Below, one piece after another: positions 1 to 64,000 of a stretch of 64,000 nt of DNA. The notes under the pieces were generated by a model that was not told the DNA's origin, ran no database searches, and saw nothing but the letters and a program-made list of their open reading frames with translations. The position numbers were made by a program, and so were the translations under genes. Within the stretch, counting starts at the first letter, position 1; each line of letters begins with the position of its first letter. This DNA comes from an uncultured Alphaproteobacteria bacterium (GTDB lineage: Bacteria; Pseudomonadota; Alphaproteobacteria; RF32; CAG-239): assembly GCA_944392275.1 (NCBI GenBank), contig CALXWA010000001.1, forward strand, positions 4,737-68,736. Reading direction: 5' to 3'.

Positions 1-230
1 TTGCTCCGGATTATATTTTTACCTTAGGGGGCAGTGCGGCTAATGCTTTGTTAGAAAGTGCCGAATCAATTTCCAGATTAAGGGGAAAATGGATGGAATA
101 TAAAAGAGAAAATGGATCTGTTTCTAAGGTTTTGGCCAGTTTTCATCCGGCATATTTGTTGAGGAGCCCCGGCCAAAAGGCAAAAGCATGGGCAGATTTG
201 TTACGCTTATCTAAAGCAATAAATTCGTAA
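1..230 (+). CDS. Uracil-DNA glycosylase family 4 (C-terminal part; 5' end lies outside the window)
   Basis: Frame 3 is open from nt 3 (APDYIFTLGGSAANALLESAES...). The C-terminus HPAYLLRSPGQKAKAWADL matches the family-4 UDG (phage-polymerase-related) C-terminal motif. Confidence 0.55.
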   Translation, partial: APDYIFTLGGSAANALLESAESISRLRGKWMEYKRENGSVSKVLASFHPAYLLRSPGQKAKAWADLLRLSKAINS

Positions 231-325
231 ATTGTTATTAAATAATTTACTGTTTGTTGCTATTATAAATAAAATTGTTAATATTATCAAAAGTGAGATT
301 CTAAATTCAGAGTAAGGAAAAAGAC

Positions 326-1060
326 ATGAGAAAATCCCAGATTTTATTTTTACAAATATTAAGTGCGGCTTTTTTACTTAATACAACACCGACCTTTGCT
401 CAAGTGGAAGGGGAGGAAGAAAATTCTTTTGAAGAAGGAATTCTTTTTAAGATTCATAATGTTGTTCCTGTAAAAAATTCTTCGGGATTGATTGCTTCCT
501 GTGATTTTTCGGCAACTTTTTACAATCGCACCCAAAAAACAATTTCAGATGCACAATTAACCTTAATGTGGGAAGACGAAGCCATTGATGATGTAATTAA
601 CTTGGAAAAAAGAGACGCAAAAGAGAATTTACGCACTCGGAAAACAAATGTTTCACGTTATTCAACGTCAAGCTTTACATCGTCTTCTCTGAGTATGCCG
701 CTTCGTTTGCCAACTATCAAGCCGGGACAACAAGTAACTCTGAAATCAAAAATCAATACGGATAGATGTTTCTTACTTTTGAACAATGTAGAAGTTAAGG
801 TTAATAAATGTCGTCTTAAAGAAGCCGGAACTGATAAAAAGAAAGCTACCATCAACAGTAATTCATCTGCATGTACGGGGATGTTCTTGTTTGTATCTGA
901 CAAAAATCCGGAATATTACTCCGAATTTAAAGAAATTTCGGTTAACGCTGAAAACATTAAAGAAAAAGATGACTTTACAAAACAAAGAGAAGAACTGGAA
1001 AATCTGTATAGTATAACGGCCAATAGCCTAAATTCTTTAGCCGATTCTTTGAAAGATTAA
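326..1060 (+). CDS. Secreted hypothetical protein, tandem paralog A
   Basis: AAGGA ribosome-binding site before the ATG. N-terminal signal peptide (LSAAFLLNTTPTFAQ). C-terminal region shares motifs with the next ORF (DRCFLLLNNVEVKVNKCRLKE versus NRCRVKGMSAAQC; LTLMWEDEAI versus VKLVWPLMTT). Confidence 0.45.
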   Translation: MRKSQILFLQILSAAFLLNTTPTFAQVEGEEENSFEEGILFKIHNVVPVKNSSGLIASCDFSATFYNRTQKTISDAQLTLMWEDEAIDDVINLEKRDAKENLRTRKTNVSRYSTSSFTSSSLSMPLRLPTIKPGQQVTLKSKINTDRCFLLLNNVEVKVNKCRLKEAGTDKKKATINSNSSACTGMFLFVSDKNPEYYSEFKEISVNAENIKEKDDFTKQREELENLYSITANSLNSLADSLKD

Positions 1061-1063
1061 AAA

Positions 1064-1759
1064 ATGTTGCAAAGGGTAGGTTGGCTTGCATTGGGATTGA
1101 CCCTAATGGTTTCTGCTTCGTCAAAAGCTCAATCTTTTGGCCAAGATTCAGAACTGGCAACAGCCCGCCCCGCCATAACATCGGTAAGAATGAATTCATC
1201 TTTGCCGCAAACGCAGTCATCATCGGCCAGCTTACAAGATATTCTTTCTCAACGCTATCAAGCAGAGACGAAAGCAGAAGACAAAGAGGAATTCTTCATG
1301 CCGAAAGATGCTTTAGCGCAAATGAAACAGCCTACAACAGATGGCTCCATTCGTGGGACATCAACAATACAAATGGTGAATAAGGTTAACAAAAAAGATC
1401 CAAACGAGCCGGAAATTTTTCTGTTTTTGGATCGTTTTACCATTGGAAGAAGCCTTGGTGGGCAGAGTAGCTGTGATATCCGTTTTGTTGTCTTAAGCCG
1501 CTTGGATAAAAGATTAACATCACTGGATGTAAAATTAGTTTGGCCTTTAATGACAACAGTGCTTTCGTTTAACAATGTGGTTCCCAACACGTTAACATAC
1601 CAAGACTACACGTTAGTTGGGGATGGGTGTTATTCCATTGATCAAATTCCAAATATTGTTGTGAACAGGTGTCGAGTTAAAGGGATGTCTGCGGCACAAT
1701 GTGCCTCAAAAATTACGTGGATTAAACCGATTAATAACCAAGTCCAAGGGAGGCCCTAA
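1064..1759 (+). CDS. Secreted hypothetical protein, tandem paralog B
   Basis: Signal peptide (LALGLTLMVSASSKAQS). Similar length and shared Cys-containing C-terminal motifs with 326..1060. The stop overlaps the start of the next gene (TAATG). Confidence 0.45.
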   Translation: MLQRVGWLALGLTLMVSASSKAQSFGQDSELATARPAITSVRMNSSLPQTQSSSASLQDILSQRYQAETKAEDKEEFFMPKDALAQMKQPTTDGSIRGTSTIQMVNKVNKKDPNEPEIFLFLDRFTIGRSLGGQSSCDIRFVVLSRLDKRLTSLDVKLVWPLMTTVLSFNNVVPNTLTYQDYTLVGDGCYSIDQIPNIVVNRCRVKGMSAAQCASKITWIKPINNQVQGRP

Positions 1760-3507
1760 TGTCTTTTAAAAAGACAATGGCGGCACTATTGAGCTTTTTT
1801 TCCTTGTCTTTGCAAACGGCAGGTGCTGCCGAATGTAATATTGATATTATCAATCCGGTAACGTATAATAAAATTTTAGATTATTTACTGATTGATAAGT
1901 CAGATGTCCGAAACTATAAATATGCCTTTTCGGCTTTGGAACAAAATGACTTTGAAGAAGCAGACAACTACCTGCAAAAAATTGACAGTAATATTATCAT
2001 GGGCCATGCCTTGGCACAAAAATATTTATCCCCGAAATACAAAACAAAATATGCAGAATTGAAAGAATGGCTTGAAGAGTATAATGATTTGCCAATGGCC
2101 GGAAAAATTTATAAATTGGCCGTAAAAAAAGGTGGAGCCAAAGGTTTGGTAAAACCCAAAAAACAAAGGGAAGCCTCGTATATCAGTGGTTGGAAAAATG
2201 AAGATATTGATCACTTAAACGCATCGGATAAAAAATATATCCGCCAACAAGTCGTAAAGTTTAGAAAAAATCTCAATAAAGGAAAAACCAAGATTGCCCG
2301 CCAAGTTTTAGAACAAAAACGATTTCGGATGAAGGCTCCCAACAAATATTGGGACGACATGGCCGCTACTTTATCAATGAAATACTTGGTTGATAATTAT
2401 TTACAACTTGCTTTCAAATGGTCAAGCAAAGCCGCCGCCCGAGGAACATCCGGTATGGGGGCTTGGGTCGCAGGTTTATCATCCTGGCAACAAAAAAAGT
2501 ACAAAACAGCTGCAAAATATTTTGATAAATTGGCTTCTTCATCAAATTCGGATGAATGGTTGGTTTCTGCCGGAGGCTATTGGGGCTATCGGGCTTATGA
2601 AAAGTTAAAAAACTCGGTTAAAGCCAAACAGATGTTACAAAAAGCCGCAAAATATAAACATACGTTTTATGGAATTTTGGCGGCCTATCAATTAGGCGAG
2701 CCAATGGATTATAATTGGGATGCGGTCACATATTTAAACAATTTTGATTCTTATGATTATGTTTATGAACTGTTAGCATCACCTTCCATACGTCGAGCCG
2801 CAATTCTGCTCCATGCAGAACAGGTGGATTTGGCGGAACAAGAATTGCGTTTTGGTTATAATGATATGACCGATAAACAAAAAGAAGCAACAATTTATAT
2901 TGCTAATCAGTTTGGAATGCATGCGTTAGCCATTTATGCCTGCAATCAAAGCAAAAATATTGAAGATAATATCAGTTACGATGGTGTAGCTTATCCTATC
3001 CCGGAATTTTTACCGATAAGTGGCTGGAAAGTGGATAAAGCTTTGGTCTTGGCTTTAGTTCGGCAAGAATCTTCGTTTCGTCCGGAGGCACAAAGTCCGG
3101 CAGGAGCCAGAGGGCTAATGCAATTGATGCCCAATACCGCTTACCACATTACCAAAGATGTTTCCGTCAAAAAAAATAAAAATGTTTTATTAGACGCCGA
3201 ATATAATTTGGAATTAGGGCAAAAATACGTCAACTATCTGATGGAAAAGTCGTTCATAGATGGGAACTTATTTTACATGATGACGGCATATAATGCCGGA
3301 CCGGGAAATTTGGTAAAATGGAAAAAACAAGCCCGTTATCAAGATGATCCTTTAACCTTTATAGAAGTTATTCCCTCTGCAGAAACCAGAATCTATATTG
3401 AAAGGGTAATGGCAAATTATTGGATCTACAATTTTCGGTTTGGACTTTCTAACCCGACCATCCGCCAGCTGGCAGAAGGCAAATGGCCAACTCTTGATAA
3501 AAATTAA
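1759..3507 (+). CDS. slt: Soluble lytic murein transglycosylase (Slt family)
   Basis: Signal peptide, then the classic SLT-domain motif LVRQESSFRPEAQSPAGARGLMQLMPNTA with the catalytic Glu, followed by AYNAGPGN. Confidence 0.75.
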   Translation: MSFKKTMAALLSFFSLSLQTAGAAECNIDIINPVTYNKILDYLLIDKSDVRNYKYAFSALEQNDFEEADNYLQKIDSNIIMGHALAQKYLSPKYKTKYAELKEWLEEYNDLPMAGKIYKLAVKKGGAKGLVKPKKQREASYISGWKNEDIDHLNASDKKYIRQQVVKFRKNLNKGKTKIARQVLEQKRFRMKAPNKYWDDMAATLSMKYLVDNYLQLAFKWSSKAAARGTSGMGAWVAGLSSWQQKKYKTAAKYFDKLASSSNSDEWLVSAGGYWGYRAYEKLKNSVKAKQMLQKAAKYKHTFYGILAAYQLGEPMDYNWDAVTYLNNFDSYDYVYELLASPSIRRAAILLHAEQVDLAEQELRFGYNDMTDKQKEATIYIANQFGMHALAIYACNQSKNIEDNISYDGVAYPIPEFLPISGWKVDKALVLALVRQESSFRPEAQSPAGARGLMQLMPNTAYHITKDVSVKKNKNVLLDAEYNLELGQKYVNYLMEKSFIDGNLFYMMTAYNAGPGNLVKWKKQARYQDDPLTFIEVIPSAETRIYIERVMANYWIYNFRFGLSNPTIRQLAEGKWPTLDKN

Positions 3508-3585
3508 AAAGGCTCTGCCTTGAAAATATCTTCACCTTCATTATATCAAAAATAATTAATGTAATAACGGATGAAGGAGAAGATT

Positions 3586-3906
3586 ATGGAACTCTATTTG
3601 TTTTTATCATTTGTGGTTATTTATCTCATTTCTTCTTTTTTTATTAGTAAACAAGCCTTGCATAAAATATGGACATTAGCCTTTATTTTGTCGTTTATTG
3701 CGACCTCAATCGCCATAGCTTTTTTGAGAATGAATAATCAAGATGTGATGATGAATGCCGATCAATTGAATTGGTATTATATACTCTATTTGTTTGGTTC
3801 AATGTCGGTTGTGCTCGGAGTGATTAACCTCTGGATGTACCGAGGCCCGTTGTGGAGAAATCTTTTTGGTAAAGACGAGGAAGAAGAGGACGACAACAAC
3901 GTATAA
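3586..3906 (+). CDS. Small integral membrane protein, hypothetical
   Basis: Three predicted transmembrane segments and an acidic C-terminal tail (EEEEDDNNV). GAAGGAGAAG ribosome-binding site before the ATG at 3586. Confidence 0.35.
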   Translation: MELYLFLSFVVIYLISSFFISKQALHKIWTLAFILSFIATSIAIAFLRMNNQDVMMNADQLNWYYILYLFGSMSVVLGVINLWMYRGPLWRNLFGKDEEEEDDNNV

Positions 3907-3970
3907 ATCGCTTTTCTTTTAACGGAATTTGGTGTATGAATCTTTTATCACAAAAAATGAAAGATAAAAG

Positions 3971-5560
3971 ATGTTACGTTTTAGCAATATCAAAATTCCG
4001 GTTGATGCAGGAAAAGAAGTTTTAGAGCAAGAAATTCAAAAACAAATCGGAGCCCATAAAATAATCCATTGGCAATTGGTCAAAAAAGCAATTGATGCCC
4101 GGAGTAGGGATTGTATCTATTTTGTGTATACGGTTGATGTTGATGTCGCAGATGAAGATGAGGTTTTAGCAAAAAGCCCATGGAAGTACATTGAAAAAGC
4201 CCTTCCCAATCTTCCTCTACAAATCAAAAAAGTCACAAGCTCTAGCATCCGTCCTTTGGTTGTCGGAAGTGGACCGGCAGGAATGTTTGCGGCTCTTGTT
4301 TTGGCACAAGCCGGGTTAGAGCCATTGATTATAGAAAGAGGATCGGAAATTTCTCGCCGCCACCAAGAAGTGGATACCTTTTGGCAAAAAGGAAAATTGA
4401 ATCTAAATTCAAATGTCCAGTTCGGAGAAGGAGGGGCCGGAACATTTTCTGATGGAAAACTGATGACCGGAATAAAAAAAGATGCTCACACAGCGTATGT
4501 TTTACAAACTTTTGTGGACGCCGGAGCACCCAAAGAAATTTTATTTTTGGCAAAACCCCACCTCGGAACCGATAATTTAATCAAAATTGTGGCCAATATC
4601 CGAAAAAAAATTGAAAGTCTCGGTGGTGAATATCGTTTTAATACCCAATTAAAAGATATCTCCGTAAAGGACGGAAAAATCGTTTCGGCCATTGTGTGTG
4701 ATGCCGCCGGAAGAGAAGAGGAAATCATAACCAACGCAATTATTTTGGCAATTGGCCACAGTGCCAGAGATACCTTTGAAATGCTGTATAAACGCCAAGT
4801 TCCGATGACGGCAAAACCATTTTCGGTCGGGGTTCGGATTGAGCATCCGCAAAGTTTAATCAATAAAGCACTTTACCACAAATACTGGAATAGTCCCTAT
4901 TTAGGAGCCGCCGATTATAAAATGTCGGTCCATTTGCCAAATGGCCGTTCGGCTTATACTTTTTGTATGTGTCCGGGGGGCGTGGTTGTTGCCGCTGCCT
5001 CAGAACAAAATGCCGTAGTGACCAATGGAATGAGCTATTATGCCAGAGACAAACAAAATGCCAATTCGGCTTTGTTGGTTGGTGTTACGCCGGAGGATTT
5101 TGGAACATCGCATCCGCTGGGCGGCATGTATTTTCAAAGAAACATTGAACAAAAAGCCTTTTTAGCCGGGCATAAAACCTATCAAGCTCCGGCACAAAAA
5201 TGTGGCGATTTTTTAAAAAATATTCCCTCACAATCCGCAGGAGAAGTCCATCCAAGCTATAGTTGCGGTGTTATATGGGGAAATTTAGATACGGTGTTCC
5301 CTGATTATGTAACCGAAACGTTACGTTTGGCAATTAAAGAGATGGATAAAAAATTACACGGATTTAATTACCCGGATGCGGTCTTAACCGGAGCCGAAAC
5401 CCGAAGCTCCTCTCCGGTTAAATTTTTACGAGGAGAAGATAATCAGAGCCCGGTTTTAGGCTTGTATCCTTGCGGAGAAGGGGCAGGCTTTGCCGGCGGA
5501 ATAATGTCTGCCGCCGTTGATGGTATAAAAACGGCCTTAAATCTACTCAAGCAAAAATAA
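3971..5560 (+). CDS. FAD-dependent protein (uncharacterised FAD-dependent dehydrogenase family, COG2509-like)
   Basis: Rossmann dinucleotide motif VVGSGPAGMFAAL. The ~530-aa length and a conserved C-terminal block (LYPCGEGAGFAGGIMSAAVDG) fit this family. Confidence 0.55.
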   Translation: MLRFSNIKIPVDAGKEVLEQEIQKQIGAHKIIHWQLVKKAIDARSRDCIYFVYTVDVDVADEDEVLAKSPWKYIEKALPNLPLQIKKVTSSSIRPLVVGSGPAGMFAALVLAQAGLEPLIIERGSEISRRHQEVDTFWQKGKLNLNSNVQFGEGGAGTFSDGKLMTGIKKDAHTAYVLQTFVDAGAPKEILFLAKPHLGTDNLIKIVANIRKKIESLGGEYRFNTQLKDISVKDGKIVSAIVCDAAGREEEIITNAIILAIGHSARDTFEMLYKRQVPMTAKPFSVGVRIEHPQSLINKALYHKYWNSPYLGAADYKMSVHLPNGRSAYTFCMCPGGVVVAAASEQNAVVTNGMSYYARDKQNANSALLVGVTPEDFGTSHPLGGMYFQRNIEQKAFLAGHKTYQAPAQKCGDFLKNIPSQSAGEVHPSYSCGVIWGNLDTVFPDYVTETLRLAIKEMDKKLHGFNYPDAVLTGAETRSSSPVKFLRGEDNQSPVLGLYPCGEGAGFAGGIMSAAVDGIKTALNLLKQK

Positions 5561-5573
5561 ACAGGAGGAAAAA

Positions 5574-6323
5574 ATGGAAAATAACACAAAATCACAAGAA
5601 AAATGTTTTTGCCGCTACGCTTCGTCTTTAACTCTGGCAATCGGCCTGGTATTGGCCGGATTCTTTCCGGGATATTATTACTACAAAAGTAAAACATCGG
5701 CTAATTTTGTGAGTGTGAAAGGATTGGCAGAAATGAATGTTAAAGCCGACTTAGCGGTTTGGAAGATTAAATTTGTGACCACCAATAATGATTTGCTCGC
5801 GGCACAACAAGAAATAGAAAGACAAAAGCAACTGGTCTGGGATTTTTTGTTAAAACAAGGTTTAGCAGAAAAAGACATTAATGAAGGCCGTGTTGAAACC
5901 AATGATCTAATGGCAAGTCCATACCGCGGAAGCAATGATATGACCTCTCGTTTTATCTTGAGTCAAACCTTAACGGTCCGCACAGAAAATGTTGATATTG
6001 TTGAAGAAGCATTAAGCAAAAGCAGTGAGCTTGTAGCAAAAGGCGTTATTTTTGATGCCCAATCCTATGGTTCACCGGTAGCCTATATTTTTACCAAATT
6101 AAATGAAATCAAACCTCAAATGTTGGAAGAAGCCACTAAAAACGCTGCCGAAGCCGCGGCCGAATTTGCAAAAAGTTCTAAATCAAAAGTTGGAAAAATT
6201 CGCAATGCCAATCAAGGTGTCTTTACAATTTTGCCGGCAGAAGAAACTCCGGATGCCATACAGTCGCAACAAATTAATAAAAAAGTTCGTGTTGTTTCAA
6301 CCATTCAATATTGGTTGGAATAA
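5574..6323 (+). CDS. SIMPL domain (DUF541) protein, membrane-anchored
   Basis: N-terminal transmembrane anchor. The spacing of conserved residues resembles YggE/SIMPL 26-kDa periplasmic proteins (VKGLAEMNVKAD..., ...TLTVRTENVD..., C-terminal VVSTIQYWL). Confidence 0.5.
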   Translation: MENNTKSQEKCFCRYASSLTLAIGLVLAGFFPGYYYYKSKTSANFVSVKGLAEMNVKADLAVWKIKFVTTNNDLLAAQQEIERQKQLVWDFLLKQGLAEKDINEGRVETNDLMASPYRGSNDMTSRFILSQTLTVRTENVDIVEEALSKSSELVAKGVIFDAQSYGSPVAYIFTKLNEIKPQMLEEATKNAAEAAAEFAKSSKSKVGKIRNANQGVFTILPAEETPDAIQSQQINKKVRVVSTIQYWLE

Positions 6324-6417
6324 GTTGCTTGAAGAAACAATTTTTACTTTACAAGAGCAACAGACGTGTTAAATATACATGTATAAGTTTTATTATTAAT
6401 AAATTAAATTAAAAGTC

Positions 6418-6687
6418 ATGAGCAAAAAGAAAATTGATTTTGAGAAAGTGTTTATAAATTTTCAATCAACACTTGTCTTGTATTTTTTGATGTACATTGT
6501 ATCGGTTTTATTTCAAGACGGGAGATCCCTCTGGAGTAGAATTATATTTACCGGAATGACGGTACTGATTGGAGGAATTTTCTTAAAGAACTATGGTTGG
6601 AAACGGTTTATTCCAATTTTTATTCTGTCGTTAATCTTGACGATCCTTACCTGTCTTTTCATGACAAACAAAACGCCTCTTTTTTAA
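6418..6687 (+). CDS. Small membrane protein, hypothetical
   Basis: 89 aa with two or three hydrophobic helices. No recognisable motif. Confidence 0.3.
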   Translation: MSKKKIDFEKVFINFQSTLVLYFLMYIVSVLFQDGRSLWSRIIFTGMTVLIGGIFLKNYGWKRFIPIFILSLILTILTCLFMTNKTPLF

Positions 6688-6721
6688 AAGGGGCGTTTTT
6701 TGTTATTAAAGTTAGAAGATA

Positions 6722-7369
6722 CTAGATATCGGCAATAACCGTCATGCTGATAATCTCATCAGGGTTATCGACCGCTCCGTTAGGACCAGTCCCTTTTTTA
6801 ATATTATCAACATATTCCATTCCGGAGGTAACTTCTCCCCAAACTGTATATTGTCCGTTCAACCAAGCACAGTCGGCAAAACAAATAAAAAATTGGCTAT
6901 CGGCAGAATCCGGCATCATGGCCCGAGCCATAGAAACGGTTCCTCTTTTATGAGGGCGGGTATTAAATTCAGCTTTTAATTTTTGGCCGCTTCCACCGGT
7001 TCCCGTCCCGTAAGGACATCCGGTTTGTGCCATAAATCCGTCAATCACCCGATGAAATTTAAGTCCATTATAAAAACCGGCTCGAACCAATTCTTTAATC
7101 CGGGCAACATGGTTCGGAGCAACGTCAGGAAACATTTCAATCACAACGTCACCATCTTTTAGTTTAAGCAACAGAGCATTTTCAGGATCCTTAACTTGAT
7201 AAGAATGTTTAATCTTTTTAGCTCGGGTTTTGCTGATGGTCAATTTGGGTGTTTCGGCTTTTTTCAAACCTTTTGTTTCAGCTTTTGCCAGCTTTTTTGC
7301 TTCAGTGTTTTTTAACAGTTTTGTTTCCTCTTTTGGAGTTTTCGTTTTAGTCTTAATATCTTTAGCCAT
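6722..7369 (-). CDS. Peptidyl-prolyl cis-trans isomerase, cyclophilin type, with a Lys-rich N-terminal extension
   Basis: Cyclophilin signatures: FHRVIDGFMAQTGCP, GTVSMARA, SQFFICF, WLNGQYTVWGEV. The start MAKDIK has a GAGAGGA ribosome-binding site. Confidence 0.8.
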   Translation of the reverse strand: MAKDIKTKTKTPKEETKLLKNTEAKKLAKAETKGLKKAETPKLTISKTRAKKIKHSYQVKDPENALLLKLKDGDVVIEMFPDVAPNHVARIKELVRAGFYNGLKFHRVIDGFMAQTGCPYGTGTGGSGQKLKAEFNTRPHKRGTVSMARAMMPDSADSQFFICFADCAWLNGQYTVWGEVTSGMEYVDNIKKGTGPNGAVDNPDEIISMTVIADI

Positions 7370-7440
7370 AATATCCTCTCTATCAAAAAACAACAATTCT
7401 TTTAATATAATATAGGGATAAAAAAACGAAATTGCACTGT

Positions 7441-8400
7441 TTAAAATTTCGCTTTATTTAACAAGAACTCAATTCGCTCTTCCGGAGAAAGATTTTTGGG
7501 AAACTTTTTATCAACCAACTTCAACCGATCAATCAGCCCAATTCCGTTTGCTATTTGGATAGCCAACCCCGGTCTTGCATTAAGCTCCAACATCATAGGA
7601 CCTCGGTTTGCATCAAGAACAATATCAGCTCCTAAATATCCCAAACCGGTCATCTCAAAAGCTTTTGCTCCGATGAGTAAATGTTCTTTCCACATTGGAA
7701 CTTCAATTTTACTTAAATCGGCCTGCGTATCCGGATGAAGCAAAATAGGTTTGTTGTACATCACCGCTTTTAGAGATTTTCCGGTTTGGATGTCCAAACC
7801 AACTCCGACAGCTCCTTGGTGCAGATTAGCTCTTCCTCCGGAAGCTTTGGTCGACAATCTTGTCATCGCCATTGCCGGATATCCCTTATAGACAATCAAT
7901 CGCACGTCCGGAACACCCTGATAGCTATAATCCTTAAAAATATTTGAGAAATGCACCATTTCTTCAATCAAGGCAACATCATACTTTCCGCCCAAGCTGT
8001 ACAGACCACTCAAAATATTAGAGATATGCTTATAAATATCTTTGTAACCCAAGACTTTTCCGGAAGGTTGAATAAATTTTTCGCCATCGTGTTGGGCAAT
8101 AACCAAGACCCCTTTGCCCCCACTACCATGGGCAGGCTTGATAACAAATTCCTTAACCTCCTGAACGAGATTGACAAAGTTTTTAACTTCGTGTTGAAAC
8201 TCAATTGTCCCAATCATCTTAGGGGTATTAATTCCGGCTTTTTGTGCCAATTGTTTGGTTTGGACTTTGTCATCAACCAAAGGGTACAACCGCCGCTCAT
8301 TATACTGAGAAATAACCTTAAAATTTCTTCGATTCATTCCCATAACCCCGCTTTCGCGAAGTCTTTTAGGGGAAACATAGTTTTTAAAAGGATTCCACAT
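7441..8400 (-). CDS. Alpha-L-glutamate ligase-like ATP-grasp protein (RimK-related)
   Basis: ATP-grasp layout: KPAHGSGGKGVLVI, ...DVRLIVYKG..., GADIVLDANRGPMMLELNARPG. It is the last gene of the three-gene minus-strand operon 10477->7441. Confidence 0.65.
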   Translation of the reverse strand: MWNPFKNYVSPKRLRESGVMGMNRRNFKVISQYNERRLYPLVDDKVQTKQLAQKAGINTPKMIGTIEFQHEVKNFVNLVQEVKEFVIKPAHGSGGKGVLVIAQHDGEKFIQPSGKVLGYKDIYKHISNILSGLYSLGGKYDVALIEEMVHFSNIFKDYSYQGVPDVRLIVYKGYPAMAMTRLSTKASGGRANLHQGAVGVGLDIQTGKSLKAVMYNKPILLHPDTQADLSKIEVPMWKEHLLIGAKAFEMTGLGYLGADIVLDANRGPMMLELNARPGLAIQIANGIGLIDRLKLVDKKFPKNLSPEERIEFLLNKAKF

Positions 8401-8401
8401 T

Positions 8402-9958
8402 TTATTTCTCTTTAACTAAAGGAGCAAAACGTTTTAATTCGGTCAGACGGTACCCGGTGTAGGTTCCAAGCAGCATAACAACACACAAAATAACCAAATT
8501 AAATTCGTTGAAAGCAAACATAATATGACGAATATATTCATCATTAATAATAAAGTAGGTAACAATCGCCGCAATCAAACTATAAAAGATTTCTCTTCCG
8601 GCGTTGGCAGCTCCGTCTTCTTCCCAAGTAATAGAGGCGCGTTCAATAATCCACGCCATAATAATGATAGGGAAGAACACGGCCGATTGGGCAATGGTAA
8701 AGTCAAACTGATATCCGGCCACCGTCAAAAATTGCATAATCAAAATCACAAAAATAACAACGGCCGAAATTCTCGGAACCAATAACAAGTTCAGCTTAGA
8801 AAGAATAAACCGAATGGTAAGTCCCACAGCAACAATTAATGTAAAACAGATTAATCCGGGCCAAAATCCGGTTTTGACCAATGCCAAAGAAATTAACATT
8901 GGAGTAAAGGTCCCCATTGTGTTCAAGCCGACAATATTACGAATTAAAACAATAACCAAAATTGCCAACGGGAAAATGGTCAGCCATTTCAAGGTGCTCT
9001 GTTCGGCAAGGGGCAAACTATAGATAGAATAATCAAACCATGACTTATGTCCGGTTAACTTTGCTCGTTTTTCAGCAAGGCTTAAAGAAGAGGTAATCGA
9101 TTTTAAAACCGTAAATTTGACACTGGAATTTTCGCCTCCCTCAATATCAAGCAAAGATTCTCCGCCTCTTTGGAACAAAATAAAATTATCGGGAAGCCCT
9201 TTTTCTGCCGTAACAATATTATAAATCATCCATTTGTTGTTCAAATAAGCTTCCAACATCAAATCCGGATTAAAAGATCTCCGATCTTCTTCCAGTTTAA
9301 AGCCACGGACAACCCGATTAGGAATACCGTTATAAGACAAAATAAGCCGCAAGTTTTCCATCAATTCTTTTTGTGTCTTTTTGACCGGCATTAAAGCTTT
9401 AACAGCCGGAGAGCCAGGAACTTGGTTGAGTTCTTTAATAATCTGCACAACCTTGTTTCCTTCTTGTTTTTTCGCCAAATCGGAGATTTGTTTAACCAGG
9501 GCTTCGGTTTGTTCTTCTAAAACAGGCTTTTCCGGAGCTTGAGGTTGTTTGGCATAGGTTTTTCCTTTTGCATCCACATTATCAAACAACATCACACGAT
9601 AATAAACGGTTTGCGGTCCTTCTTTAGCCGGAGAAGTAATTTGCATCCGTTCGGTATCTTTAACAATTTTTTTTGATTTATATCCTTCAGCCGTAACGTT
9701 TTCTTCCAAAACCTTAAACTGTTCGGAAGTTTTAGGGGTTGTCAACAAAATTTTGATAGGTTCTCCGGTCGGGTCAAAATTGATACTGGCCTCAATTGTC
9801 CAAATATCCGAATTTTGATTCGGAGCAAAATTAAACCCCCAATAGCGAATTTTGTAATAAGCACTAAAAGAGGCATAAATTAAGGATAAAAAGAGTAAAA
9901 CAGTTAAAAAGAAACGAGTTGTAAGATAATTTTTCAGCATGGATTCAAACTTTAACAA
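8402..9958 (-). CDS. Inactive-transglutaminase-like periplasmic domain fused to 7 transmembrane helices (UUP1-type membrane protein)
   Basis: One N-terminal transmembrane helix, a ~300-aa soluble domain, then seven C-terminal hydrophobic helices. Its start is 1 nt after the upstream gene and its stop 1 nt before the downstream gene. Confidence 0.5.
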   Translation of the reverse strand: MLKFESMLKNYLTTRFFLTVLLFLSLIYASFSAYYKIRYWGFNFAPNQNSDIWTIEASINFDPTGEPIKILLTTPKTSEQFKVLEENVTAEGYKSKKIVKDTERMQITSPAKEGPQTVYYRVMLFDNVDAKGKTYAKQPQAPEKPVLEEQTEALVKQISDLAKKQEGNKVVQIIKELNQVPGSPAVKALMPVKKTQKELMENLRLILSYNGIPNRVVRGFKLEEDRRSFNPDLMLEAYLNNKWMIYNIVTAEKGLPDNFILFQRGGESLLDIEGGENSSVKFTVLKSITSSLSLAEKRAKLTGHKSWFDYSIYSLPLAEQSTLKWLTIFPLAILVIVLIRNIVGLNTMGTFTPMLISLALVKTGFWPGLICFTLIVAVGLTIRFILSKLNLLLVPRISAVVIFVILIMQFLTVAGYQFDFTIAQSAVFFPIIIMAWIIERASITWEEDGAANAGREIFYSLIAAIVTYFIINDEYIRHIMFAFNEFNLVILCVVMLLGTYTGYRLTELKRFAPLVKEK

Positions 9959-9961
9959 AAA

Positions 9962-10477
9962 TTAGTGAAGGGTATTTTCAATAGACGGATCAACCATAAA
10001 ACGCCCGTTTAGAACATTTCGACCGATTAAAGCCTGATAGGTAAATTTTTCACGATTAGCGAGGGAAAACTCAGCATTTATAAGGTTGCTTCCGATTTTA
10101 ATGTCCATATTAACGACCAAGCGTTTTTCGTCTTTATTAATACGAGTAATATTAACTTTACGTGTTACTTTTTTTTCAAAATGGTGTTTTTCGCCATTTT
10201 CATCATGTTTTAGGTCAAAAGAAACCCACTTTTCGCCATCTCTTTCAAATTGGTGCAGATTCGCTACATCAATAGACGATGTTTCGGCTCCGGTATCAAT
10301 TCTGGCAGCAAAAGGCACCTGCATCGGTAAAAAATAAATCGGTTCCACACCTCCGATAACTTCCAACGGCGTGCTGGTCTTTTTTACCTCAACACCGGGA
10401 ACCAACTCGGGTTTAACGTTATTCTGACAAGAAGAAACCATAAAAATCAATCCTAGAAGCAATAAATATTTTTTCAT
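9962..10477 (-). CDS. Retropepsin-like 'ATP-dependent zinc protease' family (DUF785) lipoprotein
   Basis: Lipobox signal (LGLIFMVSSCQ). Aspartic-protease-like motif ARIDTGAETSSIDV. It is the first gene of the three-gene operon. Confidence 0.6.
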   Translation of the reverse strand: MKKYLLLLGLIFMVSSCQNNVKPELVPGVEVKKTSTPLEVIGGVEPIYFLPMQVPFAARIDTGAETSSIDVANLHQFERDGEKWVSFDLKHDENGEKHHFEKKVTRKVNITRINKDEKRLVVNMDIKIGSNLINAEFSLANREKFTYQALIGRNVLNGRFMVDPSIENTLH

Positions 10478-10629
10478 TTTCCTACGTCTGCAAAAATTTA
10501 AACCAAAACTATTAAGTCTCAAATTCCCAAAATTGTAAAGATAAAAAAAATTAAATGACAACATTTTTTTTAATGAAAAAACAATAATTTTATGTTAATC
10601 TAAAACAAAATAGACAAAAGGGGCAAAAA

Positions 10630-11688
10630 ATGTCAAGAAAAGCAAAATTGGCCGGAATTAAAACGAAAATAAAGTTACTAATGCATCGCTATGCCATGAA
10701 AGTAGCTTCTTTTTCGGAAAAACTGCCGCACACATCACAAAAAGTTTTGTTAAAATGTACGGTTCCGTTGGTAATGGGTTTTGCTCCGGCGGGTGTTTTT
10801 TCGGCCTATAGCCAAAGCATTAGAGAAGCTCCAAAAAAAGAATTAATTGCAAAATTTGCCTCAACGGCTCCGGCTCAGGCTCATGCCATAGCAGCTAAAT
10901 TTAATCATGAGCTAAACAGCCGCGTTGATGAAATGCAGGGAGAGCTTTTTTTAGCTTATGCAGCCGAAATGAGCCGGACCATTAAAGAAATAAAAGCCGC
11001 CGCTAAAAGAAAAAGAAAATCCGTTTATCTGAAAAAAAGAGGAGCCACGAGTAGTCGTTATTACTGTGGTTTGAGTTTTCGGATTTTAGGAGAAATTGCT
11101 CAAGAATGCGGCTTATCGGAAGAGTATCAGGCCGTCTTGTCCAGGGTTAAGAATCCCGATGCATGCTTGAGTATCATTGAAGGTCTGAAGGAAGAGGACC
11201 AAAAGATTAATGGAGATATTTTATCAACCCTTGAACAGGGACTGGATGAAGATTCTTCTCAATGTGCCGTTGTTGTTCACAAATCTAGGGGGAATACCTC
11301 CAGTGGCTACCATGTTGTTGTGGTGGTAAAAGACAAAGTTTATGCCTTTAATGGGGAAAAAGACGGCGTCAGTATATACGAATACTTCAAGGGAGAAAGA
11401 AATACCGGTTATTTTTTCAATATCGGAAAAAGAGCGGAAGAAAAATACCGAGAAAAAGAAATTGATCGCTTTTGGGAAAAATATTATCAGCAATATCCGC
11501 AACATGAAGAAATGTATAGAAGAGCAGTTATTTCCAGTAATAATATCAGGCAAGAAATTATGCAATCATCTCTTGAGTTAGACGCTTACCGCCAAGCCAT
11601 AGCTAAACATACAGGCCCGCTTGAGGTAACGGATAATCAAGGCAAAAAAACGTTGGTTAATGCTTTTCAGAATGCTCGTCTTTCTTAA
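10630..11688 (+). CDS. Hypothetical protein, possible Cys/His hydrolase fold
   Basis: No signal peptide. The spacing YYCGLSF ... SGYHVVVVV ... D resembles a papain-like nucleophile/His arrangement. Followed by an intrinsic terminator. Confidence 0.35.
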   Translation: MSRKAKLAGIKTKIKLLMHRYAMKVASFSEKLPHTSQKVLLKCTVPLVMGFAPAGVFSAYSQSIREAPKKELIAKFASTAPAQAHAIAAKFNHELNSRVDEMQGELFLAYAAEMSRTIKEIKAAAKRKRKSVYLKKRGATSSRYYCGLSFRILGEIAQECGLSEEYQAVLSRVKNPDACLSIIEGLKEEDQKINGDILSTLEQGLDEDSSQCAVVVHKSRGNTSSGYHVVVVVKDKVYAFNGEKDGVSIYEYFKGERNTGYFFNIGKRAEEKYREKEIDRFWEKYYQQYPQHEEMYRRAVISSNNIRQEIMQSSLELDAYRQAIAKHTGPLEVTDNQGKKTLVNAFQNARLS

Positions 11689-11691
11689 TAA

Positions 11692-11718
11692 AAAACTCCC
11701 CAAAAGGGAGTTTTTTTT
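11692..11718. terminator. Bidirectional intrinsic terminator
   Basis: AACTCCC-CAAAA-GGGAGTT hairpin flanked by an A-run upstream and a T-run downstream. It lies between convergent genes 10630..11688 (+) and 11722..12972 (-). Confidence 0.6.
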
Positions 11719-11721
11719 AGA

Positions 11722-12972
11722 TTAAAAGAAGATGGTACTGCGAAGCGTAAAGACCGTTGCATAATCTGATTTAGGATTTTCAGCCGGATCAAAATAAAAC
11801 TGAATATCCGGTGTTATAATCATCCATTTAGATACCCCGAAAGACCAATAAGCTTCTAAAACTTTTTCGGCGCTGTTGGCAAGGTTTTCACCGACGGCAG
11901 TTTCATTAATTTTGTTATAAGCCCCCGCAAACCCAATTTGATCCAAAGGGTTTCGATCAAAAGGATTGTTTAAAACCATACCCAAAACATAAGATTGGTC
12001 AATATCAATCATATCACCGGAAACCCCGTTTGCACGAGCAAAAACGGATAACACATCGCCAAAATCTTGACTTAAGTTTAAAGACCATCCGTTTGTTGTT
12101 TGCGGTTGTTCTTCCACTCCGGGTTGGTTATAGAGCAAAATTGAATATTGTCCGTCCCCAAGTTTGCCGATTGTCGGTGTATAAGAAAGAGAGGCAAAAG
12201 TTGTATAGTGTTCCTCTCCCAAATGGGCTGTAGAAATACTGTACCCGTCAATATTGGTAGCATCTTGAGCCCCAAAGGCAAAGTTCCATTCCGGATTAGG
12301 CGAAATTTGCATATATCCGCCAAGGGATGCCGAAGGGTAAGACGAGGAGGCATTTTGCGATAAGGCATAGTTAATAAAGTTAACTTGTTGGTTGGCATCA
12401 TAAGTCGTTCCGTCAAAATTATATATTGGAAATTGCCCCAAGGCCACCGTCAACCAATTGGCTTTACCGGGGAGTTGATAGCTCAGATATAATTCATCAA
12501 AAGTATTTGAAGGCGAATCATAGTCATTAATATCGGTCGCAACTCCGATTCGGTTTTGGAGCGTTTGAGCTTGCGTTCCGCTATAGCGAACAATACTATA
12601 AGCCGCGTTAAAAGAGAGATTTCCGTTTTCATTATTAAAAGCCGTCCAGGTCACAGAAGGATATATTGCGGTCTGAATAGCGGCTTTTTTCCCGCTCGGG
12701 GCTCCATATTGGGGCATATAGGAGATATCGACCGAATAATCCAAGTTATATTTACGGCTTAACATATTTTTAAAGTCGGTATAGGTTTGACCAAGATGTG
12801 TAAACGGATTATTACGCCGTATTTTGTTACTTTCAATTCTTTGTTTACCGCTTTTTGCCCCGCTGGCTTGAATTTCATCAGCATTATTTTCTTGAGCCAT
12901 TACATCACAAAAGCCAGAAAATCCTCCCAAACACAGGGCAGAACTCAAAGCCAAAACCCGAAACCATTTCAT
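11722..12972 (-). CDS. Outer-membrane beta-barrel porin (OprB-like carbohydrate porin family, tentative)
   Basis: Signal peptide. Alternating amphipathic strands rich in Y/G/N/S. C-terminal ...TLRSTIFF with the terminal Phe typical of outer-membrane beta-barrels. Confidence 0.5.
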   Translation of the reverse strand: MKWFRVLALSSALCLGGFSGFCDVMAQENNADEIQASGAKSGKQRIESNKIRRNNPFTHLGQTYTDFKNMLSRKYNLDYSVDISYMPQYGAPSGKKAAIQTAIYPSVTWTAFNNENGNLSFNAAYSIVRYSGTQAQTLQNRIGVATDINDYDSPSNTFDELYLSYQLPGKANWLTVALGQFPIYNFDGTTYDANQQVNFINYALSQNASSSYPSASLGGYMQISPNPEWNFAFGAQDATNIDGYSISTAHLGEEHYTTFASLSYTPTIGKLGDGQYSILLYNQPGVEEQPQTTNGWSLNLSQDFGDVLSVFARANGVSGDMIDIDQSYVLGMVLNNPFDRNPLDQIGFAGAYNKINETAVGENLANSAEKVLEAYWSFGVSKWMIITPDIQFYFDPAENPKSDYATVFTLRSTIFF

Positions 12973-13155
12973 TTAATATCTCCTAAAAGTTGCTTGTTTA
13001 TGCCAAAGAAATAGATACGATTTCATAAAATTGAAGAGGAATATTAAAAATTTTTGATTAGACAAATGGTGTTTTTTTGTGTTGACTTTTGTCTATAATG
13101 CGAATATGATAAAGCCATAAAAAATATTTTTATTAACTTATTAATTTTTTTTCAT

Positions 13156-13539
13156 ATGAAATTGAAAATAAAAAACGAGGAACGCTCATGGACAGAGACA
13201 CCTCAGGAAATTAAAGAAAAGTTGGCCGGAATTTTTCCCAACATTGAAGATTTGTATGAAATCGGCGAAGGTGTAGTTGCGGTAATTGACAACGCTTTAC
13301 AGGAAAAACACAAGCAAGCGATGGTTTTTCCGTTACGGGATAAAGAAAGTGGCTGTATTGATTTTATAGCCTATTATCCAATTCGGGATAATTATATCTT
13401 GCATCCTAAGCTTCAGTACACTCCTATCACTACAGCCGGAGAAACCTTCAAGACCAAGCGTGGTCTTATGACCATTGTTGCAAACGGAACAAGCTTTGCT
13501 TATCAGTATAGTAAAGTTCTTTCCAAAGTTGGGATCTAA
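13156..13539 (+). CDS. Hypothetical protein
   Basis: 127-aa ORF with no recognisable motif. First of a pair of small ORFs. Confidence 0.35.
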   Translation: MKLKIKNEERSWTETPQEIKEKLAGIFPNIEDLYEIGEGVVAVIDNALQEKHKQAMVFPLRDKESGCIDFIAYYPIRDNYILHPKLQYTPITTAGETFKTKRGLMTIVANGTSFAYQYSKVLSKVGI

Positions 13540-13570
13540 ATTCGAAGTCAAATTTTTAAATTTTTTAATC

Positions 13571-13945
13571 ATGAGCACCGCAGAAAATAGAACTGTAGGA
13601 ACAGGTTCTTTCAAAAAAGAGATTAAACATACCCCGCAGATAATGAGTAGTATTTTTGATGCTATGTTGGGAAGAAGATTGATGTTATATGCCTCAGCTT
13701 CCAATCCATATTTAGGGGTAATAGATCATGTTGAAGGCCCGGTGTGGGTTATGGATTTGTGTGTAGGCAAATATGTGCACTATGCCATATTTGAAGAGTT
13801 TACCAACACCATCTACATCTACATGGGTCCCTTGCGAGCCAAACCGATAATTGACATTGGTCAGTTCTATGAAAATAAATACTTGTTTGCACAGGTATAT
13901 TCGGACAAACACGAAAATGTTTGCATCTCAATCGGCGTCAAATAA
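13571..13945 (+). CDS. Hypothetical protein
   Basis: ATG at 13571 (MSTAENRTVG...). Chosen because the longer upstream ORF start overlaps the preceding gene. Followed by a hairpin plus T-run near 13958-13992. Confidence 0.35.
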   Translation: MSTAENRTVGTGSFKKEIKHTPQIMSSIFDAMLGRRLMLYASASNPYLGVIDHVEGPVWVMDLCVGKYVHYAIFEEFTNTIYIYMGPLRAKPIIDIGQFYENKYLFAQVYSDKHENVCISIGVK

Positions 13946-14034
13946 GTTCCTCCAAACAAAGAAAAGGGTTACCATCAAGGTAATCCTTTTTTGTTATCTG
14001 ATAACAAATTTTGTCCTCATTTTGTTTTAATACA

Positions 14035-14063
14035 TTGACATGTAAGGGAAATCAGGGTAAAAT
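14035..14063 (+). promoter_or_regulatory. Sigma-70-like promoter (TTGACA-N17-TAAAAT), with an upstream 17-bp perfect palindrome TTGTTATC-t-GATAACAA at 13991-14007
   Basis: Hexamers read directly from the sequence, about 120 nt upstream of the start of the large LRR gene. GGAGGG ribosome-binding site 7 nt before the ATG at 14188. Confidence 0.45.
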
Positions 14064-14187
14064 AGATGTGTAATGTGCGGAAAGATAAAAGCTATCCATA
14101 TATCACACACATACATATTTCAACAGCTTTTATAAAAAATATCGCTTTCCGCCATTACGCCGGTTAAGGATTGTGGAGGGCGGTGTC

Positions 14188-16722
14188 ATGCAGAAGCGTA
14201 TCTTAGGATTGATAGGAATCATCGTATTATGGTCAAATTTAGCTGAAGCATCAATTGTATCTTTGCCTCGATATACGGGAGATATCAGTTCCCGATATAA
14301 TGAAGCCAATATTGGCAAGACGGAAAAATTGAGTTGTGCAGAGCGAGGCAAAGTTGATAAGCCAAGTGATAGCTGTCAAAAGTGTGTTAACGAATATGCG
14401 GGATGTTGTGATTATATTGAATGTAGCACCGCTTCCAATTGTTATAAATATACTTCGGCTGATGCAGAAAAATATACCTGTGCGTCCTCGTGTCAAGATC
14501 GGTCTGGAAAACATTACAAAGATTGTCGTTATCAGTTAACGTGTAAAGATGTCTTGGGGATGACCACGGAAGAAGCCAGTCCGTATATAGCGGCGGGATT
14601 TTATTGCTCTCAAGCAAAAACAACATGTAAGATTGTAAATGGAACGACCCTTGGATCCTGTAAGCAATCTTCAGTATCATTAGGTGGAGAGAGTAACAGT
14701 GGTTCTTTAGGAGGAATGACTTCCGGAGGCAGTACCTCAGAACAAAGTATTATTTGTTATACCTGTGCGTGTCCGGAAGGGACCTATAATACTGTTCAGG
14801 GAGGAAAAAGCTGTACGGTTAGCCACCAAGTTGGTAACAGTAAATGTTATACGTGTGGCTGTCCGGCCGGAACCTATGGAGAAGATTGTAAGGCTTGTCC
14901 GACGGGGAGTTACAGCAGTACGGCAGGAGCCTCTACGTGTAGAGGATGTCCGGCAGGATATGGGTCTAAGACAGGGGTAACGGGAGCCACCAGTCAGGAA
15001 GCAGCATGTTCAATTTGTCCGCAAGGAACGTATAAAGCCAATATTGGCCCGGGAAGTTGTACCCCTTGTCCGACCGGGTATGAAGCCATTGCCGGAGTAA
15101 CCGGAGCAACCAGTGTTACGCAGGCCTGTGCACGGTCTTGTGTCCAATGTAGTACGGCAATCTATCCATTATTAACTTGTCCAGATAATGCGGTGTGTGA
15201 AAGCTGCACCCCACAATATTGTAGCGATAACACCACACGTTATAAAATAACTTCTTGTGATGATGGATATACTCTATCTGGGAATGTTTGTGTTGAAAAT
15301 AAAATTGAATATACCGGAGCCATCAAATTTGTAATAGATACCAGTTTGAATAAGTCGTTATCGTTTAACGTGGGAAATGCAACAAATATTAATTTTAATA
15401 TTAACTGGGGAGATGAAACTCAGGAAAATATTTTTTCTTCTGGAACGGTTTCTCATACCTATGCAAGTAGTGGTAAATATACAATTACAATTGAAGGCAA
15501 TTTACCAGAAATGGGACAAATAACTACATACAATATTGTTGAATTAAAACAATTAAATCTTTCAACTGTAAAAGCTTTTAAGTCGACTTTTACTGGGCAA
15601 AGAAATCTGACGGGAACCATACCGGAATTACCGGATAGCTTGGAGAATGGAAGATCTATGTTCTCTGGTTGTAGCGGGTTGACGGGAACTATCCCAGCAT
15701 TACCGGATAGTTTGACCAATGGATCTAATATGTTCTATGATTGTCGTAGTTTGACGGGAATGACCTCTCATATTTCAACAAGCTTGACCAATGGATCTGA
15801 TATGTTCGCTCATTGTAAAGGCTTAACGGGGACCATCCCAGCATTACCGGATAGTTTGACGAATGGAAGTTATATGTTCTCTGGTTGTAGCAGCTTAACG
15901 GGAACTATCCCAGCATTACCGGATAGCTTAGAAGATGGAAGGTATATGTTCCGTGGTTGTAGCGGGTTGACGGGAATGACCTCCCATTTACCGGCTAGCT
16001 TGGAGGATGGAAGTTGGATGTTCGAAGGTTGTAGCGGATTGACGGGAACCATACCGGCCTTACCGGATAGCTTGACCAAAGCTGCTGGTATGTTCAATGG
16101 TTGTCGTAGTTTGACGGGAATGACCTCTCATATTTCAACAAGCTTGACCGATGGATATATTATGTTCGCTGATTGTAGTGGTTTGACGGGAACCATACCG
16201 GCCTTACCGGATAGCTTGACCAGAGTTACTGGTATGTTTTTTCGCTGTAGTAGTTTGACGGGAATGACATCCCATTTACCAACTAATTTGACCAATGGAT
16301 TTGAGATGTTCCGTGATTGTAGTAAATTAACAGGAAGCATTCCAACATTACCAACAAGCTTGGAGAGTGGAAGTTCTATGTTCCGTGGTTGTAGCAAGTT
16401 GACAGGAACTATCCCAGCATTACCGGATAGCTTGACCAGTGGAGATAATATGTTCTCTGGTTGTAGCGGATTAACCGGAACCATACCGGTATTACCAGAT
16501 AGTTTGACCCATGGATCTGATATGTTCAATGGTTGTCGTAGTTTGACGGGAAAAATACCATCCTTACCAAAACGCCTCGCTAGTGGAAGTTCTATGTTCA
16601 ATGGTTGTAGCGGGTTGACGGGAAAATCACCTAAAAAACCATCAGGTATAACTTTTTATACAGATATATTCCGAGGTACACAAGTGACCAATGATGGTTC
16701 TTGGCCGGAGGGTGCTTGGTAA
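14188..16722 (+). CDS. Large secreted surface protein: Cys-rich ephrin-receptor-like (GCC2/GCC3-type) repeats + PKD-like module + ~14 BspA-type leucine-rich repeats
   Basis: Signal peptide. Repeated CxxCxCP(E/A)GTY...C modules (CYTCACPEGTYNT, CYTCGCPAGTYGEDCKACPTGSYSS, CSICPQGTYKAN, CTPCPTGYEA). PKD-like INWGDETQE...VSHTYASSGKYTITIEG. Then ~40-aa units F.GCSGLTGTIPALPDSLTNGS.MF repeated about 14 times, also visible as repeats in the DNA. Confidence 0.7.
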   Translation: MQKRILGLIGIIVLWSNLAEASIVSLPRYTGDISSRYNEANIGKTEKLSCAERGKVDKPSDSCQKCVNEYAGCCDYIECSTASNCYKYTSADAEKYTCASSCQDRSGKHYKDCRYQLTCKDVLGMTTEEASPYIAAGFYCSQAKTTCKIVNGTTLGSCKQSSVSLGGESNSGSLGGMTSGGSTSEQSIICYTCACPEGTYNTVQGGKSCTVSHQVGNSKCYTCGCPAGTYGEDCKACPTGSYSSTAGASTCRGCPAGYGSKTGVTGATSQEAACSICPQGTYKANIGPGSCTPCPTGYEAIAGVTGATSVTQACARSCVQCSTAIYPLLTCPDNAVCESCTPQYCSDNTTRYKITSCDDGYTLSGNVCVENKIEYTGAIKFVIDTSLNKSLSFNVGNATNINFNINWGDETQENIFSSGTVSHTYASSGKYTITIEGNLPEMGQITTYNIVELKQLNLSTVKAFKSTFTGQRNLTGTIPELPDSLENGRSMFSGCSGLTGTIPALPDSLTNGSNMFYDCRSLTGMTSHISTSLTNGSDMFAHCKGLTGTIPALPDSLTNGSYMFSGCSSLTGTIPALPDSLEDGRYMFRGCSGLTGMTSHLPASLEDGSWMFEGCSGLTGTIPALPDSLTKAAGMFNGCRSLTGMTSHISTSLTDGYIMFADCSGLTGTIPALPDSLTRVTGMFFRCSSLTGMTSHLPTNLTNGFEMFRDCSKLTGSIPTLPTSLESGSSMFRGCSKLTGTIPALPDSLTSGDNMFSGCSGLTGTIPVLPDSLTHGSDMFNGCRSLTGKIPSLPKRLASGSSMFNGCSGLTGKSPKKPSGITFYTDIFRGTQVTNDGSWPEGAW

Positions 16723-16840
16723 TTTAGAAGAGTAGGGTGGTTGGTAAAATAAAATTTCCTTCAGAGTTTTTCTGAAGGAAATTTTTGTTGCAAAATTTTG
16801 CGTTTTGGCGTAATCATAAGCCAGATTGAAAGGCTGTATA

Positions 16841-17377
16841 ATGAATTCAAAATTTTTGCTTCTTTCTTGTTGTGCTCCGTGTTCCTGTGCTGTGATTGCC
16901 AAATTGGCGGAAGCTAAAAAAGATTTTTCCGTCCTCTTTTACAATCCCAATATTCGCCCCTATGCGGAATATGAAAAAAGAAAACAAGAAAATCAGCGTG
17001 TTTGTGAACAATATCACGTTCCCTTCATTAGTCTGGAATATGATAATGATCGCTGGTGCAAGTTAACAAACGGGATGGAAAATATGCCGGAACGCTCCAT
17101 TCGGTGCTCCGTTTGTTTTCACATGCGTTTGCAAAGGGCCATGGAATATGCCAAAGAAAATGGTTTTGCAGCGGTTGCTTCCGTTTTAGGCGTTTCTCGT
17201 TACAAAAACTTGGCTCAGGTCAACCAAGCCGCTGCCAAAGCATCGGCCGAAACAGGGGTCCCGTATTTGGAGATTGAAGGCCGCAAAGGCGGAATGCAAG
17301 AGCTACGGATGGCCTTGATTAAAGAGTTGAACCTTTATTCGCAAACCTATTGCGGATGCAAACCCAGACAGGAATAA
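16841..17377 (+). CDS. queH: Epoxyqueuosine reductase QueH (DUF208)
   Basis: LLLSCCAPCS motif and C-terminal YCGC. The ORF track gives a TTG start at 16826; the ATG at 16841 has a better ribosome-binding site. Confidence 0.7.
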   Translation: MNSKFLLLSCCAPCSCAVIAKLAEAKKDFSVLFYNPNIRPYAEYEKRKQENQRVCEQYHVPFISLEYDNDRWCKLTNGMENMPERSIRCSVCFHMRLQRAMEYAKENGFAAVASVLGVSRYKNLAQVNQAAAKASAETGVPYLEIEGRKGGMQELRMALIKELNLYSQTYCGCKPRQE

Positions 17378-17381
17378 ACCC

Positions 17382-18170
17382 ATGCGAAAATTCGGTATTA
17401 AAATCTGGTCAACAGATGTCTTAAAAAATCCGCATTTTGTAACGGAATGTGTTAAAGCCGTTAAAGATGGAAAATTTGGCTATGTGGAATTATTTGCTCT
17501 TCCGGAGACTTTTCAAGAAACGGCAGCAAAATTAAAAGCCGAGATTGGACAAGAAAAAGTGATTATCCACGCACCGCATTCAAAATTTGGGGTTGATACC
17601 GGTACGGCCGATGCCTATACGGATAATTGTAAAAAATTAACATCATCTTTTCAGTTTGCCGATTTATTGTCGGCAGAAATAATCATTCTCCATGCCGGCT
17701 GTGGGGAAGGGGACGCTTTTGTAGACGAAACCATTCGTCAGTTTAATTTGTTGCATGATTCGCGGTTGTGTGTTGAAAATTTGCCTTATTTTTGTACGGC
17801 AACCGGCAAAATTTTGCATGGCACCTCGCCGCAGCAAATTGCCCGTATTAAGGCAGAAACCGGATGCGGCTTTTGTTTTGATTTTTCGCACGCGGTCTGT
17901 GCGGCCAACCACTATCACCGAGATATTTGGAAGGATTTGCAACAATATGCGTCACTAAAACCATCAATGTATCATTTATGCGATGGTGATTTTGCCGAAA
18001 CCGCTGACAAACATCTGCACTTTGGGGAGGGAAATTATAATTTGCAACGCCTACTCCAAGATTATACCACGCAAGATGCCCTCATAACCATGGAAACCGG
18101 ATACGGAACCCCAAACGGCATAGAACCATGGTTAAAAGACATTGATTATATTCGGCTTTTAGAAAAATAA
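17382..18170 (+). CDS. Xylose-isomerase-like TIM-barrel protein (sugar phosphate isomerase/epimerase or AP endonuclease 2 family)
   Basis: YVELF, IIHAPH, VENLPY, MYHLCDGD metal-ligand spacing typical of this fold. Specific function unknown. Confidence 0.4.
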   Translation: MRKFGIKIWSTDVLKNPHFVTECVKAVKDGKFGYVELFALPETFQETAAKLKAEIGQEKVIIHAPHSKFGVDTGTADAYTDNCKKLTSSFQFADLLSAEIIILHAGCGEGDAFVDETIRQFNLLHDSRLCVENLPYFCTATGKILHGTSPQQIARIKAETGCGFCFDFSHAVCAANHYHRDIWKDLQQYASLKPSMYHLCDGDFAETADKHLHFGEGNYNLQRLLQDYTTQDALITMETGYGTPNGIEPWLKDIDYIRLLEK

Positions 18171-18179
18171 CGATAAAAC

Positions 18180-19226
18180 TTATTTTTTTGATAACGACCG
18201 CAAGTAATCTCCGTGGCAACCATAGTCGGGACTAATACTCCGACCGATGGAACGAAATTTATTTTGCAAATCAACAAGCCCGTTCCGCAAAGAATCATAA
18301 GCCTTTTCTTTTCCCGGGTAGAGGTCGTAACGTTTACGCAAGGCCTCCGTATTCAAATTCGGCATAACAACATTCGCCCCGCATTGCAAAGCAAGCAAAC
18401 GCCCTTGCGGATGCAAAGCCTCCATTGCGGTTGTCGCCGGAATATTAATATCTGGAAGCAAAAGTCTGGCCAAAGCCATCACCTTGAGAGATAAAACAAA
18501 GGCTTTCCCCGGAGCATCCTTGAGCGGTGTATCCGGATGCGGAATAAAAGGTCCGATACCGGCCATATCAATCTTAAGTTCCTTAAAAAATAAAAGATCA
18601 TCGGCAATTGTTTCTAGGCTTTGTCCCGGTAACCCGACCATAGAGCCGGAGCCGACCTCATAGCCCAACGCTCTGAGATCAAGCAGGCATTGCCGTCTTT
18701 TTTCCCATTGCATTCCGGGGTCCAATTGATGGTATAAATCTTTATCGGTTGTCTCAATCCGTAGCAAATAGCGATCGGCTCCGGCTTCTTTATAGGCCTT
18801 ATATTCCGCAAAACTTTTTTCCCCGATACTGAGGGTGACTTTCATACCATTTTTTTTAATCCGCGAGATAATGTCTTGCATTTTAGGGATGTCAAAATAC
18901 AAATCTTCTCCCGATTGCAAAACAATTGTCTTAAAACCAAGCTCTTTGGCGTGAGCAGAGAGGTTGACAATATCGTCGGCTTCCATCCGATAACGAGATA
19001 CATTTTTATTATCGCGACGAATGCCGCAATAACAACAATTGTTTTTGCAAATATTAGAAAATTCGATTAATCCGCGTAAGTAAATCGCATCACCGACAAA
19101 TTGCTTACGGACGGTATCCGCCGCAACAAAAAGATCGTCGTTTATTTGCTTCTCTCTCAACAAAAAAACAAGCTCTTCTTTGTTTAGAGAATGTGTTTTG
19201 AGTGCTTTTTCAATAAGTTGATGCAT
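18180..19226 (-). CDS. HydE-like radical SAM protein (HydE/PylB/BioB subfamily)
   Basis: IEFSNICKNNCCYCGIRRDNKNVSRYRM (CxxxCxxC cluster) and long blocks I recall from HydE (TIVLQSGED, GADRYLLRIET, GSGSMVGLPGQ, IGPFIPHPDTPL, IPATTAM, CGANVVMPN). Confidence 0.6.
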   Translation of the reverse strand: MHQLIEKALKTHSLNKEELVFLLREKQINDDLFVAADTVRKQFVGDAIYLRGLIEFSNICKNNCCYCGIRRDNKNVSRYRMEADDIVNLSAHAKELGFKTIVLQSGEDLYFDIPKMQDIISRIKKNGMKVTLSIGEKSFAEYKAYKEAGADRYLLRIETTDKDLYHQLDPGMQWEKRRQCLLDLRALGYEVGSGSMVGLPGQSLETIADDLLFFKELKIDMAGIGPFIPHPDTPLKDAPGKAFVLSLKVMALARLLLPDINIPATTAMEALHPQGRLLALQCGANVVMPNLNTEALRKRYDLYPGKEKAYDSLRNGLVDLQNKFRSIGRSISPDYGCHGDYLRSLSKK

Positions 19227-19228
19227 AG

Positions 19229-20305
19229 TTATTCATCTTTATCAATAATCCCGCCACCCAAAACCAGACCATCTTGGTAAAAGACAACAGATTGTCCGGG
19301 AGCCAGAGCTTTTTGCAAATTTTCAAACTCAACTTTAACAGAACCGTCCTCCATTGGGGTAACCAAAACCTCAGTCGGCTGTTGCGTTGACCGAACTTTT
19401 GCCAAACACCGAAACGGAGCCTCTGGCCTAGGGACAGAAAGCCAACAGAGATGATCTGTGGTTAAAGATTTTCGTAGAGAATCATCATCAAAACCTAAAA
19501 CAACTTCATTTTTCTCAACATTAAAACCAATCACATAAAGAGGTTTTTCGGCAGAAATCCCCATGCCGCGGCGTTGCCCGATGGTAAAGTTCCAAATCCC
19601 GTTGTGCTGGCCTAAAATTTTACCTTCTTTGGTAACAAAATTTCCCGGTTGGGGTGGAACTTGTAAAATATCATTGACACTTCCGCTGTAAAAATCTTGG
19701 CTGTCCGGTTTTGTGGCAACTTCTAACCCGGCTTCAAGAGCAATGTCTCGAATTTGGGCTTTGTCATAATCTCCCAACGGCATCAAAACTTGCGATAACT
19801 GTTCCTGACTAAGACGGTACAAAAAATAAGATTGGTCTTTTTTGGGGTCGGCTCCGCAACCAAGCTGCCACCGATTTACTTTTTCATTAAAGCAAACACG
19901 GGCATAATGTCCGGTTACAAATTTATCAAACACCAATCCGTTGAGCCGAGCCGTTTGCGGCAAAGCATCAAATTTAATGGTGGAATTGCAAATAACACAA
20001 GGGTTAGGTGTTCTACCGGATAAATATTCTTGCTTAAAATTGCTAAGAACGATTTTGCGATAGGATTCGGAACAATCAAAGACATAATATTCAATCCCGA
20101 GTTGTTGGCAAATATGCCTAGCGGCTTTAATATCCTCTTCTTGATGAGGACTGAAACATCCGCTGTTCCCCGTAATGTTTTTAAAATCATTTTGCTTATC
20201 CCAGATGGACATCGTAGCCCCGATGACCTCATGTCCGGCTTTTTTTAACAAATAAGCGGCAACGGAAGAATCAACTCCGCCGCTCATTCCGACAAGTACT
20301 TTCAT
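19229..20305 (-). CDS. mnmA: tRNA 2-thiouridine(34) synthase MnmA
   Basis: PP-loop MKVLVGMSGGVDSSVAAYLL and the overall MnmA architecture. Confidence 0.85.
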   Translation of the reverse strand: MKVLVGMSGGVDSSVAAYLLKKAGHEVIGATMSIWDKQNDFKNITGNSGCFSPHQEEDIKAARHICQQLGIEYYVFDCSESYRKIVLSNFKQEYLSGRTPNPCVICNSTIKFDALPQTARLNGLVFDKFVTGHYARVCFNEKVNRWQLGCGADPKKDQSYFLYRLSQEQLSQVLMPLGDYDKAQIRDIALEAGLEVATKPDSQDFYSGSVNDILQVPPQPGNFVTKEGKILGQHNGIWNFTIGQRRGMGISAEKPLYVIGFNVEKNEVVLGFDDDSLRKSLTTDHLCWLSVPRPEAPFRCLAKVRSTQQPTEVLVTPMEDGSVKVEFENLQKALAPGQSVVFYQDGLVLGGGIIDKDE

Positions 20306-20483
20306 TTTTCCCTCTAAGTGAAATGGTAATTTTTTTTCACAAAGAAACTTAAAAATTCAAAGTTCTTAATTTCTTTGACATCACAGCATAAAACAAAAAA
20401 TTTTTAAGTTAAAGCAAAAAGAGATTTTATGTTTGACTTATTGTGCCAATTGATTAAATTAAAACCAAAAAAAGGAAAGAAAA

Positions 20484-21134
20484 ATGAAAGTTTTCGGGGC
20501 GTTATTAACATTGTTTTGCCTGAGTGCCTGTGTGTGGTGTTCTCCGGAATGTCCGTCCGTACCTTCATTAGAAGGGCCGACACCGGAAAAAGCCATAAAG
20601 GTCTCCGTCAAAAAAAAGTTTAACGAATACACCTTAGGCGGAAATTTCAGCAAAATATACACGGATTTTCTGATTGCAGAATTAAAAAAGCAAGATTCTT
20701 TAATCTATGTTGAGCAAACAAAAGATGCCGATTTTGAAATCGATTTGCATGCCTATGGCTCTTACCAACCCAAAGAACGCCAGTTTTGCAATTATGTTGC
20801 AATCTTAAGTGTCGGCTTAATTCCTTGTTGGGATAACAACACGTTGTTTTTCAATATTGATATCACAGACAAAAAAAGTGGGTTAACCGAAGGGTTTACT
20901 TGGCAGCAAGACACGGTCAAAATGTTTCATCTGTTTGCTCTGATGCCCCGTTACCTCAACCCGGAGGTCTATTCGGAAACAGCCGTACAAAAAAGAATAA
21001 CCACGCAACTTCTCAAACAAATCCAAGATTATGTTTATGATATCAACAAAAATGAGGACGGCATTATTGCCGGAGAACAAAGTGTGGAAACTTTATCTTC
21101 TGCCGCTCCGATAGAGGCCGTTATTAAAGAATAA
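20484..21134 (+). CDS. Hypothetical lipoprotein
   Basis: Lipoprotein signal LTLFCLSACVWC. No other motif. Confidence 0.4.
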   Translation: MKVFGALLTLFCLSACVWCSPECPSVPSLEGPTPEKAIKVSVKKKFNEYTLGGNFSKIYTDFLIAELKKQDSLIYVEQTKDADFEIDLHAYGSYQPKERQFCNYVAILSVGLIPCWDNNTLFFNIDITDKKSGLTEGFTWQQDTVKMFHLFALMPRYLNPEVYSETAVQKRITTQLLKQIQDYVYDINKNEDGIIAGEQSVETLSSAAPIEAVIKE

Positions 21135-21143
21135 GAGGCCATA

Positions 21144-21617
21144 ATGGAAGTTAAAACAAATGTTATGCGGATTTTAGATAAGCATAAAATCACCTATCGG
21201 CATTATAGCTATGATGCTACCCAGGCCATTAACGGGGAGGAGGTCGCATCGGCTTTGGGCCAAAATCCGGCACAGGTTTTCAAAACCTTGGTAACCATGA
21301 GCAAATCAAGACATTACTACGTTTTTATGCTCCCGGTTAATCAAGAGTTAGATTTGAAAAAAGCGGCCGCCGCCGTTGGGGAAAAAGCCGTTGATATGCT
21401 AAAATCTAAAGAACTTCTTCCGACAACCGGTTATATTCACGGAGGCTGTTCCCCGATTGGGATGAAAAAATTTTTCAAAACGGTTATTGATATCTCCGCC
21501 CAAAACTTTCCAACCATAATTTTCAGTGCCGGAAAAATCGGTTATCAGGTTGAAACCTCTCTTGATGCTTTGGCAAAAGTAATTACATATAGTTTAGAAG
21601 ATATTGTCGCCAAATAA
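21144..21617 (+). CDS. ybaK: Cys-tRNA(Pro)/Cys-tRNA(Cys) deacylase YbaK
   Basis: YbaK/EbsC family length and blocks (VFKTLV...YVFMLPVNQELDLKK, GGCSPIGMKK). Confidence 0.7.
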   Translation: MEVKTNVMRILDKHKITYRHYSYDATQAINGEEVASALGQNPAQVFKTLVTMSKSRHYYVFMLPVNQELDLKKAAAAVGEKAVDMLKSKELLPTTGYIHGGCSPIGMKKFFKTVIDISAQNFPTIIFSAGKIGYQVETSLDALAKVITYSLEDIVAK

Positions 21618-21632
21618 ATCAGGGATAACGAA

Positions 21633-22103
21633 ATGTTTACAAATTTTTTTACCACAGCAAAAGAAGAAAGCCGCTGGTTTTTGCTTGATGAAAGAATACG
21701 CTTTATCATTGTCGGTATGGGCAACACGCTTATTCGCTACCTCATTTTTGTTGCCATGGGAATAGCTTTGAGTATCAGTCATTATCAATTTATTTTAGCT
21801 TCTTCATGGGTTCTATCGTCGGTAACAGCCTTTTTTGCTTACAAAATTTTTGTTTTTAAAACCAAAGGCAATCACTGGAAAGAATACGGAAAATCGTTAC
21901 TCATATGGTCTTTAAGCTATCTGATAAATGCCGGTATATTAGAGCTGTTGGTTAAAGGTGTTGCTCTAAATCCGTATTTGTCCCAAGCAATAGCCATTCT
22001 TTTGATTACAGTTGTAAATTACCTTTTGTTTAAGCATTTTGCGTTTCGTCAACAAAAGAAACAAACCTTTTGGGAACGTCTTTACAATATTGTTGATCAA
22101 TAA
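21633..22103 (+). CDS. GtrA-family membrane protein
   Basis: Four transmembrane helices and the GtrA-like RFIIVGMGNTLIRYLIF N-terminal helix. Confidence 0.45.
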   Translation: MFTNFFTTAKEESRWFLLDERIRFIIVGMGNTLIRYLIFVAMGIALSISHYQFILASSWVLSSVTAFFAYKIFVFKTKGNHWKEYGKSLLIWSLSYLINAGILELLVKGVALNPYLSQAIAILLITVVNYLLFKHFAFRQQKKQTFWERLYNIVDQ

Positions 22104-22180
22104 AATACAAACATCAAATTGACAAAACAAAGAGAGCTCTTTACACTTGCCTTATAAAGGAAAAACAAAAAGAGGTACTC

Positions 22181-22669
22181 ATGAGTAAAGAATATAGTCA
22201 ACAAGACATAAAGGCCATGCAAGAAGCCATCAAGATGTCTTCTGTTTCCATAGAGGGAAAGGAGCTTTTAGGCGGACCATTTGGGGCCGTTATCTATAAA
22301 GACGGACAGCTAATAGCCAAAGGGTGCAACCATGTGCTGCACGATAATGATCCGTCGGCTCATGCCGAAGTTTATACGATTCGCCAAGCCTGCAGCCACT
22401 TAAAAACATGGGATTTGTCAGGATGTGTTTTGTATACGAGTTGTGAGCCATGCCCAATGTGCCTCATGACAGCCAAATGGGCAAATATTCAGCAAATATA
22501 TTTTGCCGCAACCCGTAAAGACGCGGCAGAAATAGGCTTTCGAGATGATGCTTTGTATGAGCTTTTAAAAACAGGCGTTTACGGAACGGCCATAGAAGAG
22601 TGTCGGGACGAAGCCCGTGAAGTCATGCAGCGGTGGTATGCCAAGTTTCAGGAACAAGGGAAATATTAA
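22181..22669 (+). CDS. Nucleoside/nucleotide deaminase (CDA fold; guanine or tRNA-adenosine deaminase-like)
   Basis: Zinc-ligand motifs HAEVYTIRQA and CEPCPMC. Confidence 0.7.
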   Translation: MSKEYSQQDIKAMQEAIKMSSVSIEGKELLGGPFGAVIYKDGQLIAKGCNHVLHDNDPSAHAEVYTIRQACSHLKTWDLSGCVLYTSCEPCPMCLMTAKWANIQQIYFAATRKDAAEIGFRDDALYELLKTGVYGTAIEECRDEAREVMQRWYAKFQEQGKY

Positions 22670-22674
22670 AGATG

Positions 22675-22706
22675 AAAAACTCCGTCAATTGATGGAGTTT
22701 TTTTTC
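22675..22706 (+). terminator. Intrinsic terminator after the deaminase gene
   Basis: AACTCC-GTCAATTGAT-GGAGTT hairpin followed by TTTTTTTT. Confidence 0.55.
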
Positions 22707-22788
22707 AAAGATGAAGGTAAAAGCTATTTTATTTGGTAGAGTTCAAAGAACAAAAAAGCGGAAGTTATAACAACTTCCGCCTTTTAAC

Positions 22789-22864
22789 TGGTGAGCGCGC
22801 CGGGATTCGAACCCGGGACCCTTTGATTAAAAGTCAAATGCTCTACCGACTGAGCTACGCACCC
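22789..22864 (-). tRNA. tRNA-Lys (anticodon UUU)
   Basis: Reverse complement folds as a cloverleaf: GGGTGCG acceptor, GCTC/GAGC D-arm, anticodon arm TTTGA-CTTTTAA-TCAAA, TTCGAAT T-loop, and an encoded CCA. Confidence 0.85.
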
Positions 22865-23030
22865 TCATTACTGGGCAAATGTATAATCTATAAAAAACAC
22901 ATAGTCAATAAAAAAATTAAAAAAAAAGAAAAAAATAAAAATGTCTAATATTTGTAGTATATTTATTAATAAATTCATGTTAAAATAACCGCAGAATTGA
23001 AAAACAAGCTTTGTAATTTGGGGTAAAATT

Positions 23031-23339
23031 ATGAGTAAAACAGGACAGGAAGGCAAATATAACATCTTACAAAATGAGGCCGGAGAGATATTAGTGATCA
23101 TTGATCAACGGCGTGGAGGGCCTGAAAATCCACGTTTTGTGTATGATGGAGGGGAAAGAGCTCTTCTTTACCGGAGTCGTGAAAGTGCGGTCTTTTTAAA
23201 TTCAATTGCCGTAGGAGCTCGCGGTCCGTTAAAATCAGTCGATGAGATATCCGTTGCAGAAGTTGATGGAGATGAAGTTGCCAGAGAGTACGTTGTCCCG
23301 GTCAGAATTGTTAAAAGTCTGAGTGCTTTAACACAATAA
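23031..23339 (+). CDS. Small hypothetical protein (paralog of 45089..45439)
   Basis: Shared motif EAGEIlvi...P..PR(f/i)(V/I)YDGgE(R/H)A(L/I)(L/F)LR with the 116-aa ORF at 45089. Followed by a terminator at 23370-23396. Confidence 0.4.
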   Translation: MSKTGQEGKYNILQNEAGEILVIIDQRRGGPENPRFVYDGGERALLYRSRESAVFLNSIAVGARGPLKSVDEISVAEVDGDEVAREYVVPVRIVKSLSALTQ

Positions 23340-23431
23340 TTATACACATAAACGGCTTGATAGAACTAATAAGGGCTTTAAAAGCCCTTATTTTTTGTTA
23401 TATTGGCAACCAATAGGCCTGTTGAAAGTAT

Positions 23432-25105
23432 TTGCAAATGATTTTACAGCTTTTTACCGTATTGTTAAGTTTATCCATCTTGTCCTTATTGTTCAAAAAA
23501 CGTCGGTACTTAAGAATATTTGAATTCTGCTTTTTTGTAACAATGGGGCTTTTGTGTTTTTATATCTGGAACAATCCTCTTAGCAAGCAAATATCACAAG
23601 ACTTAATCCCATGGCTTCCCTATGAAGGATTTAAGGCAAACCTTAATCTGTCATCTTCGGCAGAATTATGGTCCTTGATGTTTATTTTAACGGGAATGGC
23701 CACATTTGTTTTGGGCTTTAATTTTATGCTTCATACAGAAAAAAGGTATTCCCCGTTTTCCTCAATAGTGTTTATGAACTTGGCTTTTGCAATTCTTTTA
23801 TATAACAGTCAAGATTTTCTACAGTTGATGGCCGGCAGTTTCGGCATGACATTGTTGAGTTTTTATGGAATTGAAAACGCTCAAATTCGGACCAAATCGC
23901 TATATTATGGCTTTTTTACCGAGATGTGCCTGTTTAGTGCCTTAGCCATTGTTTTTAGCCGTCTGGATAATATTAATCTCAGTTCTTTGCAAGGTTTTAG
24001 CCAAAAGGGATACCATCGGGATTTGATAGCGATTCTGGTTCTGCTAACGGTTTTTGGCAAAGCCGGACTGATTTTGTTTCAAAACAAATTACTGGACATG
24101 AAAAAATTACCCTTTAGCCGGATTATGAACATTTGTTTTTTGGGAAATATTATCGGTTCGGTGATTTTGTTTGTAAAGCTTCAGCCTTTATGGCAAGCCT
24201 CAAAACTTTCAGAAATCATTATCCCGGCAATGTTGGGACTTTCATTGTTTTGGGGATTCTTTGGAGCGTTGATTATAGACAACATAAAAGCCAAGGCTCT
24301 GTATTTGAACCTGATGCTCTATAGCTTGGTATTTATGTTATTATACCACAACGGCGGTCACTGGGATGAAAGGGTGTTTTATCTTTTTCCGCTGGGAATG
24401 TTGCTCAATTTTTTGTTGGCAATACCGGTTATCTTTGCCTCAAATGAAGTCTATGTCTCTGAGATGGGCGGTTTTGCCAAGTATATGAAACGAAATTACC
24501 TGCTCACAATATTTGCCTGCCTTTGTTGGATGGTTTTCCTAAACCAAATCCGCCCGCAAGGGGAAGAAAACTACATTTATATCTATGAAGGTTTGGTTTT
24601 AACGGCTTTGGCCCATATTTTATACCGCATTTATTGGGGAAAAGAAAATTCCGGAGCTTATGTTATTGCGTTGCTGACAAATATGTCTACTCCGATTTGG
24701 GCTATTCTGATGCTAGGACTCGGATTCGGACTATGGCAATGCGGGGCGGAAACACCTTTGTTGATTTATGGCCTTTATGGGCTTTGGTTAGTCTTGAGTT
24801 GTCTTGGCATCTTTAGATTCCTGGAGCCGTTGGATGAAATGGAAATAATCCAAGATACGGACTTTTTTAAGGGCTTGTACCATTACGTGATTGTGGCTCC
24901 GATAAGTTTATTGGGCCGGATTTTATGGTTGAGTATTGACTTTTTGATTATTGAAAGGAGTGTCATCGGCGGTATTTCCGAAATGACAACCTTAGCGATT
25001 CGCGGATTGCAACGCATCCAAAACACCACTTGGCTCAATTATTTATTCATGCTTTTGGTTGGTTTAGCCATTATTCTTTTAGGGATAGGAAATTGTCATG
25101 ACTAG
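23432..25105 (+). CDS. Polytopic membrane protein, possible NuoL-like antiporter-family subunit (very divergent)
   Basis: About 16 hydrophobic helices over 557 aa. Sits first in an L-M-N-like tandem directly upstream of birA. Canonical NuoL motifs are not recognisable by eye. Confidence 0.3.
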   Translation: MQMILQLFTVLLSLSILSLLFKKRRYLRIFEFCFFVTMGLLCFYIWNNPLSKQISQDLIPWLPYEGFKANLNLSSSAELWSLMFILTGMATFVLGFNFMLHTEKRYSPFSSIVFMNLAFAILLYNSQDFLQLMAGSFGMTLLSFYGIENAQIRTKSLYYGFFTEMCLFSALAIVFSRLDNINLSSLQGFSQKGYHRDLIAILVLLTVFGKAGLILFQNKLLDMKKLPFSRIMNICFLGNIIGSVILFVKLQPLWQASKLSEIIIPAMLGLSLFWGFFGALIIDNIKAKALYLNLMLYSLVFMLLYHNGGHWDERVFYLFPLGMLLNFLLAIPVIFASNEVYVSEMGGFAKYMKRNYLLTIFACLCWMVFLNQIRPQGEENYIYIYEGLVLTALAHILYRIYWGKENSGAYVIALLTNMSTPIWAILMLGLGFGLWQCGAETPLLIYGLYGLWLVLSCLGIFRFLEPLDEMEIIQDTDFFKGLYHYVIVAPISLLGRILWLSIDFLIIERSVIGGISEMTTLAIRGLQRIQNTTWLNYLFMLLVGLAIILLGIGNCHD

Positions 25106-26525
25106 TCCGTTTGCCTTATTGTCTCTTATTATTGCTTTGCCGTTTTTGGGAATGCTGTTTGTCTTAACGGCAAAAGATGAAGAAAATACCGGCAAAAATG
25201 CCTTAAATGTCTGTATCTTTACGGTTTTGGCCAACATAACGCTAATCTGGCGTGTCTTTATGCTCATTGATGATAAAAAAACAACATTACAGCTGTTTGA
25301 ATATTTGAAATGGCTGCCGCGACCGCAAATTGATATTACACTGGCGGTCGATGTCTTTTCTTTGTTGTTGATTTTGGCAGTTCATTTAGCAATTTTAATT
25401 GGTTTGGTCGGGGTCAAAAACAATACGGTAAAACAAAAATCTCAAATGGTCTTTACCTTGTTATTTTTAAGCATGATAACCGGATTTTTTGTAGCGGAAG
25501 ATATTTTTTCTTTTTATATCTTTTTTGAGGCGATGCTCCTTCCGTTGTTTATGTTGTTGGGAATATCGGGGGGAATAAAACGTCAAGAACTTATTTATCG
25601 TTTTTTTCTGTATAATTTTTTTGGTGCTTTAATTTTGTTTGCCGCAACCATGACGTTGTATCATTATTACGGAACCATGACATTGCAACAGCTGCAAAAT
25701 CTAAAAATTAAAGACGAGATCGAATTTTATGTTTGGGGAGCAATCTTTATTTCCTTCTTATCTCGGATACCAATCTGGCCGTTCCACTACTGGATATCTT
25801 CCATAAATTCGGGGATTCGCAATCCATTGGTCTTTATCATTTGTTCGGTTATGCCGCTAACGGGCATTTATGCGTTTATCCGTTTTCTTCCATCGGTAAG
25901 CAGCCTTCCGGTAGAACTTTATTCAACATGGGTCAGCATTATCGGTATTATTACCATGCTCTTTATTTCTTTAATCGGGTTTATCAACAAAGATTCGCAG
26001 TACAAGATCTTTTCTTATATAACCGTGTGTTATATCCTGTATTTAATTGGGGTTTATACCTTAGATGAATTGATATTGCTTAATATTGGGTATTCGGCAT
26101 TTAGCTTTATTATTATTTTTGCCGCATTAGAAATTTTATCAGATTACATCTACCGCAAAGAAGACCAATACGGGAGTGGTACACTGGGGGCATTATGTAA
26201 GGTAAAAAGGCTCTCATTTGCTTATTCTTACTTGACCATTGCCGCCGTAGGAATGCCGTTATCCGCAGTCTTTATTAATAATTTTTTGATTCTTTCCAAA
26301 TTGTTAGAAACCAACCTCAGAATGGGAATGTTATTAATCGGAACCCTCTTTATGGTAGGGATAACCTTGCTACAAGAGCTGCATCGCCTAAAGACGGAAA
26401 ATTCTTCTTGTCGGATGAAAAAAGAAGATGATATTTCTCTTGCACTGTTTGCGTTTATGCTGGCGATAATGTTTATTTTATTTATGTCGTTTATCCGTCC
26501 GTTATGGTTTGTGCTAGATGCCTAG
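25098..26525 (+). CDS. NuoM/NuoN-family (complex I antiporter-like) membrane protein, divergent
   Basis: FYIFFEAMLLPLFMLLGISGG...YRFFLYNFFGALILFAATMTLYHYYGTMTL aligns with the NuoM N-terminal helices. The core block IPIWPFHYWISSINSGIRNP...TGIYAFIRF keeps the fold but lacks the canonical WLPDAHVEAPT residues. Confidence 0.5.
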   Translation: MTSPFALLSLIIALPFLGMLFVLTAKDEENTGKNALNVCIFTVLANITLIWRVFMLIDDKKTTLQLFEYLKWLPRPQIDITLAVDVFSLLLILAVHLAILIGLVGVKNNTVKQKSQMVFTLLFLSMITGFFVAEDIFSFYIFFEAMLLPLFMLLGISGGIKRQELIYRFFLYNFFGALILFAATMTLYHYYGTMTLQQLQNLKIKDEIEFYVWGAIFISFLSRIPIWPFHYWISSINSGIRNPLVFIICSVMPLTGIYAFIRFLPSVSSLPVELYSTWVSIIGIITMLFISLIGFINKDSQYKIFSYITVCYILYLIGVYTLDELILLNIGYSAFSFIIIFAALEILSDYIYRKEDQYGSGTLGALCKVKRLSFAYSYLTIAAVGMPLSAVFINNFLILSKLLETNLRMGMLLIGTLFMVGITLLQELHRLKTENSSCRMKKEDDISLALFAFMLAIMFILFMSFIRPLWFVLDA

Positions 26526-26535
26526 GAGTTAAAAA

Positions 26536-27963
26536 ATGTTTTTACAAAACTGGTTATTTTTATTACCCGAGTTATCCATCATAGGGGGAATTATTGTCAG
26601 TATAATGCTTCAGGCTTTGCGGAGTGAAAACACGCCGAAAACTTTTTTTACCGTTAGTAAATACAGTTTACTTGTGGCATTATTGTCCACCATAATCTTT
26701 TATAACAAAAGTGCTTTTCCGGCTCTGTGGCACAATACATATTACACCACTTTATTCAAAACGGTGTTGTTGTTTGTTGCGTTAAGCTGGTTTTATGTTT
26801 CCTCCAAGTGGTTCTTAGGCAAAAATAAATCTTCTTTTGACTTTTATACCTTAGCCATGACGGAAGTTTTGTTGCTGGAGCTGTTAATTTCGGCTCAACA
26901 TCTGTTATTGGCAATTATTTTAATGATAGGGGTTTGTTGGTTAACCGGACGTTTGTTAAGGCTTTATCAAGATCAAGAAGAAATTGCGGAACTAACAAAA
27001 CTATACGGCTTTTTTACAATCATTTTCAGCCTCTTGTTTTTAGGGGGATATTATATCTTATATCAAGAAGTTTTGAGCGGAGATTTATTGACCATTTCAC
27101 ATTACTTAGAACAGGCAACTCCACACCGTTATGAAACATATTTTGCCGTTGGAATGATTATAAGCGGCATGTTGTTTTTGTTGGCTCTGGCTCCGTTCCA
27201 TTCCTGTTTTGTCGCGATTGTATCAACGGCAATTTTACCGGTCAGCGGATTTGTGTCTTTGGTTCCGGTATTGGCCTATTGGGGATTTTTCTTGCCCTTG
27301 ATATTAAAAACATTTGCCCCGTTCCAATCCCTAATAACCGTAATACTCGTCTCCTTTTCGGGAATATCCTTGTTTATTGGAGCTTTTTCAGCCAATGGGG
27401 CTACCAATCTTCGCCGTTTATTTGCCTACAGCACGGTTTATCATATGGGGTTTATGGTTTTAGGCGTCTTAAGTTATAATAACGCTTCTTTATTAGCCGT
27501 ATTTGTTTATCTTTTGGTTTTTATAATGGCTATGTTTGGAATTTACAGCGGTTTTATGGGTTTTAAAAGTCGGGGAGAATATTTGGTAGATTTAGAGGAT
27601 ATCCGCGGAGCATCAAACGCCCGTCCTTATATATCGGCAGCGTTTTTGGTCTTTATGTTTTCCTTAATCGGTATGCCGCCGATGAGTGGTTTCTTGGGCC
27701 TGATATCCATCATTAATAATTTGATAAGCTCTCACGGATGGTTGATGCTGGGTATGGTCTTGTTGTCCTTGCTTTTAATGTCCAACGCCTATCTTCAGCT
27801 TATCCGCAAAATTTATTTTGAACCGCAAAATTTATCTTTTGACCGTACCGACAAAGCAATTTATATTTGCCTTTTGGTTAATATAATATTAGTTGCCACA
27901 ACCATGATAAATCCGTCTTTTTTATTTAAGGATGCGGCAAAAGTTTTGAGTGGAGGATTTTAA
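26536..27963 (+). CDS. NuoN-like antiporter-family membrane protein, divergent
   Basis: Third member of the tandem. Similar helix pattern (LAPFHSCFVAIVSTAILPVSGFVSLVPVLAYWGF). Its stop abuts the birA start. Confidence 0.45.
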   Translation: MFLQNWLFLLPELSIIGGIIVSIMLQALRSENTPKTFFTVSKYSLLVALLSTIIFYNKSAFPALWHNTYYTTLFKTVLLFVALSWFYVSSKWFLGKNKSSFDFYTLAMTEVLLLELLISAQHLLLAIILMIGVCWLTGRLLRLYQDQEEIAELTKLYGFFTIIFSLLFLGGYYILYQEVLSGDLLTISHYLEQATPHRYETYFAVGMIISGMLFLLALAPFHSCFVAIVSTAILPVSGFVSLVPVLAYWGFFLPLILKTFAPFQSLITVILVSFSGISLFIGAFSANGATNLRRLFAYSTVYHMGFMVLGVLSYNNASLLAVFVYLLVFIMAMFGIYSGFMGFKSRGEYLVDLEDIRGASNARPYISAAFLVFMFSLIGMPPMSGFLGLISIINNLISSHGWLMLGMVLLSLLLMSNAYLQLIRKIYFEPQNLSFDRTDKAIYICLLVNIILVATTMINPSFLFKDAAKVLSGGF

Positions 27964-28692
27964 ATGCCGGAGAGAATAGATAATTGGTGGTGGCAAGATT
28001 TTGCAACACTTGGCAGTACAAATGACAAAGCCATAGAACTAAGCTCAAACCCTCCGGCACCGTTTTTTGTGGTAACGGCGGCAGAACAAACAAAAGGACG
28101 AGGGCGACGCGGCCGAGAATGGCAAGGCTATAGCGGAAACTTGTTTATGTCGTTAGCCCTTCCGATAGCAACACAAGATTGGGGGCAGTTGGTTTTTGTG
28201 GTCTCTTTGAGCTTGCTTGAAACCATTAAGTTTTTTGAGGAAGGGGCACAGGTCTGTCTTAAGTGGCCAAATGATGTTTTGCTGAATGATTGTAAAATTT
28301 CGGGGATTCTGCTTGAAAAAGGGAGCGGAGAGTATATAATCATCGGCATTGGTGTTAATCTGACAGCAGCTCCGCAAAAGCTAGAGGCCGTTTTGTATCG
28401 GGCAACATCTTTGGCAGCAGAGGGCATAAACGTTAATCGGATTGATTTTTTGTGTGCTTATCTGAAACATTTTACCAAAAATGTATCTTTATGGAAGACG
28501 GAAGGCTTTGTAAAAATACAACAGTTGTGGCAACACAACGCCAAAGGTCTTAATGAAGAGATAACCGTCAATATGCCCAAAGAGCAAAAAAAAGGAATTT
28601 TCAGAGGGATCGATGAAAACGGTTTACTGAGATTGGAGCATTCCGGCATGATTGAAAAAATCTCTGCCGGAGACGTATTTTATAAAGAATAA
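27964..28692 (+). CDS. birA: Biotin--[acetyl-CoA-carboxylase] ligase BirA (no DNA-binding domain)
   Basis: GRGRRGREWQ motif and KWPNDVLLNDCKISGILLE. Confidence 0.8.
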   Translation: MPERIDNWWWQDFATLGSTNDKAIELSSNPPAPFFVVTAAEQTKGRGRRGREWQGYSGNLFMSLALPIATQDWGQLVFVVSLSLLETIKFFEEGAQVCLKWPNDVLLNDCKISGILLEKGSGEYIIIGIGVNLTAAPQKLEAVLYRATSLAAEGINVNRIDFLCAYLKHFTKNVSLWKTEGFVKIQQLWQHNAKGLNEEITVNMPKEQKKGIFRGIDENGLLRLEHSGMIEKISAGDVFYKE

Positions 28693-28708
28693 GGAAGAAT
28701 TTTAATCA

Positions 28709-30475
28709 ATGGATCATCAAGAAACACAATTAGAGCTTGATTTAAGCACGACAACAACCCCCGGCAACACGAAGGTCGAGTTTTTGCATCAACCGGGGAT
28801 ATATTTTGTTGCCTTAGGTGGTGCCGAAGAGGTCGGTTTTAATATGTACGCCTATATTGTCAACGGCAGAATTATTGTTGTTGACTGTGGTTATGGTTTT
28901 TTAAACGATGATTTTCCGGGGATAGAGTTGGGCTTAGCCGATGCCTCTTTTTTAGAAAATTATCAAGATTGTATAGAAGGATTATTCATAACCCACTCTC
29001 ACGAAGATCATTTTGGTGCGATTGCTCACGTATGGCCCAGATTAAAATGTCCGGTTTACGGTACGGCATTTGCTTTGGGGCATATTATGGACCGCCTGAA
29101 GGAATACAAATTGGATGAGGAAGTTGAATGTCATACCGTAAAAGACGGAGATGTTATCAAAGTTGCCGATTTTTCCGTAGAATACGCCTACTTGGTTCAT
29201 TCAACACCGGAAACATCGGCCCTAATCATCCGGACCCCTTACGGCAATATTGTCCATGCGACCGATTGGCGTTTTGATGATGAAAAAATGGATATTCTTC
29301 CGACCAATTGGAAAGCATTTAAAAAAGTAGCCAAAGAAGGCGTTGCACTATACGTCGGAGATTCGACCAATATGACCCATTTAACAGCCGAGCCGTCGGA
29401 AATGGAAATTCGGCAAAGTTTAATCGACTTGGTCCCAAAGTTTAAGAATACTTTGGTTGCAACCTGCTTTGCTTCAAATATCATGCGGATGGAAAGCTTG
29501 ATTATGGCCGCAGACAAGGCCGGGAGAACACCGGTCATTTCCGGTCGGAGCTTGAACCAAAACATGCGCTTGGCCAAAGAATGCGGATATCTGCAAAACT
29601 GCCCGCCTTATGCCGAATCAATTGATGCCAAAGATATTCCGTTAGATAAAATGTTATACATTTGTGCCGGTTCGCAAGGAAATTATCGGAGCGGACTTTC
29701 ACGTATTGTCAATGGCGAAAATAAAGATATTCAATTAGGCAAAGGAGACGCCATTATCTTTTCTTCCAAAATTATTCCCGGTAATGAGGAAAAAATTGAA
29801 AGAATGCAAGAAAAACTCCGTGATGCCGGTGTCGATGTCATAACATCGGAAGAATATTTGGTTCATACCTCCGGCCATGGTGGTAAGGAAGAAATCAAAA
29901 AAATGTATTCTCTCCTTAAGCCAAAATTAGTTATTCCGGTCCATGGTGACAAACGTAATATTCGTGAACAGAAAAGATTTGCCACGGAATGCGGCGTCAA
30001 AGATGTTCTGATTGCCCGCAACGGAGAGGTTGTGCTTATTGAGAACAACCATGCCGCAATTGTAGCCGAAGTCCCAACGGATATTCTTGGTGTAGACCGC
30101 CGCAACTTGACCAACCTCAGTTCCCCGCTTATCAAAAACCGCAAAAGAATAGCCTATAATTGCAGTTTGTTTATTAGCGTTGTTTTGGGAGAAGATTGGC
30201 AAGTAGAGGATTTGCAAATTTCTTCAAATGATATATTAGAAGAAAAAGCATTTGCCGATCTTGCTTCCCGCATCAAGGAGGAAATGATACCGCTTATTCC
30301 CGAAGAAGCTGCTCGCCTCAATTATCGTCAGGCTCAGATAGAAGAGTTCATTCGTTCGCGTATTCGCAAACTGATTTTTAAGGAAACCGACATCAAGCCG
30401 GTAACCACACTGCATTTTTATAAAAGAGGCATGATAAGCACGACCGACAGCGGAGAAGAAAGCGAAAATTTATAA
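28709..30475 (+). CDS. rnj: Ribonuclease J (metallo-beta-lactamase/beta-CASP RNA-processing family)
   Basis: HTHSHEDHFGAIAHV metal motif, beta-CASP middle region and C-terminal domain; 588 aa. Confidence 0.75.
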   Translation: MDHQETQLELDLSTTTTPGNTKVEFLHQPGIYFVALGGAEEVGFNMYAYIVNGRIIVVDCGYGFLNDDFPGIELGLADASFLENYQDCIEGLFITHSHEDHFGAIAHVWPRLKCPVYGTAFALGHIMDRLKEYKLDEEVECHTVKDGDVIKVADFSVEYAYLVHSTPETSALIIRTPYGNIVHATDWRFDDEKMDILPTNWKAFKKVAKEGVALYVGDSTNMTHLTAEPSEMEIRQSLIDLVPKFKNTLVATCFASNIMRMESLIMAADKAGRTPVISGRSLNQNMRLAKECGYLQNCPPYAESIDAKDIPLDKMLYICAGSQGNYRSGLSRIVNGENKDIQLGKGDAIIFSSKIIPGNEEKIERMQEKLRDAGVDVITSEEYLVHTSGHGGKEEIKKMYSLLKPKLVIPVHGDKRNIREQKRFATECGVKDVLIARNGEVVLIENNHAAIVAEVPTDILGVDRRNLTNLSSPLIKNRKRIAYNCSLFISVVLGEDWQVEDLQISSNDILEEKAFADLASRIKEEMIPLIPEEAARLNYRQAQIEEFIRSRIRKLIFKETDIKPVTTLHFYKRGMISTTDSGEESENL

Positions 30476-31144
30476 CTCAATCGTCATTCCCGGTTTGGCC
30501 AATCCGGCAAAGCCAAGCTTTCTGGCCTTATCTTCCAAAAAGTCATAATCTTGCGGAGCATAATGCGTAAGATAAGTCTTGGCTTTCATTTCCAAAGTGG
30601 CTTTTCCCAACTCATCTAATCCGACATGTCCGGAATTTCCGCTTTTGTGAACATCATGAATAATAATTTTTGCTTTTTGGGCAAACGGACTATCCAACAA
30701 AGAAAGAGAAGTATCTCCGCTGTAAAGAAGAGCTTCTTCAACAAATAAAGCCTTACAGTCCATGCCTTTTGCATGCGGAACTTCCATAGTTTCAATCTTG
30801 AGACCTTTTTTGGCCTGGACAACCATATCAAAGGCATCGTTCCCGTCACACAAACGCAAAAGTTTTTCCCAGCTAACCCCACCGACAAAAGTTTTTTGCT
30901 TCAAAATATTGTGCCGATACTCAAGTAAAGCAACAGCCGAGCCACAATGGTCCTGATGGGTATGGGATAATAAAATGGTGTTAATAAATTTGGCGTATTC
31001 TTTCTCTAAAATCACCGGAAAAACATTAAAACCGCAATCTAATAAAACAGCATTGTCTTTTTCCAGCCATAACAGAACCGAACTGTTTGTTGTGTTTTTG
31101 GCAAAAGCCGATCCGCTGCCTAAAATTTCTATTTTCATAATCAA
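30470..31144 (-). CDS. MBL-fold metallo-hydrolase
   Basis: HTHQDHCGSAVAL (HxHxDH) motif; 224 aa. Convergent with rnj, overlapping its end by 6 nt. Confidence 0.55.
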   Translation of the reverse strand: MIMKIEILGSGSAFAKNTTNSSVLLWLEKDNAVLLDCGFNVFPVILEKEYAKFINTILLSHTHQDHCGSAVALLEYRHNILKQKTFVGGVSWEKLLRLCDGNDAFDMVVQAKKGLKIETMEVPHAKGMDCKALFVEEALLYSGDTSLSLLDSPFAQKAKIIIHDVHKSGNSGHVGLDELGKATLEMKAKTYLTHYAPQDYDFLEDKARKLGFAGLAKPGMTIEL

Positions 31145-31158
31145 CAGTCTCCTTATCT

Positions 31159-32586
31159 TTATTGTTCTTGTTTTTCAGGAAGATAGATGGTAAAAGTTGT
31201 TCCGTTATATCCGTTAGAGTTAACGGTAAGGTTTCCTTGATGGCGAATGATAATTTGCTTTGCGATGGATAGACCTAATCCCGTTCCCTTAATATTCAAG
31301 TCTTTATGTTCCTGCATACGGTAAAAGCGTTCGGTCAAGCGGGCTAATTTTTCCGGTTCAATTTTAGGCCCTTTATTATTGACGGAAATGGCAATGCCAG
31401 CCCCGTGAGCCGTTTTAAAAGATTTTGATAACGGAATTTGCTCACATTTCTTGACCCTTAAAGTAATATCGCTTTTAGCAATACCATATTTCACGGCATT
31501 ATCCGTCAGGTTTTGCACAACTTGCTTAATTTGGGAGCGGTCGGCAATAATATCGGGCACATTCTCTTCACAGAAAATTTTAATGTTCATCTCTCGCTCT
31601 TTAGCTCGCAGAGCCAAAGCTTGAGCCACTTCTTCCACAATGTCTTCCGCATTAACCAAAGTATTGGGGAGCTGGTCTTGATTGAGCTCAATTTTAGACA
31701 AAGAGAGAAGATTCTCAATCAAAGAGGACATATATTCAGCCTGTTCTGCCATAATTTTCAAAAATTTCTCGGTAGCTTCGGGATCATCTTTGGCAGAGGT
31801 CCGTAAAGTTTCAATAAACCCGGAAAGGATGGACAAAGGCGTTCGCAGTTCATGGCTGGCATTAGCCACAAAATCCGATTGCATCTTTTCAATTTTAAAG
31901 GATTTTGTCATATCATAAATAGAGATAACGGCAATAGCTTTTCCTTTTGACAGCCAAGGGAGTTGCTTGATATGAGCATAAAGTTTTTGGGCGGACGGTT
32001 TTTCCAGATAAAAGACCAAATTTTCAGAGGTACTTTCTTTTTGTAAGACACGATTTACGGCATTAATAAAATTGTTGGATTTGAAAACTTTTTCAATATT
32101 TTTATTGGTAATGTTTTTGCCGAAAGTATTGCGAGCGGCCAAATTGGCCCCCAGAATATTTCCGGAGCGATCAATCATCATAATCGGATCGGGAAGGCTG
32201 TCCAACACGGCGGTATCGGAAATGGTTTGAGCTTCAAGAATATCGGCTTTTTGTGCCCAAAAACGATGCATGGCGTTCACGGCCTCAACAATCTCTTGAG
32301 TTTCTTTTTCAGATAAATTCATTGCCTTTTCATCAAGATTTTCCCCTTTTGCAAGAGACGTAACGTAGTGCTTAATTTTTTGCAATTCAAAGGTCAAAGG
32401 AAATAACATGACAATATTAAAAAAGATCACGGCAGCCAAAGACAAAACGGCCAATAACGGATCCACCAAATTAAAGGCCGCAAGAATAATAAAAACCAAA
32501 GCCGTCGGAAAACTTAAAAAGATAACTCTTTCGGCAAATTTATTATTCGGTTCAATACCTAAAGATTTTCGAGCTCTTTCAAACAT
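31159..32586 (-). CDS. Two-component sensor histidine kinase (two TM helices - PAS - HisKA - HATPase)
   Basis: H-box ASHELRTPLSILSGFIETL, N-box NLTDNAVKYG, G-boxes GTGLGLSIAKQII. Confidence 0.75.
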   Translation of the reverse strand: MFERARKSLGIEPNNKFAERVIFLSFPTALVFIILAAFNLVDPLLAVLSLAAVIFFNIVMLFPLTFELQKIKHYVTSLAKGENLDEKAMNLSEKETQEIVEAVNAMHRFWAQKADILEAQTISDTAVLDSLPDPIMMIDRSGNILGANLAARNTFGKNITNKNIEKVFKSNNFINAVNRVLQKESTSENLVFYLEKPSAQKLYAHIKQLPWLSKGKAIAVISIYDMTKSFKIEKMQSDFVANASHELRTPLSILSGFIETLRTSAKDDPEATEKFLKIMAEQAEYMSSLIENLLSLSKIELNQDQLPNTLVNAEDIVEEVAQALALRAKEREMNIKIFCEENVPDIIADRSQIKQVVQNLTDNAVKYGIAKSDITLRVKKCEQIPLSKSFKTAHGAGIAISVNNKGPKIEPEKLARLTERFYRMQEHKDLNIKGTGLGLSIAKQIIIRHQGNLTVNSNGYNGTTFTIYLPEKQEQ

Positions 32587-32681
32587 ACACAGTGTCCCAT
32601 AACTTGCAAATAATCCTAGACGGAAATTATAAATATATTATTATAAGACAAGTTTAAAAAAAATAAATATTTTGGAAGAAA

Positions 32682-35375
32682 ATGACGGAAGAACTTGAAA
32701 ATAATGCCAACATGACCCCCATGATGGCTCAATACATGCAAATCAAACGGGAACACAAAGATTATTTATTGTTTTACCGGATGGGTGATTTTTATGAATT
32801 GTTTTTAGAGGATGCCATTATCGCCTCAAAAGCCTTAGATATTGCTCTCACCAAAAGAGGCAAACTGGATAATCAAGATATTCCGATGTGCGGGGTCCCG
32901 TTCCATGCCTATGAAAGTTATTTGGCCAAGTTAATCCGCCAAGGCTATAAAGTCGCCATCTGTGAACAGGTTGAAGATCCGAAAGAGGCCAAAAAAAGAG
33001 GCTATAAGGCCGTTGTAAAAAGAGAAGTTATTCGCCTGGTAACGGCAGGGACATTAACGGAAGAGCCGTTATTAGAATCAAAAAAGAATAACTTTTTGCT
33101 CTGTTTAGCCAAACAAAATGATGCTTTGGGACTTTCTTGGCTAGATATCTCAACCGGAGATTATTATCTGCAAGAAATCAGTCTCAAAAACAAAGATGAG
33201 GCAGTTGTTGTGAACGGAATCTTATCACGCCTCAATCCGGTCGAAACATTGGTCGCAGACAATTTTTTGCAAAATCCCAATGTTTTCCGTGTTTTTAATG
33301 AATATAAGGATCAACTTTCCGTCATACCGCAAGCACGGTTTAACAGTGAAAATGCACAAAAAAGATTAAAAGATGTCTTTAAGGTTGAAACATTGGATGT
33401 CTTTGGCAGTTTTTCGCGAGCAGAAGTCACGGCGGCCGGAGTCTTGCTGGATTATGTAGAGACAACACAAAAAGGAAAAATCCCTCTAATCGCTAATCCG
33501 ATAAAAGTAACGGAAAGTCAGATTATGGAAATTGACGGAGCAACGCGTCGCTCTCTGGAATTGGTGGAATCAATGAGCGGAGACAAAAACGCAACGCTTT
33601 TAGGCGTGATTGATCGCACCGTAACCGGAAGCGGGGGAAGACTTTTAGCCTCTCGTGTGGCCAACCCGCTCAAAGATGTAAGCCTAATTAACCGCCGTCT
33701 GGATGTTGTTGAATTTTTTGTGACCGACAATGAGATTCGGCAAAAGATTCGTGAAGTCTTAAAATCCTCTCCGGATATTGAAAGGGCCGTTACAAGATTG
33801 AGCTTAGGCAGAGGCGGCCCCAGAGATTTGGCCAATATTAAAACGGCATTGGCTTTGGTCCCGCAGCTCAAAAATATTATAAAAGGATATAACGCGCAAA
33901 ATTCATCCCAGTTGTTAGAAAACATTCCGGAATCCTTACAAAGTATTTTACAAAATCTAGGGGATCATTCCGTCTTGGTCCAGACACTGGAACAAGCCTT
34001 AGCCGATGACCTGCCGCTGCTCGCCAGAGACGGAGGCTTTGTTCGTGAAGGGTATTATCCTCCGCTTGATGAGGTAAAGTCTCTCAAAAACGACAGCCAT
34101 CAGATGATTATCAGTCTGCAAAATAAATATGCGGAAGCTACGGGGATTTCCAACTTAAAAATTAAGTACAACAATGTGATAGGGTATTTTATTGAAGTTC
34201 AATCAAAATTTTCTCCACAATTGCTTGAAAATCCGGAATACATTCATCGGCAATCGGTATTAAATGCCTCGCGTTTTACCACGGTAGAGCTGACGGAACT
34301 TGAAAATAAAATTCGCGGAGCCGCCGATAAAGCTTTGGCGATGGAACAAGAGATATTTGAAAATTTGGTAACGGATATCAAAGCCGCATCAGAGGATATT
34401 CTGCGGACAGCTAAAGCCTATGCAGAGATTGATGTTGCAGCGTCTTTGGCAGATTTAGCGGTTGAGAAAAATTATTGCCGTCCGGTTGTTGATGATACGT
34501 TAGCTTTTGAGATTCAGGACGGAAAACATCCGGTTGTTGAGCATTCCATTCACCGTGAAAATGCGGGAAGCTTTGTCGGCAACAACTGCAATCTAGATGA
34601 AGAACATGGTCGTTTGTGGCTCTTAACCGGTCCAAACATGGCAGGTAAATCAACATTTTTGCGGCAAAACGCCATTATTGCGGTTATGGCCCAAATGGGA
34701 GCTTATGTTCCCTGTGCATCCGCCCATATCGGTGTGATAGATAAGATTTTTTCCAGGGTCGGAGCATCGGATGACTTGGCTCGCGGTCGTTCAACATTTA
34801 TGGTTGAAATGGTCGAGACCGCCGCAATATTAAATCAAGCCGACGAGCGTTCCTTTGTGATTTTGGATGAAATCGGACGCGGCACGGCAACCTTTGACGG
34901 ATTGTCGATTGCCTGGGCGGTTGTAGAACATTTGCACGAGGTTAACAAATGTCGTGCCTTGTTTGCCACTCACTACCACGAGCTAACGGCCCTCACGGCA
35001 AAATTGCCAAGCATGAGTTTGCATTGCATGAAAATCAAAGAGTTTAACGAACAAGTGATTTTTTTGCATGAGGTAATAGACGGAGCGGCAGACCGCAGCT
35101 ACGGAATCCATGTTGCAAAATTAGCCGGCTTGCCCAAAGTTGTGGTAAAAAGAGCCGAACAGGTTTTGCAATCTCTTGAACAAGACGGAAAACACGCTTC
35201 GGCAGCCAAATTAGCAGATGATTTACCACTGTTTGCGGCCATGCGTGAAAAAACAGAAAATGCTGTGATAAAATCGCCGGCACTGGAAGCTCTGGAGCAA
35301 CTTAATCCGGATGATCTGAGCCCTAAAGAAGCCTTAGAAAAACTCTATGCGTTGAAAGAATTGTTGAAAAAATAA
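32682..35375 (+). CDS. mutS: DNA mismatch repair protein MutS
   Basis: N-terminal mismatch-binding TPMMAQYMQIKREH...GDFYELF. Walker A TGPNMAGKSTFLRQ. Full 897-aa architecture. Confidence 0.9.
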   Translation: MTEELENNANMTPMMAQYMQIKREHKDYLLFYRMGDFYELFLEDAIIASKALDIALTKRGKLDNQDIPMCGVPFHAYESYLAKLIRQGYKVAICEQVEDPKEAKKRGYKAVVKREVIRLVTAGTLTEEPLLESKKNNFLLCLAKQNDALGLSWLDISTGDYYLQEISLKNKDEAVVVNGILSRLNPVETLVADNFLQNPNVFRVFNEYKDQLSVIPQARFNSENAQKRLKDVFKVETLDVFGSFSRAEVTAAGVLLDYVETTQKGKIPLIANPIKVTESQIMEIDGATRRSLELVESMSGDKNATLLGVIDRTVTGSGGRLLASRVANPLKDVSLINRRLDVVEFFVTDNEIRQKIREVLKSSPDIERAVTRLSLGRGGPRDLANIKTALALVPQLKNIIKGYNAQNSSQLLENIPESLQSILQNLGDHSVLVQTLEQALADDLPLLARDGGFVREGYYPPLDEVKSLKNDSHQMIISLQNKYAEATGISNLKIKYNNVIGYFIEVQSKFSPQLLENPEYIHRQSVLNASRFTTVELTELENKIRGAADKALAMEQEIFENLVTDIKAASEDILRTAKAYAEIDVAASLADLAVEKNYCRPVVDDTLAFEIQDGKHPVVEHSIHRENAGSFVGNNCNLDEEHGRLWLLTGPNMAGKSTFLRQNAIIAVMAQMGAYVPCASAHIGVIDKIFSRVGASDDLARGRSTFMVEMVETAAILNQADERSFVILDEIGRGTATFDGLSIAWAVVEHLHEVNKCRALFATHYHELTALTAKLPSMSLHCMKIKEFNEQVIFLHEVIDGAADRSYGIHVAKLAGLPKVVVKRAEQVLQSLEQDGKHASAAKLADDLPLFAAMREKTENAVIKSPALEALEQLNPDDLSPKEALEKLYALKELLKK

Positions 35376-35413
35376 AAAAAGGAGATATTGCGTATTGTAT
35401 AAGCAATATCTCC
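35368..35413. terminator. Hairpin terminator between convergent mutS (+) and a small minus-strand gene
   Basis: GGAGATATTGC-loop-GCAATATCTCC 11-bp stem preceded on the plus strand by an A-run, which gives the T-run for the minus-strand transcript. Confidence 0.5.
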
Positions 35414-35424
35414 TAACTCAAATT

Positions 35425-35652
35425 TTATTCCATAGAAGAGGACTTTCTGTTGGAATAGGTATTATTATAAGAAATAATACCGTTACTCGTTGTAAGAGTG
35501 CCTGATGTAAGTTGTTTTTTGAGCTCTGTATTTTCTTTTTTTAGAGCTTCAACCTCGTTTTTTAAACGGAGGCTGTTGATTGCCAAAACAATCAGACATA
35601 CTAAAGTTATCACTTGGGGGACAATTCCCCACCAAAATCTTTTTGTTTCCAT
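35425..35652 (-). CDS. Small single-TM coiled-coil protein (FtsB-like topology), hypothetical
   Basis: One transmembrane helix followed by a heptad-like segment (LKNEVEALKKENTELKKQL). Confidence 0.3.
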   Translation of the reverse strand: METKRFWWGIVPQVITLVCLIVLAINSLRLKNEVEALKKENTELKKQLTSGTLTTSNGIISYNNTYSNRKSSSME

Positions 35653-35989
35653 AATTTTATTTTTTAGAATTAATACTCAAATTGAAAAAATCTTACTATG
35701 TTTCAGCAAAGTATCAATTCAAAAAAAATGAAAACAATGCTAAATTTAATAAACAGAATAAGATTTTTAACAGCTACTTAATAGAATAAATTACAAATGT
35801 TGGCAAGAAAAAAGATTTCATTTTTTTAGGAAAGGATATAAAACAATAAAAATCAATATGTTAGCAAAGGGTATTATAATACCGCTTTTTAATATATTGA
35901 AAAATAATAAAATTTTCTTGTTGACAATAAGATTCTTTCCTGTATATTCAACACGAATTCAATAACCATCTTTTATAAAGAGAGAAAAC

Positions 35990-36454
35990 ATGAATACATA
36001 TGCAACAAAACCGTCTGACATTAATAGAAAATGGTATGTCGTTGACGCAAAAGGTATGATTTTGGGTCGTATGGCTGCAGAAATCGCCAAGATTCTCCGC
36101 GGCAAACATAAGCCAAATTTTGTTCCCAACCTTGATTGCGGTGACTATGTCGTTGTTATTAATGCCGACAAAGTAAGATTAACAGGTAAAAAATTGACCG
36201 ACAAAAAATATTACAAACACACCGGTTGGATTGGTGGTATCAAAGAAACCACAGCCGGCAAGATTTTGGATGGTCGTTTTCCTGAAAGAGTTATCATTAA
36301 AGCTGTTGAACGCATGATCAGTCGTAATCCGATGGGTCGTCAACAAATGACCAAGCTGAAAGTATATGCCGGAGAAAATCATCCGCATACAGCTCAAAAC
36401 CCAGAAGTTCTTGACCTTGCTTCAAGAAACCCGAAGAATAATAGGAGTAAATAA
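35990..36454 (+). CDS. rplM: 50S ribosomal protein L13
   Basis: [29 protein letters not shown]... Confidence 0.9.
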
Positions 36455-36456
36455 TA

Positions 36457-36939
36457 ATGGCTGAAAAAATCGAATCATTAAAAGATATCAAAGCTGCTGC
36501 AAGTTCAGCCAATTCTTCAGAAACGGTTGTACGTAAAGCAAAACGCGACAAATTCGGTCGTTCTTATGCTACCGGAAAGAGAAAAGATGCCGTAGCTCGT
36601 GTATGGATTAAGCCGGGTAAAGGAAACATCACCATCAATGACAAAACCATTGATCAATATTTTGCTCGTCCGGTTTTGAAGATGATCATCAATCAACCGT
36701 TTGAAGTTACCAATCGTGAAAATGAATTTGATGTAATCTGCACGGTTAAAGGTGGTGGATTATCTGGTCAAGCCGGTGCCATTAAACATGGTATTTCCAA
36801 GGCTTTGAATGAATATGAGCCGGAATTGAGAGCCGCTTTGAAGAAAGCTGGTTTCTTGACCCGTGATGATCGTACGGTTGAACGTAAGAAATATGGTAAG
36901 GCCAAAGCTCGTCGCTCTTACCAATTCTCTAAACGTTAA
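36457..36939 (+). CDS. rpsI: 30S ribosomal protein S9
   Basis: [22 protein letters not shown]...[19 protein letters not shown]...[17 protein letters not shown]. Confidence 0.9.
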
Positions 36940-36964
36940 TCGTTTACCGGAAAAAGTTATAAAA

Positions 36965-36993
36965 AGAGTTGTCGTAAGACAACTCTTTTTTTG
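36965..36993 (+). terminator. Intrinsic terminator after rpsI
   Basis: AGAGTTGTC-GTAAG-GACAACTCT hairpin followed by TTTTTTT. Confidence 0.6.
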
Positions 36994-37214
36994 TCTAAAA
37001 TTGTTGACAAAACAGTCGTTATGTGGCATAAAAAACAGGTATTTTAAGTATTTTGGTTATTACTATGTGGTTATCAACAATTGGATTTGTCCGATTAGGG
37101 TGAGTTAGCATAGGTTTCCATTTGCTTAAGACATAAGTTTTTTTATTAATTAACCAAAGAGGGAACGGGACGTGCTAAAAGGACACCCCCTCTATAAACA
37201 AACCCAGAAAAATT

Positions 37215-37586
37215 ATGGCAAAGTTAGAAATTTGTTCAAATGACGTGAAAGAGAGCATCAATGCATTAAAGCTTTTCCGTTCCGGTTGGGCCAATGATAT
37301 CCGAGAAGGATGGGATTGTTCAATACCTGGAGCCAAGGAGCTGACCTTTGAGTTGTATGAAATCTCCGGAAGCATCATTTTAGCCTTGGAGCAAGTATTG
37401 GCCGGGAATTATCGTGATAAAATGGCAATGCTCATGACCAAGGCTAAGCTTGAAAGACTTGTCAAGTCGGAAGATTTTGATCGTTTGTCAATCTTGAATG
37501 AAGCGGGACTTTCCCATGTTGTGACAAACGGAACAAAACATCATATTCGTGTGATGTTTGAATGTTTGGAAGTACTAACGGCATAA
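37215..37586 (+). CDS. Hypothetical protein
   Basis: 123-aa ORF followed by a strong terminator at 37602-37633 (AAGAGTGAGGA-GAAAA-TCCTCACTCTT plus T-run). No recognisable motif. Confidence 0.35.
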   Translation: MAKLEICSNDVKESINALKLFRSGWANDIREGWDCSIPGAKELTFELYEISGSIILALEQVLAGNYRDKMAMLMTKAKLERLVKSEDFDRLSILNEAGLSHVVTNGTKHHIRVMFECLEVLTA

Positions 37587-37754
37587 TTGCAAAACATTGC
37601 AAAGAGTGAGGAGAAAATCCTCACTCTTTTTTTGTTATAAAATAAAAATTTTACGACAAGCAAAAATTCCAAGTTGTACCCCGCTCTTTGTAAAAATCTT
37701 GCAAAAGGTGTTAAAGATTTTATACTCAATTTATCAAAACAAAAGGAGTGAGTA

Positions 37755-38105
37755 ATGAAAACATTAAAAATATTTGCGTTATCTGCACTATGCTTAGGTC
37801 TTGCCACCCCGGCAAAAGCTATTTTTGTTGGTCCGAGCAGTGCCGAAAGTTGCACGGTTGCACAAGCAAAAGAAATGAGAGACGAAAGTCCGGTTATGTT
37901 GATTGGCTTTATTGAAAATCATTTAGGGGGTGAGGACTATATGTTTAAAGATGCCACCGGCTCAATCAAAGTAGAAATTGATCAAGACGTTTGGCAGGGA
38001 ATAAATGTTACCCCGAGTGATAAGGTTGAGATAAAAGGTGAGGTGGATACACATATGTATAAACCAACCGATATAGAGGTCGAAAGTATTCGAATAGTAC
38101 GCTAA
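37755..38105 (+). CDS. YgiW/YdeI (BOF) family OB-fold periplasmic protein
   Basis: Signal peptide. BOF-family pattern TVAQAKEMRDESPVMLIGFI...FKDATGSIKVEID...VEIKGEVD. Terminator at 38111-38140. Confidence 0.6.
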   Translation: MKTLKIFALSALCLGLATPAKAIFVGPSSAESCTVAQAKEMRDESPVMLIGFIENHLGGEDYMFKDATGSIKVEIDQDVWQGINVTPSDKVEIKGEVDTHMYKPTDIEVESIRIVR

Positions 38106-38238
38106 TTACAAAAAAAAGCTCCCGAAAGGGAGTTTTTTTTGCAAAATCAACGTATAATTTTTTTATTCCTCTTTCTTGAAAAATATGCTATAATTGAAAG
38201 TACAAAAAAATTAAAAAGAAATTAAAAAACATATTATT

Positions 38239-38700
38239 ATGAAAACAATAAAATTTGTGATGTTGCTTTGTGTCAGCATCTTAGGCTTGAGTTCTTGCTC
38301 AACCTATCGGTTAGCCAACGGAGTTGCTGTTTTTGCTCGTTCGGGAGCTGCTGCAAAAGAAGTTTATGCCGGGCAAAATGTTGTAAACCGTTATAACCAA
38401 AATATGGGGGCCCGCATCAGTTATAGTACAAGGTTAAACTACGTCTATAACTTCAATTGTGGGTGGTTTTCGTTTGTATGCCACGGAGATAATATCTTTG
38501 TGTCATACAACAAAGGTTCTGAGACCGTATACAAATGGACGGCGGGAAAACGCTATTATTCAAACGGATATAAGCGTGTCATCCTCAACACTGGGCCTTA
38601 TATGTGTGAGGTCGTGGTTGAGAAAAAAAGCCCGACGACCCAAAATTGGGTGTTGGCAGGAAAGATGACAATCGATACAAGAAAAGGGAGGAGATATTAA
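38239..38700 (+). CDS. Hypothetical lipoprotein
   Basis: Lipobox LGLSSCS. Aromatic-rich, beta-rich sequence. Confidence 0.4.
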   Translation: MKTIKFVMLLCVSILGLSSCSTYRLANGVAVFARSGAAAKEVYAGQNVVNRYNQNMGARISYSTRLNYVYNFNCGWFSFVCHGDNIFVSYNKGSETVYKWTAGKRYYSNGYKRVILNTGPYMCEVVVEKKSPTTQNWVLAGKMTIDTRKGRRY

Positions 38701-38783
38701 TCTCCTTCTTTTTTTATTTTCTTTTTCCGATTTATTAAGGTTCTTTAGCTATAATGAAAAAAAATAAAGATTCGGAAAAATAA

Positions 38784-40454
38784 ATGAAAAGTGAAGAATT
38801 AGACATTAATTTAGCCATTGGGGCTCATTTGTCAGCGGATATTAAAATCGGCAACCAAATTTTCCCCCGAGGGTATGCCCTGACCAAAGAAGATGTTTTG
38901 GTCTTTAAAATGCAGGGAATTACAAAAATTTATGTCTTCTGGATGGAAGATGGCGATATAGATTATCAAACAGCCCTCGGCATTGTTAGTGCCAAATTGT
39001 GCGGAAACAATACGGCTTATGCTCTTGATTCCAAGGGAACGTGCCAAATTATTTCAACGGTTAATGGTGTTTTTATTAATAGTGATGACCGCGTCGGAAA
39101 GTTTAATCGTCTGCATTCAGAAATTGTATTAAATACCATTGAACCCTATTCTCAGGTCAAAGAAGGTGATGTTATTGCCAGATTGGAAATGTCATTGCCC
39201 CTGATCCCCCAGAGTGAAATCGATGATTTGATTTTCAAGTTGTCCGGCAACTCTCGCATGTTGGAGGTTTCGCCGTTATCAGAAAAAAAAGTCTGTTTTA
39301 TCTATGCTCGAATGCAAAATATTTCTGCCGAAAATAAAAGGTTTACGGCACAAGTCAAACGTTTAGTTAAAGATTTTAAAGGACTCCAATTTAATTTTAA
39401 TAAAGAAATTGATGCACAATACAATGTTGAAGCCATCGCTGATGCTCTGGATACAGCCCTACGCTCGGACAGTGATGTCATATTTATTTTGAGCCCGCTG
39501 CGAGGAGCCGGAGGAAAAGATGTTATTCCAACGGCCGTGGCAAAAATTGTGGACAATATTGCTTGTCTCCGTATGCCGCAAATCGGGGGAAGCGATTTAT
39601 TGATAGCCGAAAAAAATAACAAACGGATTATTTTGCTGCCCTACGATTATGATAAATTGGACGACACGTTTATCAATCGCTGTATCAAACAAGCGGCCTA
39701 TGCCGATAAAATCAACAGTTTCGATTTTTCTCGCCACCAAATTCCGAATGTCATCGGTAATCCAACCTTGCCGGAGGAATGTCGTTCATCTTTAGTTATG
39801 GCCGGAAATAATACCTCCGATGGCTCTCAGGCCAATATTGCGGCTGTTGTTTTGGCCGCAGGTATTGGTAGTCGTAGTGGACGAGATAAGTTGTTATCAG
39901 AGATAGAAGAAGATGTTCCTCTATTCTTAAAAGCAGTAAAGGCGGCCATAGCCTCACAGGCGTCTCCGGTTTTTGTGATTACCGGTTATCGCAATGAGGA
40001 GCTGGAAGCCTATCTGGAAGATGTAGATGTCAACATCATTTATAATCCGGCATATCGATCGGGGATAAAAACATCAATTTCATTAGGGCTGAAGTCTGTC
40101 CCGGGCTTTTGTGAAGGAGCAATGCTTTTGCCGGCAGATATGCCAAACATTACGGCAGAAGATATCAATAAACTAATCAAAGTTTATAAGCGAGGGGAAG
40201 AAAAGCAAGTCTGCATGTTTACGCATAACGGCCAAAAAAGCAACCCGATCATTTGGAGTAGCTCTTTGTATGGTGTTGCTGATATTGTTCCCGAAAATGC
40301 AAATTTGCGTCCGGTTTTTGTAGAACATTCTGATTACAGCAAATATGTTGAAATTGCCGATGATGATAAATTTTTTGATGTAACTTATCCGGCCGATATT
40401 GAATTGTTACAGAAAAAAATGCAAGAAAGTTCAAACAAAAAAAAGAAGCTATAG
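38784..40454 (+). CDS. Two-domain protein: molybdopterin-binding (MoCF-biosynthesis-like) region fused to a MobA-like nucleotidyltransferase
   Basis: C-terminal AAVVLAAGIGSRSGRDKLL (MobA/MocA-type NTP-transferase P-loop) with ...LLPADMPNIT.... The middle region ...IGGSDLLIAEKNNKRIILLPYD... resembles the GG...PG.P...LPG.P signature of molybdopterin-binding domains. The N-terminal ~180 aa is unknown. Confidence 0.4.
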   Translation: MKSEELDINLAIGAHLSADIKIGNQIFPRGYALTKEDVLVFKMQGITKIYVFWMEDGDIDYQTALGIVSAKLCGNNTAYALDSKGTCQIISTVNGVFINSDDRVGKFNRLHSEIVLNTIEPYSQVKEGDVIARLEMSLPLIPQSEIDDLIFKLSGNSRMLEVSPLSEKKVCFIYARMQNISAENKRFTAQVKRLVKDFKGLQFNFNKEIDAQYNVEAIADALDTALRSDSDVIFILSPLRGAGGKDVIPTAVAKIVDNIACLRMPQIGGSDLLIAEKNNKRIILLPYDYDKLDDTFINRCIKQAAYADKINSFDFSRHQIPNVIGNPTLPEECRSSLVMAGNNTSDGSQANIAAVVLAAGIGSRSGRDKLLSEIEEDVPLFLKAVKAAIASQASPVFVITGYRNEELEAYLEDVDVNIIYNPAYRSGIKTSISLGLKSVPGFCEGAMLLPADMPNITAEDINKLIKVYKRGEEKQVCMFTHNGQKSNPIIWSSSLYGVADIVPENANLRPVFVEHSDYSKYVEIADDDKFFDVTYPADIELLQKKMQESSNKKKKL

Positions 40455-40476
40455 AAATCTATAGCTTCTTTTTTTT
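40443..40476. terminator. Bidirectional intrinsic terminator
   Basis: AGAAGCTATAG-AAAT-CTATAGCTTCT hairpin with an A-run before and a T-run after. Lies between convergent genes. Confidence 0.55.
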
Positions 40477-40969
40477 ATCGGATAAGAAACCTTATCAAGA
40501 ATAAAAAGATAACCATTCCTACGACAATTAAGCATAAGTTTTTCCACTGTGTCTTATCAAGAAAGACAGAAAGATAATTCTCAGCTACGATTTGGCTCGG
40601 GGTTAACTTTTTTGAGCTTACAAGACACCGATCATTATAAAGTTCATAAAGGTAAACCTTATCTCCGACCATAACCGGTTTGCCGGTCTGAAAGTCATTG
40701 ATGCTGTATACCGTAAAGATTCGTTTATCCATTTTTACTTTCCAAGGGTATAAAAATGTATAAACATCCGTGTCATGAAAAGCTTCTGTACTTGGAGTAA
40801 TAGAGCCAATTGTTCCATAGGTACATTGATAAGAGTTGAGTTCGACAGCATATGTTTGTTTAAATCGGACAGGATCATTAATCCGATTATAACAAATAGA
40901 AAGCCCGATAAAGACAATACCGCCAATCAGGAAGCAAAATAAAAATGCTAAAAATTTTTTAGTTTTCAT
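40475..40969 (-). CDS. Hypothetical membrane-anchored protein
   Basis: N-terminal and C-terminal hydrophobic helices. No motif. Confidence 0.35.
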   Translation of the reverse strand: MKTKKFLAFLFCFLIGGIVFIGLSICYNRINDPVRFKQTYAVELNSYQCTYGTIGSITPSTEAFHDTDVYTFLYPWKVKMDKRIFTVYSINDFQTGKPVMVGDKVYLYELYNDRCLVSSKKLTPSQIVAENYLSVFLDKTQWKNLCLIVVGMVIFLFLIRFLIR

Positions 40970-41042
40970 AATGATAGGAATTAAATAATTAAAATATTAA
41001 ATCAAGCAATATTTCTTTTTTTTAATTTTGTCAAGTTTTATC

Positions 41043-41076
41043 AAAAAAAAGACCGATAAGTTCGGTCTTTTTTTTT
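41043..41076. terminator. Intrinsic terminator downstream of ctrA
   Basis: AGACCGA-TAAGT-TCGGTCT hairpin flanked by A- and T-runs. Confidence 0.55.
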
Positions 41077-41093
41077 GATAAATAGAGTAAAAA

Positions 41094-41783
41094 TTATTTT
41101 TTTACTTCATCCGGATCGCGTAAAACATAACCACGTCCCCAAACGGTTTCAATATAATTTTTACCGCCGGAAGCTTTTTCAAGCTTTTTACGGAGTTTGC
41201 AAATAAACACGTCAATAATTTTTAGTTCCGGTTCATCAATCCCGCCATAAAGATGGTTGAGAAACTGGTCTTTATTAAGCGTAGAACCTTTTCGTAAAGA
41301 CAAAAGCTCCATAATGCCGTATTCTTTTCCGGTCAGGTGCAAAGTTTTGTTTTTAACGGAAACGGTTTGGTTATCCAGATTAACTTCAACATCTCCGGTC
41401 CGGATAATAGAATTGGAGTGTCCTTTTGAACGGCGTACAACAGCCTGAATACGAGCCAATAATTCAGCCTTGTCAAAAGGTTTTGTCAAATAATCATCAG
41501 CCCCATAGCCCAAACCTTTAACTTTCTTGTCGGGCTCACTCAAACCAGACAAAATAAGAACCGGAGTGTTAATTTTGGAAGCGCGAAGGTTTTTCAAAAC
41601 CTCATAACCATTCATATCCGGCAACATCAAATCCAAAATGATGATATCATAATCGTAGAGTTTACCAATCTCTAAGCCGTCTTCGCCCAAGTCGGTTGTA
41701 TCAACAATCATTCCTTCTTTTTTGAGCATCATCTCAATACTTTGAGAGATGGCATAGTCATCTTCAACGAGCAATACACGCAT
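41094..41783 (-). CDS. ctrA: Cell-cycle response regulator CtrA (OmpR family)
   Basis: Near-identical runs to Caulobacter CtrA as I recall it: [112 protein letters not shown]. Confidence 0.85.
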
Positions 41784-41978
41784 TGTGAACTTCCCCCTTC
41801 AAATTAAATATAAGCTCATCTTAAACCCTAAAAATTAATTTGTTAACTTTTTTGATAGGGTTGTTAATAATTATTAACAAAAAAAGAATATTATTGTTAA
41901 TAAAAATAAAAAGGGCTGAAATTTTATCCAAGGAAGGTATATTAATAAAAGATTTGCAAAAAAAAGTAAGGATAATTC

Positions 41979-43319
41979 GTGACGGAAATACTGCCAAACA
42001 TATTACATGATATCAACAATCTGGAAACGGCCCAATATTACGGAAGTGTTATTGGCGTTCAGGGTTTGTTTGTGGAAGTTGGCGGAATTCGTCATCAATT
42101 ATCCATCGGAGACCGATGCAACGTTCATACCAACAGCGGAAAAATCGTTCCCTGTGAGATTGTCGGTTTTAATAATGATCGCTTAATGTTAATGCCCTAC
42201 GCCTCAATGGATGGGATCGGAAGGGGGTGTCGGGTTGATGTTGAAAATGCCAAACCGGTTATCTATCCGCATCCTTCATGGTTAGGGCGTACGATTAATG
42301 CATTTGGAGAGCCGATTGACGGTAAGGGGCCGTTATTAAAAGGTGCGATTCCGTATTTAATCAAAAATTCACCGCCGCCGGCTCAATTTCGGGATCGTGT
42401 GAAGGGCAAGGTTGATTTAGGTGTCAAAGCGGTTAATACGTTTTTGACCATATGTAAAGGTCAGCGTATGGGGATTTTTGCCGGTTCCGGTGTCGGCAAA
42501 TCGACCTTAATGTCCATGATGGCCAGACATACCAACTCGGATATTTCCGTAATCGGTTTGATTGGAGAACGCGGGCGAGAAGCAAAAGAATTCGTGGAAG
42601 ACGTTTTAGGAAAAGAAGGTCTGGAAAAATCAATTTTAGTCTTGGCAACCTCCGATGAAAGTCCGTTGATGCGTCGCCAAGCGGCTTATACCACCATGGC
42701 GGTTGCCGAATATTTTCGGGATCAGAAAAAAGATGTTTTATGCATGATGGATTCAATTACCCGCTTTGCAATGGCTCAAAGAGAAATCTCTTTATCGGTA
42801 GGAGAGCCTCCGGCTTCAAAAGGCTATACGCCGAGCGTTTTTGCCGAGCTGCCAAAATTATTGGAAAGAGCCGGCCCCGGAGCCGGAACCGGAACAATTA
42901 CCGGTTTGTTTACGGTTTTGGTAGATGGAGATGATCATAATGAACCAGTTGCCGATGCCGTTCGCTCAATTTTAGACGGACACATTGTTTTGGATCGAGC
43001 AATAGCCGAACGCAATCGTTATCCGGCAATCAATATTTTGCGTTCCATTTCTCGTACGATGCCCGATTGTGACACTAAAGAAGAATTTGCCTTGGTCTCC
43101 AAAGCCCGAAAATACATATCAACGTATGAAGACATGGCGGAATTAATCCGTTTAGGGGCTTATAAAAAAGGCTCTAACCGTGAGGTAGATGAAGCAATTT
43201 TCTATTATCCGAAGATTGAAGAATTTTTATCCCAAGGCAAACAAGAAAAATTTTCTCTGGCCGAATGTTATGAAATGCTCGGCAAAATTTTAGCTACTCC
43301 CTATGTTCCGGAAAACTAA
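41979..43319 (+). CDS. fliI: Flagellum-specific ATPase FliI (T3SS-type export ATPase)
   Basis: Walker A GIFAGSGVGKSTLMSMMAR. F1/T3SS ATPase core. Followed by a fliJ-like gene. Confidence 0.75.
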   Translation: MTEILPNILHDINNLETAQYYGSVIGVQGLFVEVGGIRHQLSIGDRCNVHTNSGKIVPCEIVGFNNDRLMLMPYASMDGIGRGCRVDVENAKPVIYPHPSWLGRTINAFGEPIDGKGPLLKGAIPYLIKNSPPPAQFRDRVKGKVDLGVKAVNTFLTICKGQRMGIFAGSGVGKSTLMSMMARHTNSDISVIGLIGERGREAKEFVEDVLGKEGLEKSILVLATSDESPLMRRQAAYTTMAVAEYFRDQKKDVLCMMDSITRFAMAQREISLSVGEPPASKGYTPSVFAELPKLLERAGPGAGTGTITGLFTVLVDGDDHNEPVADAVRSILDGHIVLDRAIAERNRYPAINILRSISRTMPDCDTKEEFALVSKARKYISTYEDMAELIRLGAYKKGSNREVDEAIFYYPKIEEFLSQGKQEKFSLAECYEMLGKILATPYVPEN

Positions 43320-43331
43320 AGGACATGAGAA

Positions 43332-43751
43332 ATGAAAGATTCTCTCCAAACACTCAGCCGGATTGAAAAATTTAAGATTGATGAGCAAAGAAAGCTCCTG
43401 ACAGAACAGCTGGAGCGGGAAGAAAAACTGCAAAAAGACCTAAAAATGTTGGAAACTCGCTATCAACAAGAAAAAGAGTTTCAAGCCCAAAATGAAGGAA
43501 TAGGGGATTTTGGGGCATATGTTAAAAGATATCTGGAAATCCGAACGGATTTGCAAGATAAAATTGCCGCCGTGCAAAAAAAAATAGAAGAAATCCGCGA
43601 TATTATTGCCGATATGTTCCGTTCGCAAAAAACATATGAGATTGTAGAAGCCAACCGGAAAAGAAAAGCTCAAAAAGAACAGGACGACAAAGAGCAAAAG
43701 ATGCTTGATGAAATCGGAACCAATACTTATATTAAAAACAAACAAAAATAA
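43332..43751 (+). CDS. fliJ: Flagellar export protein FliJ-like coiled-coil protein
   Basis: 139-aa all-helical coiled coil immediately downstream of fliI. Assigned on position and composition. Confidence 0.45.
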   Translation: MKDSLQTLSRIEKFKIDEQRKLLTEQLEREEKLQKDLKMLETRYQQEKEFQAQNEGIGDFGAYVKRYLEIRTDLQDKIAAVQKKIEEIRDIIADMFRSQKTYEIVEANRKRKAQKEQDDKEQKMLDEIGTNTYIKNKQK

Positions 43752-43768
43752 TTTTATAAGGAGAGACC

Positions 43769-44350
43769 ATGTTTAAAATGAAAGAGCTTCCTTACGGAGC
43801 CAATGCCTTAGAGCCCTATATTAACGCCGGAACCATAGAATTCCATTATGGCAAACACTATAAAACCTATGTTGACAATCTGAACAAGTTGATTGCAGGG
43901 ACAGAGTTTGAACATATGTCCTTAGAAGAGATTATCAAGAAAACGCATTCTCATCCGCAATATCAGGGCATTTTTAACAACGCCGGACAAGCCTGGAATC
44001 ATGAATTTTATTGGCAATCCATGAGCCCAAACGGTGGCGGACATCCCACAGGCGAACTAAAATCAAGAATTGAAAAAGATTTTGGTTCTTATGAAAAATT
44101 CCGCGAAGCATTCAAAAATGCGGCTGTTAGCCAGTTTGGCAGCGGTTGGGCGTGGCTGGTAGACAATAACGGAAAGCTTGAAGTTATCAAAACATCAAAC
44201 GCCGATACGCCGATAGCCCTAGGACTAAAACCATTATTGACGATAGATGTATGGGAGCATGCCTATTACCTGGATTATCAAAACCGCCGTGCCGATTATG
44301 TCGATAGTTTTTTGGATCATTTGGCAAATTGGGACTTTGCTGCCAAATAA
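43769..44350 (+). CDS. sodB: Fe/Mn superoxide dismutase
   Basis: LPYGANALEPYI..IEFHYGKHYKTYV, WNHEFYW, DVWEHAYYLDYQNRR. Confidence 0.85.
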   Translation: MFKMKELPYGANALEPYINAGTIEFHYGKHYKTYVDNLNKLIAGTEFEHMSLEEIIKKTHSHPQYQGIFNNAGQAWNHEFYWQSMSPNGGGHPTGELKSRIEKDFGSYEKFREAFKNAAVSQFGSGWAWLVDNNGKLEVIKTSNADTPIALGLKPLLTIDVWEHAYYLDYQNRRADYVDSFLDHLANWDFAAK

Positions 44351-44353
44351 AAA

Positions 44354-44392
44354 AACAAGAACTCCGTTTTCAAACGGAGTTCTTGTTTTTTT
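44354..44392 (+). terminator. Intrinsic terminator after sodB
   Basis: AACAAGAACTCCGTTT-TCA-AACGGAGTTCTTGTT 16-bp stem followed by a T-run. Confidence 0.7.
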
Positions 44393-44521
44393 AACGAAGG
44401 TTTAAGCTGTTTGGTATTATTATCAAAATAATTAGCAAGCGTTGTGCTTTTATATTGACTAATTTTGTCTAAAATGGTATGGTTAATTAAAAGAACAACA
44501 AAATAAGAAAGGCTCAAAGAA

Positions 44522-45088
44522 ATGACAAAAATGTATCCAAGCGGTGAAAATTGTGCAAATAGAACCGTTGATGAAAGCTTAAAGAAAGGTTGGGAAAAAG
44601 TCGAGCAAAAGGTTGGACGAGTAGTTGCATCCGCCGGCTTAACTGCAGGTGGATTAAAAGTTACGGAGCTTGGGTTTCGTTTAAATGAAAGTATGGTCAA
44701 TTTAGGCAATCATGCGGCCGATGTTGCAGACAAAGTTTTGGGAGGAGCCGGTGCTATCACAGGGCTTGGAATAAGCGGTGTCGGAGTAGCCATGACCGGA
44801 GCCGGAGTTTATCTGGGATATCGTTTAGCCAAAGACCATCGTTTGAAAGAAAAGTTTGTTAAAGCCTATAAGAACTCATCGACAAAAATTAAGACAAAGG
44901 TAACTCCTTTTGTTGCTAAAGCCAAAAAGACAATTGAAGAGTATCGAGAAGGTGTGGATATTACGGATGCCAAAGGGCGTTATACGGCAACATATGTCGG
45001 AAACGGAAAATATGTTGAACAACCGCTCAAAAAATTAAATAGTAATATAAAACAAATGTGGCAAAAATTGAAAGGGAATGTTCGTTAA
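44522..45088 (+). CDS. Hypothetical protein with a glycine-zipper membrane segment
   Basis: GGAGAITGLGISGVGVAMTGAGVYLG glycine-zipper helix. Translationally coupled to the next ORF (TAA then ATG, 0-nt gap). Confidence 0.4.
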   Translation: MTKMYPSGENCANRTVDESLKKGWEKVEQKVGRVVASAGLTAGGLKVTELGFRLNESMVNLGNHAADVADKVLGGAGAITGLGISGVGVAMTGAGVYLGYRLAKDHRLKEKFVKAYKNSSTKIKTKVTPFVAKAKKTIEEYREGVDITDAKGRYTATYVGNGKYVEQPLKKLNSNIKQMWQKLKGNVR

Positions 45089-45439
45089 ATGAGCGAATAC
45101 ACAACCGAGAAAAGTTTTATGATTGCGGAAGGTGAGGCTGGAGAAATTTATTTTTATCTCAAGGCTAAAAAAGATCACCCGACCACACCGCGTATAATAT
45201 ACGATGGCAAAGAGCATGCCATCTTTTTACGCAATAAGGATCAAAAGATTATTCTGGATTATATCAATCCGGAAGTTCGGGATAAGCTCCGCAAAAGCAA
45301 AGAGGTCATAATAGTTGAAACCATATTGGAAAATATCAAAGAGTGTTACATTGCCGACATGCAAATGGTAGACAATATTCCGCTAGACTGGTCCAAAATT
45401 GGTTTGTCAACGTGGGAAAAAGTTGCCCTTGGAAAATAA
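45089..45439 (+). CDS. Small hypothetical protein (paralog of 23031..23339)
   Basis: Shares EAGEI...P..PRIIYDGKEHAIFLR with the 23031 ORF. Confidence 0.4.
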   Translation: MSEYTTEKSFMIAEGEAGEIYFYLKAKKDHPTTPRIIYDGKEHAIFLRNKDQKIILDYINPEVRDKLRKSKEVIIVETILENIKECYIADMQMVDNIPLDWSKIGLSTWEKVALGK

Positions 45440-45602
45440 AAAAAAGAATGAAAATACTGTTTTTACTTTATGGTAAAAACAGTATTTTTTTGTCAAAAAA
45501 TGAAGTGGCAAAAAATAATTTATAAAAAATTTGACATCCTTTAAAATGTTACTATAATAAGTTTTCAAAAGAAATTATTGTTTAATCTAAATTTGTATAA
45601 TT

Positions 45603-46403
45603 ATGAATAAATTTGATTTTTTAGCGAAAGTTGACAGAAAAATTGCGGTTAAAAAACAGAGGGTAGCCGTAATTCTTGGTGAAAAAGGAAGTTTTACAAT
45701 ATGTAACGGCATCCTTCCCGGAGATTATCTGTTGTCAGATGGTTCCTGTTCTGCTTCTGTAGATCAAGGGGTTATAGGTATATTTGTTTCAAAAGACAAA
45801 TACATTCCCCTGTCATCGCTTACCTCAAAAGAGGCTTGTCCAATCAGTACCGACAACCTCCCGTCACAACAAGAGCTGGAAGATATCCAAGAGAAGAAGG
45901 AAATCATCAATAATAGTCTCTCAGCAATGGGGGCTGAAGATGTTCTTCTGCCAGAAGATGTTGTCGGAAGTTTTTTGTGTCGGGAAGATATTGGGGCAAA
46001 AGCACAGCAGAAAAACAGAACCTTAGCAATCAAAAAATATGATTCCTCAGGTCAACGTGATTTTCCGGAGGTTTGGGGTGGAATCTTAAGCGGAGATCCT
46101 AATGTTCCGCAAAACATTGACTTGCTTCTGATACACCAATTCTGCAAAGATCCGTTATGGTTGTTGCAAAAGATTACCGAGAACTGGTATTATGTGTTAG
46201 ATACCCGTCTAACCAGTAACCTCTTGCTCAACAACAAGTTTTATAACGGTCGTATTTATGAAAGTCAAGAGTGCTTGATTGTTGAAAATCCTTATGCGGA
46301 AGCCGGCAACGGAGAGGTATATACCTATTCAGTTGCATATGCTAAAGATGCACAGGGGCTCTACCGAAAGATTGATGCTTGGAACGGAAAGATCCCTGCT
46401 TAA
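45603..46403 (+). CDS. Hypothetical protein
   Basis: 266-aa ORF with no recognisable motif. Lies directly upstream of the acyl carrier protein gene. Confidence 0.35.
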   Translation: MNKFDFLAKVDRKIAVKKQRVAVILGEKGSFTICNGILPGDYLLSDGSCSASVDQGVIGIFVSKDKYIPLSSLTSKEACPISTDNLPSQQELEDIQEKKEIINNSLSAMGAEDVLLPEDVVGSFLCREDIGAKAQQKNRTLAIKKYDSSGQRDFPEVWGGILSGDPNVPQNIDLLLIHQFCKDPLWLLQKITENWYYVLDTRLTSNLLLNNKFYNGRIYESQECLIVENPYAEAGNGEVYTYSVAYAKDAQGLYRKIDAWNGKIPA

Positions 46404-46427
46404 ACCAGAAACGTAAACTCAAAGGAT

Positions 46428-46667
46428 ATGAAACAAAAAAAGTTATTAAAGCAGGTTGCAGAGTATTTTGCTAAAAAGTGTCATGTCCCGGCAGAACAAA
46501 TAAAATTTAATACGAATTTAAAAGACGATTTAGATTTAGACAGCCTGGACAAGTATGAAGTAGTCTATGATTTGGAGAATCAATACAAAATCCAAATTAC
46601 GGAAGAAGAGCAAGACAAAATGATAACCATTGAAGATGTTATCAATTGTCTCAACTCAAAACTCTAA
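46428..46667 (+). CDS. Acyl carrier protein (orphan)
   Basis: ACP helix II motif LKDDLDLDSLDKYEVVYDLE with the phosphopantetheine-attachment Ser in DSL. 79 aa. Confidence 0.6.
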   Translation: MKQKKLLKQVAEYFAKKCHVPAEQIKFNTNLKDDLDLDSLDKYEVVYDLENQYKIQITEEEQDKMITIEDVINCLNSKL

Positions 46668-46706
46668 GAAAAAAAACAACGACTTTAAAAAGTCGTTGTT
46701 TTTTTT
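46667..46706. terminator. Bidirectional intrinsic terminator
   Basis: AACAACGACT-TTAAAA-AGTCGTTGTT hairpin with flanking A- and T-runs, between convergent genes. Confidence 0.6.
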
Positions 46707-46708
46707 CT

Positions 46709-47257
46709 TTATCTCAAACGATGTTCCCAAAGCTCATCAAAAAGCTTGCTCCCGGATTTATCCATCCACTCAAACAAAACCATTTCTCTTGAGACAACAT
46801 CAATCCCATGTTGTATAAGCCGCTGAATCCCCAATGAGTTCTGATAACTGCTACGGGAAGAACAGCTGTCAGCTACAACAAACACCTCATATCCAGCATC
46901 ATGAAAATCAATAGCAGTTTGCAAAACGCACAAATGAGTTTCCAACCCGGCAATAACAAGTTGTTTTTTGCCGATTTTCTTTACGGCATCGCGGATTTTT
47001 TTATTTTTATAACAAGAAAAAGTATCTTTCTCATAATAGCAGGTATCTTTTTTCAAAACCTTACGCAAATCAATCATGGTTGAGCCAAAGACTTTGTGAT
47101 CTTGCTCGGCAATAATATACGGAATATTAAGTTCTCCGGCAACTTCCAACAAGGTAGAACAACCGTTTATCACACCGCGAGGGCTTTCTTGTACTGGGGT
47201 TAAATTTTCCTGAACATCAATAATCAAAAGAAGGGAATCTTTTTTATTTATGAGCAT
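46709..47257 (-). CDS. Isochorismatase-family cysteine hydrolase
   Basis: LLLIIDVQENL..., C-terminal catalytic-Cys region VVADSCSSRS. 182 aa. Confidence 0.65.
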   Translation of the reverse strand: MLINKKDSLLLIIDVQENLTPVQESPRGVINGCSTLLEVAGELNIPYIIAEQDHKVFGSTMIDLRKVLKKDTCYYEKDTFSCYKNKKIRDAVKKIGKKQLVIAGLETHLCVLQTAIDFHDAGYEVFVVADSCSSRSSYQNSLGIQRLIQHGIDVVSREMVLFEWMDKSGSKLFDELWEHRLR

Positions 47258-47423
47258 GGCCGCCTCCGTAAAATAAGAATAGATAAAAATAGGCTAAAAC
47301 CAAAATCTAAAAACAATATTAAAAAAATCAAAAATTTCATAAAATTTTTTATAAGGAGATTATTTCGCAACAGAAATCTTAAAAAAAGTCCGACAACTGT
47401 ATAAAACAGATGTCGGACCATTT

Positions 47424-47813
47424 TTAGCTGAAGAGTGCCTCGACGGCCTCATCAAAGTTCATAGGGTTAGGATTGTATCCCTTATACCAAGAACTTTTCT
47501 TTTCCCAGATATAAAGTTCTCGAGCATTTTCAGCTAAAGAACAATATTCAGAAGGATAAACCTCGCCGCCAAAAGCTTCTTGTAAAGCCTCAGCATGTTC
47601 TTTGCTACCTGCAAAGTACTGTCCGTCTAAGGATAAAAGCTCAAACTCTAATCCATAACGTTGCCCTAAGTGGTAAACAACATCACGAAGAACACATGCT
47701 CCCCCATAAAGAGAGAAAAAGACCTTTCCAATGTTTTTTACAAAACCATCAGGATTAACAGAAGATAACAGTTCTTTACGAATAGCATCGATTTTTTGTT
47801 TTTTTGTTTCCAT
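47424..47813 (-). CDS. Hypothetical protein
   Basis: 129-aa ORF with no recognisable motif. Confidence 0.35.
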   Translation of the reverse strand: METKKQKIDAIRKELLSSVNPDGFVKNIGKVFFSLYGGACVLRDVVYHLGQRYGLEFELLSLDGQYFAGSKEHAEALQEAFGGEVYPSEYCSLAENARELYIWEKKSSWYKGYNPNPMNFDEAVEALFS

Positions 47814-48039
47814 TTTTTTATGTTTTTATATGATTAATACTCCGTTTACTTCCAAATTTTATCAAGAAGGATATTTTCAAAGTAAAGGTAAAAACCATAA
47901 ACAAATGAAAACATGCATAAAATCTCTATAATAATTTGGAATACAACTTAATTATATCACAAAAAAAGCGATGAAGCAATGTTTTCTAAAAAACTTAAAT
48001 TGTTGAAAAACTCCAACTTCAGAAACAAAAAACAGCCGC

Positions 48040-48312
48040 TTAATTAACGGCTGTCTTGACGTAAGAGATATTTTTACGAACATTCATCGCATTAATTTCC
48101 TCGGAATTTCCGCGTTTAATTAAAGCCATTTCTGCTTCTTGATAAAGCAAATACTTATCAAGATAAGCCATAATTTCCTCATGGTGTCCTCGTTTAATTA
48201 AAGCCATTTCCGCTTCGGTATTAAGCAAATACTTATTAATATAAGCCATAATTTCTTCGTGGTTTCCACGAAGAATCATATCCATTTCTTGATTTGATCC
48301 TATTTTTTCCAT
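48040..48312 (-). CDS. Small protein made of three ~24-aa tandem repeats
   Basis: (E)AEMALIKRG(H/N)(H/S)EEI(M/N)AY(L/I)(D/N)KYLL repeated three times; the repeats are also visible in the DNA. Confidence 0.35.
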   Translation of the reverse strand: MEKIGSNQEMDMILRGNHEEIMAYINKYLLNTEAEMALIKRGHHEEIMAYLDKYLLYQEAEMALIKRGNSEEINAMNVRKNISYVKTAVN

Positions 48313-48482
48313 AATAATTAAATATTTAAATAATAAAATTTCCTAAAATAATTAAAATCAAAAGCAATTATAGCATAAAAATCTAAAATCACAACGCTTT
48401 TGTATAAATTGGACAAAAATTGTTATTCCTCAAATTCTTTGACAGAAGTCGGACCATTTTTTTTAGAGTTGTATTGGCACGA

Positions 48483-48625
48483 AAAAAAAGACCACCTTTT
48501 TGCACAAAGGTGGTCGGAGAGTTCGTAAATCACATTTCGCAAAATGATTCTCTTAGTCTTTAAAATCAAAAGATTTCTATTGTATACACTAAAAGCTCCC
48601 CGACCATAATCAGGGATATATTTAT
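48483..48625 (-). ncRNA. Candidate small RNA, copy A (conserved 5' block, variable middle, terminator hairpin)
   Basis: Minus-strand reading: GATTATGGTCGGGGAGCTTTT, then ~58 variable nt, then TGATTTACGAACTCTCCGACCACCTTTGTGCAAAAAGGTGGTC plus a T-run. A second copy lies at 51806..51940. Confidence 0.35.
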
Positions 48626-48853
48626 TGCCTTTTCGACTAAGGCAAATAACGGCATTATGATGATATGAGCTAATGAAAGTCCCTGCCACTCTCGTGATAC
48701 TAAACGCAGGCTTTTAACCCACGCCTATCTTCCAATATAAATGATTTTTCTTAAAATGAAATCAAGATGTTTATTGAAGCCAATGCAAGTAGGACAATTA
48801 AAATTCAATTGTAAAAAAATGTTTTATCTTTACTCAAATACACCATTAAAAAA

Positions 48854-51718
48854 TTAATTACTCTGAGAGTTTGACTGGCTGAATATTTTTCGTTGTATAA
48901 AAGACAACTTGCTTGGAGAAAAAGAAGCTTTTGCTCGAGGTTTTTCTTTGGTACTAATTCTTCCTTGTTTTTCCATAATCAGATTTTGTAATTTTTGAAC
49001 TTCTTCTTTTGAAAGTTTTTTATTAGTAGGCGTTCTTAAAGTAACAGTCTTTTTCTCGTGTTCGTCAGATTGTTCGGTTTGAGCCGATTGTTTATTTTTC
49101 GTGACAACCTCATTAATATCCTTTGCCGCCAAACCGACATCTATGGCGGTACTGACACCTGTTCCTACTCCGGGAAAACATCCTGCCACACCGGAAAGAA
49201 CTTCGCCGCAAGCACCTTTCCAATCGCCCTTTTTTATTCGATTAAAAGCAAAATAGCATCCGGCCGCGGCACTCAGAATTGGAATTTTTTTCAAAACAGA
49301 CTTACCGACAGCACTTCCGGCTGTTTTTGCAACAGTTTTAGTCACGGCCTTCCCGATAGCGGTTTGAGCAGCTTTTCCCGCCACTTTAGCCGTCGTCTTT
49401 TCAATAGCTTTAACGACTTTTGTATCTGCAACTTTTTCAGCTGCTTTCATATAGACTTTTCCGGCAGTTGTAGTATTTAGAACCTTACTGCCTTTTTCAA
49501 CGGTTTGTTCTATTGCCGTATTAATTACATTATCCGCTTTTGCAATACCGGACACTATTCCTTGTGCAGAATTTACACCGACATGAACTGCCGTTTTTGT
49601 TGCGGCTTTTTCGCTAACTTCAGCAACAGCTTGCCCGCATGAAAGAAGCTTTTCTTTCTTTTGGGCAAGGAAGTCAGGATCTCTGACTTGATGAATGATT
49701 CCTTTGTTTAATTCTTCCTTTTGTTTTTGTAATCGGGCATAAATATCTGGAGCGTTTCGATAAGTATCTTTCATATCAGCTTGCCGCGAACTAAGAATAT
49801 GTTTGGTTAATTTATCAGGATTCTCCGGGACAGGTATGTAAACATCTTTATAATGCATATCGTCTAATTCATAAGAAATATGCATTATTTTTGCTTTTAA
49901 CGGATTTTTTTCGGGGGTAACAAAAGTTTCGGCATCTGTTCTTTTAATATCATACTTTGATCCGTCAGTCAAAATATTCGAACCTGCTAAATAGCCGTTT
50001 AGTGCTTCTTCTTTTGTAATCATACGATCATTGGGAAAATTTCGAGAGCAGTCCTCCAATCCAAAATTTTTGAAAAATTTATCATCGGGACTTTGCTCAT
50101 AAATATTTATAAAACCAACACGGACATCCTTAACACCGTCAAACTTGCCAACCGACGAAGAAACATAAAAATCATTTGTTGCTGATTTTCCGTTTGGTAA
50201 TGATGCTCCATCATATACTGATGCATATTTTAAATGAGGTGTTGCATAAACCATTCCTGTTCGTCCCGGACGCTGACTAAACTGACAGAAATCATCAGAA
50301 GCGATACTTCCGGAAAACAAGTACTTATCTTTGGGATATTGGTGCGATAACTCATCAAGAGAATTGTATGATTTTGGAAGCTCATCAACAGAAGAAATTT
50401 CTAAACGCTGTAAAATAGCTTGTTGCTTTTCTTCCGGTATTGATAGTCCACTTTTGATTCTTTCTTTATATGCTTCGGCCAGATAGAGTTTACCTAATTC
50501 ATTGTTAATGACATCTTGAGGTAAACGTTCTCTTATTATATCTTTTAATAATTCTTTTGGTTTTATCGGAACAACGATACCTTGAGTAATATCAGCTTGA
50601 GCAAGATCATCAATCAGTTTGGGCATAATTTCTTTGGCTTCTTTGACGGTCATTGTGGGAGAAAAGACCTCAAATTTGAAGCTATCTGAAGTATAGCTCA
50701 TATCTTTATGCAGCAACCATTGATTTGTATCATCGCCAATTGATAAACCATTATATGCAAATATATTTTTAGCTGCATTACCGTCTTTTAAACGCAGATT
50801 AAACATGACAGTTTCATTGTCGGCCATATTATCAAGCCCTTCTATATAGTTAGAAACATTGTATGTCTTAGGGTTTTTTATGTCATTTTGTATCTCTTTT
50901 GCAAGAATTCTGATATTTTTATCTTCTTGTATATTAAAGTTACTGTTTTGAAAGTTAGTTTTAATATTTTCAATAGTCTGCACTTGAGTTTGAATATCTT
51001 TTTGTTGGTTGGATATTGTATTTTGCAAATTTTTATTTGATTCTAGATACTCTTGTGAAGCGGTTTCAATCTTTTTTTTATCTCGTTCGCCAATGGAATA
51101 AAACTTAGATTTAAGGGGATCGAAACAATTTTCTTTAGGAAGGTTATCAAGCTGTTCTTTTAAGTTATTTTCTTGATATTTTTCGAGAAAAACATTTAAC
51201 TGTTGATTAGCCTCTTCTATTTTTTTGCTGTTCCTTATTCGGTTAAGAAGGCCTTGCGGCTTTTGAGTTAAGGCATTAAAATAATATTTCTTATTTTCTG
51301 TGATGAACTTTCCTGTTTCAGTATAATTTGATAATAATTTTTTTAAGTGTTCCTGCCGTTCAGGAGGATATTTTGCAATCAGATCCTCTATATCTTTTTC
51401 AAAGCCATTCAATTTTTCATTAAAATCGGCAAATGCAGACTGATTTTGCTGCAAACTTAAAACTTTTTCAGATAATGCATTTAGCTTAGCATAACGAGAG
51501 GAAAGAACGTCTTTATAAAATTCGTCAGTAATTTTTTTATTTTTTTCCGTAATAAATTTTTCAATATCGCCATTGGTTTCAATTTGTTCAAGAAGATCTG
51601 AAGCCCAAGGCATTTTCCAAATCTCACTTTTATCAGTAAAAAGTCGGCCTTTTTCTTGAAACCAAAAAGGAACGACTAATGCATTGTCCAAATTTTCCCA
51701 ATAATCAGCATCACGCAT
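48854..51718 (-). CDS. Giant Asn/Lys-rich hypothetical protein (coiled-coil N-terminal half; glycine-zipper-like C-terminal segment)
   Basis: 954-aa ORF in a region much more AT-rich than its surroundings. C-terminal AAGCYFAFNRIKKGDWKGACGEVLSGVAGCFPGVGTGV. No recognisable enzyme motif. Confidence 0.5.
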   Translation of the reverse strand: MRDADYWENLDNALVVPFWFQEKGRLFTDKSEIWKMPWASDLLEQIETNGDIEKFITEKNKKITDEFYKDVLSSRYAKLNALSEKVLSLQQNQSAFADFNEKLNGFEKDIEDLIAKYPPERQEHLKKLLSNYTETGKFITENKKYYFNALTQKPQGLLNRIRNSKKIEEANQQLNVFLEKYQENNLKEQLDNLPKENCFDPLKSKFYSIGERDKKKIETASQEYLESNKNLQNTISNQQKDIQTQVQTIENIKTNFQNSNFNIQEDKNIRILAKEIQNDIKNPKTYNVSNYIEGLDNMADNETVMFNLRLKDGNAAKNIFAYNGLSIGDDTNQWLLHKDMSYTSDSFKFEVFSPTMTVKEAKEIMPKLIDDLAQADITQGIVVPIKPKELLKDIIRERLPQDVINNELGKLYLAEAYKERIKSGLSIPEEKQQAILQRLEISSVDELPKSYNSLDELSHQYPKDKYLFSGSIASDDFCQFSQRPGRTGMVYATPHLKYASVYDGASLPNGKSATNDFYVSSSVGKFDGVKDVRVGFINIYEQSPDDKFFKNFGLEDCSRNFPNDRMITKEEALNGYLAGSNILTDGSKYDIKRTDAETFVTPEKNPLKAKIMHISYELDDMHYKDVYIPVPENPDKLTKHILSSRQADMKDTYRNAPDIYARLQKQKEELNKGIIHQVRDPDFLAQKKEKLLSCGQAVAEVSEKAATKTAVHVGVNSAQGIVSGIAKADNVINTAIEQTVEKGSKVLNTTTAGKVYMKAAEKVADTKVVKAIEKTTAKVAGKAAQTAIGKAVTKTVAKTAGSAVGKSVLKKIPILSAAAGCYFAFNRIKKGDWKGACGEVLSGVAGCFPGVGTGVSTAIDVGLAAKDINEVVTKNKQSAQTEQSDEHEKKTVTLRTPTNKKLSKEEVQKLQNLIMEKQGRISTKEKPRAKASFSPSKLSFIQRKIFSQSNSQSN

Positions 51719-51805
51719 AATTCCTCTCCTGCTAAGGACAAAATATTCTATTTTACCTTATTTTACTATAAAAATTAAAAAGAGTAAACTAATTTAGAAG
51801 AAAAT

Positions 51806-51940
51806 AAAAAAAAACACCTTTTTGCACAAAGGTGGTCGGAGAGTTCGTAAATCATACAGCAAGTGATGACCTCTTGACCTTTAGGTAAAACCTTGGACAT
51901 ACGTCAAAAGCTCCCCGACCATAATCGGAGGCCTCATTAC
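51806..51940 (-). ncRNA. Candidate small RNA, copy B, with promoter-like hexamers
   Basis: Same conserved ends as copy A with a different middle. On the minus strand it is preceded by TTGAAT-N16-TACAAT (plus-strand coordinates 51947-51973). Ends in the hairpin ACCTTTGTGCAAAAAGGTG plus a T-run. Confidence 0.35.
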
Positions 51941-52003
51941 ACGCAAATTGTAACCCCAGTAAAAGAAAATTCAAGTGTTGTTTCCTCTTTTGCCAAAAAC
52001 GAT

Positions 52004-52040
52004 GATAAAAAAAAGCAGTCATTTTCATGACTGCCTTTTG
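52004..52040 (-). terminator. Intrinsic terminator downstream of tRNA-Glu
   Basis: Minus-strand GGCAGTCAT-GAAA-ATGACTGCC hairpin followed by TTTTTTTT. Confidence 0.6.
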
Positions 52041-52043
52041 TAT

Positions 52044-52119
52044 TGGTGATCCCAGCGGGAATCGAACCCGCGTTACCGCCGTGAGAGGGCGATGTCCTAG
52101 GCCGCTAGACGATGGGACC
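52044..52119 (-). tRNA. tRNA-Glu (anticodon CUC)
   Basis: Reverse complement GGTCCCATCGTCTAGCGGCCTAGGACATCGCCCTCTCACGGCGGTAACGCGGGTTCGATTCCCGCTGGGATCACCA. It aligns with bacterial tRNA-Glu and the anticodon loop CTCTCAC gives CUC. Confidence 0.8.
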
Positions 52120-52171
52120 CGTAAAACACTTGATTTAATAATCTATATTTTATTAACTTGCAAGCGTTTTT

Positions 52172-52711
52172 TTATAATATTTGTTTTAATCTTTCCAATC
52201 CTTGGCGGATAGACTCCAGAGCAATGTCTTCGGTTTTGACCTGAAAAGGATCAACAAAAACAATTTCAGAATTTTCGTTCAAATCCAATTGAAGGGGAGA
52301 GAGGTCTTCCACCCGACACAAAAAGAAAAAGTCCAGCGGATAAAGTTGAATCCCTTTATATTCATAATTATTAGGGATAGAAAATAAAAATTTTTCAATT
52401 TTTATATCAAGGTTGGTTTCTTCTTTGGCCTCACGCAAAACAGCTTGTTCAATACTTTCGCCAACTTCACAAAACCCACCGGGAACCCCCAACAGGCCTT
52501 TGCCCGGATTTTTTGCTCGACGGAGCAAAATCAAGCGATTTTGCGTATCAAACAAAAACGAGGCTGCCCCGATGGTCGGGTTTTTATACATTTCATAACC
52601 GCAGGCCAAACATTTGCGATACCCCGGTCGAGGAGCCGCCCATTCGGATTTTCCGCATTTGGGGCAAAACTTTAACACATCAAAAGGATCCATAATCTTC
52701 TCCGTTATCAT
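52172..52711 (-). CDS. NUDIX hydrolase with N-terminal zinc ribbon (NudC-like)
   Basis: CPKCG...CLACG zinc ribbon. Nudix box GVPGGFCEVGESIEQAVLREAKEETNL. Confidence 0.7.
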   Translation of the reverse strand: MITEKIMDPFDVLKFCPKCGKSEWAAPRPGYRKCLACGYEMYKNPTIGAASFLFDTQNRLILLRRAKNPGKGLLGVPGGFCEVGESIEQAVLREAKEETNLDIKIEKFLFSIPNNYEYKGIQLYPLDFFFLCRVEDLSPLQLDLNENSEIVFVDPFQVKTEDIALESIRQGLERLKQIL

Positions 52712-52883
52712 AAGAAACTTTCCTTATAATAAAGGCAAAAAAATTAAGGAATGGATAAAATTTAATCCCAAGAGAAAGGATTTTATTTTTTTTGAATTGA
52801 CTTTGTATCAAGTCGACAATTACAAAACAAAATAAAAAACATGTTTTTTTTGCCTAGAAAATGGATTTTTTTGTAATTCCGAC

Positions 52884-52912
52884 TTGACTCTCAAAGATTT
52901 TCCTTATATAAA
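52884..52912 (+). promoter_or_regulatory. Sigma-70-like promoter (TTGACT-N17-TATAAA) upstream of ffh, followed by a GC-rich structured leader
   Basis: Hexamers read from the sequence. The leader 52952-53010 holds the palindrome CACTCCAAGGAGTG and the stem CGCCAGT...ACTGGCG. Confidence 0.4.
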
Positions 52913-53020
52913 AAACACAAATTTTCATATTAAAAACGGGAAAATTTTATACACTCCAAGGAGTGCCGCCAGTCAGCGAGGGTTCGCACACTGGCGTGCA
53001 ATAGTATGTAGGAAAAGTAA

Positions 53021-54421
53021 ATGTTTGAAGCATTGAGCGACAAATTAACATCGGTATTTAATAAAATCACTTCACGCGGGGTTCTGAGTGAAGAAGATGT
53101 TAATGCGGCTTTGCGAGAGATTCGGGTTGCTCTTTTGGAGGCAGATGTTGCTCTTCCCGTTGTAAAAGATTTTATTGCCCATGTTAAAGAACAAGCATTG
53201 GGAGAAAAAGTTGTTCGCTCCATCCAACCGGGGCAGATGGTCATTAAAATTGTCCATGATGAGTTAGTAAAAGTTTTGGGCGAGGAAACCGCCGAGCTTA
53301 ACTTAAATGCAGTTCCTCCGGTATGTGTATTAATGGTTGGGTTACAAGGTTCCGGAAAAACAACTTCTGCCGCCAAACTTGCTCTCCGCCTGAAAAACAA
53401 AAATAAAAAGAAAGTCTTGCTGGTTTCGCTGGATATTTATCGTCCGGCCGCTCAAGAGCAGTTAGCTCAACTGGCCGCTAAAATAGGGGTGGCCTCTTTG
53501 CCGATTATAGCTGGGGAAAAACCGGCACAAACAACGCTTCGGGCTCTTGATTTTGCCAAAAAAGGCGGCTTTGATGTTATCATTTTAGATTCTGCCGGCC
53601 GCTTGCATATTGACCAAGCTTTGATGGATGAGGTGGTTGAGGTTAAAAATCTGGCTCACCCGACAGAAGTATTATTGGTTGCCGATGCCATGATTGGTCA
53701 GGATGCTTGCACTGTTGCCAAAGAGTTTAAGCAACAGGTCGGAATAAGTGGCTTGATTTTGACCCGAATAGATGGTTCGGCCCGTGCGGGTGCCGCCTTA
53801 TCCATGAAGATGGTTGCCGGTGTTCCGATTAAATATTTAGGTACCGGAGAAAAAGTAGAAGAATTTGAGGAGTTTCATCCGGATCGTTTGGCCGGAAGGA
53901 TTTTGGGGCAGGGCGATGTTGTTTCTTTTGTTGAAAAAGCAATGGACAACGTTGATCGGATGGAGGCAGAAAAAGTTGCCGCCAAAATGATGAAAGGCAA
54001 ATTTGACCTTGAAGATATGCTCTCTCAATTAAAACAAATTCAAAAATTGGGCAGTATCGGGAGTTTGGTCGGGATGTTGCCGGGCATGTCCAAAATCAAA
54101 AATCAGATAGAAGAATCCGGTATCGGTGACAATCTGATAAAAAAACAAGAAGCCATTATTCTCTCCATGACCAAACAGGAGAGAAGAAATCCGGATATCA
54201 TCAAAGCCTCTCGGAAAAAGAGAATTGCCAGTGGTTCCGGAGTAGAAGTTCATGAGGTTAACAAGTTGCTGAAGTCTTATGAGCAAATGTCAACCATGAT
54301 GAAAAAAATGGGTAAACTGGGCGGAATGAAAAGTCTGCTTGGTTCTGCCGCATTAAAAAAACTTCCGTTTGGCGGCGGTTTTCCGTTGCCGGGCGGAAAA
54401 GGTCCGAAATTTCCGTTTTAG
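53021..54421 (+). CDS. ffh: Signal recognition particle protein Ffh
   Basis: NG domain GLQGSGKTTSAAKLA, DSAGR, M domain with a Met-rich C-terminus. Confidence 0.9.
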   Translation: MFEALSDKLTSVFNKITSRGVLSEEDVNAALREIRVALLEADVALPVVKDFIAHVKEQALGEKVVRSIQPGQMVIKIVHDELVKVLGEETAELNLNAVPPVCVLMVGLQGSGKTTSAAKLALRLKNKNKKKVLLVSLDIYRPAAQEQLAQLAAKIGVASLPIIAGEKPAQTTLRALDFAKKGGFDVIILDSAGRLHIDQALMDEVVEVKNLAHPTEVLLVADAMIGQDACTVAKEFKQQVGISGLILTRIDGSARAGAALSMKMVAGVPIKYLGTGEKVEEFEEFHPDRLAGRILGQGDVVSFVEKAMDNVDRMEAEKVAAKMMKGKFDLEDMLSQLKQIQKLGSIGSLVGMLPGMSKIKNQIEESGIGDNLIKKQEAIILSMTKQERRNPDIIKASRKKRIASGSGVEVHEVNKLLKSYEQMSTMMKKMGKLGGMKSLLGSAALKKLPFGGGFPLPGGKGPKFPF

Positions 54422-54460
54422 GAAATTTTATTGTTAATAAAAAGAAAGGAAAAAAAATAA

Positions 54461-54850
54461 ATGTCAGTACGTATCAGACTATCTCGTGGTGGTTCTAAAA
54501 AACGTCCGTTTTACAAAGTAGTTGCAGCTGATCAGCGTGCTCCTCGTGACGGAAGATTTATCGAAAGACTTGGATCTTATAATCCGATGCTTCCGAAAGA
54601 CCATGCCGACAGATTTGTTGTTAATGAGGAAAGAGTAAAATATTGGCTTTCTCAAGGGGCTGAACCGACCGAAAGAATGGCTAAAATGTTAAGCGACTTA
54701 GGTTTGGTTTCTAAAGTAGCTCTTCGGGATCAACCGAAAAAATCTGCTCCGAAAGCCAAAGCTCAGGAAAGATTGAAAGAAAAAGAAGAAAAAGCTAAAG
54801 CTGCTGCAGAAGCTGCCGCTGCTCCGGCTGAAGAATCTTCTGCCGAATAA
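54461..54850 (+). CDS. rpsP: 30S ribosomal protein S16 with alphaproteobacterial Lys/Ala-rich C-terminal tail
   Basis: [42 protein letters not shown]. Confidence 0.9.
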
Positions 54851-54882
54851 TGTGAAAAAGATTTCTTCTGAAGGACTTTGTT

Positions 54883-55419
54883 ATGAAAACAGATAATCGG
54901 ATTTGTTTGGGAGCCATCGTCGGGGTCCACGGCATCAAAGGGGAGGTAAAGGTAAAAAGCTTTACCGAACATGAAAAAGATGTCGCCAAATACGGCGAGG
55001 TTGAAAACGAAGCCGGAGATAGAAAGTTTTCGCTCAAAGTCGTTGGTCACTCAAAGGAACTATTAAGGGTAAAAATAAAAGGTTGTGATGACAGAAACAC
55101 GGCCGAAACATTAATCGGAACCGGATTATATGTTTCCAAAGACGTATTACCGCAGCTTGAGGAAGAAGAATTTTATCATGCGGATTTAATTGGTCTGGAT
55201 GCAAAAGAGATTTCTTCCCAAAAAGTGATTGGTAAAGTGGATGCCATTTACAATTTTGGAGCCGGAGATTTGATTGATATTAAGTTTTCGGATGGCGGCA
55301 GTGAAGTGTTGCCGTTTACCAAAGAATATGTTCCTGAAATAAATATTAAAGATGGTTTTATTATTGTAAAATTGATTCAGTTTGCAGAAGATCCGGAAGC
55401 ACAGGCACATGAAGGTTAA
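54883..55419 (+). CDS. rimM: Ribosome maturation factor RimM
   Basis: ICLGAIVGVHGIKGEVKV N-terminus plus PRC barrel. Sits in the conserved operon position. Confidence 0.75.
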   Translation: MKTDNRICLGAIVGVHGIKGEVKVKSFTEHEKDVAKYGEVENEAGDRKFSLKVVGHSKELLRVKIKGCDDRNTAETLIGTGLYVSKDVLPQLEEEEFYHADLIGLDAKEISSQKVIGKVDAIYNFGAGDLIDIKFSDGGSEVLPFTKEYVPEINIKDGFIIVKLIQFAEDPEAQAHEG

Positions 55420-56098
55420 GGTTTTTACGATTTTTCCGGAGTTGTTTCCGGGATTTTTGGGACATTCCTTAACGGGGCGTGCATTAGACAAAGGGATATG
55501 GTCGCTAACAACCGTCAATATCAGAGATTATGCATTTGATAAGCACGGTTCGGTAGATGATACACCCTGTGGCGGTGGAGCCGGAATGGTGATGCGTGCT
55601 GACGTCTTGGGAGAGGCTTTACGAGCCAATTATCAGGGCGGACGACTGCTGAACATGAGCCCCAGAGGAAAACCTCTGACTCAAGAAATGGTTAAAGAAT
55701 TATCTCATGCTGAGACATTAGATATTATCTGTAGCCGTTTTGAGGGGATAGATCAAAGAGTTCTGGACGCTTATCATGCTGAAGATATCAGTATCGGCGA
55801 CTATATATTAACCGGAGGCGAGCAAGCGGCTCAAATCATGTTAGATGCCGTGGTTCGACTTCTTCCGGGGGTTTTAGGCAATAGTGAATCAATCAGACAA
55901 GAAAGCTTTGAAAATCATCTGCTGGAACATCCCCAATACACCCGCCCGATTGAATGGGAAGGTAGAACTGTTCCAGAGGTTTTGATGAGTGGACACCATA
56001 AAAAGATTGCCGAATGGCAGTTAAAAAAAGCAGAAGAAACAACGCAAACCAACAGACCCGATTTATGGAAAAAATATCTTGATTCTAAGCGGGTTTAG
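55409..56098 (+). CDS. trmD: tRNA (guanine37-N1)-methyltransferase TrmD
   Basis: MKVKVFTIFPELF...DYAFDKHGSVDDTPCGGGAGMVM...ICSRFEGIDQRV...DISIGDYILTGGE. The ATG at 55409 overlaps the rimM stop. Confidence 0.85.
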   Translation: MKVKVFTIFPELFPGFLGHSLTGRALDKGIWSLTTVNIRDYAFDKHGSVDDTPCGGGAGMVMRADVLGEALRANYQGGRLLNMSPRGKPLTQEMVKELSHAETLDIICSRFEGIDQRVLDAYHAEDISIGDYILTGGEQAAQIMLDAVVRLLPGVLGNSESIRQESFENHLLEHPQYTRPIEWEGRTVPEVLMSGHHKKIAEWQLKKAEETTQTNRPDLWKKYLDSKRV

Positions 56099-56140
56099 GT
56101 GTAAAAGTTAAACAAAATTAAATCAAAAAGGGTTAAAGTA

Positions 56141-56536
56141 ATGAACATTATTGAAAATATGGAAAAAGAGCAGGTTGCAAAGCTCACAGAAGGTAAAAAC
56201 ATTCCGAGCTTTAAGCCGGGCGATACTTTGAAAGTTCATACCAAAGTAAAAGAAGGCGACAGAGAACGTATTCAGGTATATGAAGGTGTTTGCATCGCTC
56301 GTAAGAATGACGGATTAAACTCTTCTTTCACGGTAAGAAAAATTTCTTTCGGTGAAGGTGTTGAACGTGTTTTCCCGTTATATTCTCCGAATGTAGCCAA
56401 GATTGAAGTTTCTCGTATTGGTAAAATTCGCCGTGCAAAACTTTACTTCTTGCGTGCATTACGCGGACGTTCAGCTCGTATTGCCGATGACTTGGCCGCT
56501 GCAGCAAAAGCTCGCGAAGATTCTAACAAAGATTAG
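56141..56536 (+). CDS. rplS: 50S ribosomal protein L19
   Basis: [33 protein letters not shown]... Confidence 0.9.
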
Positions 56537-56555
56537 TTTTCTAAGGACAAAAAAA

Positions 56556-56580
56556 GCCCCTCGACGGAGGGGCTTTTTTA
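56556..56580 (+). terminator. Intrinsic terminator ending the ffh-rpsP-rimM-trmD-rplS operon
   Basis: GCCCCTC-GACG-GAGGGGC hairpin followed by TTTTTT. Confidence 0.75.
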
Positions 56581-56707
56581 CGTGTAAAAAACATAACACC
56601 TTAAACATTAAGTCTTGTGGGTTATTTATAAGAGTTTCTTGTTTTTAAGCCCAAAAAGGTGTTATGATTTGCACAAATAAAAAAGTTTTTTTGATTTTGA
56701 GGTTAAA

Positions 56708-57706
56708 ATGACAAAATATGCAGTTATTGGTGTTTCGGAAAGTACGGGAAGAGAAATTCTCAGTGCGTTGTCGGAAGCGGGAATAAGTTCTAAAAATGTT
56801 TATGCCTTAGAGCCAAGATCGGCTTTGGGAAATATGGTTTCCTACGGAGAGGAAGATGAGTTGGATATTTTAGGACTGGATGGTTTTGATTTTTCCAAAG
56901 TAGATGTTGCAATTTTTACAACAGTAAAAGAAGTCTCTAAAAAATATATTCCGACCGCTGTAAAATCCTGTAAAGTAATTGATTGTTCCAATGCTTATTT
57001 TGGGGATCCGGATGTCCCGATGATTGTTGATGGCCTCAATGACCAAAATCTGTCCAAAGCCAAAAAAGGAATAATTTCTGTTCCAAGTGCCGATGTAACC
57101 CAACTCCTTTTACCATTAAAAAATATTAATGAAGAATATGGGATTAAAAGGATTGTTGTTTCGGTTTATACGGCGGCTTCGGTTTACGGAAAAGACGGAA
57201 TGGATGAATTGTTTAATCAAACCCGTAAGATTTTTATGAACGATACTTTGGTCGATGATCAAAAAGTTTTCAAAAAACAAATAGCTTTTAATGTTATTCC
57301 TCAAGTTGGGGAGTTCATCGGGGATGAAACTTCTGCGGAATGGTCTTTTAATTCAGAGGTCAAACAAGTATTAAATCCGGATGTAAAAGTCCATGCCAAT
57401 TGTGCGGTTATTCCGGCCTTTATCGGATGTGGGCAGTTTATAAATATAGAATGTGCCAAAGATATTGATGTTGAAGATGCCAGAAATCTCATGAAAAAAG
57501 TCCCCGGAGTTGTTGTCTTTGATAAGCATGTAGACGGCGGGTATGTTACCATCAATGATGTTCAAGGTGAAAATGACATTTACATCAGCCGCATGCGTCA
57601 GGATACATCGATAGAAAACGGTATCAGTTTTTGGTGTGTTGCGGATAATTTCCGTGCGGGAATGGCTCGCAATGTTTTATCTCTTGCTCAAAAATTAGTT
57701 AAGTAA
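56708..57706 (+). CDS. asd: Aspartate-semialdehyde dehydrogenase family protein (Asd-like)
   Basis: N-terminal NAD fold YAVIGVSESTGREILSAL. Cys-containing active-site region HANCAVIPAF. 332 aa. ArgC is not fully excluded. Confidence 0.55.
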   Translation: MTKYAVIGVSESTGREILSALSEAGISSKNVYALEPRSALGNMVSYGEEDELDILGLDGFDFSKVDVAIFTTVKEVSKKYIPTAVKSCKVIDCSNAYFGDPDVPMIVDGLNDQNLSKAKKGIISVPSADVTQLLLPLKNINEEYGIKRIVVSVYTAASVYGKDGMDELFNQTRKIFMNDTLVDDQKVFKKQIAFNVIPQVGEFIGDETSAEWSFNSEVKQVLNPDVKVHANCAVIPAFIGCGQFINIECAKDIDVEDARNLMKKVPGVVVFDKHVDGGYVTINDVQGENDIYISRMRQDTSIENGISFWCVADNFRAGMARNVLSLAQKLVK

Positions 57707-57716
57707 GGAGCTATAT

Positions 57717-60164
57717 ATGAAGAAGTTATTGTTGTTAATTACGGTATTGGCGTTTATCAGTTTTAACGCAAATGCACAAACTTCCTCCAATGTGACCAAC
57801 ATCAGTGCGGATTTGAATTATGCCGAAATCAATAATCGGCTGGCAACAATTACCAAAAGCCTTTTAAAATCAACTCCCAAACCGGAAGATGTTAAAGCCG
57901 ATGCACAATATATCGGAGATATTCGCAATCAACTTCTTTCAACGAAAAAAGATTTAGAACATAACCTTAAATATATTGAGAAAAAAATAGACGCACTCGG
58001 AGAAAAGCCCGAGGACGGGAGCAAAGAAGTTCCGTTAATTGCTCAAAAACGCAAAGAATTTAATGCGGAATTATCCACCCAAAAGGCTCGTATTGCCGAA
58101 GCGGATATTCTCTTAACCCGCTTAGATGAGGTTGATTTACAAATCATCAACTACAGAAATAGTGAGCTGTTGGATGATATTATGATTCGGACGGAACCTT
58201 TAATCTATCCGAGCGTCTTATTAAAGGGAACCGGAAGTTTTGTTACCTTTATTTGGGATATTATTAAATCACCGCTAAATTGGTACGACAGCCTGAATGC
58301 AGATGAGCAAAATACCTTAAAATCCAAAGGGATACCGGTACTGTTTTTGGTATTGTTGGTATCTTTGTTCGGGTGGTATTTAAGAACCTTGATTATGCGT
58401 TATTTTGGTTATTCTCCCGAGATTGATTTTCCGCGTTATGGCAAAAAAGTATCGGCCGCGGTCGCGGTGGCAATTGCCTATGGTGTTATTCCGGCCTTTA
58501 TTATCGGAACCTTTTTAGTTTTGTTATACAGCTTAGGCGTATTTAACTCTGATTTCTTTGGCAAAACATTGCTGAGCTTTTTATATTATTCATTATTTGT
58601 GATTTTGGGACGGGCTATTTCTCGGGTTATCTTTGCCCCATATAATGAAAGATGGCGTTTAGTTAATGTTGAAAATGAGAAGGCTCTTCGCGTAACGCAT
58701 GCTCTTTATTTTAGTGTTTTGGTAATTGGAATATCTTCTTTTTTAACTCATGTATCAACATTTGGAAATTACACAAACGGCCTTGTTCCGTTATTAACGG
58801 CAGTATCTTCGGGAATAAAGGCGTTTTGCATTATTTTGGTTGTTAAAAGATTGTTATGGGATAAACCTTCCTCAACCACCGACGAGGAGGAAGAGGATAA
58901 TGATGACGATACCTCGGAAGAAGCCGAAGGAGAAGACAATAAAGATGATAAGTTGGTTCGTTTTACCATAATTTTATCTTTATTTTTAATTGTTTCTTTC
59001 GGAATTTCGTTATTTGGGTATCCGTATTTATCGGCCTTTATTCTCAATCGTTTTATCACGTCAGTAATATTAATCGGTATTTTGATAGCATTGCGTAAAG
59101 TTTTTTATGATGCAATTCATCGTTTGTTGTTGTTACGCCTGTGGGTAAAGACGTTCCGGTTAAGACGCCGTCTTATTCGTAAACTTGATTTTTGGTCCGG
59201 AATTATTATTGATCCGCTATTTGTTTTGATAGGAGGATTCGTAATCTTATCTTTATGGGGCGTACCAACGGATATGCTGAGCAATTTAATTGTTCGTTTA
59301 TTTACCGGGTTTAAGATTGGCGGGGTTGAGATCTCCCTGATTGCAATCATTTTAGGAATTATTGCATACTTTTTAGTTATAGCCTTATTCCGTGGAATAC
59401 GTCGTCGTTTACAAGATAATGTCTTTTCCAAAATGGATATGGACGATGGAATTAAACACTCCCTAATTGCCGGAATAAGTTTTGTTGGTTACGTGATAGC
59501 GATATTAGTTGCAGTTTTAATCATGGGGGCGGACTTAAGTAACCTTGCCTTGGTAGCCGGTGCTTTATCCGTTGGTATTGGTTTAGGCTTGCAAAATATT
59601 GTTAATAACTTTGTTTCCGGAATTATCTTATTGTTTGAACGGCCGATAAAGGTCGGAGACTGGGTTTTAATTAACGGAGAGGAAGGCAAGGTAAAGCAGA
59701 TTAACATCCGTTCAACAGAAGTTGAAACATTCAAAAAGTCGAGCTTGATTATTCCGAACGCAACATTGTTATCCTCCTCAATAACCAATCTGACGCATAG
59801 CAACAATGCGGCAAGAATGTCTTTGATGGTTGGTGTCGCCTATGGTACGGATCCGCGAAAAGTCGAACAAATTTTGTTGGAATGTGCGGCAAAGCATCGG
59901 AGAGTCTTAAAAAATCCGGCTCCCTGCGTTATCTTTAAGGACTTTGGCGACAACAGTATGAACTTTGAATTAAGATGCCATACCAATGATATATGGAATG
60001 GGTGGAGTATTCCGAGTGATCTTCGCTATGAGATTGTTAAAAGATTTGATGAAGAGGGAATTGTTATTCCGTTCCCGCAAAGAGTCTTACATTTTGGAGA
60101 TATGGACAATACCCCTCTCAAAGTAGTTATTGATAAACAAAAGGACGAGTCAGATGTTGATTAA
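57717..60164 (+). CDS. Mechanosensitive ion channel, MscS/MscK family, with an acidic insertion
   Basis: Signal peptide, multiple transmembrane helices, and the MscS pore/beta domain GLQNIVNNFVSGIILLFERPIKVGDWVLINGEEGKV.QINIRSTEVETF. It carries an unusual DEEEEDNDDDTSEEAEGEDNKDD insert. Confidence 0.8.
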   Translation: MKKLLLLITVLAFISFNANAQTSSNVTNISADLNYAEINNRLATITKSLLKSTPKPEDVKADAQYIGDIRNQLLSTKKDLEHNLKYIEKKIDALGEKPEDGSKEVPLIAQKRKEFNAELSTQKARIAEADILLTRLDEVDLQIINYRNSELLDDIMIRTEPLIYPSVLLKGTGSFVTFIWDIIKSPLNWYDSLNADEQNTLKSKGIPVLFLVLLVSLFGWYLRTLIMRYFGYSPEIDFPRYGKKVSAAVAVAIAYGVIPAFIIGTFLVLLYSLGVFNSDFFGKTLLSFLYYSLFVILGRAISRVIFAPYNERWRLVNVENEKALRVTHALYFSVLVIGISSFLTHVSTFGNYTNGLVPLLTAVSSGIKAFCIILVVKRLLWDKPSSTTDEEEEDNDDDTSEEAEGEDNKDDKLVRFTIILSLFLIVSFGISLFGYPYLSAFILNRFITSVILIGILIALRKVFYDAIHRLLLLRLWVKTFRLRRRLIRKLDFWSGIIIDPLFVLIGGFVILSLWGVPTDMLSNLIVRLFTGFKIGGVEISLIAIILGIIAYFLVIALFRGIRRRLQDNVFSKMDMDDGIKHSLIAGISFVGYVIAILVAVLIMGADLSNLALVAGALSVGIGLGLQNIVNNFVSGIILLFERPIKVGDWVLINGEEGKVKQINIRSTEVETFKKSSLIIPNATLLSSSITNLTHSNNAARMSLMVGVAYGTDPRKVEQILLECAAKHRRVLKNPAPCVIFKDFGDNSMNFELRCHTNDIWNGWSIPSDLRYEIVKRFDEEGIVIPFPQRVLHFGDMDNTPLKVVIDKQKDESDVD

Positions 60165-61485
60165 GGACTTACAAGGCAAACGCATTACAATCTGGGGAAT
60201 GGGAACAGAAGGACAAAGCGTCAAAGAATATCTGGAAAAACATAAAATTCCCGCCGCATTATGGGAATACAATGATGCGGATGGTAATAAAAAATTAGAT
60301 AAGCTTTTAGAAAAAACAGATATCATCATCCGCTCTCCCGGGGTCAGCATCTATAAAGATGAAGTAAAAAAAGCCAAAGTTAGAGGGATTCAATTTACCT
60401 CGAGTTCGGATTTGTTTTTAAATGAAATGTTGACCAATCACCCGCAAACACAAGTCATCGGTATAAGTGGTTCCAAGGGTAAAAGTACCAGTGTCAGCAT
60501 GTTATACCATATCTTAAAATCTTTTGGCTGTAAGGTCGCTTTAGGGGGAAATATCGGAAAACCTTTGATAGACTTGATTGATGAAAAATACGATTTTGTT
60601 GTTGGGGAATTTTCGAGCTATCAGGCCAGTGATTTAACGGCATCACCGCAAATTGTAATGTTTACCAATTTATTTTCGGTTCATACAGATTGGCACCGTG
60701 GCCATGAAAACTATTGTTTAGATAAAATGCATTTGGCGGCTTATCAAAAAAACGGGGATATATGCTTTGTAAATGACCGTAACGAACAGCTCAAACATTA
60801 TGCAAAAGTTTTGCGTAATGTTTGTTATTATGATGTTAAAGAAGGCTTTCATGCCGAAGGCAGAGATTTATATTATGGAACGGATATTATTGCCAATATT
60901 AAAGATTTTAAGTTTAGCGGCAATCATAATTTAGATAATCTGTCCGGAGTTTTGAGCATTATTAAATATTTAGGTTTTGATATTCGATTAGCAATTAATT
61001 TTCTCAAGAGTTTTGAACCTCTGCCGCATCGTTTGCAAAAGGTGGCGACAATTGATGATGTCTTGTTTATTAACGACAGTATCTCTACGGCACCGGAAGC
61101 GGCTATCGGCGGAATGAAAAGTTTTGATGATCGAATGGCCATTATTTCCGGAGGGATTGAAAATCAACAAGATTATACCGAATATGCCAAGTACATTCAA
61201 GATAATCCCAAAGTAAAAGTTGCTGTCACGCTCTTTCAGTGCGGCAAACAGATTGCGGATGCCATTAAAACTTATGTAACTCGAAAAGATTTTGTTTTAA
61301 TTGAAGCGGAAAGTCTGGAAGAAGGGGTGGAAAAAGCCTTTATAGAATTAAAGAAAGTAAAAGGGACTTTGATTTTATTTTCTCCGACGGCTCCAAGTTT
61401 TGGGTATTATAAAAACTTCATGGAAAGGGGGGAGCATTTTATAAAAATTGTAAAGAATTTAGAGAAAAACAATCCTTCAAAATAA
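60154..61485 (+). CDS. murD: UDP-N-acetylmuramoylalanine--D-glutamate ligase (MurD-like Mur ligase), outside a dcw cluster
   Basis: N-terminal Rossmann-like KRITIWGMGTEGQSV...IIRSPGVS. Mur ligase P-loop GISGSKGKSTSVSM. The ATG at 60154 overlaps the channel gene by 11 nt. Confidence 0.6.
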   Translation: MLIKDLQGKRITIWGMGTEGQSVKEYLEKHKIPAALWEYNDADGNKKLDKLLEKTDIIIRSPGVSIYKDEVKKAKVRGIQFTSSSDLFLNEMLTNHPQTQVIGISGSKGKSTSVSMLYHILKSFGCKVALGGNIGKPLIDLIDEKYDFVVGEFSSYQASDLTASPQIVMFTNLFSVHTDWHRGHENYCLDKMHLAAYQKNGDICFVNDRNEQLKHYAKVLRNVCYYDVKEGFHAEGRDLYYGTDIIANIKDFKFSGNHNLDNLSGVLSIIKYLGFDIRLAINFLKSFEPLPHRLQKVATIDDVLFINDSISTAPEAAIGGMKSFDDRMAIISGGIENQQDYTEYAKYIQDNPKVKVAVTLFQCGKQIADAIKTYVTRKDFVLIEAESLEEGVEKAFIELKKVKGTLILFSPTAPSFGYYKNFMERGEHFIKIVKNLEKNNPSK

Positions 61486-61548
61486 AGTGAAAAAAGCAAT
61501 AAATAGTGCTTGCAATTTAAACAAAGTTATGTATTTTAATTAGCAGTT

Positions 61549-61606
<58 letters not shown>

Positions 61607-61624
<18 letters not shown>

Positions 61625-62000
61625 TAAAAATTCCCCGAGAGGGGATTTTTTTGTGCCAAAATAAAGACCGCTCGAACTACCGAGGAAGGAGTTCGACCAG
61701 GAGGAGCAGGCGAGACGGAAGTATCGCCGCCCTTGCGACGACGCAGCGACGCCGCTTTTATAAAAGCGAAGTCAGTCTACTAACCGGCACCATAAAAATT
61801 CCCCGAGAGGGGATTTTTTTGTGCCAAAATAAAGACCGCTCGAACTACCGAGGAAGGAGTTCGACCAGGAGGAGCAGGCGAGACGGAAGTATCGCCGCCC
61901 TTGCGACGACGCAGCGACGCCGCTTTTATAAAAGCGAAGTCAGTCTACTAACCGGCACCATAAAAATTCCCCGAGAGGGGATTTTTTTGTGCCAAAATAA
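61607..62000 (+). repeat. Tandem 168-bp direct repeats (2 full + 1 partial) starting inside the 3' end of tRNA-Thr
   Basis: Each unit is GTCTACTAACCGGCACCA (the tRNA 3' end), the terminator hairpin AAAAATTCCCCGAGAGGGGATTTTTTT, and a ~95-bp GC-rich module. Unit starts at 61607, 61775 and 61943. Confidence 0.85.
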
Positions 62001-62044
62001 AAAGCTTCATAGACTTTCTAAAAAAAATCCCTATAGTTGATAGT

Positions 62045-63052
62045 ATGACAAAAGAAAGTTTATCCGCCCAACTCCTAAATTGGTATCAACAAAACGGCCG
62101 GTCGCTACCGTGGCGACATAAAGGCGGAGCTCATCCGGATCCTTATACTGTCCTTGTATCAGAATTTATGCTCCAACAAACCGGAGTAAAAACAGTTATT
62201 CCCTATTTTCAAAAATTTATGGAACGTTTTCCGCAGATAGAAGATTTGGCCAACGCAACTCAAGAAGAAGTCTATTTGTATTGGCAAGGGCTAGGGTATT
62301 ATTCTCGGGCCAGAGCCTTGCATGCAACGGCTCAAAAGATTGTTCATGAGCTTTTAGGTAGTTTTCCTCAAAACCGTAAAGATGTCTTAAAACTTAAAGG
62401 GATTGGCCCCTATACGGCATCAAGTTTTTTGGCGTTAGCTTTTAATAAAGCAGAAACCGTTATTGATGGTAATGTTATTCGTGTCATTTGCCGAATGTAT
62501 CATTTAACACAACCCATTACGGAAATTATGGATGAAATTTATCAAAAAGCATCGCAACTAACCGATCAAAAATCTCCGGCCGACTATGCCTCTGCTATTA
62601 TGGACTTAGGGGCCATGATTTGTACCCCAAAAAATCCCCAGTGTTTACTTTGCCCATGGCAAAAAAGCTGCCAGTCAACGGGAAAAACAGATCTTGAAAA
62701 AATCCCGCAAAAGGCAAAATTAGCCAAAAAAGAAAGACAAGGAAGCGTTTATATAATCCGTAATGGTAAAGGGGAGATTTTTATTCGCAAAAGGACGGAG
62801 AAAGGACTATTGGCAGGGTTGTACGAATTTCCATGGTGCGAAGAAGGGCAAATTTGTATGGAAGCTCTGCCTCAAGACAGTGGCAAAAAAGTAACGCATG
62901 TATTTAGCCATTTTAAGCTAATTTTATCAATATATTTTGTTAATACGGAAAAGCAATTAACAAATGGCTTTTTCATTCCGGAAGCCAAATTAGCAAACTA
63001 TCCGTTTTCAACACTTATGAAAAAAGTTTACAATAAAATAAAAGCTCCCTAA
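62045..63052 (+). CDS. mutY: A/G-specific adenine DNA glycosylase MutY
   Basis: LLNWYQQNGRSLPWR, HhH-GPD region, 4Fe-4S cysteines (C...C..C....C), C-terminal NUDIX-like domain. Confidence 0.85.
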   Translation: MTKESLSAQLLNWYQQNGRSLPWRHKGGAHPDPYTVLVSEFMLQQTGVKTVIPYFQKFMERFPQIEDLANATQEEVYLYWQGLGYYSRARALHATAQKIVHELLGSFPQNRKDVLKLKGIGPYTASSFLALAFNKAETVIDGNVIRVICRMYHLTQPITEIMDEIYQKASQLTDQKSPADYASAIMDLGAMICTPKNPQCLLCPWQKSCQSTGKTDLEKIPQKAKLAKKERQGSVYIIRNGKGEIFIRKRTEKGLLAGLYEFPWCEEGQICMEALPQDSGKKVTHVFSHFKLILSIYFVNTEKQLTNGFFIPEAKLANYPFSTLMKKVYNKIKAP

Positions 63053-63071
63053 GAAGGGAGCCTTATTGAAT

Positions 63072-63947
63072 TTATTGAAAAGTACTGTTAAATAAGGGGA
63101 TTCCCTTTTCCATCTTAATTCGTTGTTGCTCTAAAATAGTCGCCAGGTTTAATTTTCCGCTCCGAATCATTCCGCGAACCTGACAGCTCTTGGTCGTATC
63201 CGGATTGGCAAAAAGATAATTAACCATAGCTCTTTTGGGAGCCCCGTACAAAATTTGATGCAAACAAACCAACAATCCGTTACCAACCAAATCATAGGCC
63301 ATATCTTCACTAATGCCGGTTGCTGCAGAATATTTAACCAAAGCATTAACGGCATCGGCTACATTGTTAGCATGAATGGTGGAAATAACCAAGTGTCCGG
63401 AAGTTGCGGCTCTTAAAGCCTCGCTGGCAACTTCAGGCGTCCGGATTTCACCCAACAAAATGTATCGTGGTTTAGAACGCAAAGCCGATTTCAAACCTTC
63501 TTCCCATTTTCCTTCAGGAGGAACGGTTTGTTTGCATAACCCAAGCTCCCCATTAACAGCAAGATACTCATTATCCAAAGGCATCTCAATCGGATCTTCA
63601 ATCGTAAAAGCGTATCCGCCTTTTTGTCTAAGATATTCTTTGAGTAAAGAAGAAGCCGTCGTGCTTTTTCCCGATCCGGTAGCTCCGGCCAACAAAATCA
63701 AGCCGGAAGCACCAGCTAAAGAAACCAATTGGTTATAAACATTTTTAGGCAACCCCAATTGCGACAAGTCAGGAACTTCAATAGGCATTTTACGGGCACA
63801 AAATTGCTCTCCGTTAAGAGCAATAGTACGCTCAATACGATAATTTCTTCCTCTATAAGGCAAAAGGTAACTAGGATTTTTTCCGTCATAATGTTGCAGT
63901 AATTCTTGATAAAAATCGTTAAAATCATCAAAAACAATTTTCATCAA
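63072..63947 (-). CDS. PilT/VirB11-family secretion NTPase (short form)
   Basis: Walker A LLAGATGSGKSTT, Asp box, LLGEIRT and His box VISTIHANN typical of T2SS/T4P/T4SS ATPases. Confidence 0.6.
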   Translation of the reverse strand: MMKIVFDDFNDFYQELLQHYDGKNPSYLLPYRGRNYRIERTIALNGEQFCARKMPIEVPDLSQLGLPKNVYNQLVSLAGASGLILLAGATGSGKSTTASSLLKEYLRQKGGYAFTIEDPIEMPLDNEYLAVNGELGLCKQTVPPEGKWEEGLKSALRSKPRYILLGEIRTPEVASEALRAATSGHLVISTIHANNVADAVNALVKYSAATGISEDMAYDLVGNGLLVCLHQILYGAPKRAMVNYLFANPDTTKSCQVRGMIRSGKLNLATILEQQRIKMEKGIPLFNSTFQ

Positions 63948-64000
63948 TCCGCATGTTGATTTTCCCGTCCAAATATAACATAATTTTTCAGGGGTAATAT

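What the first reader, a model, noticed from the sequence alone, without database searches (positions are those of the whole stretch)
13958..16722. 849-aa secreted protein combining eukaryote-type cysteine-rich modules, a PKD-like domain and ~14 BspA-type leucine-rich repeats
After the signal peptide the protein has at least five CxxC(x)CP(x)GTY...C modules. Their spacing recalls ephrin-receptor-like / GCC2-GCC3 repeats, which are common in eukaryotic surface proteins and rare in bacteria. Next comes a PKD-like stretch (INWGDETQE...VSHTYASSGKYTITIEG). The last ~450 aa are about 14 near-identical ~40-aa units (F.GCSGLTGTIPALPDSLTNGS.MF), also visible as repeats in the DNA. In a host-associated alphaproteobacterium this looks like an adhesin or host-interaction effector, and the perfect repeats make it a likely phase- or length-variable locus. 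It has its own promoter (TTGACA-N17-TAAAAT) and a perfect 17-bp palindrome (TTGTTATC-t-GATAACAA) about 180 nt upstream of the start, which could be an operator for specific regulation.
Basis: partly seen in the sequence, partly recalled or inferred. Interest (0 to 1): 0.7.

Follow-up and report, generated by a model that had tools for sequence, protein, structure and literature searches.

The report
Hypervariable leucine-rich-repeat surface protein gene
This gene encodes an exported, cysteine-rich protein ending in a leucine-rich-repeat "head" whose repeat number and sequence differ between otherwise almost identical strains of an uncultured alphaproteobacterium; it is an unusual variant of the well-known BspA/DUF285 adhesin-like proteins, not a new kind of system.

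Summary
The ORF is real. The likely start is ATG 14188, giving 844 aa with a canonical Sec signal peptide, and the gene has its own promoter and terminators on both sides. Pfam confirms Ephrin_rec_like modules, a marginal PKD domain and DUF285/PARCEL repeats. AlphaFold models a beta-sandwich followed by an LRR solenoid (pLDDT 95.6) that best matches BspA-type LRR structures.

There are 15 units of exactly 24 aa, not about 40 aa. They are only about 66% identical at the DNA level, not near-identical.

Same-species contigs with 99-100% identical flanks carry at least five different repeat arrays at this locus: 15 units, 8 units, at least 16 units, and others. So the locus is hypervariable through allelic replacement and gene conversion, not slippage or phase variation.

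The promoter, 5'UTR and N-terminal 360 aa recur at other loci fused to unrelated C-terminal heads. This makes it a modular multigene family.

The 17-bp palindrome exists, but such palindromes are no more frequent than chance. It travels with some family genes but not all, and its operator role is untested.

Most likely function: a disulfide-rich surface binding protein (adhesin-like) under diversifying selection. Verdict: a new variant of a known kind, of moderate interest.

The parts
13962..13990 (+). Intrinsic terminator hairpin (12-bp stem, 5-nt loop, U-run) that ends the upstream pair of small ORFs. It insulates the gene from upstream transcription.
   Evidence: RNA fold: -18.4 kcal/mol, z -4.3. 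Conserved in L001 and L003.
13991..14007 (.). Perfect 8-1-8 palindrome TTGTTATC-T-GATAACAA, centred about 71 nt upstream of the inferred transcription start. Function unknown.
   Evidence: Present upstream of family genes in L001, L003, L084 and L085, absent in L002. Palindromes of this class are not more frequent than chance.
14035..14063 (+). Sigma-70-type promoter TTGACA-N17-TAAAAT.
   Evidence: 11 of 12 matches, the best in the 13000-17500 scan. The -35 hexamer is invariant in all four aligned loci; the spacer and -10 are identical in L002, masked by N in L003 and different in L001.
14070..14187 (+). 5'UTR of about 118 nt (start inferred) with Shine-Dalgarno GGAGG at 14175-14179. A predicted hairpin pairs 14139-14152 with the SD region.
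   Evidence: The fold z-scores are only -1.9 to -2.4, so this is weak.
14188..16722 (+). Coding sequence: 844 aa plus the stop codon.
   Evidence: An 844-aa gene is called at the syntenic locus in L084.
14188..14250 (+). Sec signal peptide, residues 1-21, with predicted cleavage AEA|S. There is no lipobox cysteine.
   Evidence: Sequence inspection. Conserved in homologs.
14251..14325 (+). Leader of the mature protein, residues 22-46, with the invariant motif L-P-R-Y ... R. Predicted disordered. Candidate sorting or anchoring peptide (inferred).
   Evidence: L26, P27, R28, Y29 and R36 are invariant in alignment A2. An LP[RD][YWFA] motif is present in 28 of the 46 best hits. pLDDT is below 50.
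14326..14676 (+). Cysteine-rich domain A, residues 47-163. Mixed alpha/beta, no known family, very narrow distribution.
   Evidence: AF2 pLDDT about 80-89. Only about 8 clusters among 1.84 billion representative proteins cover it. No Pfam hit.
14677..14733 (+). Gly/Ser-rich flexible linker, residues 164-182.
   Evidence: pLDDT is below 50 for model residues 143-161. Its length varies among homologs.
14734..15312 (+). Cysteine-rich stalk, residues 183-375, with six CxxCPxG(T/S)Y modules of the Ephrin_rec_like / TNFR-like type. Residues 22-375 contain 38 Cys in total, enough for 19 disulfides.
   Evidence: PF07699 E 9.7e-9. pLDDT 85-96. Weak fold matches to TNFR, Eph cysteine-rich domain, ELAPOR1 and mastigoneme. 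Cys counts. A recombination junction with paralog P0004 lies near 15269.
15319..15555 (+). PKD-like beta-sandwich, residues 378-456, containing WGDETQE ... SHTYASSGKYTITIEG.
   Evidence: PF00801 24.2 bits against cutoff 23.5. Eight strands modelled with pLDDT above 90.
15583..16662 (+). Array of 15 tandem 24-aa (72-nt) leucine-rich repeats, consensus xMFxGCSGLTGTIPALPDSLTNGx. This is the hypervariable head.
   Evidence: DUF285 and TIGR02167 hits. Solenoid modelled with pLDDT 95.6. Matches to LRR_5 and TpLRR structures. Different alleles in same-species contigs.
16663..16719 (+). C-terminal cap DIFRGTQVTNDGSWPEGAW, residues 826-844. Homology between divergent alleles resumes here.
   Evidence: Conserved across alleles and paralogs. 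L088 homology to the window resumes at 16639.
16751..16785 (+). Terminator hairpin with perfect 15-bp arms and a 5-nt loop, followed by TTTTT. It ends the monocistronic unit.
   Evidence: RNA fold: -20.2 kcal/mol, z -3.4.

Best explanation
The gene is a self-contained unit with its own promoter and a terminator on each side. It encodes a Sec-exported, disulfide-rich, modular extracytoplasmic protein.

The conserved N-terminal part has four pieces: an LPRY leader, cysteine-rich domain A, a Gly/Ser linker, and a stalk of six Ephrin-receptor/TNFR-like modules. I read this part as a rigid stalk or attachment module. It carries a PKD-like beta-sandwich and a solenoid of 15 leucine-rich repeats of 24 aa each. 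The solenoid is the ligand-binding head, as in BspA/TpLRR-type bacterial adhesins.

The gene belongs to a multigene family. In this family the same promoter, 5'UTR and stalk are fused to interchangeable heads. The head at this locus is diversified between strains by homologous recombination, meaning whole-array allelic replacement and short-tract gene conversion. It is not diversified by replication slippage or on/off phase switching.

Shown: the architecture, the fold class, the family modularity and the strain-level allelic diversity.

Inferred: surface location, binding or adhesin function, diversifying selection as the cause, and recombination as the process.
For: - **Domains:** Pfam DUF285, Ephrin_rec_like and PKD all score above their cutoffs. 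TIGR02167 also scores above its cutoff.
- **Fold of the C-terminal part:** The AF2 model of residues 370-844 has pLDDT 95.6 and pTM 0.90, and shows a beta-sandwich followed by a solenoid. The best Foldseek hits are BspA-type LRR proteins of gut bacteria: 4fs7 (E 1.2e-8), 4gt6 and 4h09. TpLRR 6mlx also matches, at 25% identity.
- **Repeat register:** PDB sequence search aligns the repeats in 24-aa register with plant LRR ectodomains such as FLS2 (E 3.9e-14). The repeat Cys falls on the Asn-ladder position.
- **Repeat variability:** Positions 1, 4, 15, 22 and 24 of the repeat are hypervariable. M2, F3, C6, L9, T10, G11 and L20 are fixed. This is the pattern expected of an LRR scaffold with a variable surface.
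- **Export:** The signal peptide and 38 Cys in the N-terminal part fit an extracytoplasmic, disulfide-bonded protein.
- **Modularity:** L002/P0004 shares 96.4% nt identity over 14003-15269 (promoter, UTR and 360 aa), then has an unrelated C-terminus in a different genomic context. P0007, P0010, P0011 and P0028 share only the N-terminal 43-70% of the query (P0028 covers the most) and show no DUF285 hit. Conversely, P0009, P0012 and P0015 carry the PKD plus LRR module behind different Cys-rich N-termini.
- **Paralogy:** P0002 lies about 2.8 kb beyond the left end of the window, in a strain 98.1% identical over window 1-3160.
- **Allelic diversity at this locus:** Contigs that carry the identical 262-aa downstream protein hold different heads. 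The 15-unit allele is in the window, L084 and L086. An 8-unit allele of different sequence is in four independent assemblies (L085, L087, L089, L092). L088 has at least 16 units of an 'IPELP' type. L090, L091 and L093 differ again.
- **Flank identity:** Against L085 the flanks are 99.2-99.3% identical, while the repeats are 85% identical over the alignable part. Against L084 the flanks are 100% identical.
- **Conversion footprint:** The window and L084 are identical over 3 kb on each side and across the whole repeat array. They differ at 16 sites in the N-terminal module, 12 of them within 14373-14505, and several are shared with L085.
Against: - I found no outer-membrane anchor, autotransporter barrel, lipobox or known secretion-system signal, and no secretion genes nearby. 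In a diderm the protein could stay periplasmic or be released.
- There is no experimental evidence of expression, location or binding.
- Pfam LRR_5 itself does not hit this protein.
- Foldseek TM-scores to the LRR_5 structures are modest, 0.36-0.46.
- All comparison contigs are short-read metagenome assemblies. Many break inside the repeat array, so individual allele structures could be mis-assembled. The 8-unit and 15-unit alleles are each reproduced in several independent assemblies.
Confidence: 0.6

Rival explanations
1. The locus is a contingency locus. Near-perfect tandem repeats undergo replication slippage and change repeat number in frame, or switch the gene on and off. A dedicated regulator binding the 17-bp palindrome controls the gene.
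For: - Repeat number does differ between strains: 15, 8 and at least 16 units.
- The period is exactly 72 nt, so any change in unit number stays in frame.
- A 49-nt exact repeat lies five units apart.
- The palindrome is conserved upstream of family genes in four other loci.
Against: - The units are only 46-92% identical at the DNA level, mean 66%.
- The alleles differ in the sequence of every unit, not only in count. Alleles of the L088, L093 and L091 types share no exact match of 25 nt or more with the window array.
- There are no homopolymer or short-unit tracts in the promoter or the 5' coding region, and no inverted repeats flank the promoter.
- The palindrome is absent from L002, which keeps the identical promoter.
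- The palindrome is not statistically unusual. It also sits at about -71, not over the promoter hexamers.
Confidence: 0.1
2. The protein is a released host mimic or decoy. Its TNFR/Ephrin-receptor-like cysteine-rich modules, possibly acquired from a eukaryote, bind host TNF-family or ephrin-type ligands. The LRR part is secondary.
For: - Ephrin_rec_like hit.
- The nearest named sequence relatives outside the family are eukaryotic: oyster, Triparma, Ostreococcus, MMETSP protists and Anaeramoeba.
- Papers in the searchable library that mention this Pfam family concern eukaryotes (titles and abstracts listed).
Against: - The stalk is the conserved part and the head is the variable part, which suggests the head is the interaction surface.
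- The same stalk carries unrelated heads, which fits a scaffold role.
- No ligand-binding residues could be tested.
Confidence: 0.1
3. The variable head is driven by phage or by bacterial competition rather than by the host. The protein would be a surface receptor or decoy targeted by phages, or a cell-cell recognition molecule. Allelic replacement would then reflect an arms race with phages or kin discrimination.
For: Deeply diverged alleles sit in a 99-100% identical background. That pattern is typical of loci under negative frequency-dependent selection, which phage receptors also show. This point rests on general knowledge.
Against: There are no phage genes, defence genes or immunity-like genes next to the locus. 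Nothing here distinguishes this pressure from host immunity.
Confidence: 0.12
4. The gene is a polymorphic toxin or contact-dependent inhibition-like system. A conserved N-terminal delivery module carries a variable C-terminal effector, and the small neighbouring ORFs act as immunity proteins.
For: The organisation is a conserved N-terminus with swapped C-termini. Two small conserved ORFs with no known family lie nearby (13156-13539 and 13571-13945). They are conserved with the gene in L003.
Against: - The variable C-terminus here is a repeat scaffold with a high-confidence LRR fold, not a toxin domain.
- The small ORFs lie upstream, are separated from the gene by a terminator, and are absent next to the paralogs in L001 and L002.
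- The downstream genes are housekeeping: QueH and an AP_endonuc_2 family TIM-barrel protein.
- There are no toxin, Rhs, TPS or T6SS marker hits.
Confidence: 0.03

Closest known systems
BspA / TpLRR-type (Pfam LRR_5) bacterial surface proteins, such as Tannerella forsythia BspA, Treponema pallidum TpLRR (PDB 6mlx), and the gut-bacterial structures 4fs7, 4gt6 and 4h09
   Same: - LRR solenoid with a conserved Cys at the Asn-ladder position and an 'aFxxCxxL' core.
- These are the best structural matches.
- NCBI names a relative (P0015) 'BspA family leucine-rich repeat surface protein'.
- A relative with the same head module (P0009) hits both LRR_5 (6.3e-17) and DUF285 (6.7e-18).
- Exported via a signal peptide.
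   Different: - The window protein gives no LRR_5 hit.
- The unit is 24 aa and ends in a plant-like LTGxIPxLP segment, unlike the roughly 23-aa TpLRR consensus (consensus recalled from memory).
- The N-terminal Ephrin-like cysteine stalk and the PKD-like domain are extra.
- The adhesin function of BspA comes from my own knowledge of the literature and was not tested here.
PARCEL / DUF285 repeat proteins (Roske et al. 2010, PMC2996958), such as Mycoplasma mycoides LppQ
   Same: - Hits DUF285 and TIGR02167 above their cutoffs.
- Tandem array with conserved hydrophobic positions and hypervariable hydrophilic positions; almost every unit is unique.
- Embedded behind ORF-specific N-terminal sequence, with a membrane-targeting signal.
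- Multigene distribution with signs of intragenomic shuffling.
   Different: - The canonical PARCEL unit is 25 residues with W..S.V..M..MF..A..FNQDIS.W. Here the unit is 24 residues, with no Trp, and with LTGxIPxLPDSL in the second half.
- I found no dyad symmetry in the DNA.
- The host is a diderm alphaproteobacterium and the protein is not a lipoprotein.
Plant-specific LRR receptor ectodomains (FLS2, ERL1/2, GSO1, TDR, PEPR1)
   Same: - 24-residue period and an L(S/T)GxIP motif.
- These are the best sequence matches in the PDB, in register across 13 or more repeats (E 3.9e-14).
   Different: - Cys replaces the ladder Asn, and MF replaces LxL.
- There is no kinase, transmembrane segment or plant-type cap.
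- By fold the protein is closer to the LRR_5 proteins.
- The resemblance is probably convergence or shared LRR ancestry, not membership.
Eukaryotic Ephrin_rec_like / TNFR-like cysteine-rich repeats (Eph receptor CRD, ELAPOR1, Chlamydomonas mastigoneme Mst1, giant protist surface proteins)
   Same: - CxxCPxGxY module spacing.
- PF07699 hit above its cutoff.
- Weak but consistent structural neighbours.
- The closest named sequence relatives are eukaryotic.
   Different: - Only about six modules, in a bacterial exported protein.
- Preceded by a family-specific cysteine domain A found in only about 8 clusters of 1.84 billion representatives.
- Fused to a bacterial LRR head.
Large variant BspA-like families of mucosal protists (Trichomonas vaginalis TvBspA, PMC2843621; Entamoeba BspA-like)
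   Same: Multigene family of LRR surface proteins with variable repeat numbers and diverse flanking regions (abstract listed).
   Different: - The organism here is bacterial.
- The variation is shown here as allelic replacement at one syntenic locus.
- I did not read these papers beyond their abstracts.

Membership tests
DUF285 / PARCEL repeat proteins | Score above the curated cutoff for Pfam PF03382 and NCBIfam TIGR02167 | tested here: met
   PF03382 scores 45.3 bits against a cutoff of 25. TIGR02167 scores 34.6 bits against a cutoff of 30, though no single stretch passes on its own.
DUF285 / PARCEL repeat proteins | Canonical 25-residue unit with periodic W/V/M/F/F/I hydrophobic positions (W..S.V..M..MF..A..FNQDIS) | tested here: not met
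   The unit is exactly 24 aa, xMFxGCSGLTGTIPALPDSLTNGx. Only the MFxG..(L/F) core is shared, and there is no Trp.
DUF285 / PARCEL repeat proteins | Dyad symmetry (palindromic character) of the repeat-coding DNA | tested here: not met
   The array has no minus-strand self-hits by blastn. The consensus unit matches its own reverse complement at 28 of 72 positions, against 31.0 +/- 2.3 for shuffles. The only signal is a weak reverse-frame protein similarity by tblastn, E 2.3e-9.
DUF285 / PARCEL repeat proteins | Hypervariable hydrophilic positions between conserved hydrophobic ones, with mostly unique units | tested here: met
   Per-position entropy: positions 1, 4, 15, 22 and 24 exceed 2.3 bits, while positions 3, 9, 10 and 11 are invariant. 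All 15 units are unique.
BspA / TpLRR (Pfam LRR_5) surface proteins | Significant match to PF13306 (LRR_5) | tested here: not met
   No LRR_5 hit at E<=1 for the window protein. The relative P0009, which has the same head module, hits LRR_5 at 6.3e-17.
BspA / TpLRR (Pfam LRR_5) surface proteins | LRR solenoid fold closest to solved LRR_5 / TpLRR structures | tested here: met
   The model has pLDDT 95.6. The top Foldseek hits are 4fs7 (E 1.2e-8), 4gt6 and 4h09. 6mlx matches with TMt 0.56 and 25% identity. TM-scores for the full-length model are modest, 0.36-0.46.
BspA / TpLRR (Pfam LRR_5) surface proteins | Conserved Cys in place of the Asn of the LRR ladder (aFxxCxxL) | tested here: met
   C6 is present in 14 of 15 units, within MFxGCxxL. 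It aligns to the ladder Asn of FLS2.
BspA / TpLRR (Pfam LRR_5) surface proteins | Cell-surface location and adhesion to host matrix or cells | not testable with these tools
   Only a signal peptide can be inferred, and no anchor was recognised.
Plant-specific (PS) LRR class | 24-residue unit LxxLxLxxNxL(S/T)GxIPxxLGxLxx | tested here: inconclusive
   The period of 24 and the LTGxIP motif are present; 10 of the 15 units have I-P after LTGx. The alignment to FLS2 is in register, E 3.9e-14. However, N is replaced by C, LxL by MF, and four units read LTGMTSH.
Ephrin_rec_like (PF07699, formerly GCC2_GCC3) cysteine-rich repeats | Score above the Pfam gathering cutoff | tested here: met
   35.3 bits against a cutoff of 23.1, E 9.7e-9, in 2 stretches. 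The same hit is seen in paralogs.
Ephrin_rec_like (PF07699, formerly GCC2_GCC3) cysteine-rich repeats | TNFR-like disulfide-ladder fold | tested here: inconclusive
PKD domain | Pfam PF00801 above its cutoff, WxxGDG and HxY motifs, and a beta-sandwich fold | tested here: met
   24.2 bits against a cutoff of 23.5, which is marginal. The NWGDETQE and SHTYASSGKYTITIEG motifs are present. Eight strands are modelled at pLDDT above 90.
Phase-variable contingency locus | Simple-sequence tract in the promoter or 5' coding region, or an invertible promoter flanked by inverted repeats with a nearby recombinase | tested here: not met
   TRF finds only the 72-nt array and two trivial in-frame micro-repeats. 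No inverted repeats flank the promoter. No recombinase lies in the neighbourhood.
Polymorphic toxin / CDI-type systems | C-terminal toxin domain followed by a cognate immunity gene | tested here: not met
   The C-terminus is an LRR solenoid. The downstream gene is QueH.

The most novel reading that the evidence does not exclude
The family could be an undescribed surface-display and variation system of uncultured gut-type Alphaproteobacteria. Its features would be:
- A conserved post-signal-peptide leader, (hydrophobic)2-L-P-[R/D]-[Y/W/F]...R...C..YG, acting as a new sorting or anchoring signal.
- A eukaryote-derived, disulfide-rich TNFR/Ephrin-receptor-like stalk.
- Interchangeable heads (LRR arrays or unrelated domains) that are swapped between paralogous loci and alleles by recombination under a shared promoter cassette.

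This would be a bacterial analogue of the variant surface protein families of protists. The stalk might be acquired horizontally from a eukaryote and might engage host ligands.
Probability: 0.12. Interest if true: 0.75.

Novelty: new variant of a known kind. Interest (0 to 1): 0.42.

Why it matters
Uncultured low-GC Alphaproteobacteria known only from metagenome assemblies are essentially unstudied. This locus gives a concrete candidate for how they interact with their surroundings.

The protein combines three things rarely seen together in bacteria. The first is a eukaryote-type, disulfide-rich cysteine stalk. The second is a PKD-like domain. The third is a BspA/DUF285-class LRR head with a plant-like LTGxIP signature.

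The strain comparison shows that the head is one of the most variable points in an otherwise 99-100% identical genomic neighbourhood. That marks it as a likely target of diversifying selection from host immunity, ligands or phages. It could also serve as a strain-typing marker.

The shared cassette of promoter, UTR and stalk with exchangeable heads is a tidy natural example of modular surface-protein evolution.

None of this overturns current understanding. BspA-like and DUF285 repeat proteins, and their variability, are already well known.

Tried and rejected
- **Paralogs inside the window:** none found by tblastn with the N- and C-terminal halves.
- **GTDB species representatives:** a scan with conserved N-terminal peptide patterns gave 97 pattern matches, none confirmed. 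I used the second scan on MutS to identify the organism.
- **Exact-product look-up:** the window protein is not on record.
- **Rfam scan of 12900-17000:** only sub-threshold chance hits.
- **Riboswitch or SD-sequestering 5'UTR:** the window hairpin has z -1.9 to -2.4. The divergent 5'UTR of L001 folds differently (z -1.5 to -1.7). There is not enough variation to test covariation.
- **PARCEL-type DNA dyad symmetry:** not found.
- **Palindrome as a regulon motif:** there is only one perfect copy in the window. The 2-3 mismatch copies fall in unrelated places. Among the fetched loci it occurs only upstream of family genes.
- **Fur-box resemblance:** I considered a resemblance of the GTTATC-N-GATAAC half-sites to Fur-box hexamers. 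This comes from memory only and the orientation differs, so I did not pursue it.
- **afdb50 fold search:** unavailable.
- **Alternative heads:** the head of P0004 has no PDB sequence relative, no Pfam hit, and no similarity to the head of P0007 beyond 40 aa.
- **Sample provenance:** a literature search for the sample and assembly identifiers found nothing relevant.
- **LPRY leader as a general secretome signal:** in about 267 kb of window plus related loci, only family genes carry it.
- **Mobile-element origin:** no integrase or recombinase family among the neighbouring genes annotated, and no tRNA within about 6 kb of the gene.
- **Minus-strand ORFs in the repeat array:** 16128-16601, 15870-16097 and 15459-15719 are periodic shadows of the array, not genes.

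Full report
**1. What is in the sequence**

An uninterrupted ORF runs 14173..16722 on the + strand, 849 aa from GTG. The real start is almost certainly ATG 14188. It lies 8 nt after GGAGG (14175-14179). The close full-length relatives also begin MQKR. The syntenic gene in a same-species contig is called at 844 aa. I use 844-aa numbering below; the Pfam coordinates are +5.

Residues 1-21 (MQKRILGLIGIIVLWSNLAEA|S) have the classic n-, h- and c-regions and an A-x-A cleavage site. There is no lipobox Cys. I judged this by inspection, as no predictor was available.

The gene is transcriptionally self-contained:
- A strong terminator hairpin closes the upstream genes at 13962-13990 (z -4.3).
- The best sigma-70-like promoter in the region is TTGACA-N17-TAAAAT at 14035-14063, 11 of 12 matches.
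- A perfect 15-bp-arm hairpin followed by a T-run lies 29 nt after the stop, at 16751-16785 (z -3.4).

**2. Domain anatomy**

Pfam gives three hits above cutoff:
- DUF285: E 8.8e-12, 45.3 bits, cutoff 25.
- Ephrin_rec_like: E 9.7e-9, 35.3 bits, cutoff 23.1.
- PKD: E 3.4e-5, 24.2 bits, cutoff 23.5.

NCBIfam gives the PARCEL repeat model TIGR02167 at 34.6 bits against a cutoff of 30. LRR_5 does not hit.

The AF2 model of residues 22-375 has pLDDT 80.8. With it, the N-terminal half resolves into four parts:
- A disordered leader, residues 22-46, with an invariant LPRY motif.
- Cysteine-rich domain A, residues 47-163, with no known family.
- A disordered Gly/Ser linker, residues 164-182.
- A stalk, residues 183-375, containing six CxxCPxG(T/S)Y modules.

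Residues 22-375 hold 38 cysteines, all invariant in the family alignment. That is enough for 19 disulfides.

The AF2 model of residues 370-844 is excellent, with pLDDT 95.6 and pTM 0.90. It shows an eight-stranded beta-sandwich (the PKD-like domain, residues about 378-456) followed by a continuous solenoid.

Foldseek ranks BspA-type LRR proteins of gut bacteria first: 4fs7 (E 1.2e-8), 4gt6 and 4h09. It also finds TpLRR (6mlx) at 25% identity.

By sequence, the best PDB matches are plant 24-residue LRR ectodomains such as FLS2 (E 3.9e-14). They align in register, with the repeat Cys on the Asn-ladder position and LTGxIP on the plant LSGxIP motif.

**3.

The array is 15 units of exactly 24 aa (72 nt), at 15583-16662, followed by a 19-aa cap. 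It is not about 14 units of about 40 aa.

The units are diverged:
- DNA identity averages 0.66, range 0.46-0.92.
- Protein identity averages 0.56.
- TRF reports 68% matches.
- The longest exact DNA repeat is 49 nt.

Positions M2, F3, C6, L9, T10, G11 and L20 are essentially fixed. Positions 1, 4, 15, 22 and 24 are hypervariable. That is the signature of an LRR scaffold with a variable exposed surface.

Two unit subtypes are interspersed, LTGTIPALPDSL and LTGMTSH(I/L)..(S/N)L.

The canonical PARCEL unit is 25 aa with a different second half. I found no DNA dyad symmetry. The array is therefore a DUF285/BspA-class LRR variant rather than a textbook PARCEL.

**4. Organism and neighbourhood**

MutS from the window is 75% identical at best to an Alphaproteobacteria MAG (SIG57). 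It is 61-70% identical to other uncultured (alpha)proteobacterial MAGs, one from roe-deer reticulum. The organism is an uncultured, low-GC alphaproteobacterium (about 39% GC). Host association is plausible but rests only on those MAG names.

The neighbours are housekeeping genes. An OprB-family porin and two small ORFs with no family hit lie upstream. QueH, an AP_endonuc_2-type TIM barrel protein, a radical-SAM protein and MnmA lie downstream. There is no secretion system, recombinase or phage gene nearby, and no tRNA within about 6 kb (tRNA scan).

**5. A modular multigene family**

The homolog search found full-length relatives: P0001 (68% identity, 782 aa) and P0002 (74%, 738 aa). It also found proteins that share only the N-terminal 43-70% of the query: P0004, P0007, P0010, P0011 and P0028.

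- **L002 (P0004):** The DNA is 96.4% identical to the window from 14003 to 15269, covering promoter, 5'UTR and the first 360 codons. It then becomes unrelated and sits in a different context, CTP synthase / PagP. That head has no Pfam or PDB relative and also differs from the head of P0007.
- **L001 (P0002):** This contig is 98.1% identical to window 1-3160, so it is the same species. P0002 lies about 2.8 kb beyond the left end of the window, so the species has at least two or three family loci.
- **Different N-termini:** The PKD plus LRR module also occurs behind different cysteine-rich N-termini in P0009, P0012 and P0015. P0015 is named 'BspA family leucine-rich repeat surface protein [Alphaproteobacteria bacterium]' by NCBI. 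P0009 hits both DUF285 and LRR_5.
- **Distribution:** Among 1.84 billion representative proteins, only about 8 clusters cover domain A. The 943 weaker hits match the Ephrin-like part only. Those I could name are eukaryotic: oyster, Triparma, Ostreococcus and MMETSP protists.

**6. Strain-level variation, the key new result**

The downstream 262-aa protein has exact copies on 22 contigs. Ten syntenic places were retrieved. At the same position upstream of QueH they carry different alleles:
- The 15-unit allele: window, L084 and L086.
- An 8-unit allele, 676 aa, in which every unit differs in sequence: four independent assemblies, L085, L087, L089 and L092.
- An allele with at least 16 units of an 'IPELP' type: L088, with a related one in L093.
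- Two further types: L090 and L091.

The identity figures show the contrast between flanks and array:

| Comparison | Upstream 3 kb | Downstream 3 kb | N-terminal module | Repeat array |
|---|---|---|---|---|
| Window vs L085 | 99.3% | 99.2% | 97.8% | 85% over the alignable 636 nt |
| Window vs L084 | 100% | 100% | 98.85% | 100% |

In L088, homology to the window resumes only at 16639, which is at the C-cap. Alleles of the L088, L093 and L091 types share no exact match of 25 nt or more with the window array. These are old or imported allelic lineages, not recent slippage products.

The window and L084 differ at 16 sites in the N-terminal module. Twelve of those lie within 14373-14505, and several are shared with L085. 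This is a short-tract conversion footprint.

Many contigs break inside the array. That fits within-sample heterogeneity or assembly difficulty. It is also the main caveat, because all comparisons are short-read assemblies.

**7. The palindrome and regulation**

TTGTTATC-T-GATAACAA (13991-14007) is real and perfect. It starts immediately after the terminator hairpin and is centred about 71 nt upstream of the inferred transcription start.

- Perfect 8-1-8 palindromes occur 4 times in the window, against 2.2 +/- 1.4 in simulations. The palindrome is not significant by itself.
- It is retained upstream of family genes in L001 (a paralog with a different upstream gene), L003, L084 and L085. It occurs nowhere else in the 93 fetched loci.
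- L002 lacks it while keeping the identical promoter.

Its role as an operator, an activator site or mere hitch-hiker is open. I found no phase-variation device such as a simple-sequence tract or an invertible promoter.

**8. Most likely mechanism**

The protein is exported by Sec and oxidatively folded. I expect it to be displayed on or released from the cell. A rigid cysteine-rich stalk would present a PKD plus LRR head that binds an external ligand. This follows BspA/TpLRR-type adhesins and is an inference from fold class.

Between strains, the head is replaced by recombination with other alleles or paralogs, and the stalk exchanges short tracts. The allele pattern is shown; the process is inferred. 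The selective agent is unknown and could be host immunity, ligand diversity or phage.

The weak points are the lack of any recognisable outer-membrane anchor or secretion signal and the lack of any experimental data. My confidence in this overall picture is about 0.6.

**9. Novelty and score**

BspA-like and DUF285 LRR surface proteins, and their variability, are well known. Four things are new here:
- The architecture: LPRY leader, a private cysteine domain, an Ephrin/TNFR-like stalk, a PKD-like domain and a 24-aa hybrid LRR.
- The shared cassette of promoter and stalk with exchangeable heads.
- The documented allelic replacement at a fixed locus.
- The setting in an unstudied bacterial lineage.

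That makes it a new variant of a known kind. Interest is about 0.42.

Noticed in passing
window 14251-14325 (residues 22-46); also P0008, P0009, P0012, P0015, P0017, P0018, P0025, P0026, P0031, P0033, P0046: A conserved leader follows the signal peptide: (hydrophobic)2-L-P-[R/D]-[Y/W/F] ... R ... C..YG. It is present in 28 of the 46 best hits, even where the following cysteine-rich domains differ. AF2 predicts it to be disordered. In about 267 kb of window plus related loci, only family genes carry it. It could be a sorting, anchoring or partner-docking peptide.
   Followed up: partly
window 14139-14186: The 5'UTR segment 14139-14152 is predicted to pair with the Shine-Dalgarno region 14173-14186 (-20 to -32 kcal/mol, z -1.9 to -2.4). 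This might mean translational control. The paralog in L001 has a different 5'UTR with only partial equivalent pairing, so the idea is unsupported by covariation.
   Followed up: partly
window 13156-13539 and 13571-13945 (+): Two small ORFs (127 aa and 124 aa) have no Pfam or NCBIfam hit. They lie upstream of the gene at the syntenic locus in same-species contigs. They also lie upstream of P0001 in L003, which is 85% identical at the nt level and has different downstream genes. They are not next to the paralogs in L001 or L002. A terminator separates them from the gene.
   Followed up: partly
window 14373-14505: A cluster of 12 nucleotide differences separates the window from contig L084, which is otherwise identical over at least 3 kb on each side and across the whole repeat array. 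Several of the variants are shared with L085. This looks like a short gene-conversion tract within the conserved N-terminal module.
   Followed up: yes
L001 6001-8217 (about 2.8 kb beyond window position 1 in a strain 98% identical over window 1-3160): A paralog (P0002, 738 aa, 10 repeat units) sits next to a TPR protein and a uracil-DNA glycosylase, just outside the left edge of the window. The window's own genome probably has a family member there too.
   Followed up: partly
window 15459-15719, 15870-16097, 16128-16601 (- strand): Long minus-strand ORFs inside the repeat array encode their own periodic repeat (..LSGNAGIVPVNPLQPxNI..). tblastn shows a weak reverse-frame similarity to the forward repeat (E 2.3e-9), but there is no DNA dyad symmetry. 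They are shadows of the array, not genes.
   Followed up: yes
window 15583-16662 vs PDB 4mn8 (FLS2): By sequence, the closest solved structures are plant LRR receptor kinases, with the same 24-aa register and LTGxIP matching LSGxIP. By fold, the closest are bacterial LRR_5 proteins. The repeat looks like a hybrid of the TpLRR-type core (MFxGCxxL) and the plant-type second half.
   Followed up: partly
window 7441-10564 (- strand): This is a three-gene cluster: an ATP-grasp (ATPgrasp_ST) protein, a 7TM-transglutaminase-like membrane protein and a RimB-like protein. The Pfam labels are those on the syntenic genes of L084.
   Followed up: no
window 48854-51718 (- strand) and 10630-11688 (+): A 954-aa ORF and a 352-aa ORF have no significant Pfam or NCBIfam match. 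The only hits are sub-threshold: a ribosomal protein L13 model (PRK06394) for the 954-aa ORF and SLATT_3 for the 352-aa ORF.
   Followed up: no
L002 7141-8451; P0007 residues about 400-930: The alternative heads carried by the same promoter and stalk cassette have no Pfam or PDB sequence relatives. They differ from each other beyond a shared 40-aa junction segment (SIPSGQNCTPI.TTAG.CYTNCS).
   Followed up: partly

Follow-up and report, generated by a model that had tools for sequence, protein, structure and literature searches.

A divergent NuoL/M/N-like triad of membrane proteins before birA and rnj in gut Alphaproteobacteria and its possible non-respiratory role

The locus and its genes

Here, we report on a triad of abutting ORFs, P1, P2, and P3, that encode polytopic membrane proteins and lie head to tail on the plus strand (23438-27963) of a 64,000-nt stretch of DNA from an uncultured Alphaproteobacteria bacterium (GCA_944392275.1 CALXWA010000001.1:4737-68736), a member of what we take to be the CAG:495/Ca. 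Scatocola group, which would belong to GTDB order RF32. This whole stretch is called the window below. The NuoL-like P1 is located at 23438..25105 (+, 555 aa); its ATG at 23438 is preferred by relatives and gene callers over an alternative TTG start at 23432 (557 aa). The NuoM-like P2 (25098..26525, +, 475 aa) overlaps the end of P1 by 8 nt, and the NuoN-like P3 (26536..27963, +, 475 aa) ends in a stop codon that abuts the start codon of birA. The biotin-protein ligase encoded by birA (27964..28692, +, 242 aa) scored 153 bits with TIGR00121 (cut-off 83.1) and has no room for the N-terminal DNA-binding domain of bifunctional BirA. It is followed by rnj (28709..30475, +), an RNase J gene with matches to RNase_J_b_CASP (112 bits), RMMBL, Lactamase_B_2, and TIGR00649 (371.5 bits). 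The order L-M-N-birA-rnj was found in the window and in all 80 related loci, and birA is directly 3' of P3 in 83/87 loci. On the upstream side are a CMP/dCMP-type deaminase gene (22181-22669), a tRNA-Lys gene (22789-22864, minus strand), and the gene for a small soluble protein of 102 aa, hyp102 (23031..23339, +). Gene layout and profile matches thus agree with the original prediction, which had placed the triad directly before birA-rnj and had named a tRNA-Lys, a deaminase, and a small hypothetical upstream, all three of which are in place.

A terminator and promoter scan pointed to an element at the junction of hyp102 and P1 (23368..23404, +), in which a T-run and TATATT come after a perfect palindrome with a 9-bp stem, AATAAGGGC TTTAAAA GCCCTTATT; the promoter-like site in it reads TTTAAA-16 nt-TATATT with TG. 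The element looks like the intrinsic terminator of hyp102 overlapping a promoter-like site of the triad operon. When the intergenic region was compared in 15 species, 36 of ~107 positions were identical, nearly all of them within this element, which is present in 60/64 loci with an adjacent hyp102 gene, occurs as a single copy in the window, and matched no Rfam family. We infer the operon structure from the tight gene packing and from the terminator and promoter-like site just upstream, with none convincing inside the cluster; birA is probably in the same operon as the triad, and rnj is probably its last gene.

The upstream neighbor hyp102 has no match in Pfam, NCBIfam, or PDB. It is 49 to 84% identical across the whole clade, with a dN/dS of 0.012, and is directly upstream of the triad in 64/80 loci of the genome collection, 4/4 loci of more distant relatives, and 75/84 metagenome loci. 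In one lineage that has no triad (L120), hyp102 adjoins birA instead, i.e., hyp102 is followed by a 10-nt gap and then birA-rnj. Hyp102 is therefore a conserved upstream neighbor and not an obligate partner of the triad.

Derivation of the triad and the search for its partners

The PF00361 search, a check that came with the original prediction, gave clear matches for P2 (E 2.5e-26, 93 bits) and P3 (E 4.6e-30, 105 bits; cut-off 21.5 for both), and none for P1 alone. Among NCBIfam models, P2 is closest to NuoM (TIGR01972, 182 bits) and P3 to NuoN (TIGR01770, 175 bits), and neither reaches the curated cut-off (263.8 and 332.6, respectively). In PDB, the two proteins are closest to subunits of Paracoccus complex I, with E. 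coli, Thermus, and MrpD ranking lower: P2 matched Nqo13 (8qby_M, 3.6e-29) better than Nad4 of plant mitochondria, E. coli NuoM, Thermus Nqo13, or MrpD, and P3 matched 8qby_N (2.4e-22). The motifs of P2 quoted in the original prediction (FYIFFEAMLLPLF... and RIPIWPFHYWISSINSGIRNP) are present in the sequence.

P1 is the more difficult case. As a single sequence, it matched nothing in Pfam, NCBIfam (NuoL models included), or PDB, and it is only 24 to 47% identical among relatives. Its orthologue in one related locus (L020), however, matches PF00361 with 29.7 bits, and a family profile built from 41 orthologues retrieved NuoL/ND5 chains from PDB (8e9g_L, E 2.2e-22). With Paracoccus NuoL (8qby_L), this profile aligned in two stretches, one of which (query 468-554, chain 615-701) covers the lateral helix HL and TM16. 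The AlphaFold2 model of P1 (pLDDT 77, pTM 0.79) is predicted to have ~16 TM helices, a 56-residue lateral helix (474-529), and a C-terminal TM anchor (531-553). Foldseek comparison of the model with PDB returned chain L/ND5/NdhF for all of the best 50 folds, and the full-length matches are chain L. P1 is ~60 to 150 residues shorter than the NuoL proteins of E. coli and Paracoccus, and identities of P1, P2, and P3 to the Paracoccus and E. coli reference subunits are only 13 to 24%.

The Paracoccus genome (L090) reads nuoH-I-J-K-L-M-N-birA-coaX-rnj, which bears out that the triad occupies the canonical nuoL-M-N position before birA-rnj. Taken together with the domain and PDB matches of P2 and P3 and the profile and fold of P1, this supports, at the level of sequence and predicted structure, that the triad is derived from NuoL/M/N, as originally proposed, and orthologous by position. 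The proposal that P1 and P3 are both more divergent than P2 needs a correction for P3, which is not more divergent by HMM score but is so in its functional residues.

We then considered the rest of complex I, an enzyme of 11 to 14 subunits. A tblastn comparison with E. coli NuoA-N detected no nuoA-K anywhere in the window (64 kb) or in the +-10 kb around the loci of 80 species, so the claim that nuoA-K is missing upstream holds locally. Pfam families of NuoH/J/K, Mrp small subunits, and DabA are absent among the genes at ~1-36.5 and 38.9-61.7 kb, and PF00420, PF04039, PF01899, PF04066, and PF03334 are absent from the Pfam listings of the loci. For CAG:239, a related draft genome, the published complex I entry is only "NuoE-like, NuoF-like, NuoN-like", with no NuoA-D or NuoH-K listed (PMC6431628 Table S2), and genes for terminal oxidases, bc1, complex II, and quinone synthesis are unlisted as well (PMC6431628). 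Absence of nuoA-K, Mrp small subunits, or other partners beyond the locus is thus indirectly supported by this one survey together with the local context. Gut alphaproteobacteria of this kind have an [FeFe]-hydrogenase and pyruvate:ferredoxin oxidoreductase, and the [FeFe]-hydrogenases of the relatives are HymABC-type with NuoE/F-like subunits (PMC4967309).

Such findings raise the question of whether the triad is the membrane module of an unrecognised multi-subunit enzyme with its other parts encoded elsewhere, e.g., a complex of the Mbh/Ehr/Fpo kind linked to hydrogenase, formate, or ferredoxin. We consider this unlikely. To our knowledge, every enzyme of that kind links its antiporter-like subunits through NuoH/B/D-like and NuoA/J/K-like proteins, and no NuoH/B/D/A/J/K-like genes were found near the triad in 80 species; in addition, the canonical proton-path residues, which are kept in such enzymes, are lost here (see below). 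The connectors are also unlisted for CAG:239 (PMC6431628 Table S2). On the other hand, antiporter-like subunits are reused in many modular enzymes, partial complex I operons have been discussed (PMC4453560), the HymABC-type hydrogenases provide NuoE/F-like subunits in relatives (PMC4967309), and our gene survey covers the loci and the window, with partners elsewhere being possible.

Proton-path residues and selection

Canonical proton translocation in the complex I/Mrp protein family depends on a set of buried Lys and Glu residues. We compared these positions in alignments of 74 to 81 sequences to the E. coli and Paracoccus references. In P1, only the TM7 Lys remains (K229, kept as K208 in 72/74 sequences): the TM5 GWEGVG motif (E144) is deleted, the TM8/TM11 His and Lys residues H254, H334, H338, and K342 are replaced, and the TM12 K399/D400 region is gapped. 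P2 keeps only the TM5 Glu (E144, 79/81), and its TM7 Lys has become Arg (K234 to R223) and its TM12 Glu has become Asn (E407 to N395) in 81/81 sequences, with further changes at TM8 (K265 to L), H322 (to Y), and H348 (to F/Y); in more divergent members, E144 is lost too, and the TM7 Arg and TM12 Asn are kept. In P3, the replacements are E133 to I/P/F (TM5), K217 to L/M (TM7), and K247 to V/P (TM8), and K395 of TM12 is Leu in the window and Lys or Arg in 57/78 relatives. The links between half-channels, i.e., TM8 Lys, TM11 His, and TM12 Lys/Glu, are replaced in all three proteins, none of which has the conserved proton-path residues as a set, and the Pro-containing broken-helix motifs (Pro/His) of TM7 and TM12 are retained. 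The altered TM7 block of P2, normally invariant in NuoM, had been singled out in the original prediction, and the inspection of channel residues proposed with it thus finds most Glu/Lys replaced. Judged by these residues, P1-P3 are not normal pump subunits; there is no canonical proton path, and we infer a lack of pumping. Loss of the canonical residues alone is not proof that all ion conduction is lost.

We also considered a redox-free transporter, i.e., a cation/proton antiporter that works like Mrp, or a different ion transporter of the antiporter fold. The PF00361 fold and both broken-helix motifs are there, several charged residues persist (TM7 Lys in the L-like protein, TM5 Glu and TM7 Arg in the M-like protein, and TM12 Lys/Arg in 57/78 N-like proteins), and conservation of the M-like protein peaks in its TM5/TM7 core. 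Still, we regard it as distinctly improbable. An Arg in place of the TM7 Lys is non-titratable and, by general chemistry, unable to shuttle protons at physiological pH, the TM5 Glu is lost in the more divergent members, and each of the three proteins has replacements at the TM8, TM11, and TM12 positions. For P2 and P3, NuoM (182 bits) and NuoN (175 bits) outscore the best MrpD models (74.5 and 60.5 bits, respectively) by a wide margin. With no MrpB/C/E/F/G-type neighbors and Lys/Glu mostly replaced, the Mrp-like option named in the original prediction is weakened.

ORF integrity was examined in ~80 species representatives, out of at least 198 matched by family-specific motifs. All three ORFs are intact in 78 to 81 species. 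Their length is full and nearly constant in ~80 species, and this extends to relatives with as little as 34% identity; gene order is the same in relatives with P2 identity of only 34 to 42%. Median dN/dS in 14 species pairs was 0.094 for P1, 0.032 for P2, and 0.066 for P3, in the range of the neighbors birA (0.091) and rnj (0.036), i.e., purifying selection. P2 is the most conserved of the triad, with 88 synonymous versus 0 non-synonymous differences within the species and with conservation peaks at TM5 (0.93) and TM7 (0.92), the discontinuous-helix core. Family-specific invariant motifs are present in the triad proteins; in P1, conservation is highest where the lateral helix begins (GRILWLxxDFxxIER, 0.80). 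The triad has been deleted in lineage L120, and its role is therefore dispensable in some backgrounds.

These values bear directly on the suggestion that the genes are relics of a lost complex I. If this is taken as decay, i.e., genes without protein function that persist via read-through to the essential birA and rnj, it could appeal to the loss of most catalytic residues, the great divergence of P1, the complete loss of the triad in L120, and the apparently common operon. It is nevertheless strongly disfavored and, in our judgment, extremely improbable: dN/dS of 0.03 to 0.09 is similar to or below that of birA, P2 shows 88:0 within the species, and full-length ORFs with invariant motifs persist across distant relatives. 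Hardly more can be said for genuine NuoL/M/N subunits of a complete, working complex I with nuoA-K elsewhere in the genome: nuo clusters are split in some bacteria (PMC3144371) and in an older automatic annotation of CAG:495 they are named NADH dehydrogenase subunits L, M, and N, but residues essential for pumping are replaced in each of the three, HMM scores fall well short of the cut-offs for NuoM and NuoN, identity to the references is very low, newer PGAP names are "hypothetical protein" or "proton-conducting transporter membrane subunit", and CAG:239 has no listed NuoA-D, NuoH-K, quinone synthesis, or oxidases (PMC6431628).

A possible role and comparison with known systems

The reading that we favor, and hold to be probable, is that of a vertically inherited L-M-N module with no redox partner and no canonical proton path that serves a non-respiratory membrane role. 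The triad would be what remains of an alphaproteobacterial respiratory complex I, namely its distal membrane arm, still in its ancestral place after deletion of nuoA-K in an obligately anaerobic, gut-dwelling lineage. It is presumably expressed together with birA and rnj as a single operon, from a promoter just upstream. Conservation of the lateral helix suggests that P1-P2-P3 most likely still form an L-M-N plate of adjacent subunits, which this helix of the L-like protein clamps together. Working in the manner of complex I would be lost, with no electron-input module found and with Leu, Met, Pro, Asn, Phe, Tyr, or the non-titratable Arg in place of most buried Lys/Glu/His of the canonical proton path. 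Selection is as strong as on the housekeeping neighbors, and the module would therefore have a function free of redox partners.

What this function is can be described with less confidence. A non-pumping "pseudo-antiporter" platform, i.e., a structural membrane complex, is a plausible but uncertain form of it, in which the retained charges (R223 and E144 of the M-like, K208 and D/E162 of the L-like protein, and the TM12 Lys/Arg of most N-like subunits) may act as buried inter-subunit contacts. Our second choice, put forward tentatively, is a new redox-free conduction or sensing activity centered on the very conserved M-like TM5/TM7 core; a retained transport-like activity would explain the conservation of this core no less well than would a structural role alone. 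The original prediction that the proteins are kept for another role, such as a scaffold, is the best fit: purifying selection speaks for the retention, and the scaffold part is our reading of it. Speculatively, the L-M-N plate might be a stand-alone machine in strictly fermentative, quinone-free gut Alphaproteobacteria, where a buried Arg/His/Asn cluster in the M-like subunit would replace the Lys/Glu proton relay and support a new electron-transfer-free activity, e.g., membrane-state sensing or the conduction of another ion or solute. In that case, the antiporter module of complex I would live independently of both redox chemistry and Mrp small subunits. We found no description of a stand-alone degenerate L-M-N triad in the literature.

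It is debated how complex I antiporter-like subunits function and what they can do without a redox arm. This clade, with at least 198 motif-matched species, offers a natural experiment in which the L-M-N arm outlives the rest of the enzyme, and the loss of most of its canonical charges, under strong purifying selection. What has been kept are features of folding and assembly (lateral helix, broken helices, and some interface charges), and what has been lost are those of pumping (the proton-path residues), so that the two are separated, and the triad may point to a new role for an ancient module. The hosts, although uncultured, are abundant in the gut microbiota of humans and animals, and in annotation, the triad genes should not count as evidence for NADH:quinone oxidoreductase activity.

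Compared with known systems, the triad has in common with respiratory complex I (NuoL/M/N; Nqo12/13/14; ND5/ND4/ND2) the fold, the L-M-N order, the broken TM7/TM12 Pro/His motifs, and, in P1, the lateral helix and C-terminal anchor of NuoL; with alphaproteobacterial complex I, it shares the place before birA and rnj, and the best PDB matches of P2 and P3 are Paracoccus proteins. It differs in having no NuoA-K found and no quinone or redox module reported in a relative, in its low identity and sub-cut-off NCBIfam scores, in the replacement of most proton-path Glu/Lys/His, and in its shorter L-like protein. MrpA and MrpD of the Mrp (CPA3) Na+/H+ antiporter are PF00361 subunits that work without an electron-transfer module, as proposed here, and MrpA has a NuoL-type lateral helix. 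Mrp, however, keeps the TM5 Glu and the TM7, TM8, and TM12 Lys and needs the small subunits MrpB/C/E/F/G, and the triad is flanked by the 102-aa soluble protein and birA and has no Mrp small-subunit gene beside it. DAB/MpsAB is similar in that a NuoL-like protein (DabB/MpsA) was recruited outside respiration. There, a single antiporter-like protein is paired with a PF10070 (DabA) partner, in contrast to three proteins in complex I order with no DabA-like neighbor in the Pfam listings. Reductive evolution has likewise left anaerobic descendants of aerobic lineages with only a fragment of complex I, e.g., NuoE/NuoF in hydrogenosomes (PMC4967309). There, the soluble NADH-oxidising module survives with its cofactor chemistry, whereas in the triad, it is the distal membrane arm that survives and the canonical chemistry that is gone, a mirror image of hydrogenosome reductive evolution.

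Gene layout and identity of the triad

Five closely spaced genes lie on the + strand between 23.4 and 30.5 kb, i.e., those of the NuoL-, NuoM- and NuoN-like membrane proteins P1 (23438-25105, 555 aa), P2 (25098-26525, 475 aa, with an 8-nt overlap with P1) and P3 (26536-27963, 475 aa), here called the triad, followed by birA (27964-28692), which starts immediately after the P3 stop, and the RNase J gene rnj (28709-30475). A TTG 6 bases upstream of the P1 start yields the 557-aa ORF of the original prediction. The coordinates and gene order given there, and the peptide motifs that it quotes, all proved correct when checked. Upstream of the triad are hyp102, an ORF for a 102-aa soluble protein (23031-23339, + strand), a tRNA-Lys gene (22789-22864, - strand) and a cytidine/dCMP-type deaminase gene (22181-22669). 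A terminator scan gave no convincing terminator inside the five-gene cluster, and P1-P2-P3-birA-rnj would form one operon. Convergent with rnj, and overlapping it by 6 nt at the stop region, is a gene on the - strand (30470-31144) for a 224-aa metallo-beta-lactamase-fold protein weakly similar to Anti-Pycsar Apyc1 and the N-terminus of RNase Z; it was found in 19 of 87 loci only.

P2 and P3 match PF00361 (E 2.5e-26 and 4.6e-30, respectively), and their best full-length models are NuoM (182 bits) and NuoN (175 bits), neither score reaching its curated cut-off (263.8 and 332.6, respectively). Their top solved-structure matches are chains M and N of Paracoccus denitrificans complex I; next in the P2 ranking come plant mitochondrial Nad4, E. 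coli, Thermus and MrpD, and this order speaks for descent from an alphaproteobacterial complex I. P1 as a single sequence had no match in Pfam, NCBIfam or PDB searches and was recognised only through a profile of its family and through a structure model. The profile, made from 41 orthologues, matches NuoL/ND5 chains (8e9g_L, E 2.2e-22), with a second, separate match in Paracoccus NuoL at residues 615-701, i.e., the lateral amphipathic helix and the last TM helix. The AlphaFold2 model (pLDDT 77, pTM 0.79), predicted from an alignment of 17 sequences, contains roughly 16 TM helices; residues 474-529 form one 56-residue helix, and a TM helix closes the chain. Its 50 best PDB fold matches are without exception L/ND5/NdhF chains aligned over their full length. 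These HMM, structure, profile and fold matches bear out the predicted order, i.e., the triad is NuoL-, NuoM- and NuoN-derived, in that order.

The Paracoccus locus (L090) reads nuoG ... nuoH-I-J-K-L-M-N-birA-coaX-rnj and the window L-M-N-birA-rnj, without coaX; the place of nuoK holds only a spacer of about 100 nt and the small ORF hyp102. Judged by gene order, the position of the triad before birA-rnj is ancestral, and an in-place deletion of nuoA-K, the remaining complex I genes, would be the simplest history of the locus. The coaX gene (type III pantothenate kinase, L090:12255-13034) separates birA and rnj in Paracoccus; in the window (28692-28709) and in relatives there is a 16-nt gap only.

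Distribution and selection

Two family-specific P2 motifs were found in 198 species genomes of a GTDB-based collection, and 80 loci of these were returned. They come from uncultured gut and rumen Alphaproteobacteria, e.g., 'Proteobacteria bacterium CAG:495', 'Candidatus Scatocola faecigallinarum' and human, ruminant, rabbit and chicken MAGs; the order P1-P2-P3-birA-rnj is kept in all 80 as far as the contigs extend. The predicted local absence of nuoA-K also held: tblastn with E. coli NuoA-N found no NuoA-K within 10 kb on either side of the 80 loci or in the 64-kb window, the only matches being M and N, sometimes L, plus two weak ferredoxin-type NuoI matches distant from the triad. All three ORFs are intact and nearly constant in length (P1 545-569 aa in most loci but only 428-473 aa in four; P2 460-481 aa; P3 460-492 aa). 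An exhaustive search of cluster representatives added more divergent members at 34-44% identity to P2, four of which have the identical local gene order; below them is a clear gap, with no intermediates seen, and then ordinary NuoM at 25-28%. One entry of the representative library, P0273 (1214 aa), is a canonical NuoM-like sequence of several near-identical repeated blocks and is probably an assembly or gene-calling artefact.

Selection was estimated as Nei-Gojobori dN/dS from one multiple alignment per gene over the 14 species pairs in which dS was unsaturated for every gene (0.05-1.5); pairs with L033, another such locus, were left out for their artefactual rnj values, only a short segment being aligned. 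The medians are 0.094 for P1, 0.032 for P2 and 0.066 for P3, beside 0.091 for birA and 0.036 for rnj, and among seven near-identical copies of the window locus the pairwise differences in P2 add up to 88 synonymous and 0 non-synonymous ones. By these substitution patterns, P1-P3 are functional protein-coding genes and not relics, as the original prediction had thought they might be. A metagenome locus, L125:8500-15600 (VOFK01002153.1), was considered as a pseudogenised triad, its L- and M-like genes being split into several ORFs, but because its rnj is likewise fragmented, indel-type sequencing errors are likelier than pseudogenes. The L-M-N set is a widely conserved positional orthologue under strong purifying selection, with no nuoA-K nearby.

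The upstream neighbour and the junction element

The hyp102 protein has no match in Pfam, NCBIfam or PDB and only a single-sequence structure model of pLDDT 40, and its gene is the most conserved of the neighbourhood (dN/dS 0.012; 49-84% identity across the clade). A metagenome scan found it at 84 loci, with the triad directly next in 75, contigs too short to tell in six and an ambiguous arrangement in two (L125 and L145). We considered hyp102 as an obligate fourth subunit, as it lies upstream of the triad in most loci and recognisable orthologues do so even in the most distant relatives, and rejected this because it has its own terminator, because it is not adjacent upstream in about 14 of the 80 loci (in at least two of these it lies at another place on the contig), and because it is kept where the triad is deleted. 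This last case is the remaining one of the 84 loci, L120:3632-5016 (Ga0123353_10087558), from a related lineage; it lacks both the triad and the junction element described below, and only 10 nt separate hyp102 from the birA-rnj pair. It is therefore probable that hyp102 is an ancestral flank and not an obligate partner. As L120 shows, the triad can be lost and so is beneficial but not indispensable, and this natural deletion could serve comparative genomics.

The hyp102 gene ends in a strong hairpin with a T-run (23368-23392), and a promoter-like site overlaps the hairpin (23377-23404; TTTAAA, 16 nt, TATATT, with an extended -10 TG), about 35 nt ahead of the P1 start, with a transcription start predicted near 23411. 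The two make up a 37-nt junction element on the + strand (23368-23404), AATAAGGGCTTTAAAAGCCCTTATTTTTTGTTATATT, i.e., a perfect palindrome, a T-run and then TATATT. It is single-copy, and its DNA hardly varies between species, although the flanking proteins share only 25-70% identity. It occurs in 60 of 64 loci with an adjacent hyp102 and is missing in 13 of 14 without one; it was not found in distant relatives, and it matches no Rfam family. One possibility is a palindromic operator overlapping the promoter, and the element may combine terminator, promoter and operator.

Proton-path residues and possible role

The channel residues were inspected in alignments of 74-81 family members with the E. 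coli and Paracoccus references (E. coli numbering), and most of the canonical proton-path residues of the triad are lost. In P3, E133 (TM5) is replaced by I/P/F, K217 (TM7) by L/M and K247 (TM8) by V/P, and K395 (TM12) is Leu in the window and Lys/Arg in 57 of 78 relatives. P2 retains E144 in 79 of 81 sequences, while K234 (TM7) is Arg and E407 (TM12) Asn in all 81, K265 (TM8) is Leu, H322 is Tyr and H348 is Phe/Tyr; the divergent P2 members have also lost E144 (T/Q/A/S) and retain the Arg, the PxWPF motif, the Asn and the C-terminal PLWF motif. In P1 the GWEGVG motif including E144 is deleted, H254, H334, H338 and K342 are substituted and the K399/D400 segment is gapped; 72 of 74 sequences retain K229, and an acidic residue (D or E) is kept at D178. 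The Pro/His signatures of the broken TM7/TM12 helices survive in the triad, as does the lateral helix, together with a few charges, which we take to lie near subunit boundaries in complex I structures. In a sliding window, conservation peaks in P1 at the start of the lateral helix (GRILWLxxDFxxIER, 0.80) and in P2 at TM5 (0.93) and TM7 (0.92).

The window carries housekeeping, flagellar and stress genes, with no respiratory genes seen in it. At about 42000-44400 it has flagellar genes (FliI/FliJ) and a gene for an Fe/Mn superoxide dismutase, though the organism's relatives have been described as strictly anaerobic and oxidase-free; a 954-aa ORF at 48854-51718 (- strand), for which no Pfam family is recorded, recurs on many contigs of the same species. 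Related gut MAGs (Azospirillum sp. CAG:239 and similar) are classed as strict anaerobes without terminal oxidases, and for CAG:239 Table S2 lists no bc1, complex II, menaquinone or ubiquinone synthesis genes and, under complex I, only 'NuoE-like, NuoF-like, NuoN-like' (PMC6431628). These NuoE/F-like proteins are part of a HymABC-type [FeFe]-hydrogenase, and related gut organisms carry pyruvate:ferredoxin oxidoreductase (PMC4967309). In the literature on RF32/CAG-239 physiology and on orphan nuoLMN we found no description of the triad, the 'NuoN-like' of that one supplementary table (PMC6431628) being its sole trace; as far as we found, it has not been described before. Public annotation is inconsistent, i.e., 'NADH dehydrogenase I subunit L / chain M / subunit N' in CAG:495, and 'hypothetical protein' or 'proton-conducting transporter membrane subunit' under newer PGAP names.

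Because the lateral helix and interface charges are conserved, P1-P3 presumably still assemble as in complex I; they would not pump protons by the known mechanism, and their role would need no redox partner. Selection and conservation, together with the lost proton-path residues, support the original suggestion that the triad is kept for another role. A non-pumping structural platform seems plausible to us, at somewhat less than an even chance. That the M-like core is the centre of a rewired conduction or sensing activity is possible but rather unlikely. That the triad is a module of an unrecognised larger enzyme is improbable and that it is a classical Mrp-like antiporter is still more doubtful; the NuoM and NuoN scores of P2 and P3 far exceed those of every MrpD or hydrogenase-subunit model. 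A non-functional relic and a part of a complete complex I are both very improbable. We consider the triad of moderately high interest for researchers of complex I and of anaerobic Alphaproteobacteria. Compared with the known systems, the residue losses indicate that the central hydrophilic axis linking the half-channels, a feature of both complex I and Mrp, is interrupted in P1, P2 and P3 alike.

What the first reader, a model, noticed from the sequence alone, without database searches (positions are those of the whole stretch)
48423..52040. AT-rich islet beside tRNA-Glu carrying a 954-aa Asn/Lys-rich ORF, bracketed by two copies of a ~120-nt element
The 48.8-51.7 kb stretch is visibly more AT-rich than the flanking housekeeping DNA. 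It encodes one giant minus-strand ORF. Its N-terminal ~450 aa are Asn/Lys/Gln/Glu-rich coiled coil. Its C-terminal segment (AAGCYFAFNRIKKGDWKGACGEVLSGVAGCFPGVGTGV) is glycine-zipper-like. In between there are S-S-S and R-containing blocks but no enzyme motif I can read. The segment sits between tRNA-Glu(CUC) and a small repeat protein. It is flanked by two same-orientation copies of an element with identical ends (~42 nt and ~22 nt) and unrelated middles. A tRNA-adjacent position, a compositional shift and flanking repeats are the hallmarks of a horizontally acquired effector or toxin islet.
Basis: partly seen in the sequence, partly recalled or inferred. Interest (0 to 1): 0.65.

Follow-up and report, generated by a model that had tools for sequence, protein, structure and literature searches.

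The report
Orphan giant gene between RNA-motif copies
Next to a tRNA gene, a gut alphaproteobacterium carries a species-specific block whose main gene encodes a 954-residue protein of an uncharacterised family, and the two "repeats" around it are copies of a widespread, previously uncatalogued structured RNA rather than insertion scars.

Summary
The sequence features are real: a 954-aa ORF (48854-51718, minus strand), tRNA-Glu(CUC), a small repeat-protein gene and two same-orientation element copies. AT-richness is modest (GC 0.35 against 0.40±0.03 for genes; GC3 -2.5 sd).

The block is accessory. The nearest relative found keeps ffh operon, NUDIX, tRNA-Glu and isochorismatase but has unrelated genes between them. 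The closest ORF954 homologue (89.5% nt, dS 0.26) sits elsewhere in another genome, whereas ffh dS to the nearest relative found is 1.6. No integrase and no tRNA-derived repeats are present.

The "repeats" are the 3' half of a ~200-260-nt structured RNA found in 30 gut and rumen contigs. In it, 97.9% of cells pair and 22 of 38 pairs show compensatory changes. It has no Rfam 15 match. It ends in a terminator and sits just upstream of varied accessory genes. Copy A is 5'-truncated and copy B is full-length but degenerate.

ORF954 belongs to a family confined, where labelled, to Alphaproteobacteria MAGs, with shuffled domains: an N-terminal helical domain, an alpha/beta domain, a conserved core with no sequence or fold relative, and a Lys-periodic and Gly/Ala-rich tail. 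An effector or toxin role is plausible but unproven.

The parts
52044..52119 (-). tRNA-Glu(CUC). It is conserved upstream of ffh in most relatives and marks the edge of the variable site.
   Evidence: ARAGORN and Rfam in the window. Same tRNA in relatives' ffh loci and in L135.
52010..52039 (-). Intrinsic terminator of the tRNA-Glu gene.
   Evidence: Terminator scan; sequence read.
51947..51974 (-). Promoter-like site (TTGAAT-16-TACAAT) directly upstream of RNA copy A.
   Evidence: Consensus scan only. Not evidence of function.
51806..51931 (-). RNA-motif copy A. It is 5'-truncated and keeps hairpin He, helix Hf/Hg, the 3' strand and the terminator (profile positions 100-230 of 232).
   Evidence: nhmmer E=4e-27; repeats; alignment; fold.
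51760..51788 (-). Promoter-like site (TTTACT-17-TAAAAT) for ORF954. The region is conserved in L001.
   Evidence: Scan. Conserved flank in the alignment of winA with L001.
50864..51718 (-). ORF954 residues 1-285: Lys/Asn/Glu-rich helical domain. The same domain occurs alone and fused to other C-terminal regions in other proteins.
   Evidence: AlphaFold2 helices at high pLDDT; profile hits covering positions 1-285 only; composition.
50399..50863 (-). ORF954 residues 286-440: alpha/beta domain.
   Evidence: Models. Only weak, non-significant ferredoxin-like Foldseek matches.
49619..50398 (-). ORF954 residues 441-700: most conserved core (LFxG, GRxGxVYATP, VGFINVY, NFGxE, ET, NP). Part of it recurs in other large proteins.
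   Evidence: Alignments; profile search; no PDB, Pfam or Foldseek relative.
48854..49618 (-). ORF954 residues 701-954 plus stop codon. It holds an Ala/Lys/Val/Thr-rich segment with Lys every 4th residue, two Gly/Ala/Cys-rich moderately hydrophobic stretches, and a basic tail with a conserved ILQKQG-like motif.
   Evidence: pLDDT below 50. The Ala/Lys and Gly-rich part is present only in a subset of homologues.
48484..48745 (-). RNA-motif copy B. It is full-length, but its 5' domain is degenerate and it lacks a partner for the long-range helix. It ends in a strong terminator (48490-48515).
   Evidence: nhmmer E=1e-36 for positions 51-231; alignments; terminator; fold z=-3.4.
48367..48394 (-). 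Promoter-like site (TTGTGA-16-TATAAT, with TG) for the repeat-protein gene.
   Evidence: Scan.
48040..48312 (-). Repeat-protein gene. Repeat number varies between strains (81 to 283 aa).
47424..47813 (-). 129-aa orphan gene. It is the last gene of the species-specific segment before isochorismatase (46709-47257).
   Evidence: Absent from the syntenic site in L135. Found paired with isochorismatase in another context in L139-L142.

Best explanation
Shown:
- The 47.4-52.0 kb stretch is species-specific cargo at a variable site between tRNA-Glu(CUC) and an isochorismatase gene, in an uncultured gut alphaproteobacterium near 'CAG:495'.
- The two 'bracketing repeats' are copies of one class of structured RNA (about 200-260 nt, a multi-helix junction closed by a P1 helix and followed by an intrinsic terminator).
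- One copy lies upstream of each of two neighbouring genes. Copy A (5'-truncated) precedes ORF954. Copy B (full-length but decayed) precedes the variable-repeat protein gene.

Inferred:
- The unit RNA + promoter + ORF954 moved recently. The window arrangement [3' module - promoter - ORF954 - 5' domain - 3' module] is a circular permutation of the L001 arrangement [5' domain - 3' module - promoter - ORF954].
- This permutation is what a crossover within the RNA element would give, either with a circular or tandem copy, or by homologous exchange. The He hairpin CCCCGA..TCGGGG is a candidate crossover site.
- No integrase is needed in the block for this to happen.

Most likely function of ORF954 (inferred):
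- It is a non-Sec exported or envelope-associated multidomain protein.
- A shared N-terminal helical module serves as a delivery or adaptor domain.
- A conserved core with invariant Arg/Tyr/Glu/Glu/Asn is probably catalytic or ligand-binding.
- A cationic Lys-periodic segment plus a Gly/Ala-rich hairpin contacts a membrane.
For: Variable site:
- L135 (Ffh 83.6%, isochorismatase 79%) keeps ffh operon, NUDIX, tRNA-Glu and isochorismatase. Between the last two it has genes of 273, 95 and 416 aa with no similarity to the window block.
- None of the 80 related ffh loci carries ORF954 in the up to 10 kb of flank fetched on each side.
- All five same-species contigs that span the site carry it there.

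Recent movement:
- L001 and L088 share 89.5% nt identity over 3.1 kb. The identity stops 32 nt after the stop codon and resumes in permuted order.
- For ORF954, dS is 0.26 and dN/dS is 0.28. For ffh against the nearest relative found, dS is 1.56.
- Every Ffh and NUDIX sequence within the 90% clusters is at least 97.7% identical. The carriers of the most divergent Ffh and NUDIX members are 99.3% and 99.2% nt identical to the window.

RNA:
- The 3' block pattern hit 33 metagenome contigs, of which 30 carry the RNA and 3 are unrelated chance matches.
- On the 21-sequence alignment, 97.9% of cells pair and 22 of 38 pairs change on both sides. Slid controls give 39-51% paired and at most 10 such pairs.
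- There is no Rfam 15 family match.
- A terminator follows the RNA, and the next gene's Shine-Dalgarno sequence and ATG follow closely.
- In L024 the RNA is interrupted exactly after GGTCGGGGAG.
- L122 holds two partial copies and one full copy within 1 kb.

Protein:
- 21 homologues and 82 profile hits. The N-terminal domain and the core occur separately in other proteins.
- Residues 1-695 are modelled confidently.
- There is no signal peptide-like hydrophobic N-terminus.
- The tail features are described.
Against: - No recombinase, circular junction or empty site was observed.
- The L001 genome could be an unsampled close sister species. In that case dS 0.26 reflects vertical descent plus rearrangement.
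- Partial 3' copies lie upstream of the full copy. This is not what tRNA- or tmRNA-type integration produces.
- In the window each terminator is followed by a separate promoter-like site, at 88 nt and 170 nt from the start codons. The RNA copies may therefore be uncoupled from the genes downstream.
- The 5' domains of copy B and of the L001 copy have lost the conserved loop and the long-range helix.
- Homologues at 38-45% identity sit among housekeeping murein and MreB-like genes in stable contexts.
- No secretion-system gene, immunity gene or known toxin domain accompanies ORF954.
- Codon usage is ordinary.
Confidence: 0.45

Rival explanations
1. Classical tRNA-linked genomic islet. An integrase-mobilised element carrying a toxin or effector inserted next to tRNA-Glu, and the two repeats are its attL and attR sites.
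For: The block is adjacent to a tRNA, is flanked by direct repeats, is modestly AT-rich and is absent from the same site in L135.
Against: - The repeats show no similarity to the tRNA.
- The repeats are homologous to a conserved structured RNA present at many unrelated loci.
- No integrase or transposase ORF lies in the block.
- The outer boundary of the variable segment extends beyond copy B, to 47.4 kb.
Confidence: 0.08
2. ORF954 is a vertically inherited, fast-evolving, clade-specific envelope or morphogenesis protein. Its different positions reflect ordinary rearrangement, and the RNA copies are unrelated neighbours (leaders, small RNAs or reused terminators).
For: - There are about 13 full-length clusters at 50% identity among the hits.
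- Selection is purifying (dN/dS 0.28).
- The gene is fixed in all same-species contigs that span the site.
- Homologues lie beside SLT, RlpA-like, PBP5, MurA-like and MreB/Hsp70-like genes in two genera.
- Codon usage is ordinary.
Against: - The gene sits in five different contexts in six genomes.
- The closest homologue is at another locus, with the unit in permuted order.
- No Ffh or NUDIX sequence of intermediate divergence exists in a 15-billion-protein collection.
- GC3 is the second lowest in the window.
- Its domains are shuffled into other architectures.
Confidence: 0.27
3. Interbacterial polymorphic toxin. The shared N-terminal domain directs secretion, the core or C-terminal part is the toxin, and the variable-repeat protein downstream is its immunity protein.
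For: - The architecture combines a constant N-terminal domain with variable C-terminal regions.
- In L001 the neighbouring genes share 85% nt identity with a weak Tlde1-like gene plus a small gene in another species.
- A weak similarity to colicin Ib was seen, E=0.06.
Against: - No conserved downstream partner exists across the six contexts.
- No PAAR, Rhs, LXG or other trafficking domain and no secretion genes were found.
- The repeat-protein gene has its own promoter-like site and lies behind a strong terminator.
- The colicin hit is not significant.
Confidence: 0.08
4. About the RNA only: it is a free-standing small RNA gene, not a cis-acting leader. The varied genes downstream are simply neighbours, and partial copies are decayed duplicates.
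For: - Promoter-like sequences lie directly upstream, and a strong terminator ends the RNA.
- The closed P1 plus terminator state is favoured by 14-17 kcal/mol over the anti-terminator fold in canonical members.
- Downstream genes are heterogeneous.
- In the window the next genes have their own promoter-like sites.
Against: - In most metagenome loci the next start codon and its Shine-Dalgarno sequence lie within about 10-45 nt of the U-tract, leaving no room for a promoter.
- Invariant complementary segments GGUCGGGGAG and CUCUCCGACC overlap the terminator stem, as in attenuators.
- Several copies occur per locus.
Confidence: 0.35

Closest known systems
tRNA-linked genomic islands or islets
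   Same: The block is adjacent to a tRNA gene, carries strain- or species-specific cargo between conserved flanks, has mildly deviant composition, and is flanked by direct repeats.
   Different: There is no integrase. The repeats are not derived from the tRNA 3' end. They are copies of an independent structured RNA. The variable segment extends beyond the repeats.
Orphan riboswitch candidates and terminator-based attenuator leaders
   Same: A conserved multi-helix RNA with heavy covariation is followed by an intrinsic terminator and, closely, by an ORF. Invariant segments can form an alternative anti-terminator pairing.
   Different: Downstream genes share no pathway (YpsA/SLOG, DUF805, SNase, HTH, lipoproteins, large orphans). 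Truncated copies that keep only the 3' half are common. No ligand is implied. The RNA matches no Rfam 15 family.
Integron gene cassettes (attC sites) and tRNA/tmRNA genes used as integration targets
   Same: Single-gene units are bounded by structured elements with conserved ends. The unit is circularly permuted between genomes. An RNA gene is interrupted at a fixed point (L024).
   Different: No IntI or other recombinase was found, and no attC R/L boxes. The element has its own promoter, terminator and strongly conserved sequence. Partial copies lie upstream of the full gene, not downstream.
Polymorphic toxins and modular secreted effectors
   Same: A shared N-terminal module is combined with different C-terminal regions, and the core domain recurs at the C-terminal end of other large proteins. 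The C-terminal part resembles a membrane-interacting tail.
   Different: No recognised trafficking, toxin or immunity domain is present, no conserved partner gene, and no secretion-system linkage.

Membership tests
Integrase-mediated tRNA-linked genomic island | Lies next to a tRNA gene. | tested here: met
   tRNA-Glu(CUC) at 52044-52119, about 110 nt from copy A.
Integrase-mediated tRNA-linked genomic island | Flanking direct repeats that duplicate the 3' part of the tRNA (att sites). | tested here: not met
   No similarity between the tRNA and the repeats. The repeats match a separate RNA family.
Integrase-mediated tRNA-linked genomic island | Integrase or another mobility gene inside the island. 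| tested here: not met
   The only real genes in 47.4-52.0 kb are ORF954, the repeat protein and a 129-aa orphan. None has a Pfam or NCBIfam match.
Integrase-mediated tRNA-linked genomic island | Absent from the same site in relatives. | tested here: met
   L135 keeps the flanks and has different cargo.
Riboswitch or attenuator leader (the RNA element) | Conserved secondary structure supported by covariation. | tested here: met
   97.9% of cells paired and 22 of 38 pairs compensatory, well above shuffled and slid controls.
Riboswitch or attenuator leader (the RNA element) | Sits in the 5' leader of the regulated gene, with an expression platform. | tested here: inconclusive
   Met in most metagenome loci. 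In the window, promoter-like sites follow both terminators. The anti-terminator fold is 14-17 kcal/mol less stable in canonical members.
Riboswitch or attenuator leader (the RNA element) | Consistent functional class of downstream genes, pointing to a ligand. | tested here: not met
   Downstream genes are heterogeneous.
Any Rfam 15 RNA family | Covariance-model score at or above the gathering threshold. | tested here: not met
   Only tRNAs reached threshold in the window and in 15 canonical loci. At E<=1 the only matches were weak: isrD matches to the terminator and one snoRNA-model match away from the RNA.
Integron cassette / attC | IntI integrase and attC core sites (RYYYAAC / GTTRRRY). | tested here: not met
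   No such ORF or motifs at the element ends.
ADP-ribosyltransferase (considered because of the motif pattern LF[R/S/K/N]G .. Y-A-T .. E) | Sequence or profile match to an ADP-ribosyltransferase family. | tested here: not met
   No Pfam or PDB-sequence hit for the protein, the family profile or the core profile.
ADP-ribosyltransferase (considered because of the motif pattern LF[R/S/K/N]G .. Y-A-T .. E) | ADP-ribosyltransferase fold. | tested here: inconclusive
ADP-ribosyltransferase (considered because of the motif pattern LF[R/S/K/N]G .. Y-A-T .. E) | Invariant NAD-binding Arg or His in the first motif. | tested here: not met
   The position is Ser in the window protein and varies (R/S/K/N) across the family.
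Polymorphic toxin system | Known N-terminal trafficking domain and an adjacent immunity gene. | tested here: not met
   No Pfam match in any of the 20 family members. No conserved downstream gene in six contexts.
Polymorphic toxin system | Constant N-terminal module joined to variable C-terminal modules. | tested here: met
   Profile hits cover positions 1-285 only, or about 445-565 only, in proteins of other architectures.
Known anti-phage defence systems | Match to a PADLOC model. | tested here: not met
   No hit for ORF954 or its two downstream genes.

The most novel reading that the evidence does not exclude
The structured RNA may be more than a regulator. It may double as the recombination site of a cassette-like system. 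In this reading, single accessory genes travel together with a copy of the RNA. They enter or leave chromosomes by crossover at its conserved He hairpin (CCCCGA..TCGGGG), using a recombinase encoded elsewhere. The process leaves truncated 3' modules behind. The observations that fit this are:
- the circular permutation between the window and L001;
- the RNA interrupted exactly after GGTCGGGGAG in L024;
- the clusters of partial and full copies;
- the heterogeneous downstream genes;
- the frequent tRNA neighbours.

A milder version is that the RNA is a new riboswitch or attenuator class controlling a regulon of accessory, mostly exported proteins in gut Alphaproteobacteria.
Probability: 0.15. 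Interest if true: 0.85.

Novelty: new variant of a known kind. Interest (0 to 1): 0.55.

Why it matters
The finding matters in three ways.

1. It delivers a well-supported structured RNA class. There are 21 distinct sequences and 22 covarying pairs, and Rfam 15 has no match. The RNA occurs in poorly studied gut and rumen bacteria, upstream of varied accessory genes, so it is a ready target for ligand or protein-partner searches.

2. It shows that "tRNA + direct repeats + AT-rich" can mimic an island when the repeats are really paralogous RNA elements. This is a useful caution for island callers.

3. It defines an orphan, domain-shuffled protein family. The core is confidently modelled but has no detectable fold relative, and the gene appears to move between genomes. 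If the RNA element mediates that movement, it would be a new way of mobilising single genes.

Tried and rejected
- **ADP-ribosyltransferase or PARP-like reading of the core.** Suggested by the motifs, but no profile or Foldseek support was found, and the key Arg/His position is not conserved. Kept only as an untested impression.
- **Known families for ORF954 and its neighbours.** Pfam, NCBIfam, PADLOC and PDB-sequence searches found nothing.
- **Fold search with the full-length model.** Matches were dominated by non-significant coiled-coil hits. A domain model of residues 285-695 was made instead.
- **Word-indexed protein search with the core alignment.** Returned no scored hit, apparently a candidate-selection failure.
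- **Diversity-generating retroelement (TR/VR) and integron attC readings of the repeats.** Rejected because there is no reverse transcriptase or IntI, and the elements lie outside coding sequence.
- **Riboswitch of a known class, T-box, 6S, tmRNA, SRP RNA, RNase P.** No Rfam match.
- **Covariance model of the RNA.** An nhmmer profile was used instead.
- **11-residue amphipathic periodicity of the Ala/Lys segment.** Not supported. The period is 4.
- **Search for a sister-species empty site.** Tried through NUDIX, Ffh and isochorismatase clusters. Only same-species or distant genomes turned up.
- **Shared housekeeping genes between L001 and the window.** None found, so genome distance could not be measured directly.

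Full report
**Observation**

- The minus-strand ORF 48854-51718 encodes 954 aa.
- tRNA-Glu(CUC) lies at 52044-52119 on the same strand.
- A 90-aa protein built on two 78-nt tandem units lies at 48040-48312.
- Two same-orientation copies of an element share 49 nt at 96% and 28 nt at 89% identity. A 29-nt core occurs twice in the window against zero in 100 shuffles.

The compositional shift is real but modest.
- The block has GC 0.347 against 0.388 for the window.
- The ORF has GC 0.350 against a mean of 0.401 (sd 0.027) for 56 genes.
- Its GC3 is 0.257 against 0.371 (sd 0.046), the second lowest in the window.
- Its codon-usage distance from the window average is ordinary.
- The AT excess lies in the N-terminal half.

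**Organism and synteny**

Ffh of the window is at most about 83% identical to that of any of 80 related species representatives. All are uncultured gut or rumen bacteria, nearly all labelled Alphaproteobacteria or proteobacteria (for example "CAG:495").
- In these genomes ffh-rpsP-rimM-trmD is conserved. A tRNA-Glu(CUC) usually lies upstream. ORF954 is never found in the flank fetched, up to 10 kb on each side.
- The nearest relative that also keeps the NUDIX gene is L135 (Ffh 83.6%, isochorismatase 79%, ffh-operon DNA 78.5%).
- L135 has the order ffh operon, NUDIX, tRNA-Glu, three unrelated genes of 273, 95 and 416 aa, then isochorismatase.
- The window stretch from about 47.4 to 52.0 kb (copy A, ORF954, copy B, repeat protein, 129-aa orphan) is therefore species-specific cargo at a variable site.
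- Within the species it is fixed. All five contigs that span the site carry it.

**Mobility of ORF954**

The closest homologues (86% aa, 89.5% nt over 3.1 kb) lie in L001 and L088 in an unrelated context: PFOR, TetR, Mur ligase and small orphans.

Homology with the window stops 32 nt after the stop codon. It resumes in permuted order.
- L001 reads [RNA 5' domain - 3' module - promoter - ORF].
- The window reads [3' module A - promoter - ORF - 5' domain - 3' module B].

The divergence figures point to recent movement.
- Between the two ORFs, dS is 0.26 and dN/dS is 0.28. For ffh against L135, dS is 1.56.
- In a collection of 15 billion proteins, every Ffh and NUDIX sequence within 90% of the window's is at least 97.7% identical.
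- The carriers of the most divergent Ffh and NUDIX members are 99.3% and 99.2% identical in DNA to the window, so they are the same species.
- Either the L001 genome is an unsampled close sister, or the unit moved between species recently.
- No housekeeping gene is shared between L001 and the window, so this could not be settled.

More distant homologues (38-49%) lie in three further contexts:
- directly after tRNA-Gly(GCC) (L002);
- directly after rplS of the ffh operon (L089);
- among murein genes and an MreB/Hsp70-like gene (L145-L147).

**The "repeats" are a structured RNA**

Copy B extends about 135 nt further 5' and aligns with the element upstream of ORF954 in L001. Searching metagenomes for the conserved 3' block GATTTACNAACTCTCCGACC gave 33 contigs from rumen and human gut. 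Thirty carry the same ~200-260-nt element and three are unrelated chance matches.

The alignment shows the following architecture:
- a closing helix;
- a long-range helix whose eight pairs each show compensatory changes, up to 12 sequences per pair, most using all four Watson-Crick pair types;
- hairpins Hc and He, and the nested helices Hf and Hg;
- an intrinsic terminator.

On a structure I specified, 97.9% of 778 cells pair. Twenty-two of 38 pairs change on both sides. Controls with the 3' partner slid by 1-3 columns give 39-51% paired and at most 10 such pairs. Minimum-free-energy folds of single members reproduce the same architecture.

No Rfam 15 family matches, in the window or in 15 canonical loci. 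At E<=1 the only matches are weak: isrD matches to the terminator and one snoRNA-model match away from the RNA.

An nhmmer profile places the window copies as follows:
- copy B covers positions 51-231 of 232;
- copy A covers positions 100-230.

The same profile finds the RNA in two MAG loci labelled Alphaproteobacteria (L024, L074). It also finds two partial copies plus one full copy within 1 kb in L122.

Copy B and the L001 copy have lost the invariant loop CUGUCGUAAGC and any partner for the long-range helix, so they look decayed (and the sequences themselves). The repeats show no similarity to tRNA-Glu.

**What the RNA might do**

In most metagenome loci a Shine-Dalgarno sequence and start codon follow the U-tract closely. 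The invariant segments GGUCGGGGAG and CUCUCCGACC are complementary and overlap the terminator stem, which is the layout of an attenuator.

Several points count against a simple leader.
- The downstream genes are heterogeneous: YpsA/SLOG, DUF805, SNase, an HTH protein, lipoproteins and large orphans.
- The closed fold plus terminator is 14-17 kcal/mol more stable than the anti-terminator fold.
- In the window both terminators are followed by separate promoter-like sites.
- A free-standing small RNA therefore remains a serious alternative.

Several copies lie just downstream of tRNA genes on the same strand (Gly in L109, His in L112, Lys in L104, Glu in the window). In L024 the RNA is interrupted exactly after GGTCGGGGAG. 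Together with the circular permutation, this suggests recombination at or near the He hairpin, but no recombinase or junction was seen.

**The protein**

ORF954 has 21 homologues in a 5.8-billion-sequence set. A profile search of 1.84 billion cluster representatives gives 82 hits, 35 below 1e-30.
- Hits covering only positions 1-285 occur as ~290-aa proteins and as N-terminal domains of other large proteins.
- Hits covering only about 445-565 occur at other positions in other large proteins.
- Two such proteins also carry a DUF6782 putative metallopeptidase domain. One of these, and one N-domain protein, carry a proline-rich stretch.

AlphaFold2 models residues 1-695 with confidence and the rest poorly:
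- long helices to about residue 281;
- an alpha/beta domain at 286-440;
- a mixed beta-rich core at 441-695.

Seventeen diverse core sequences keep Gly (LFxG), GRxG, Tyr, Gly, two Glu and Asn invariant or nearly so.

The motif pattern resembles ADP-ribosyltransferases, but this is only an impression. The key first-motif position is Ser here and is variable across the family.

The C-terminal 250 residues hold three parts:
- an Ala/Lys/Val/Thr-rich segment with Lys every fourth residue;
- two Gly/Ala/Cys-rich, moderately hydrophobic stretches (Kyte-Doolittle maximum 1.2);
- a basic tail (+8) with a motif conserved across the family.

The Ala/Lys and Gly-rich part exists only in a subset of homologues. 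There is no N-terminal signal-like segment, and no paralogue occurs in the window.

**Verdict**

- The block is accessory, lies at a tRNA-adjacent variable site, and has probably moved recently.
- It is not a classical island. Its "boundaries" are copies of a new structured RNA class that accompanies many accessory genes in this bacterial group.
- The function of ORF954 remains inferred. The best guess is an exported or envelope-associated modular protein with a conserved, possibly catalytic core and a membrane-contacting tail.
- A clade-specific housekeeping envelope protein is the main rival.

Noticed in passing
window 48040-48312 (-); L090-L095 same gene: The small repeat-protein gene is a variable-number tandem repeat. 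Its product is 81, 90, 194, 263 or 283 aa in different same-species contigs, and many assemblies break just upstream of it.
   Followed up: partly
window 44522-45088 and 45089-45439 (+): A 188-aa protein with a glycine-zipper-like Gly/Ala-rich stretch is followed by a 116-aa protein. The 116-aa partner recurs near sodB or the ffh operon in several related species (L005, L010, L012, L013, L017, L069). It might be a toxin/immunity-like or membrane pair.
   Followed up: no
L024 17391-17531: In an alphaproteobacterial MAG the structured RNA is intact up to GGTCGGGGAG and then gives way to unrelated sequence. This is the same point near which the truncated 3' copies begin.
   Followed up: partly
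L122 1531-2427 (also L116, L131): Two partial 3' modules and one full copy of the RNA lie within 1 kb. The first partial copy starts right at the stop codon of an alpha/beta-hydrolase gene.
   Followed up: partly
L085 8635-8755; L086 4392-4446: In two other strains copy B carries the copy-A type middle (96-100% identity). The window strain's copy-B middle resembles the variant seen in L103, L107 and L116. This suggests gene conversion or alternative recombination between RNA copies.
   Followed up: partly
L139-L142 (isochorismatase + 129-aa gene): The isochorismatase gene paired with a 129-aa gene sits in a completely different context in another species. Identity is 90.7% at protein level but only 76.7% at DNA level. 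This suggests strong protein-level constraint, and possibly that the pair moves as a unit.
   Followed up: no
L001 7025-7821 and L140 2786-3580: Genes upstream of the ORF954 homologue in L001 share 85% nt identity with a weak Tlde1-like (L,D-transpeptidase effector) gene plus a 105-aa gene in another species. Accessory genes appear to be exchanged among these gut Alphaproteobacteria.
   Followed up: no
L145-L147 and L002: Distant ORF954 homologues lie near murein-related genes (SLT, RlpA-like, PBP5, a MurA-like EPSP_synthase hit) and a 419-428-aa MreB/Hsp70-like gene in two genera. This could hint at an envelope-related role.
   Followed up: no
L084-L087 contig ends: Four of the eight contigs fetched that carry the ORF954 gene end inside RNA copy A or B. 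This is consistent with the element being repeated elsewhere in the genome or polymorphic in the population.
   Followed up: partly
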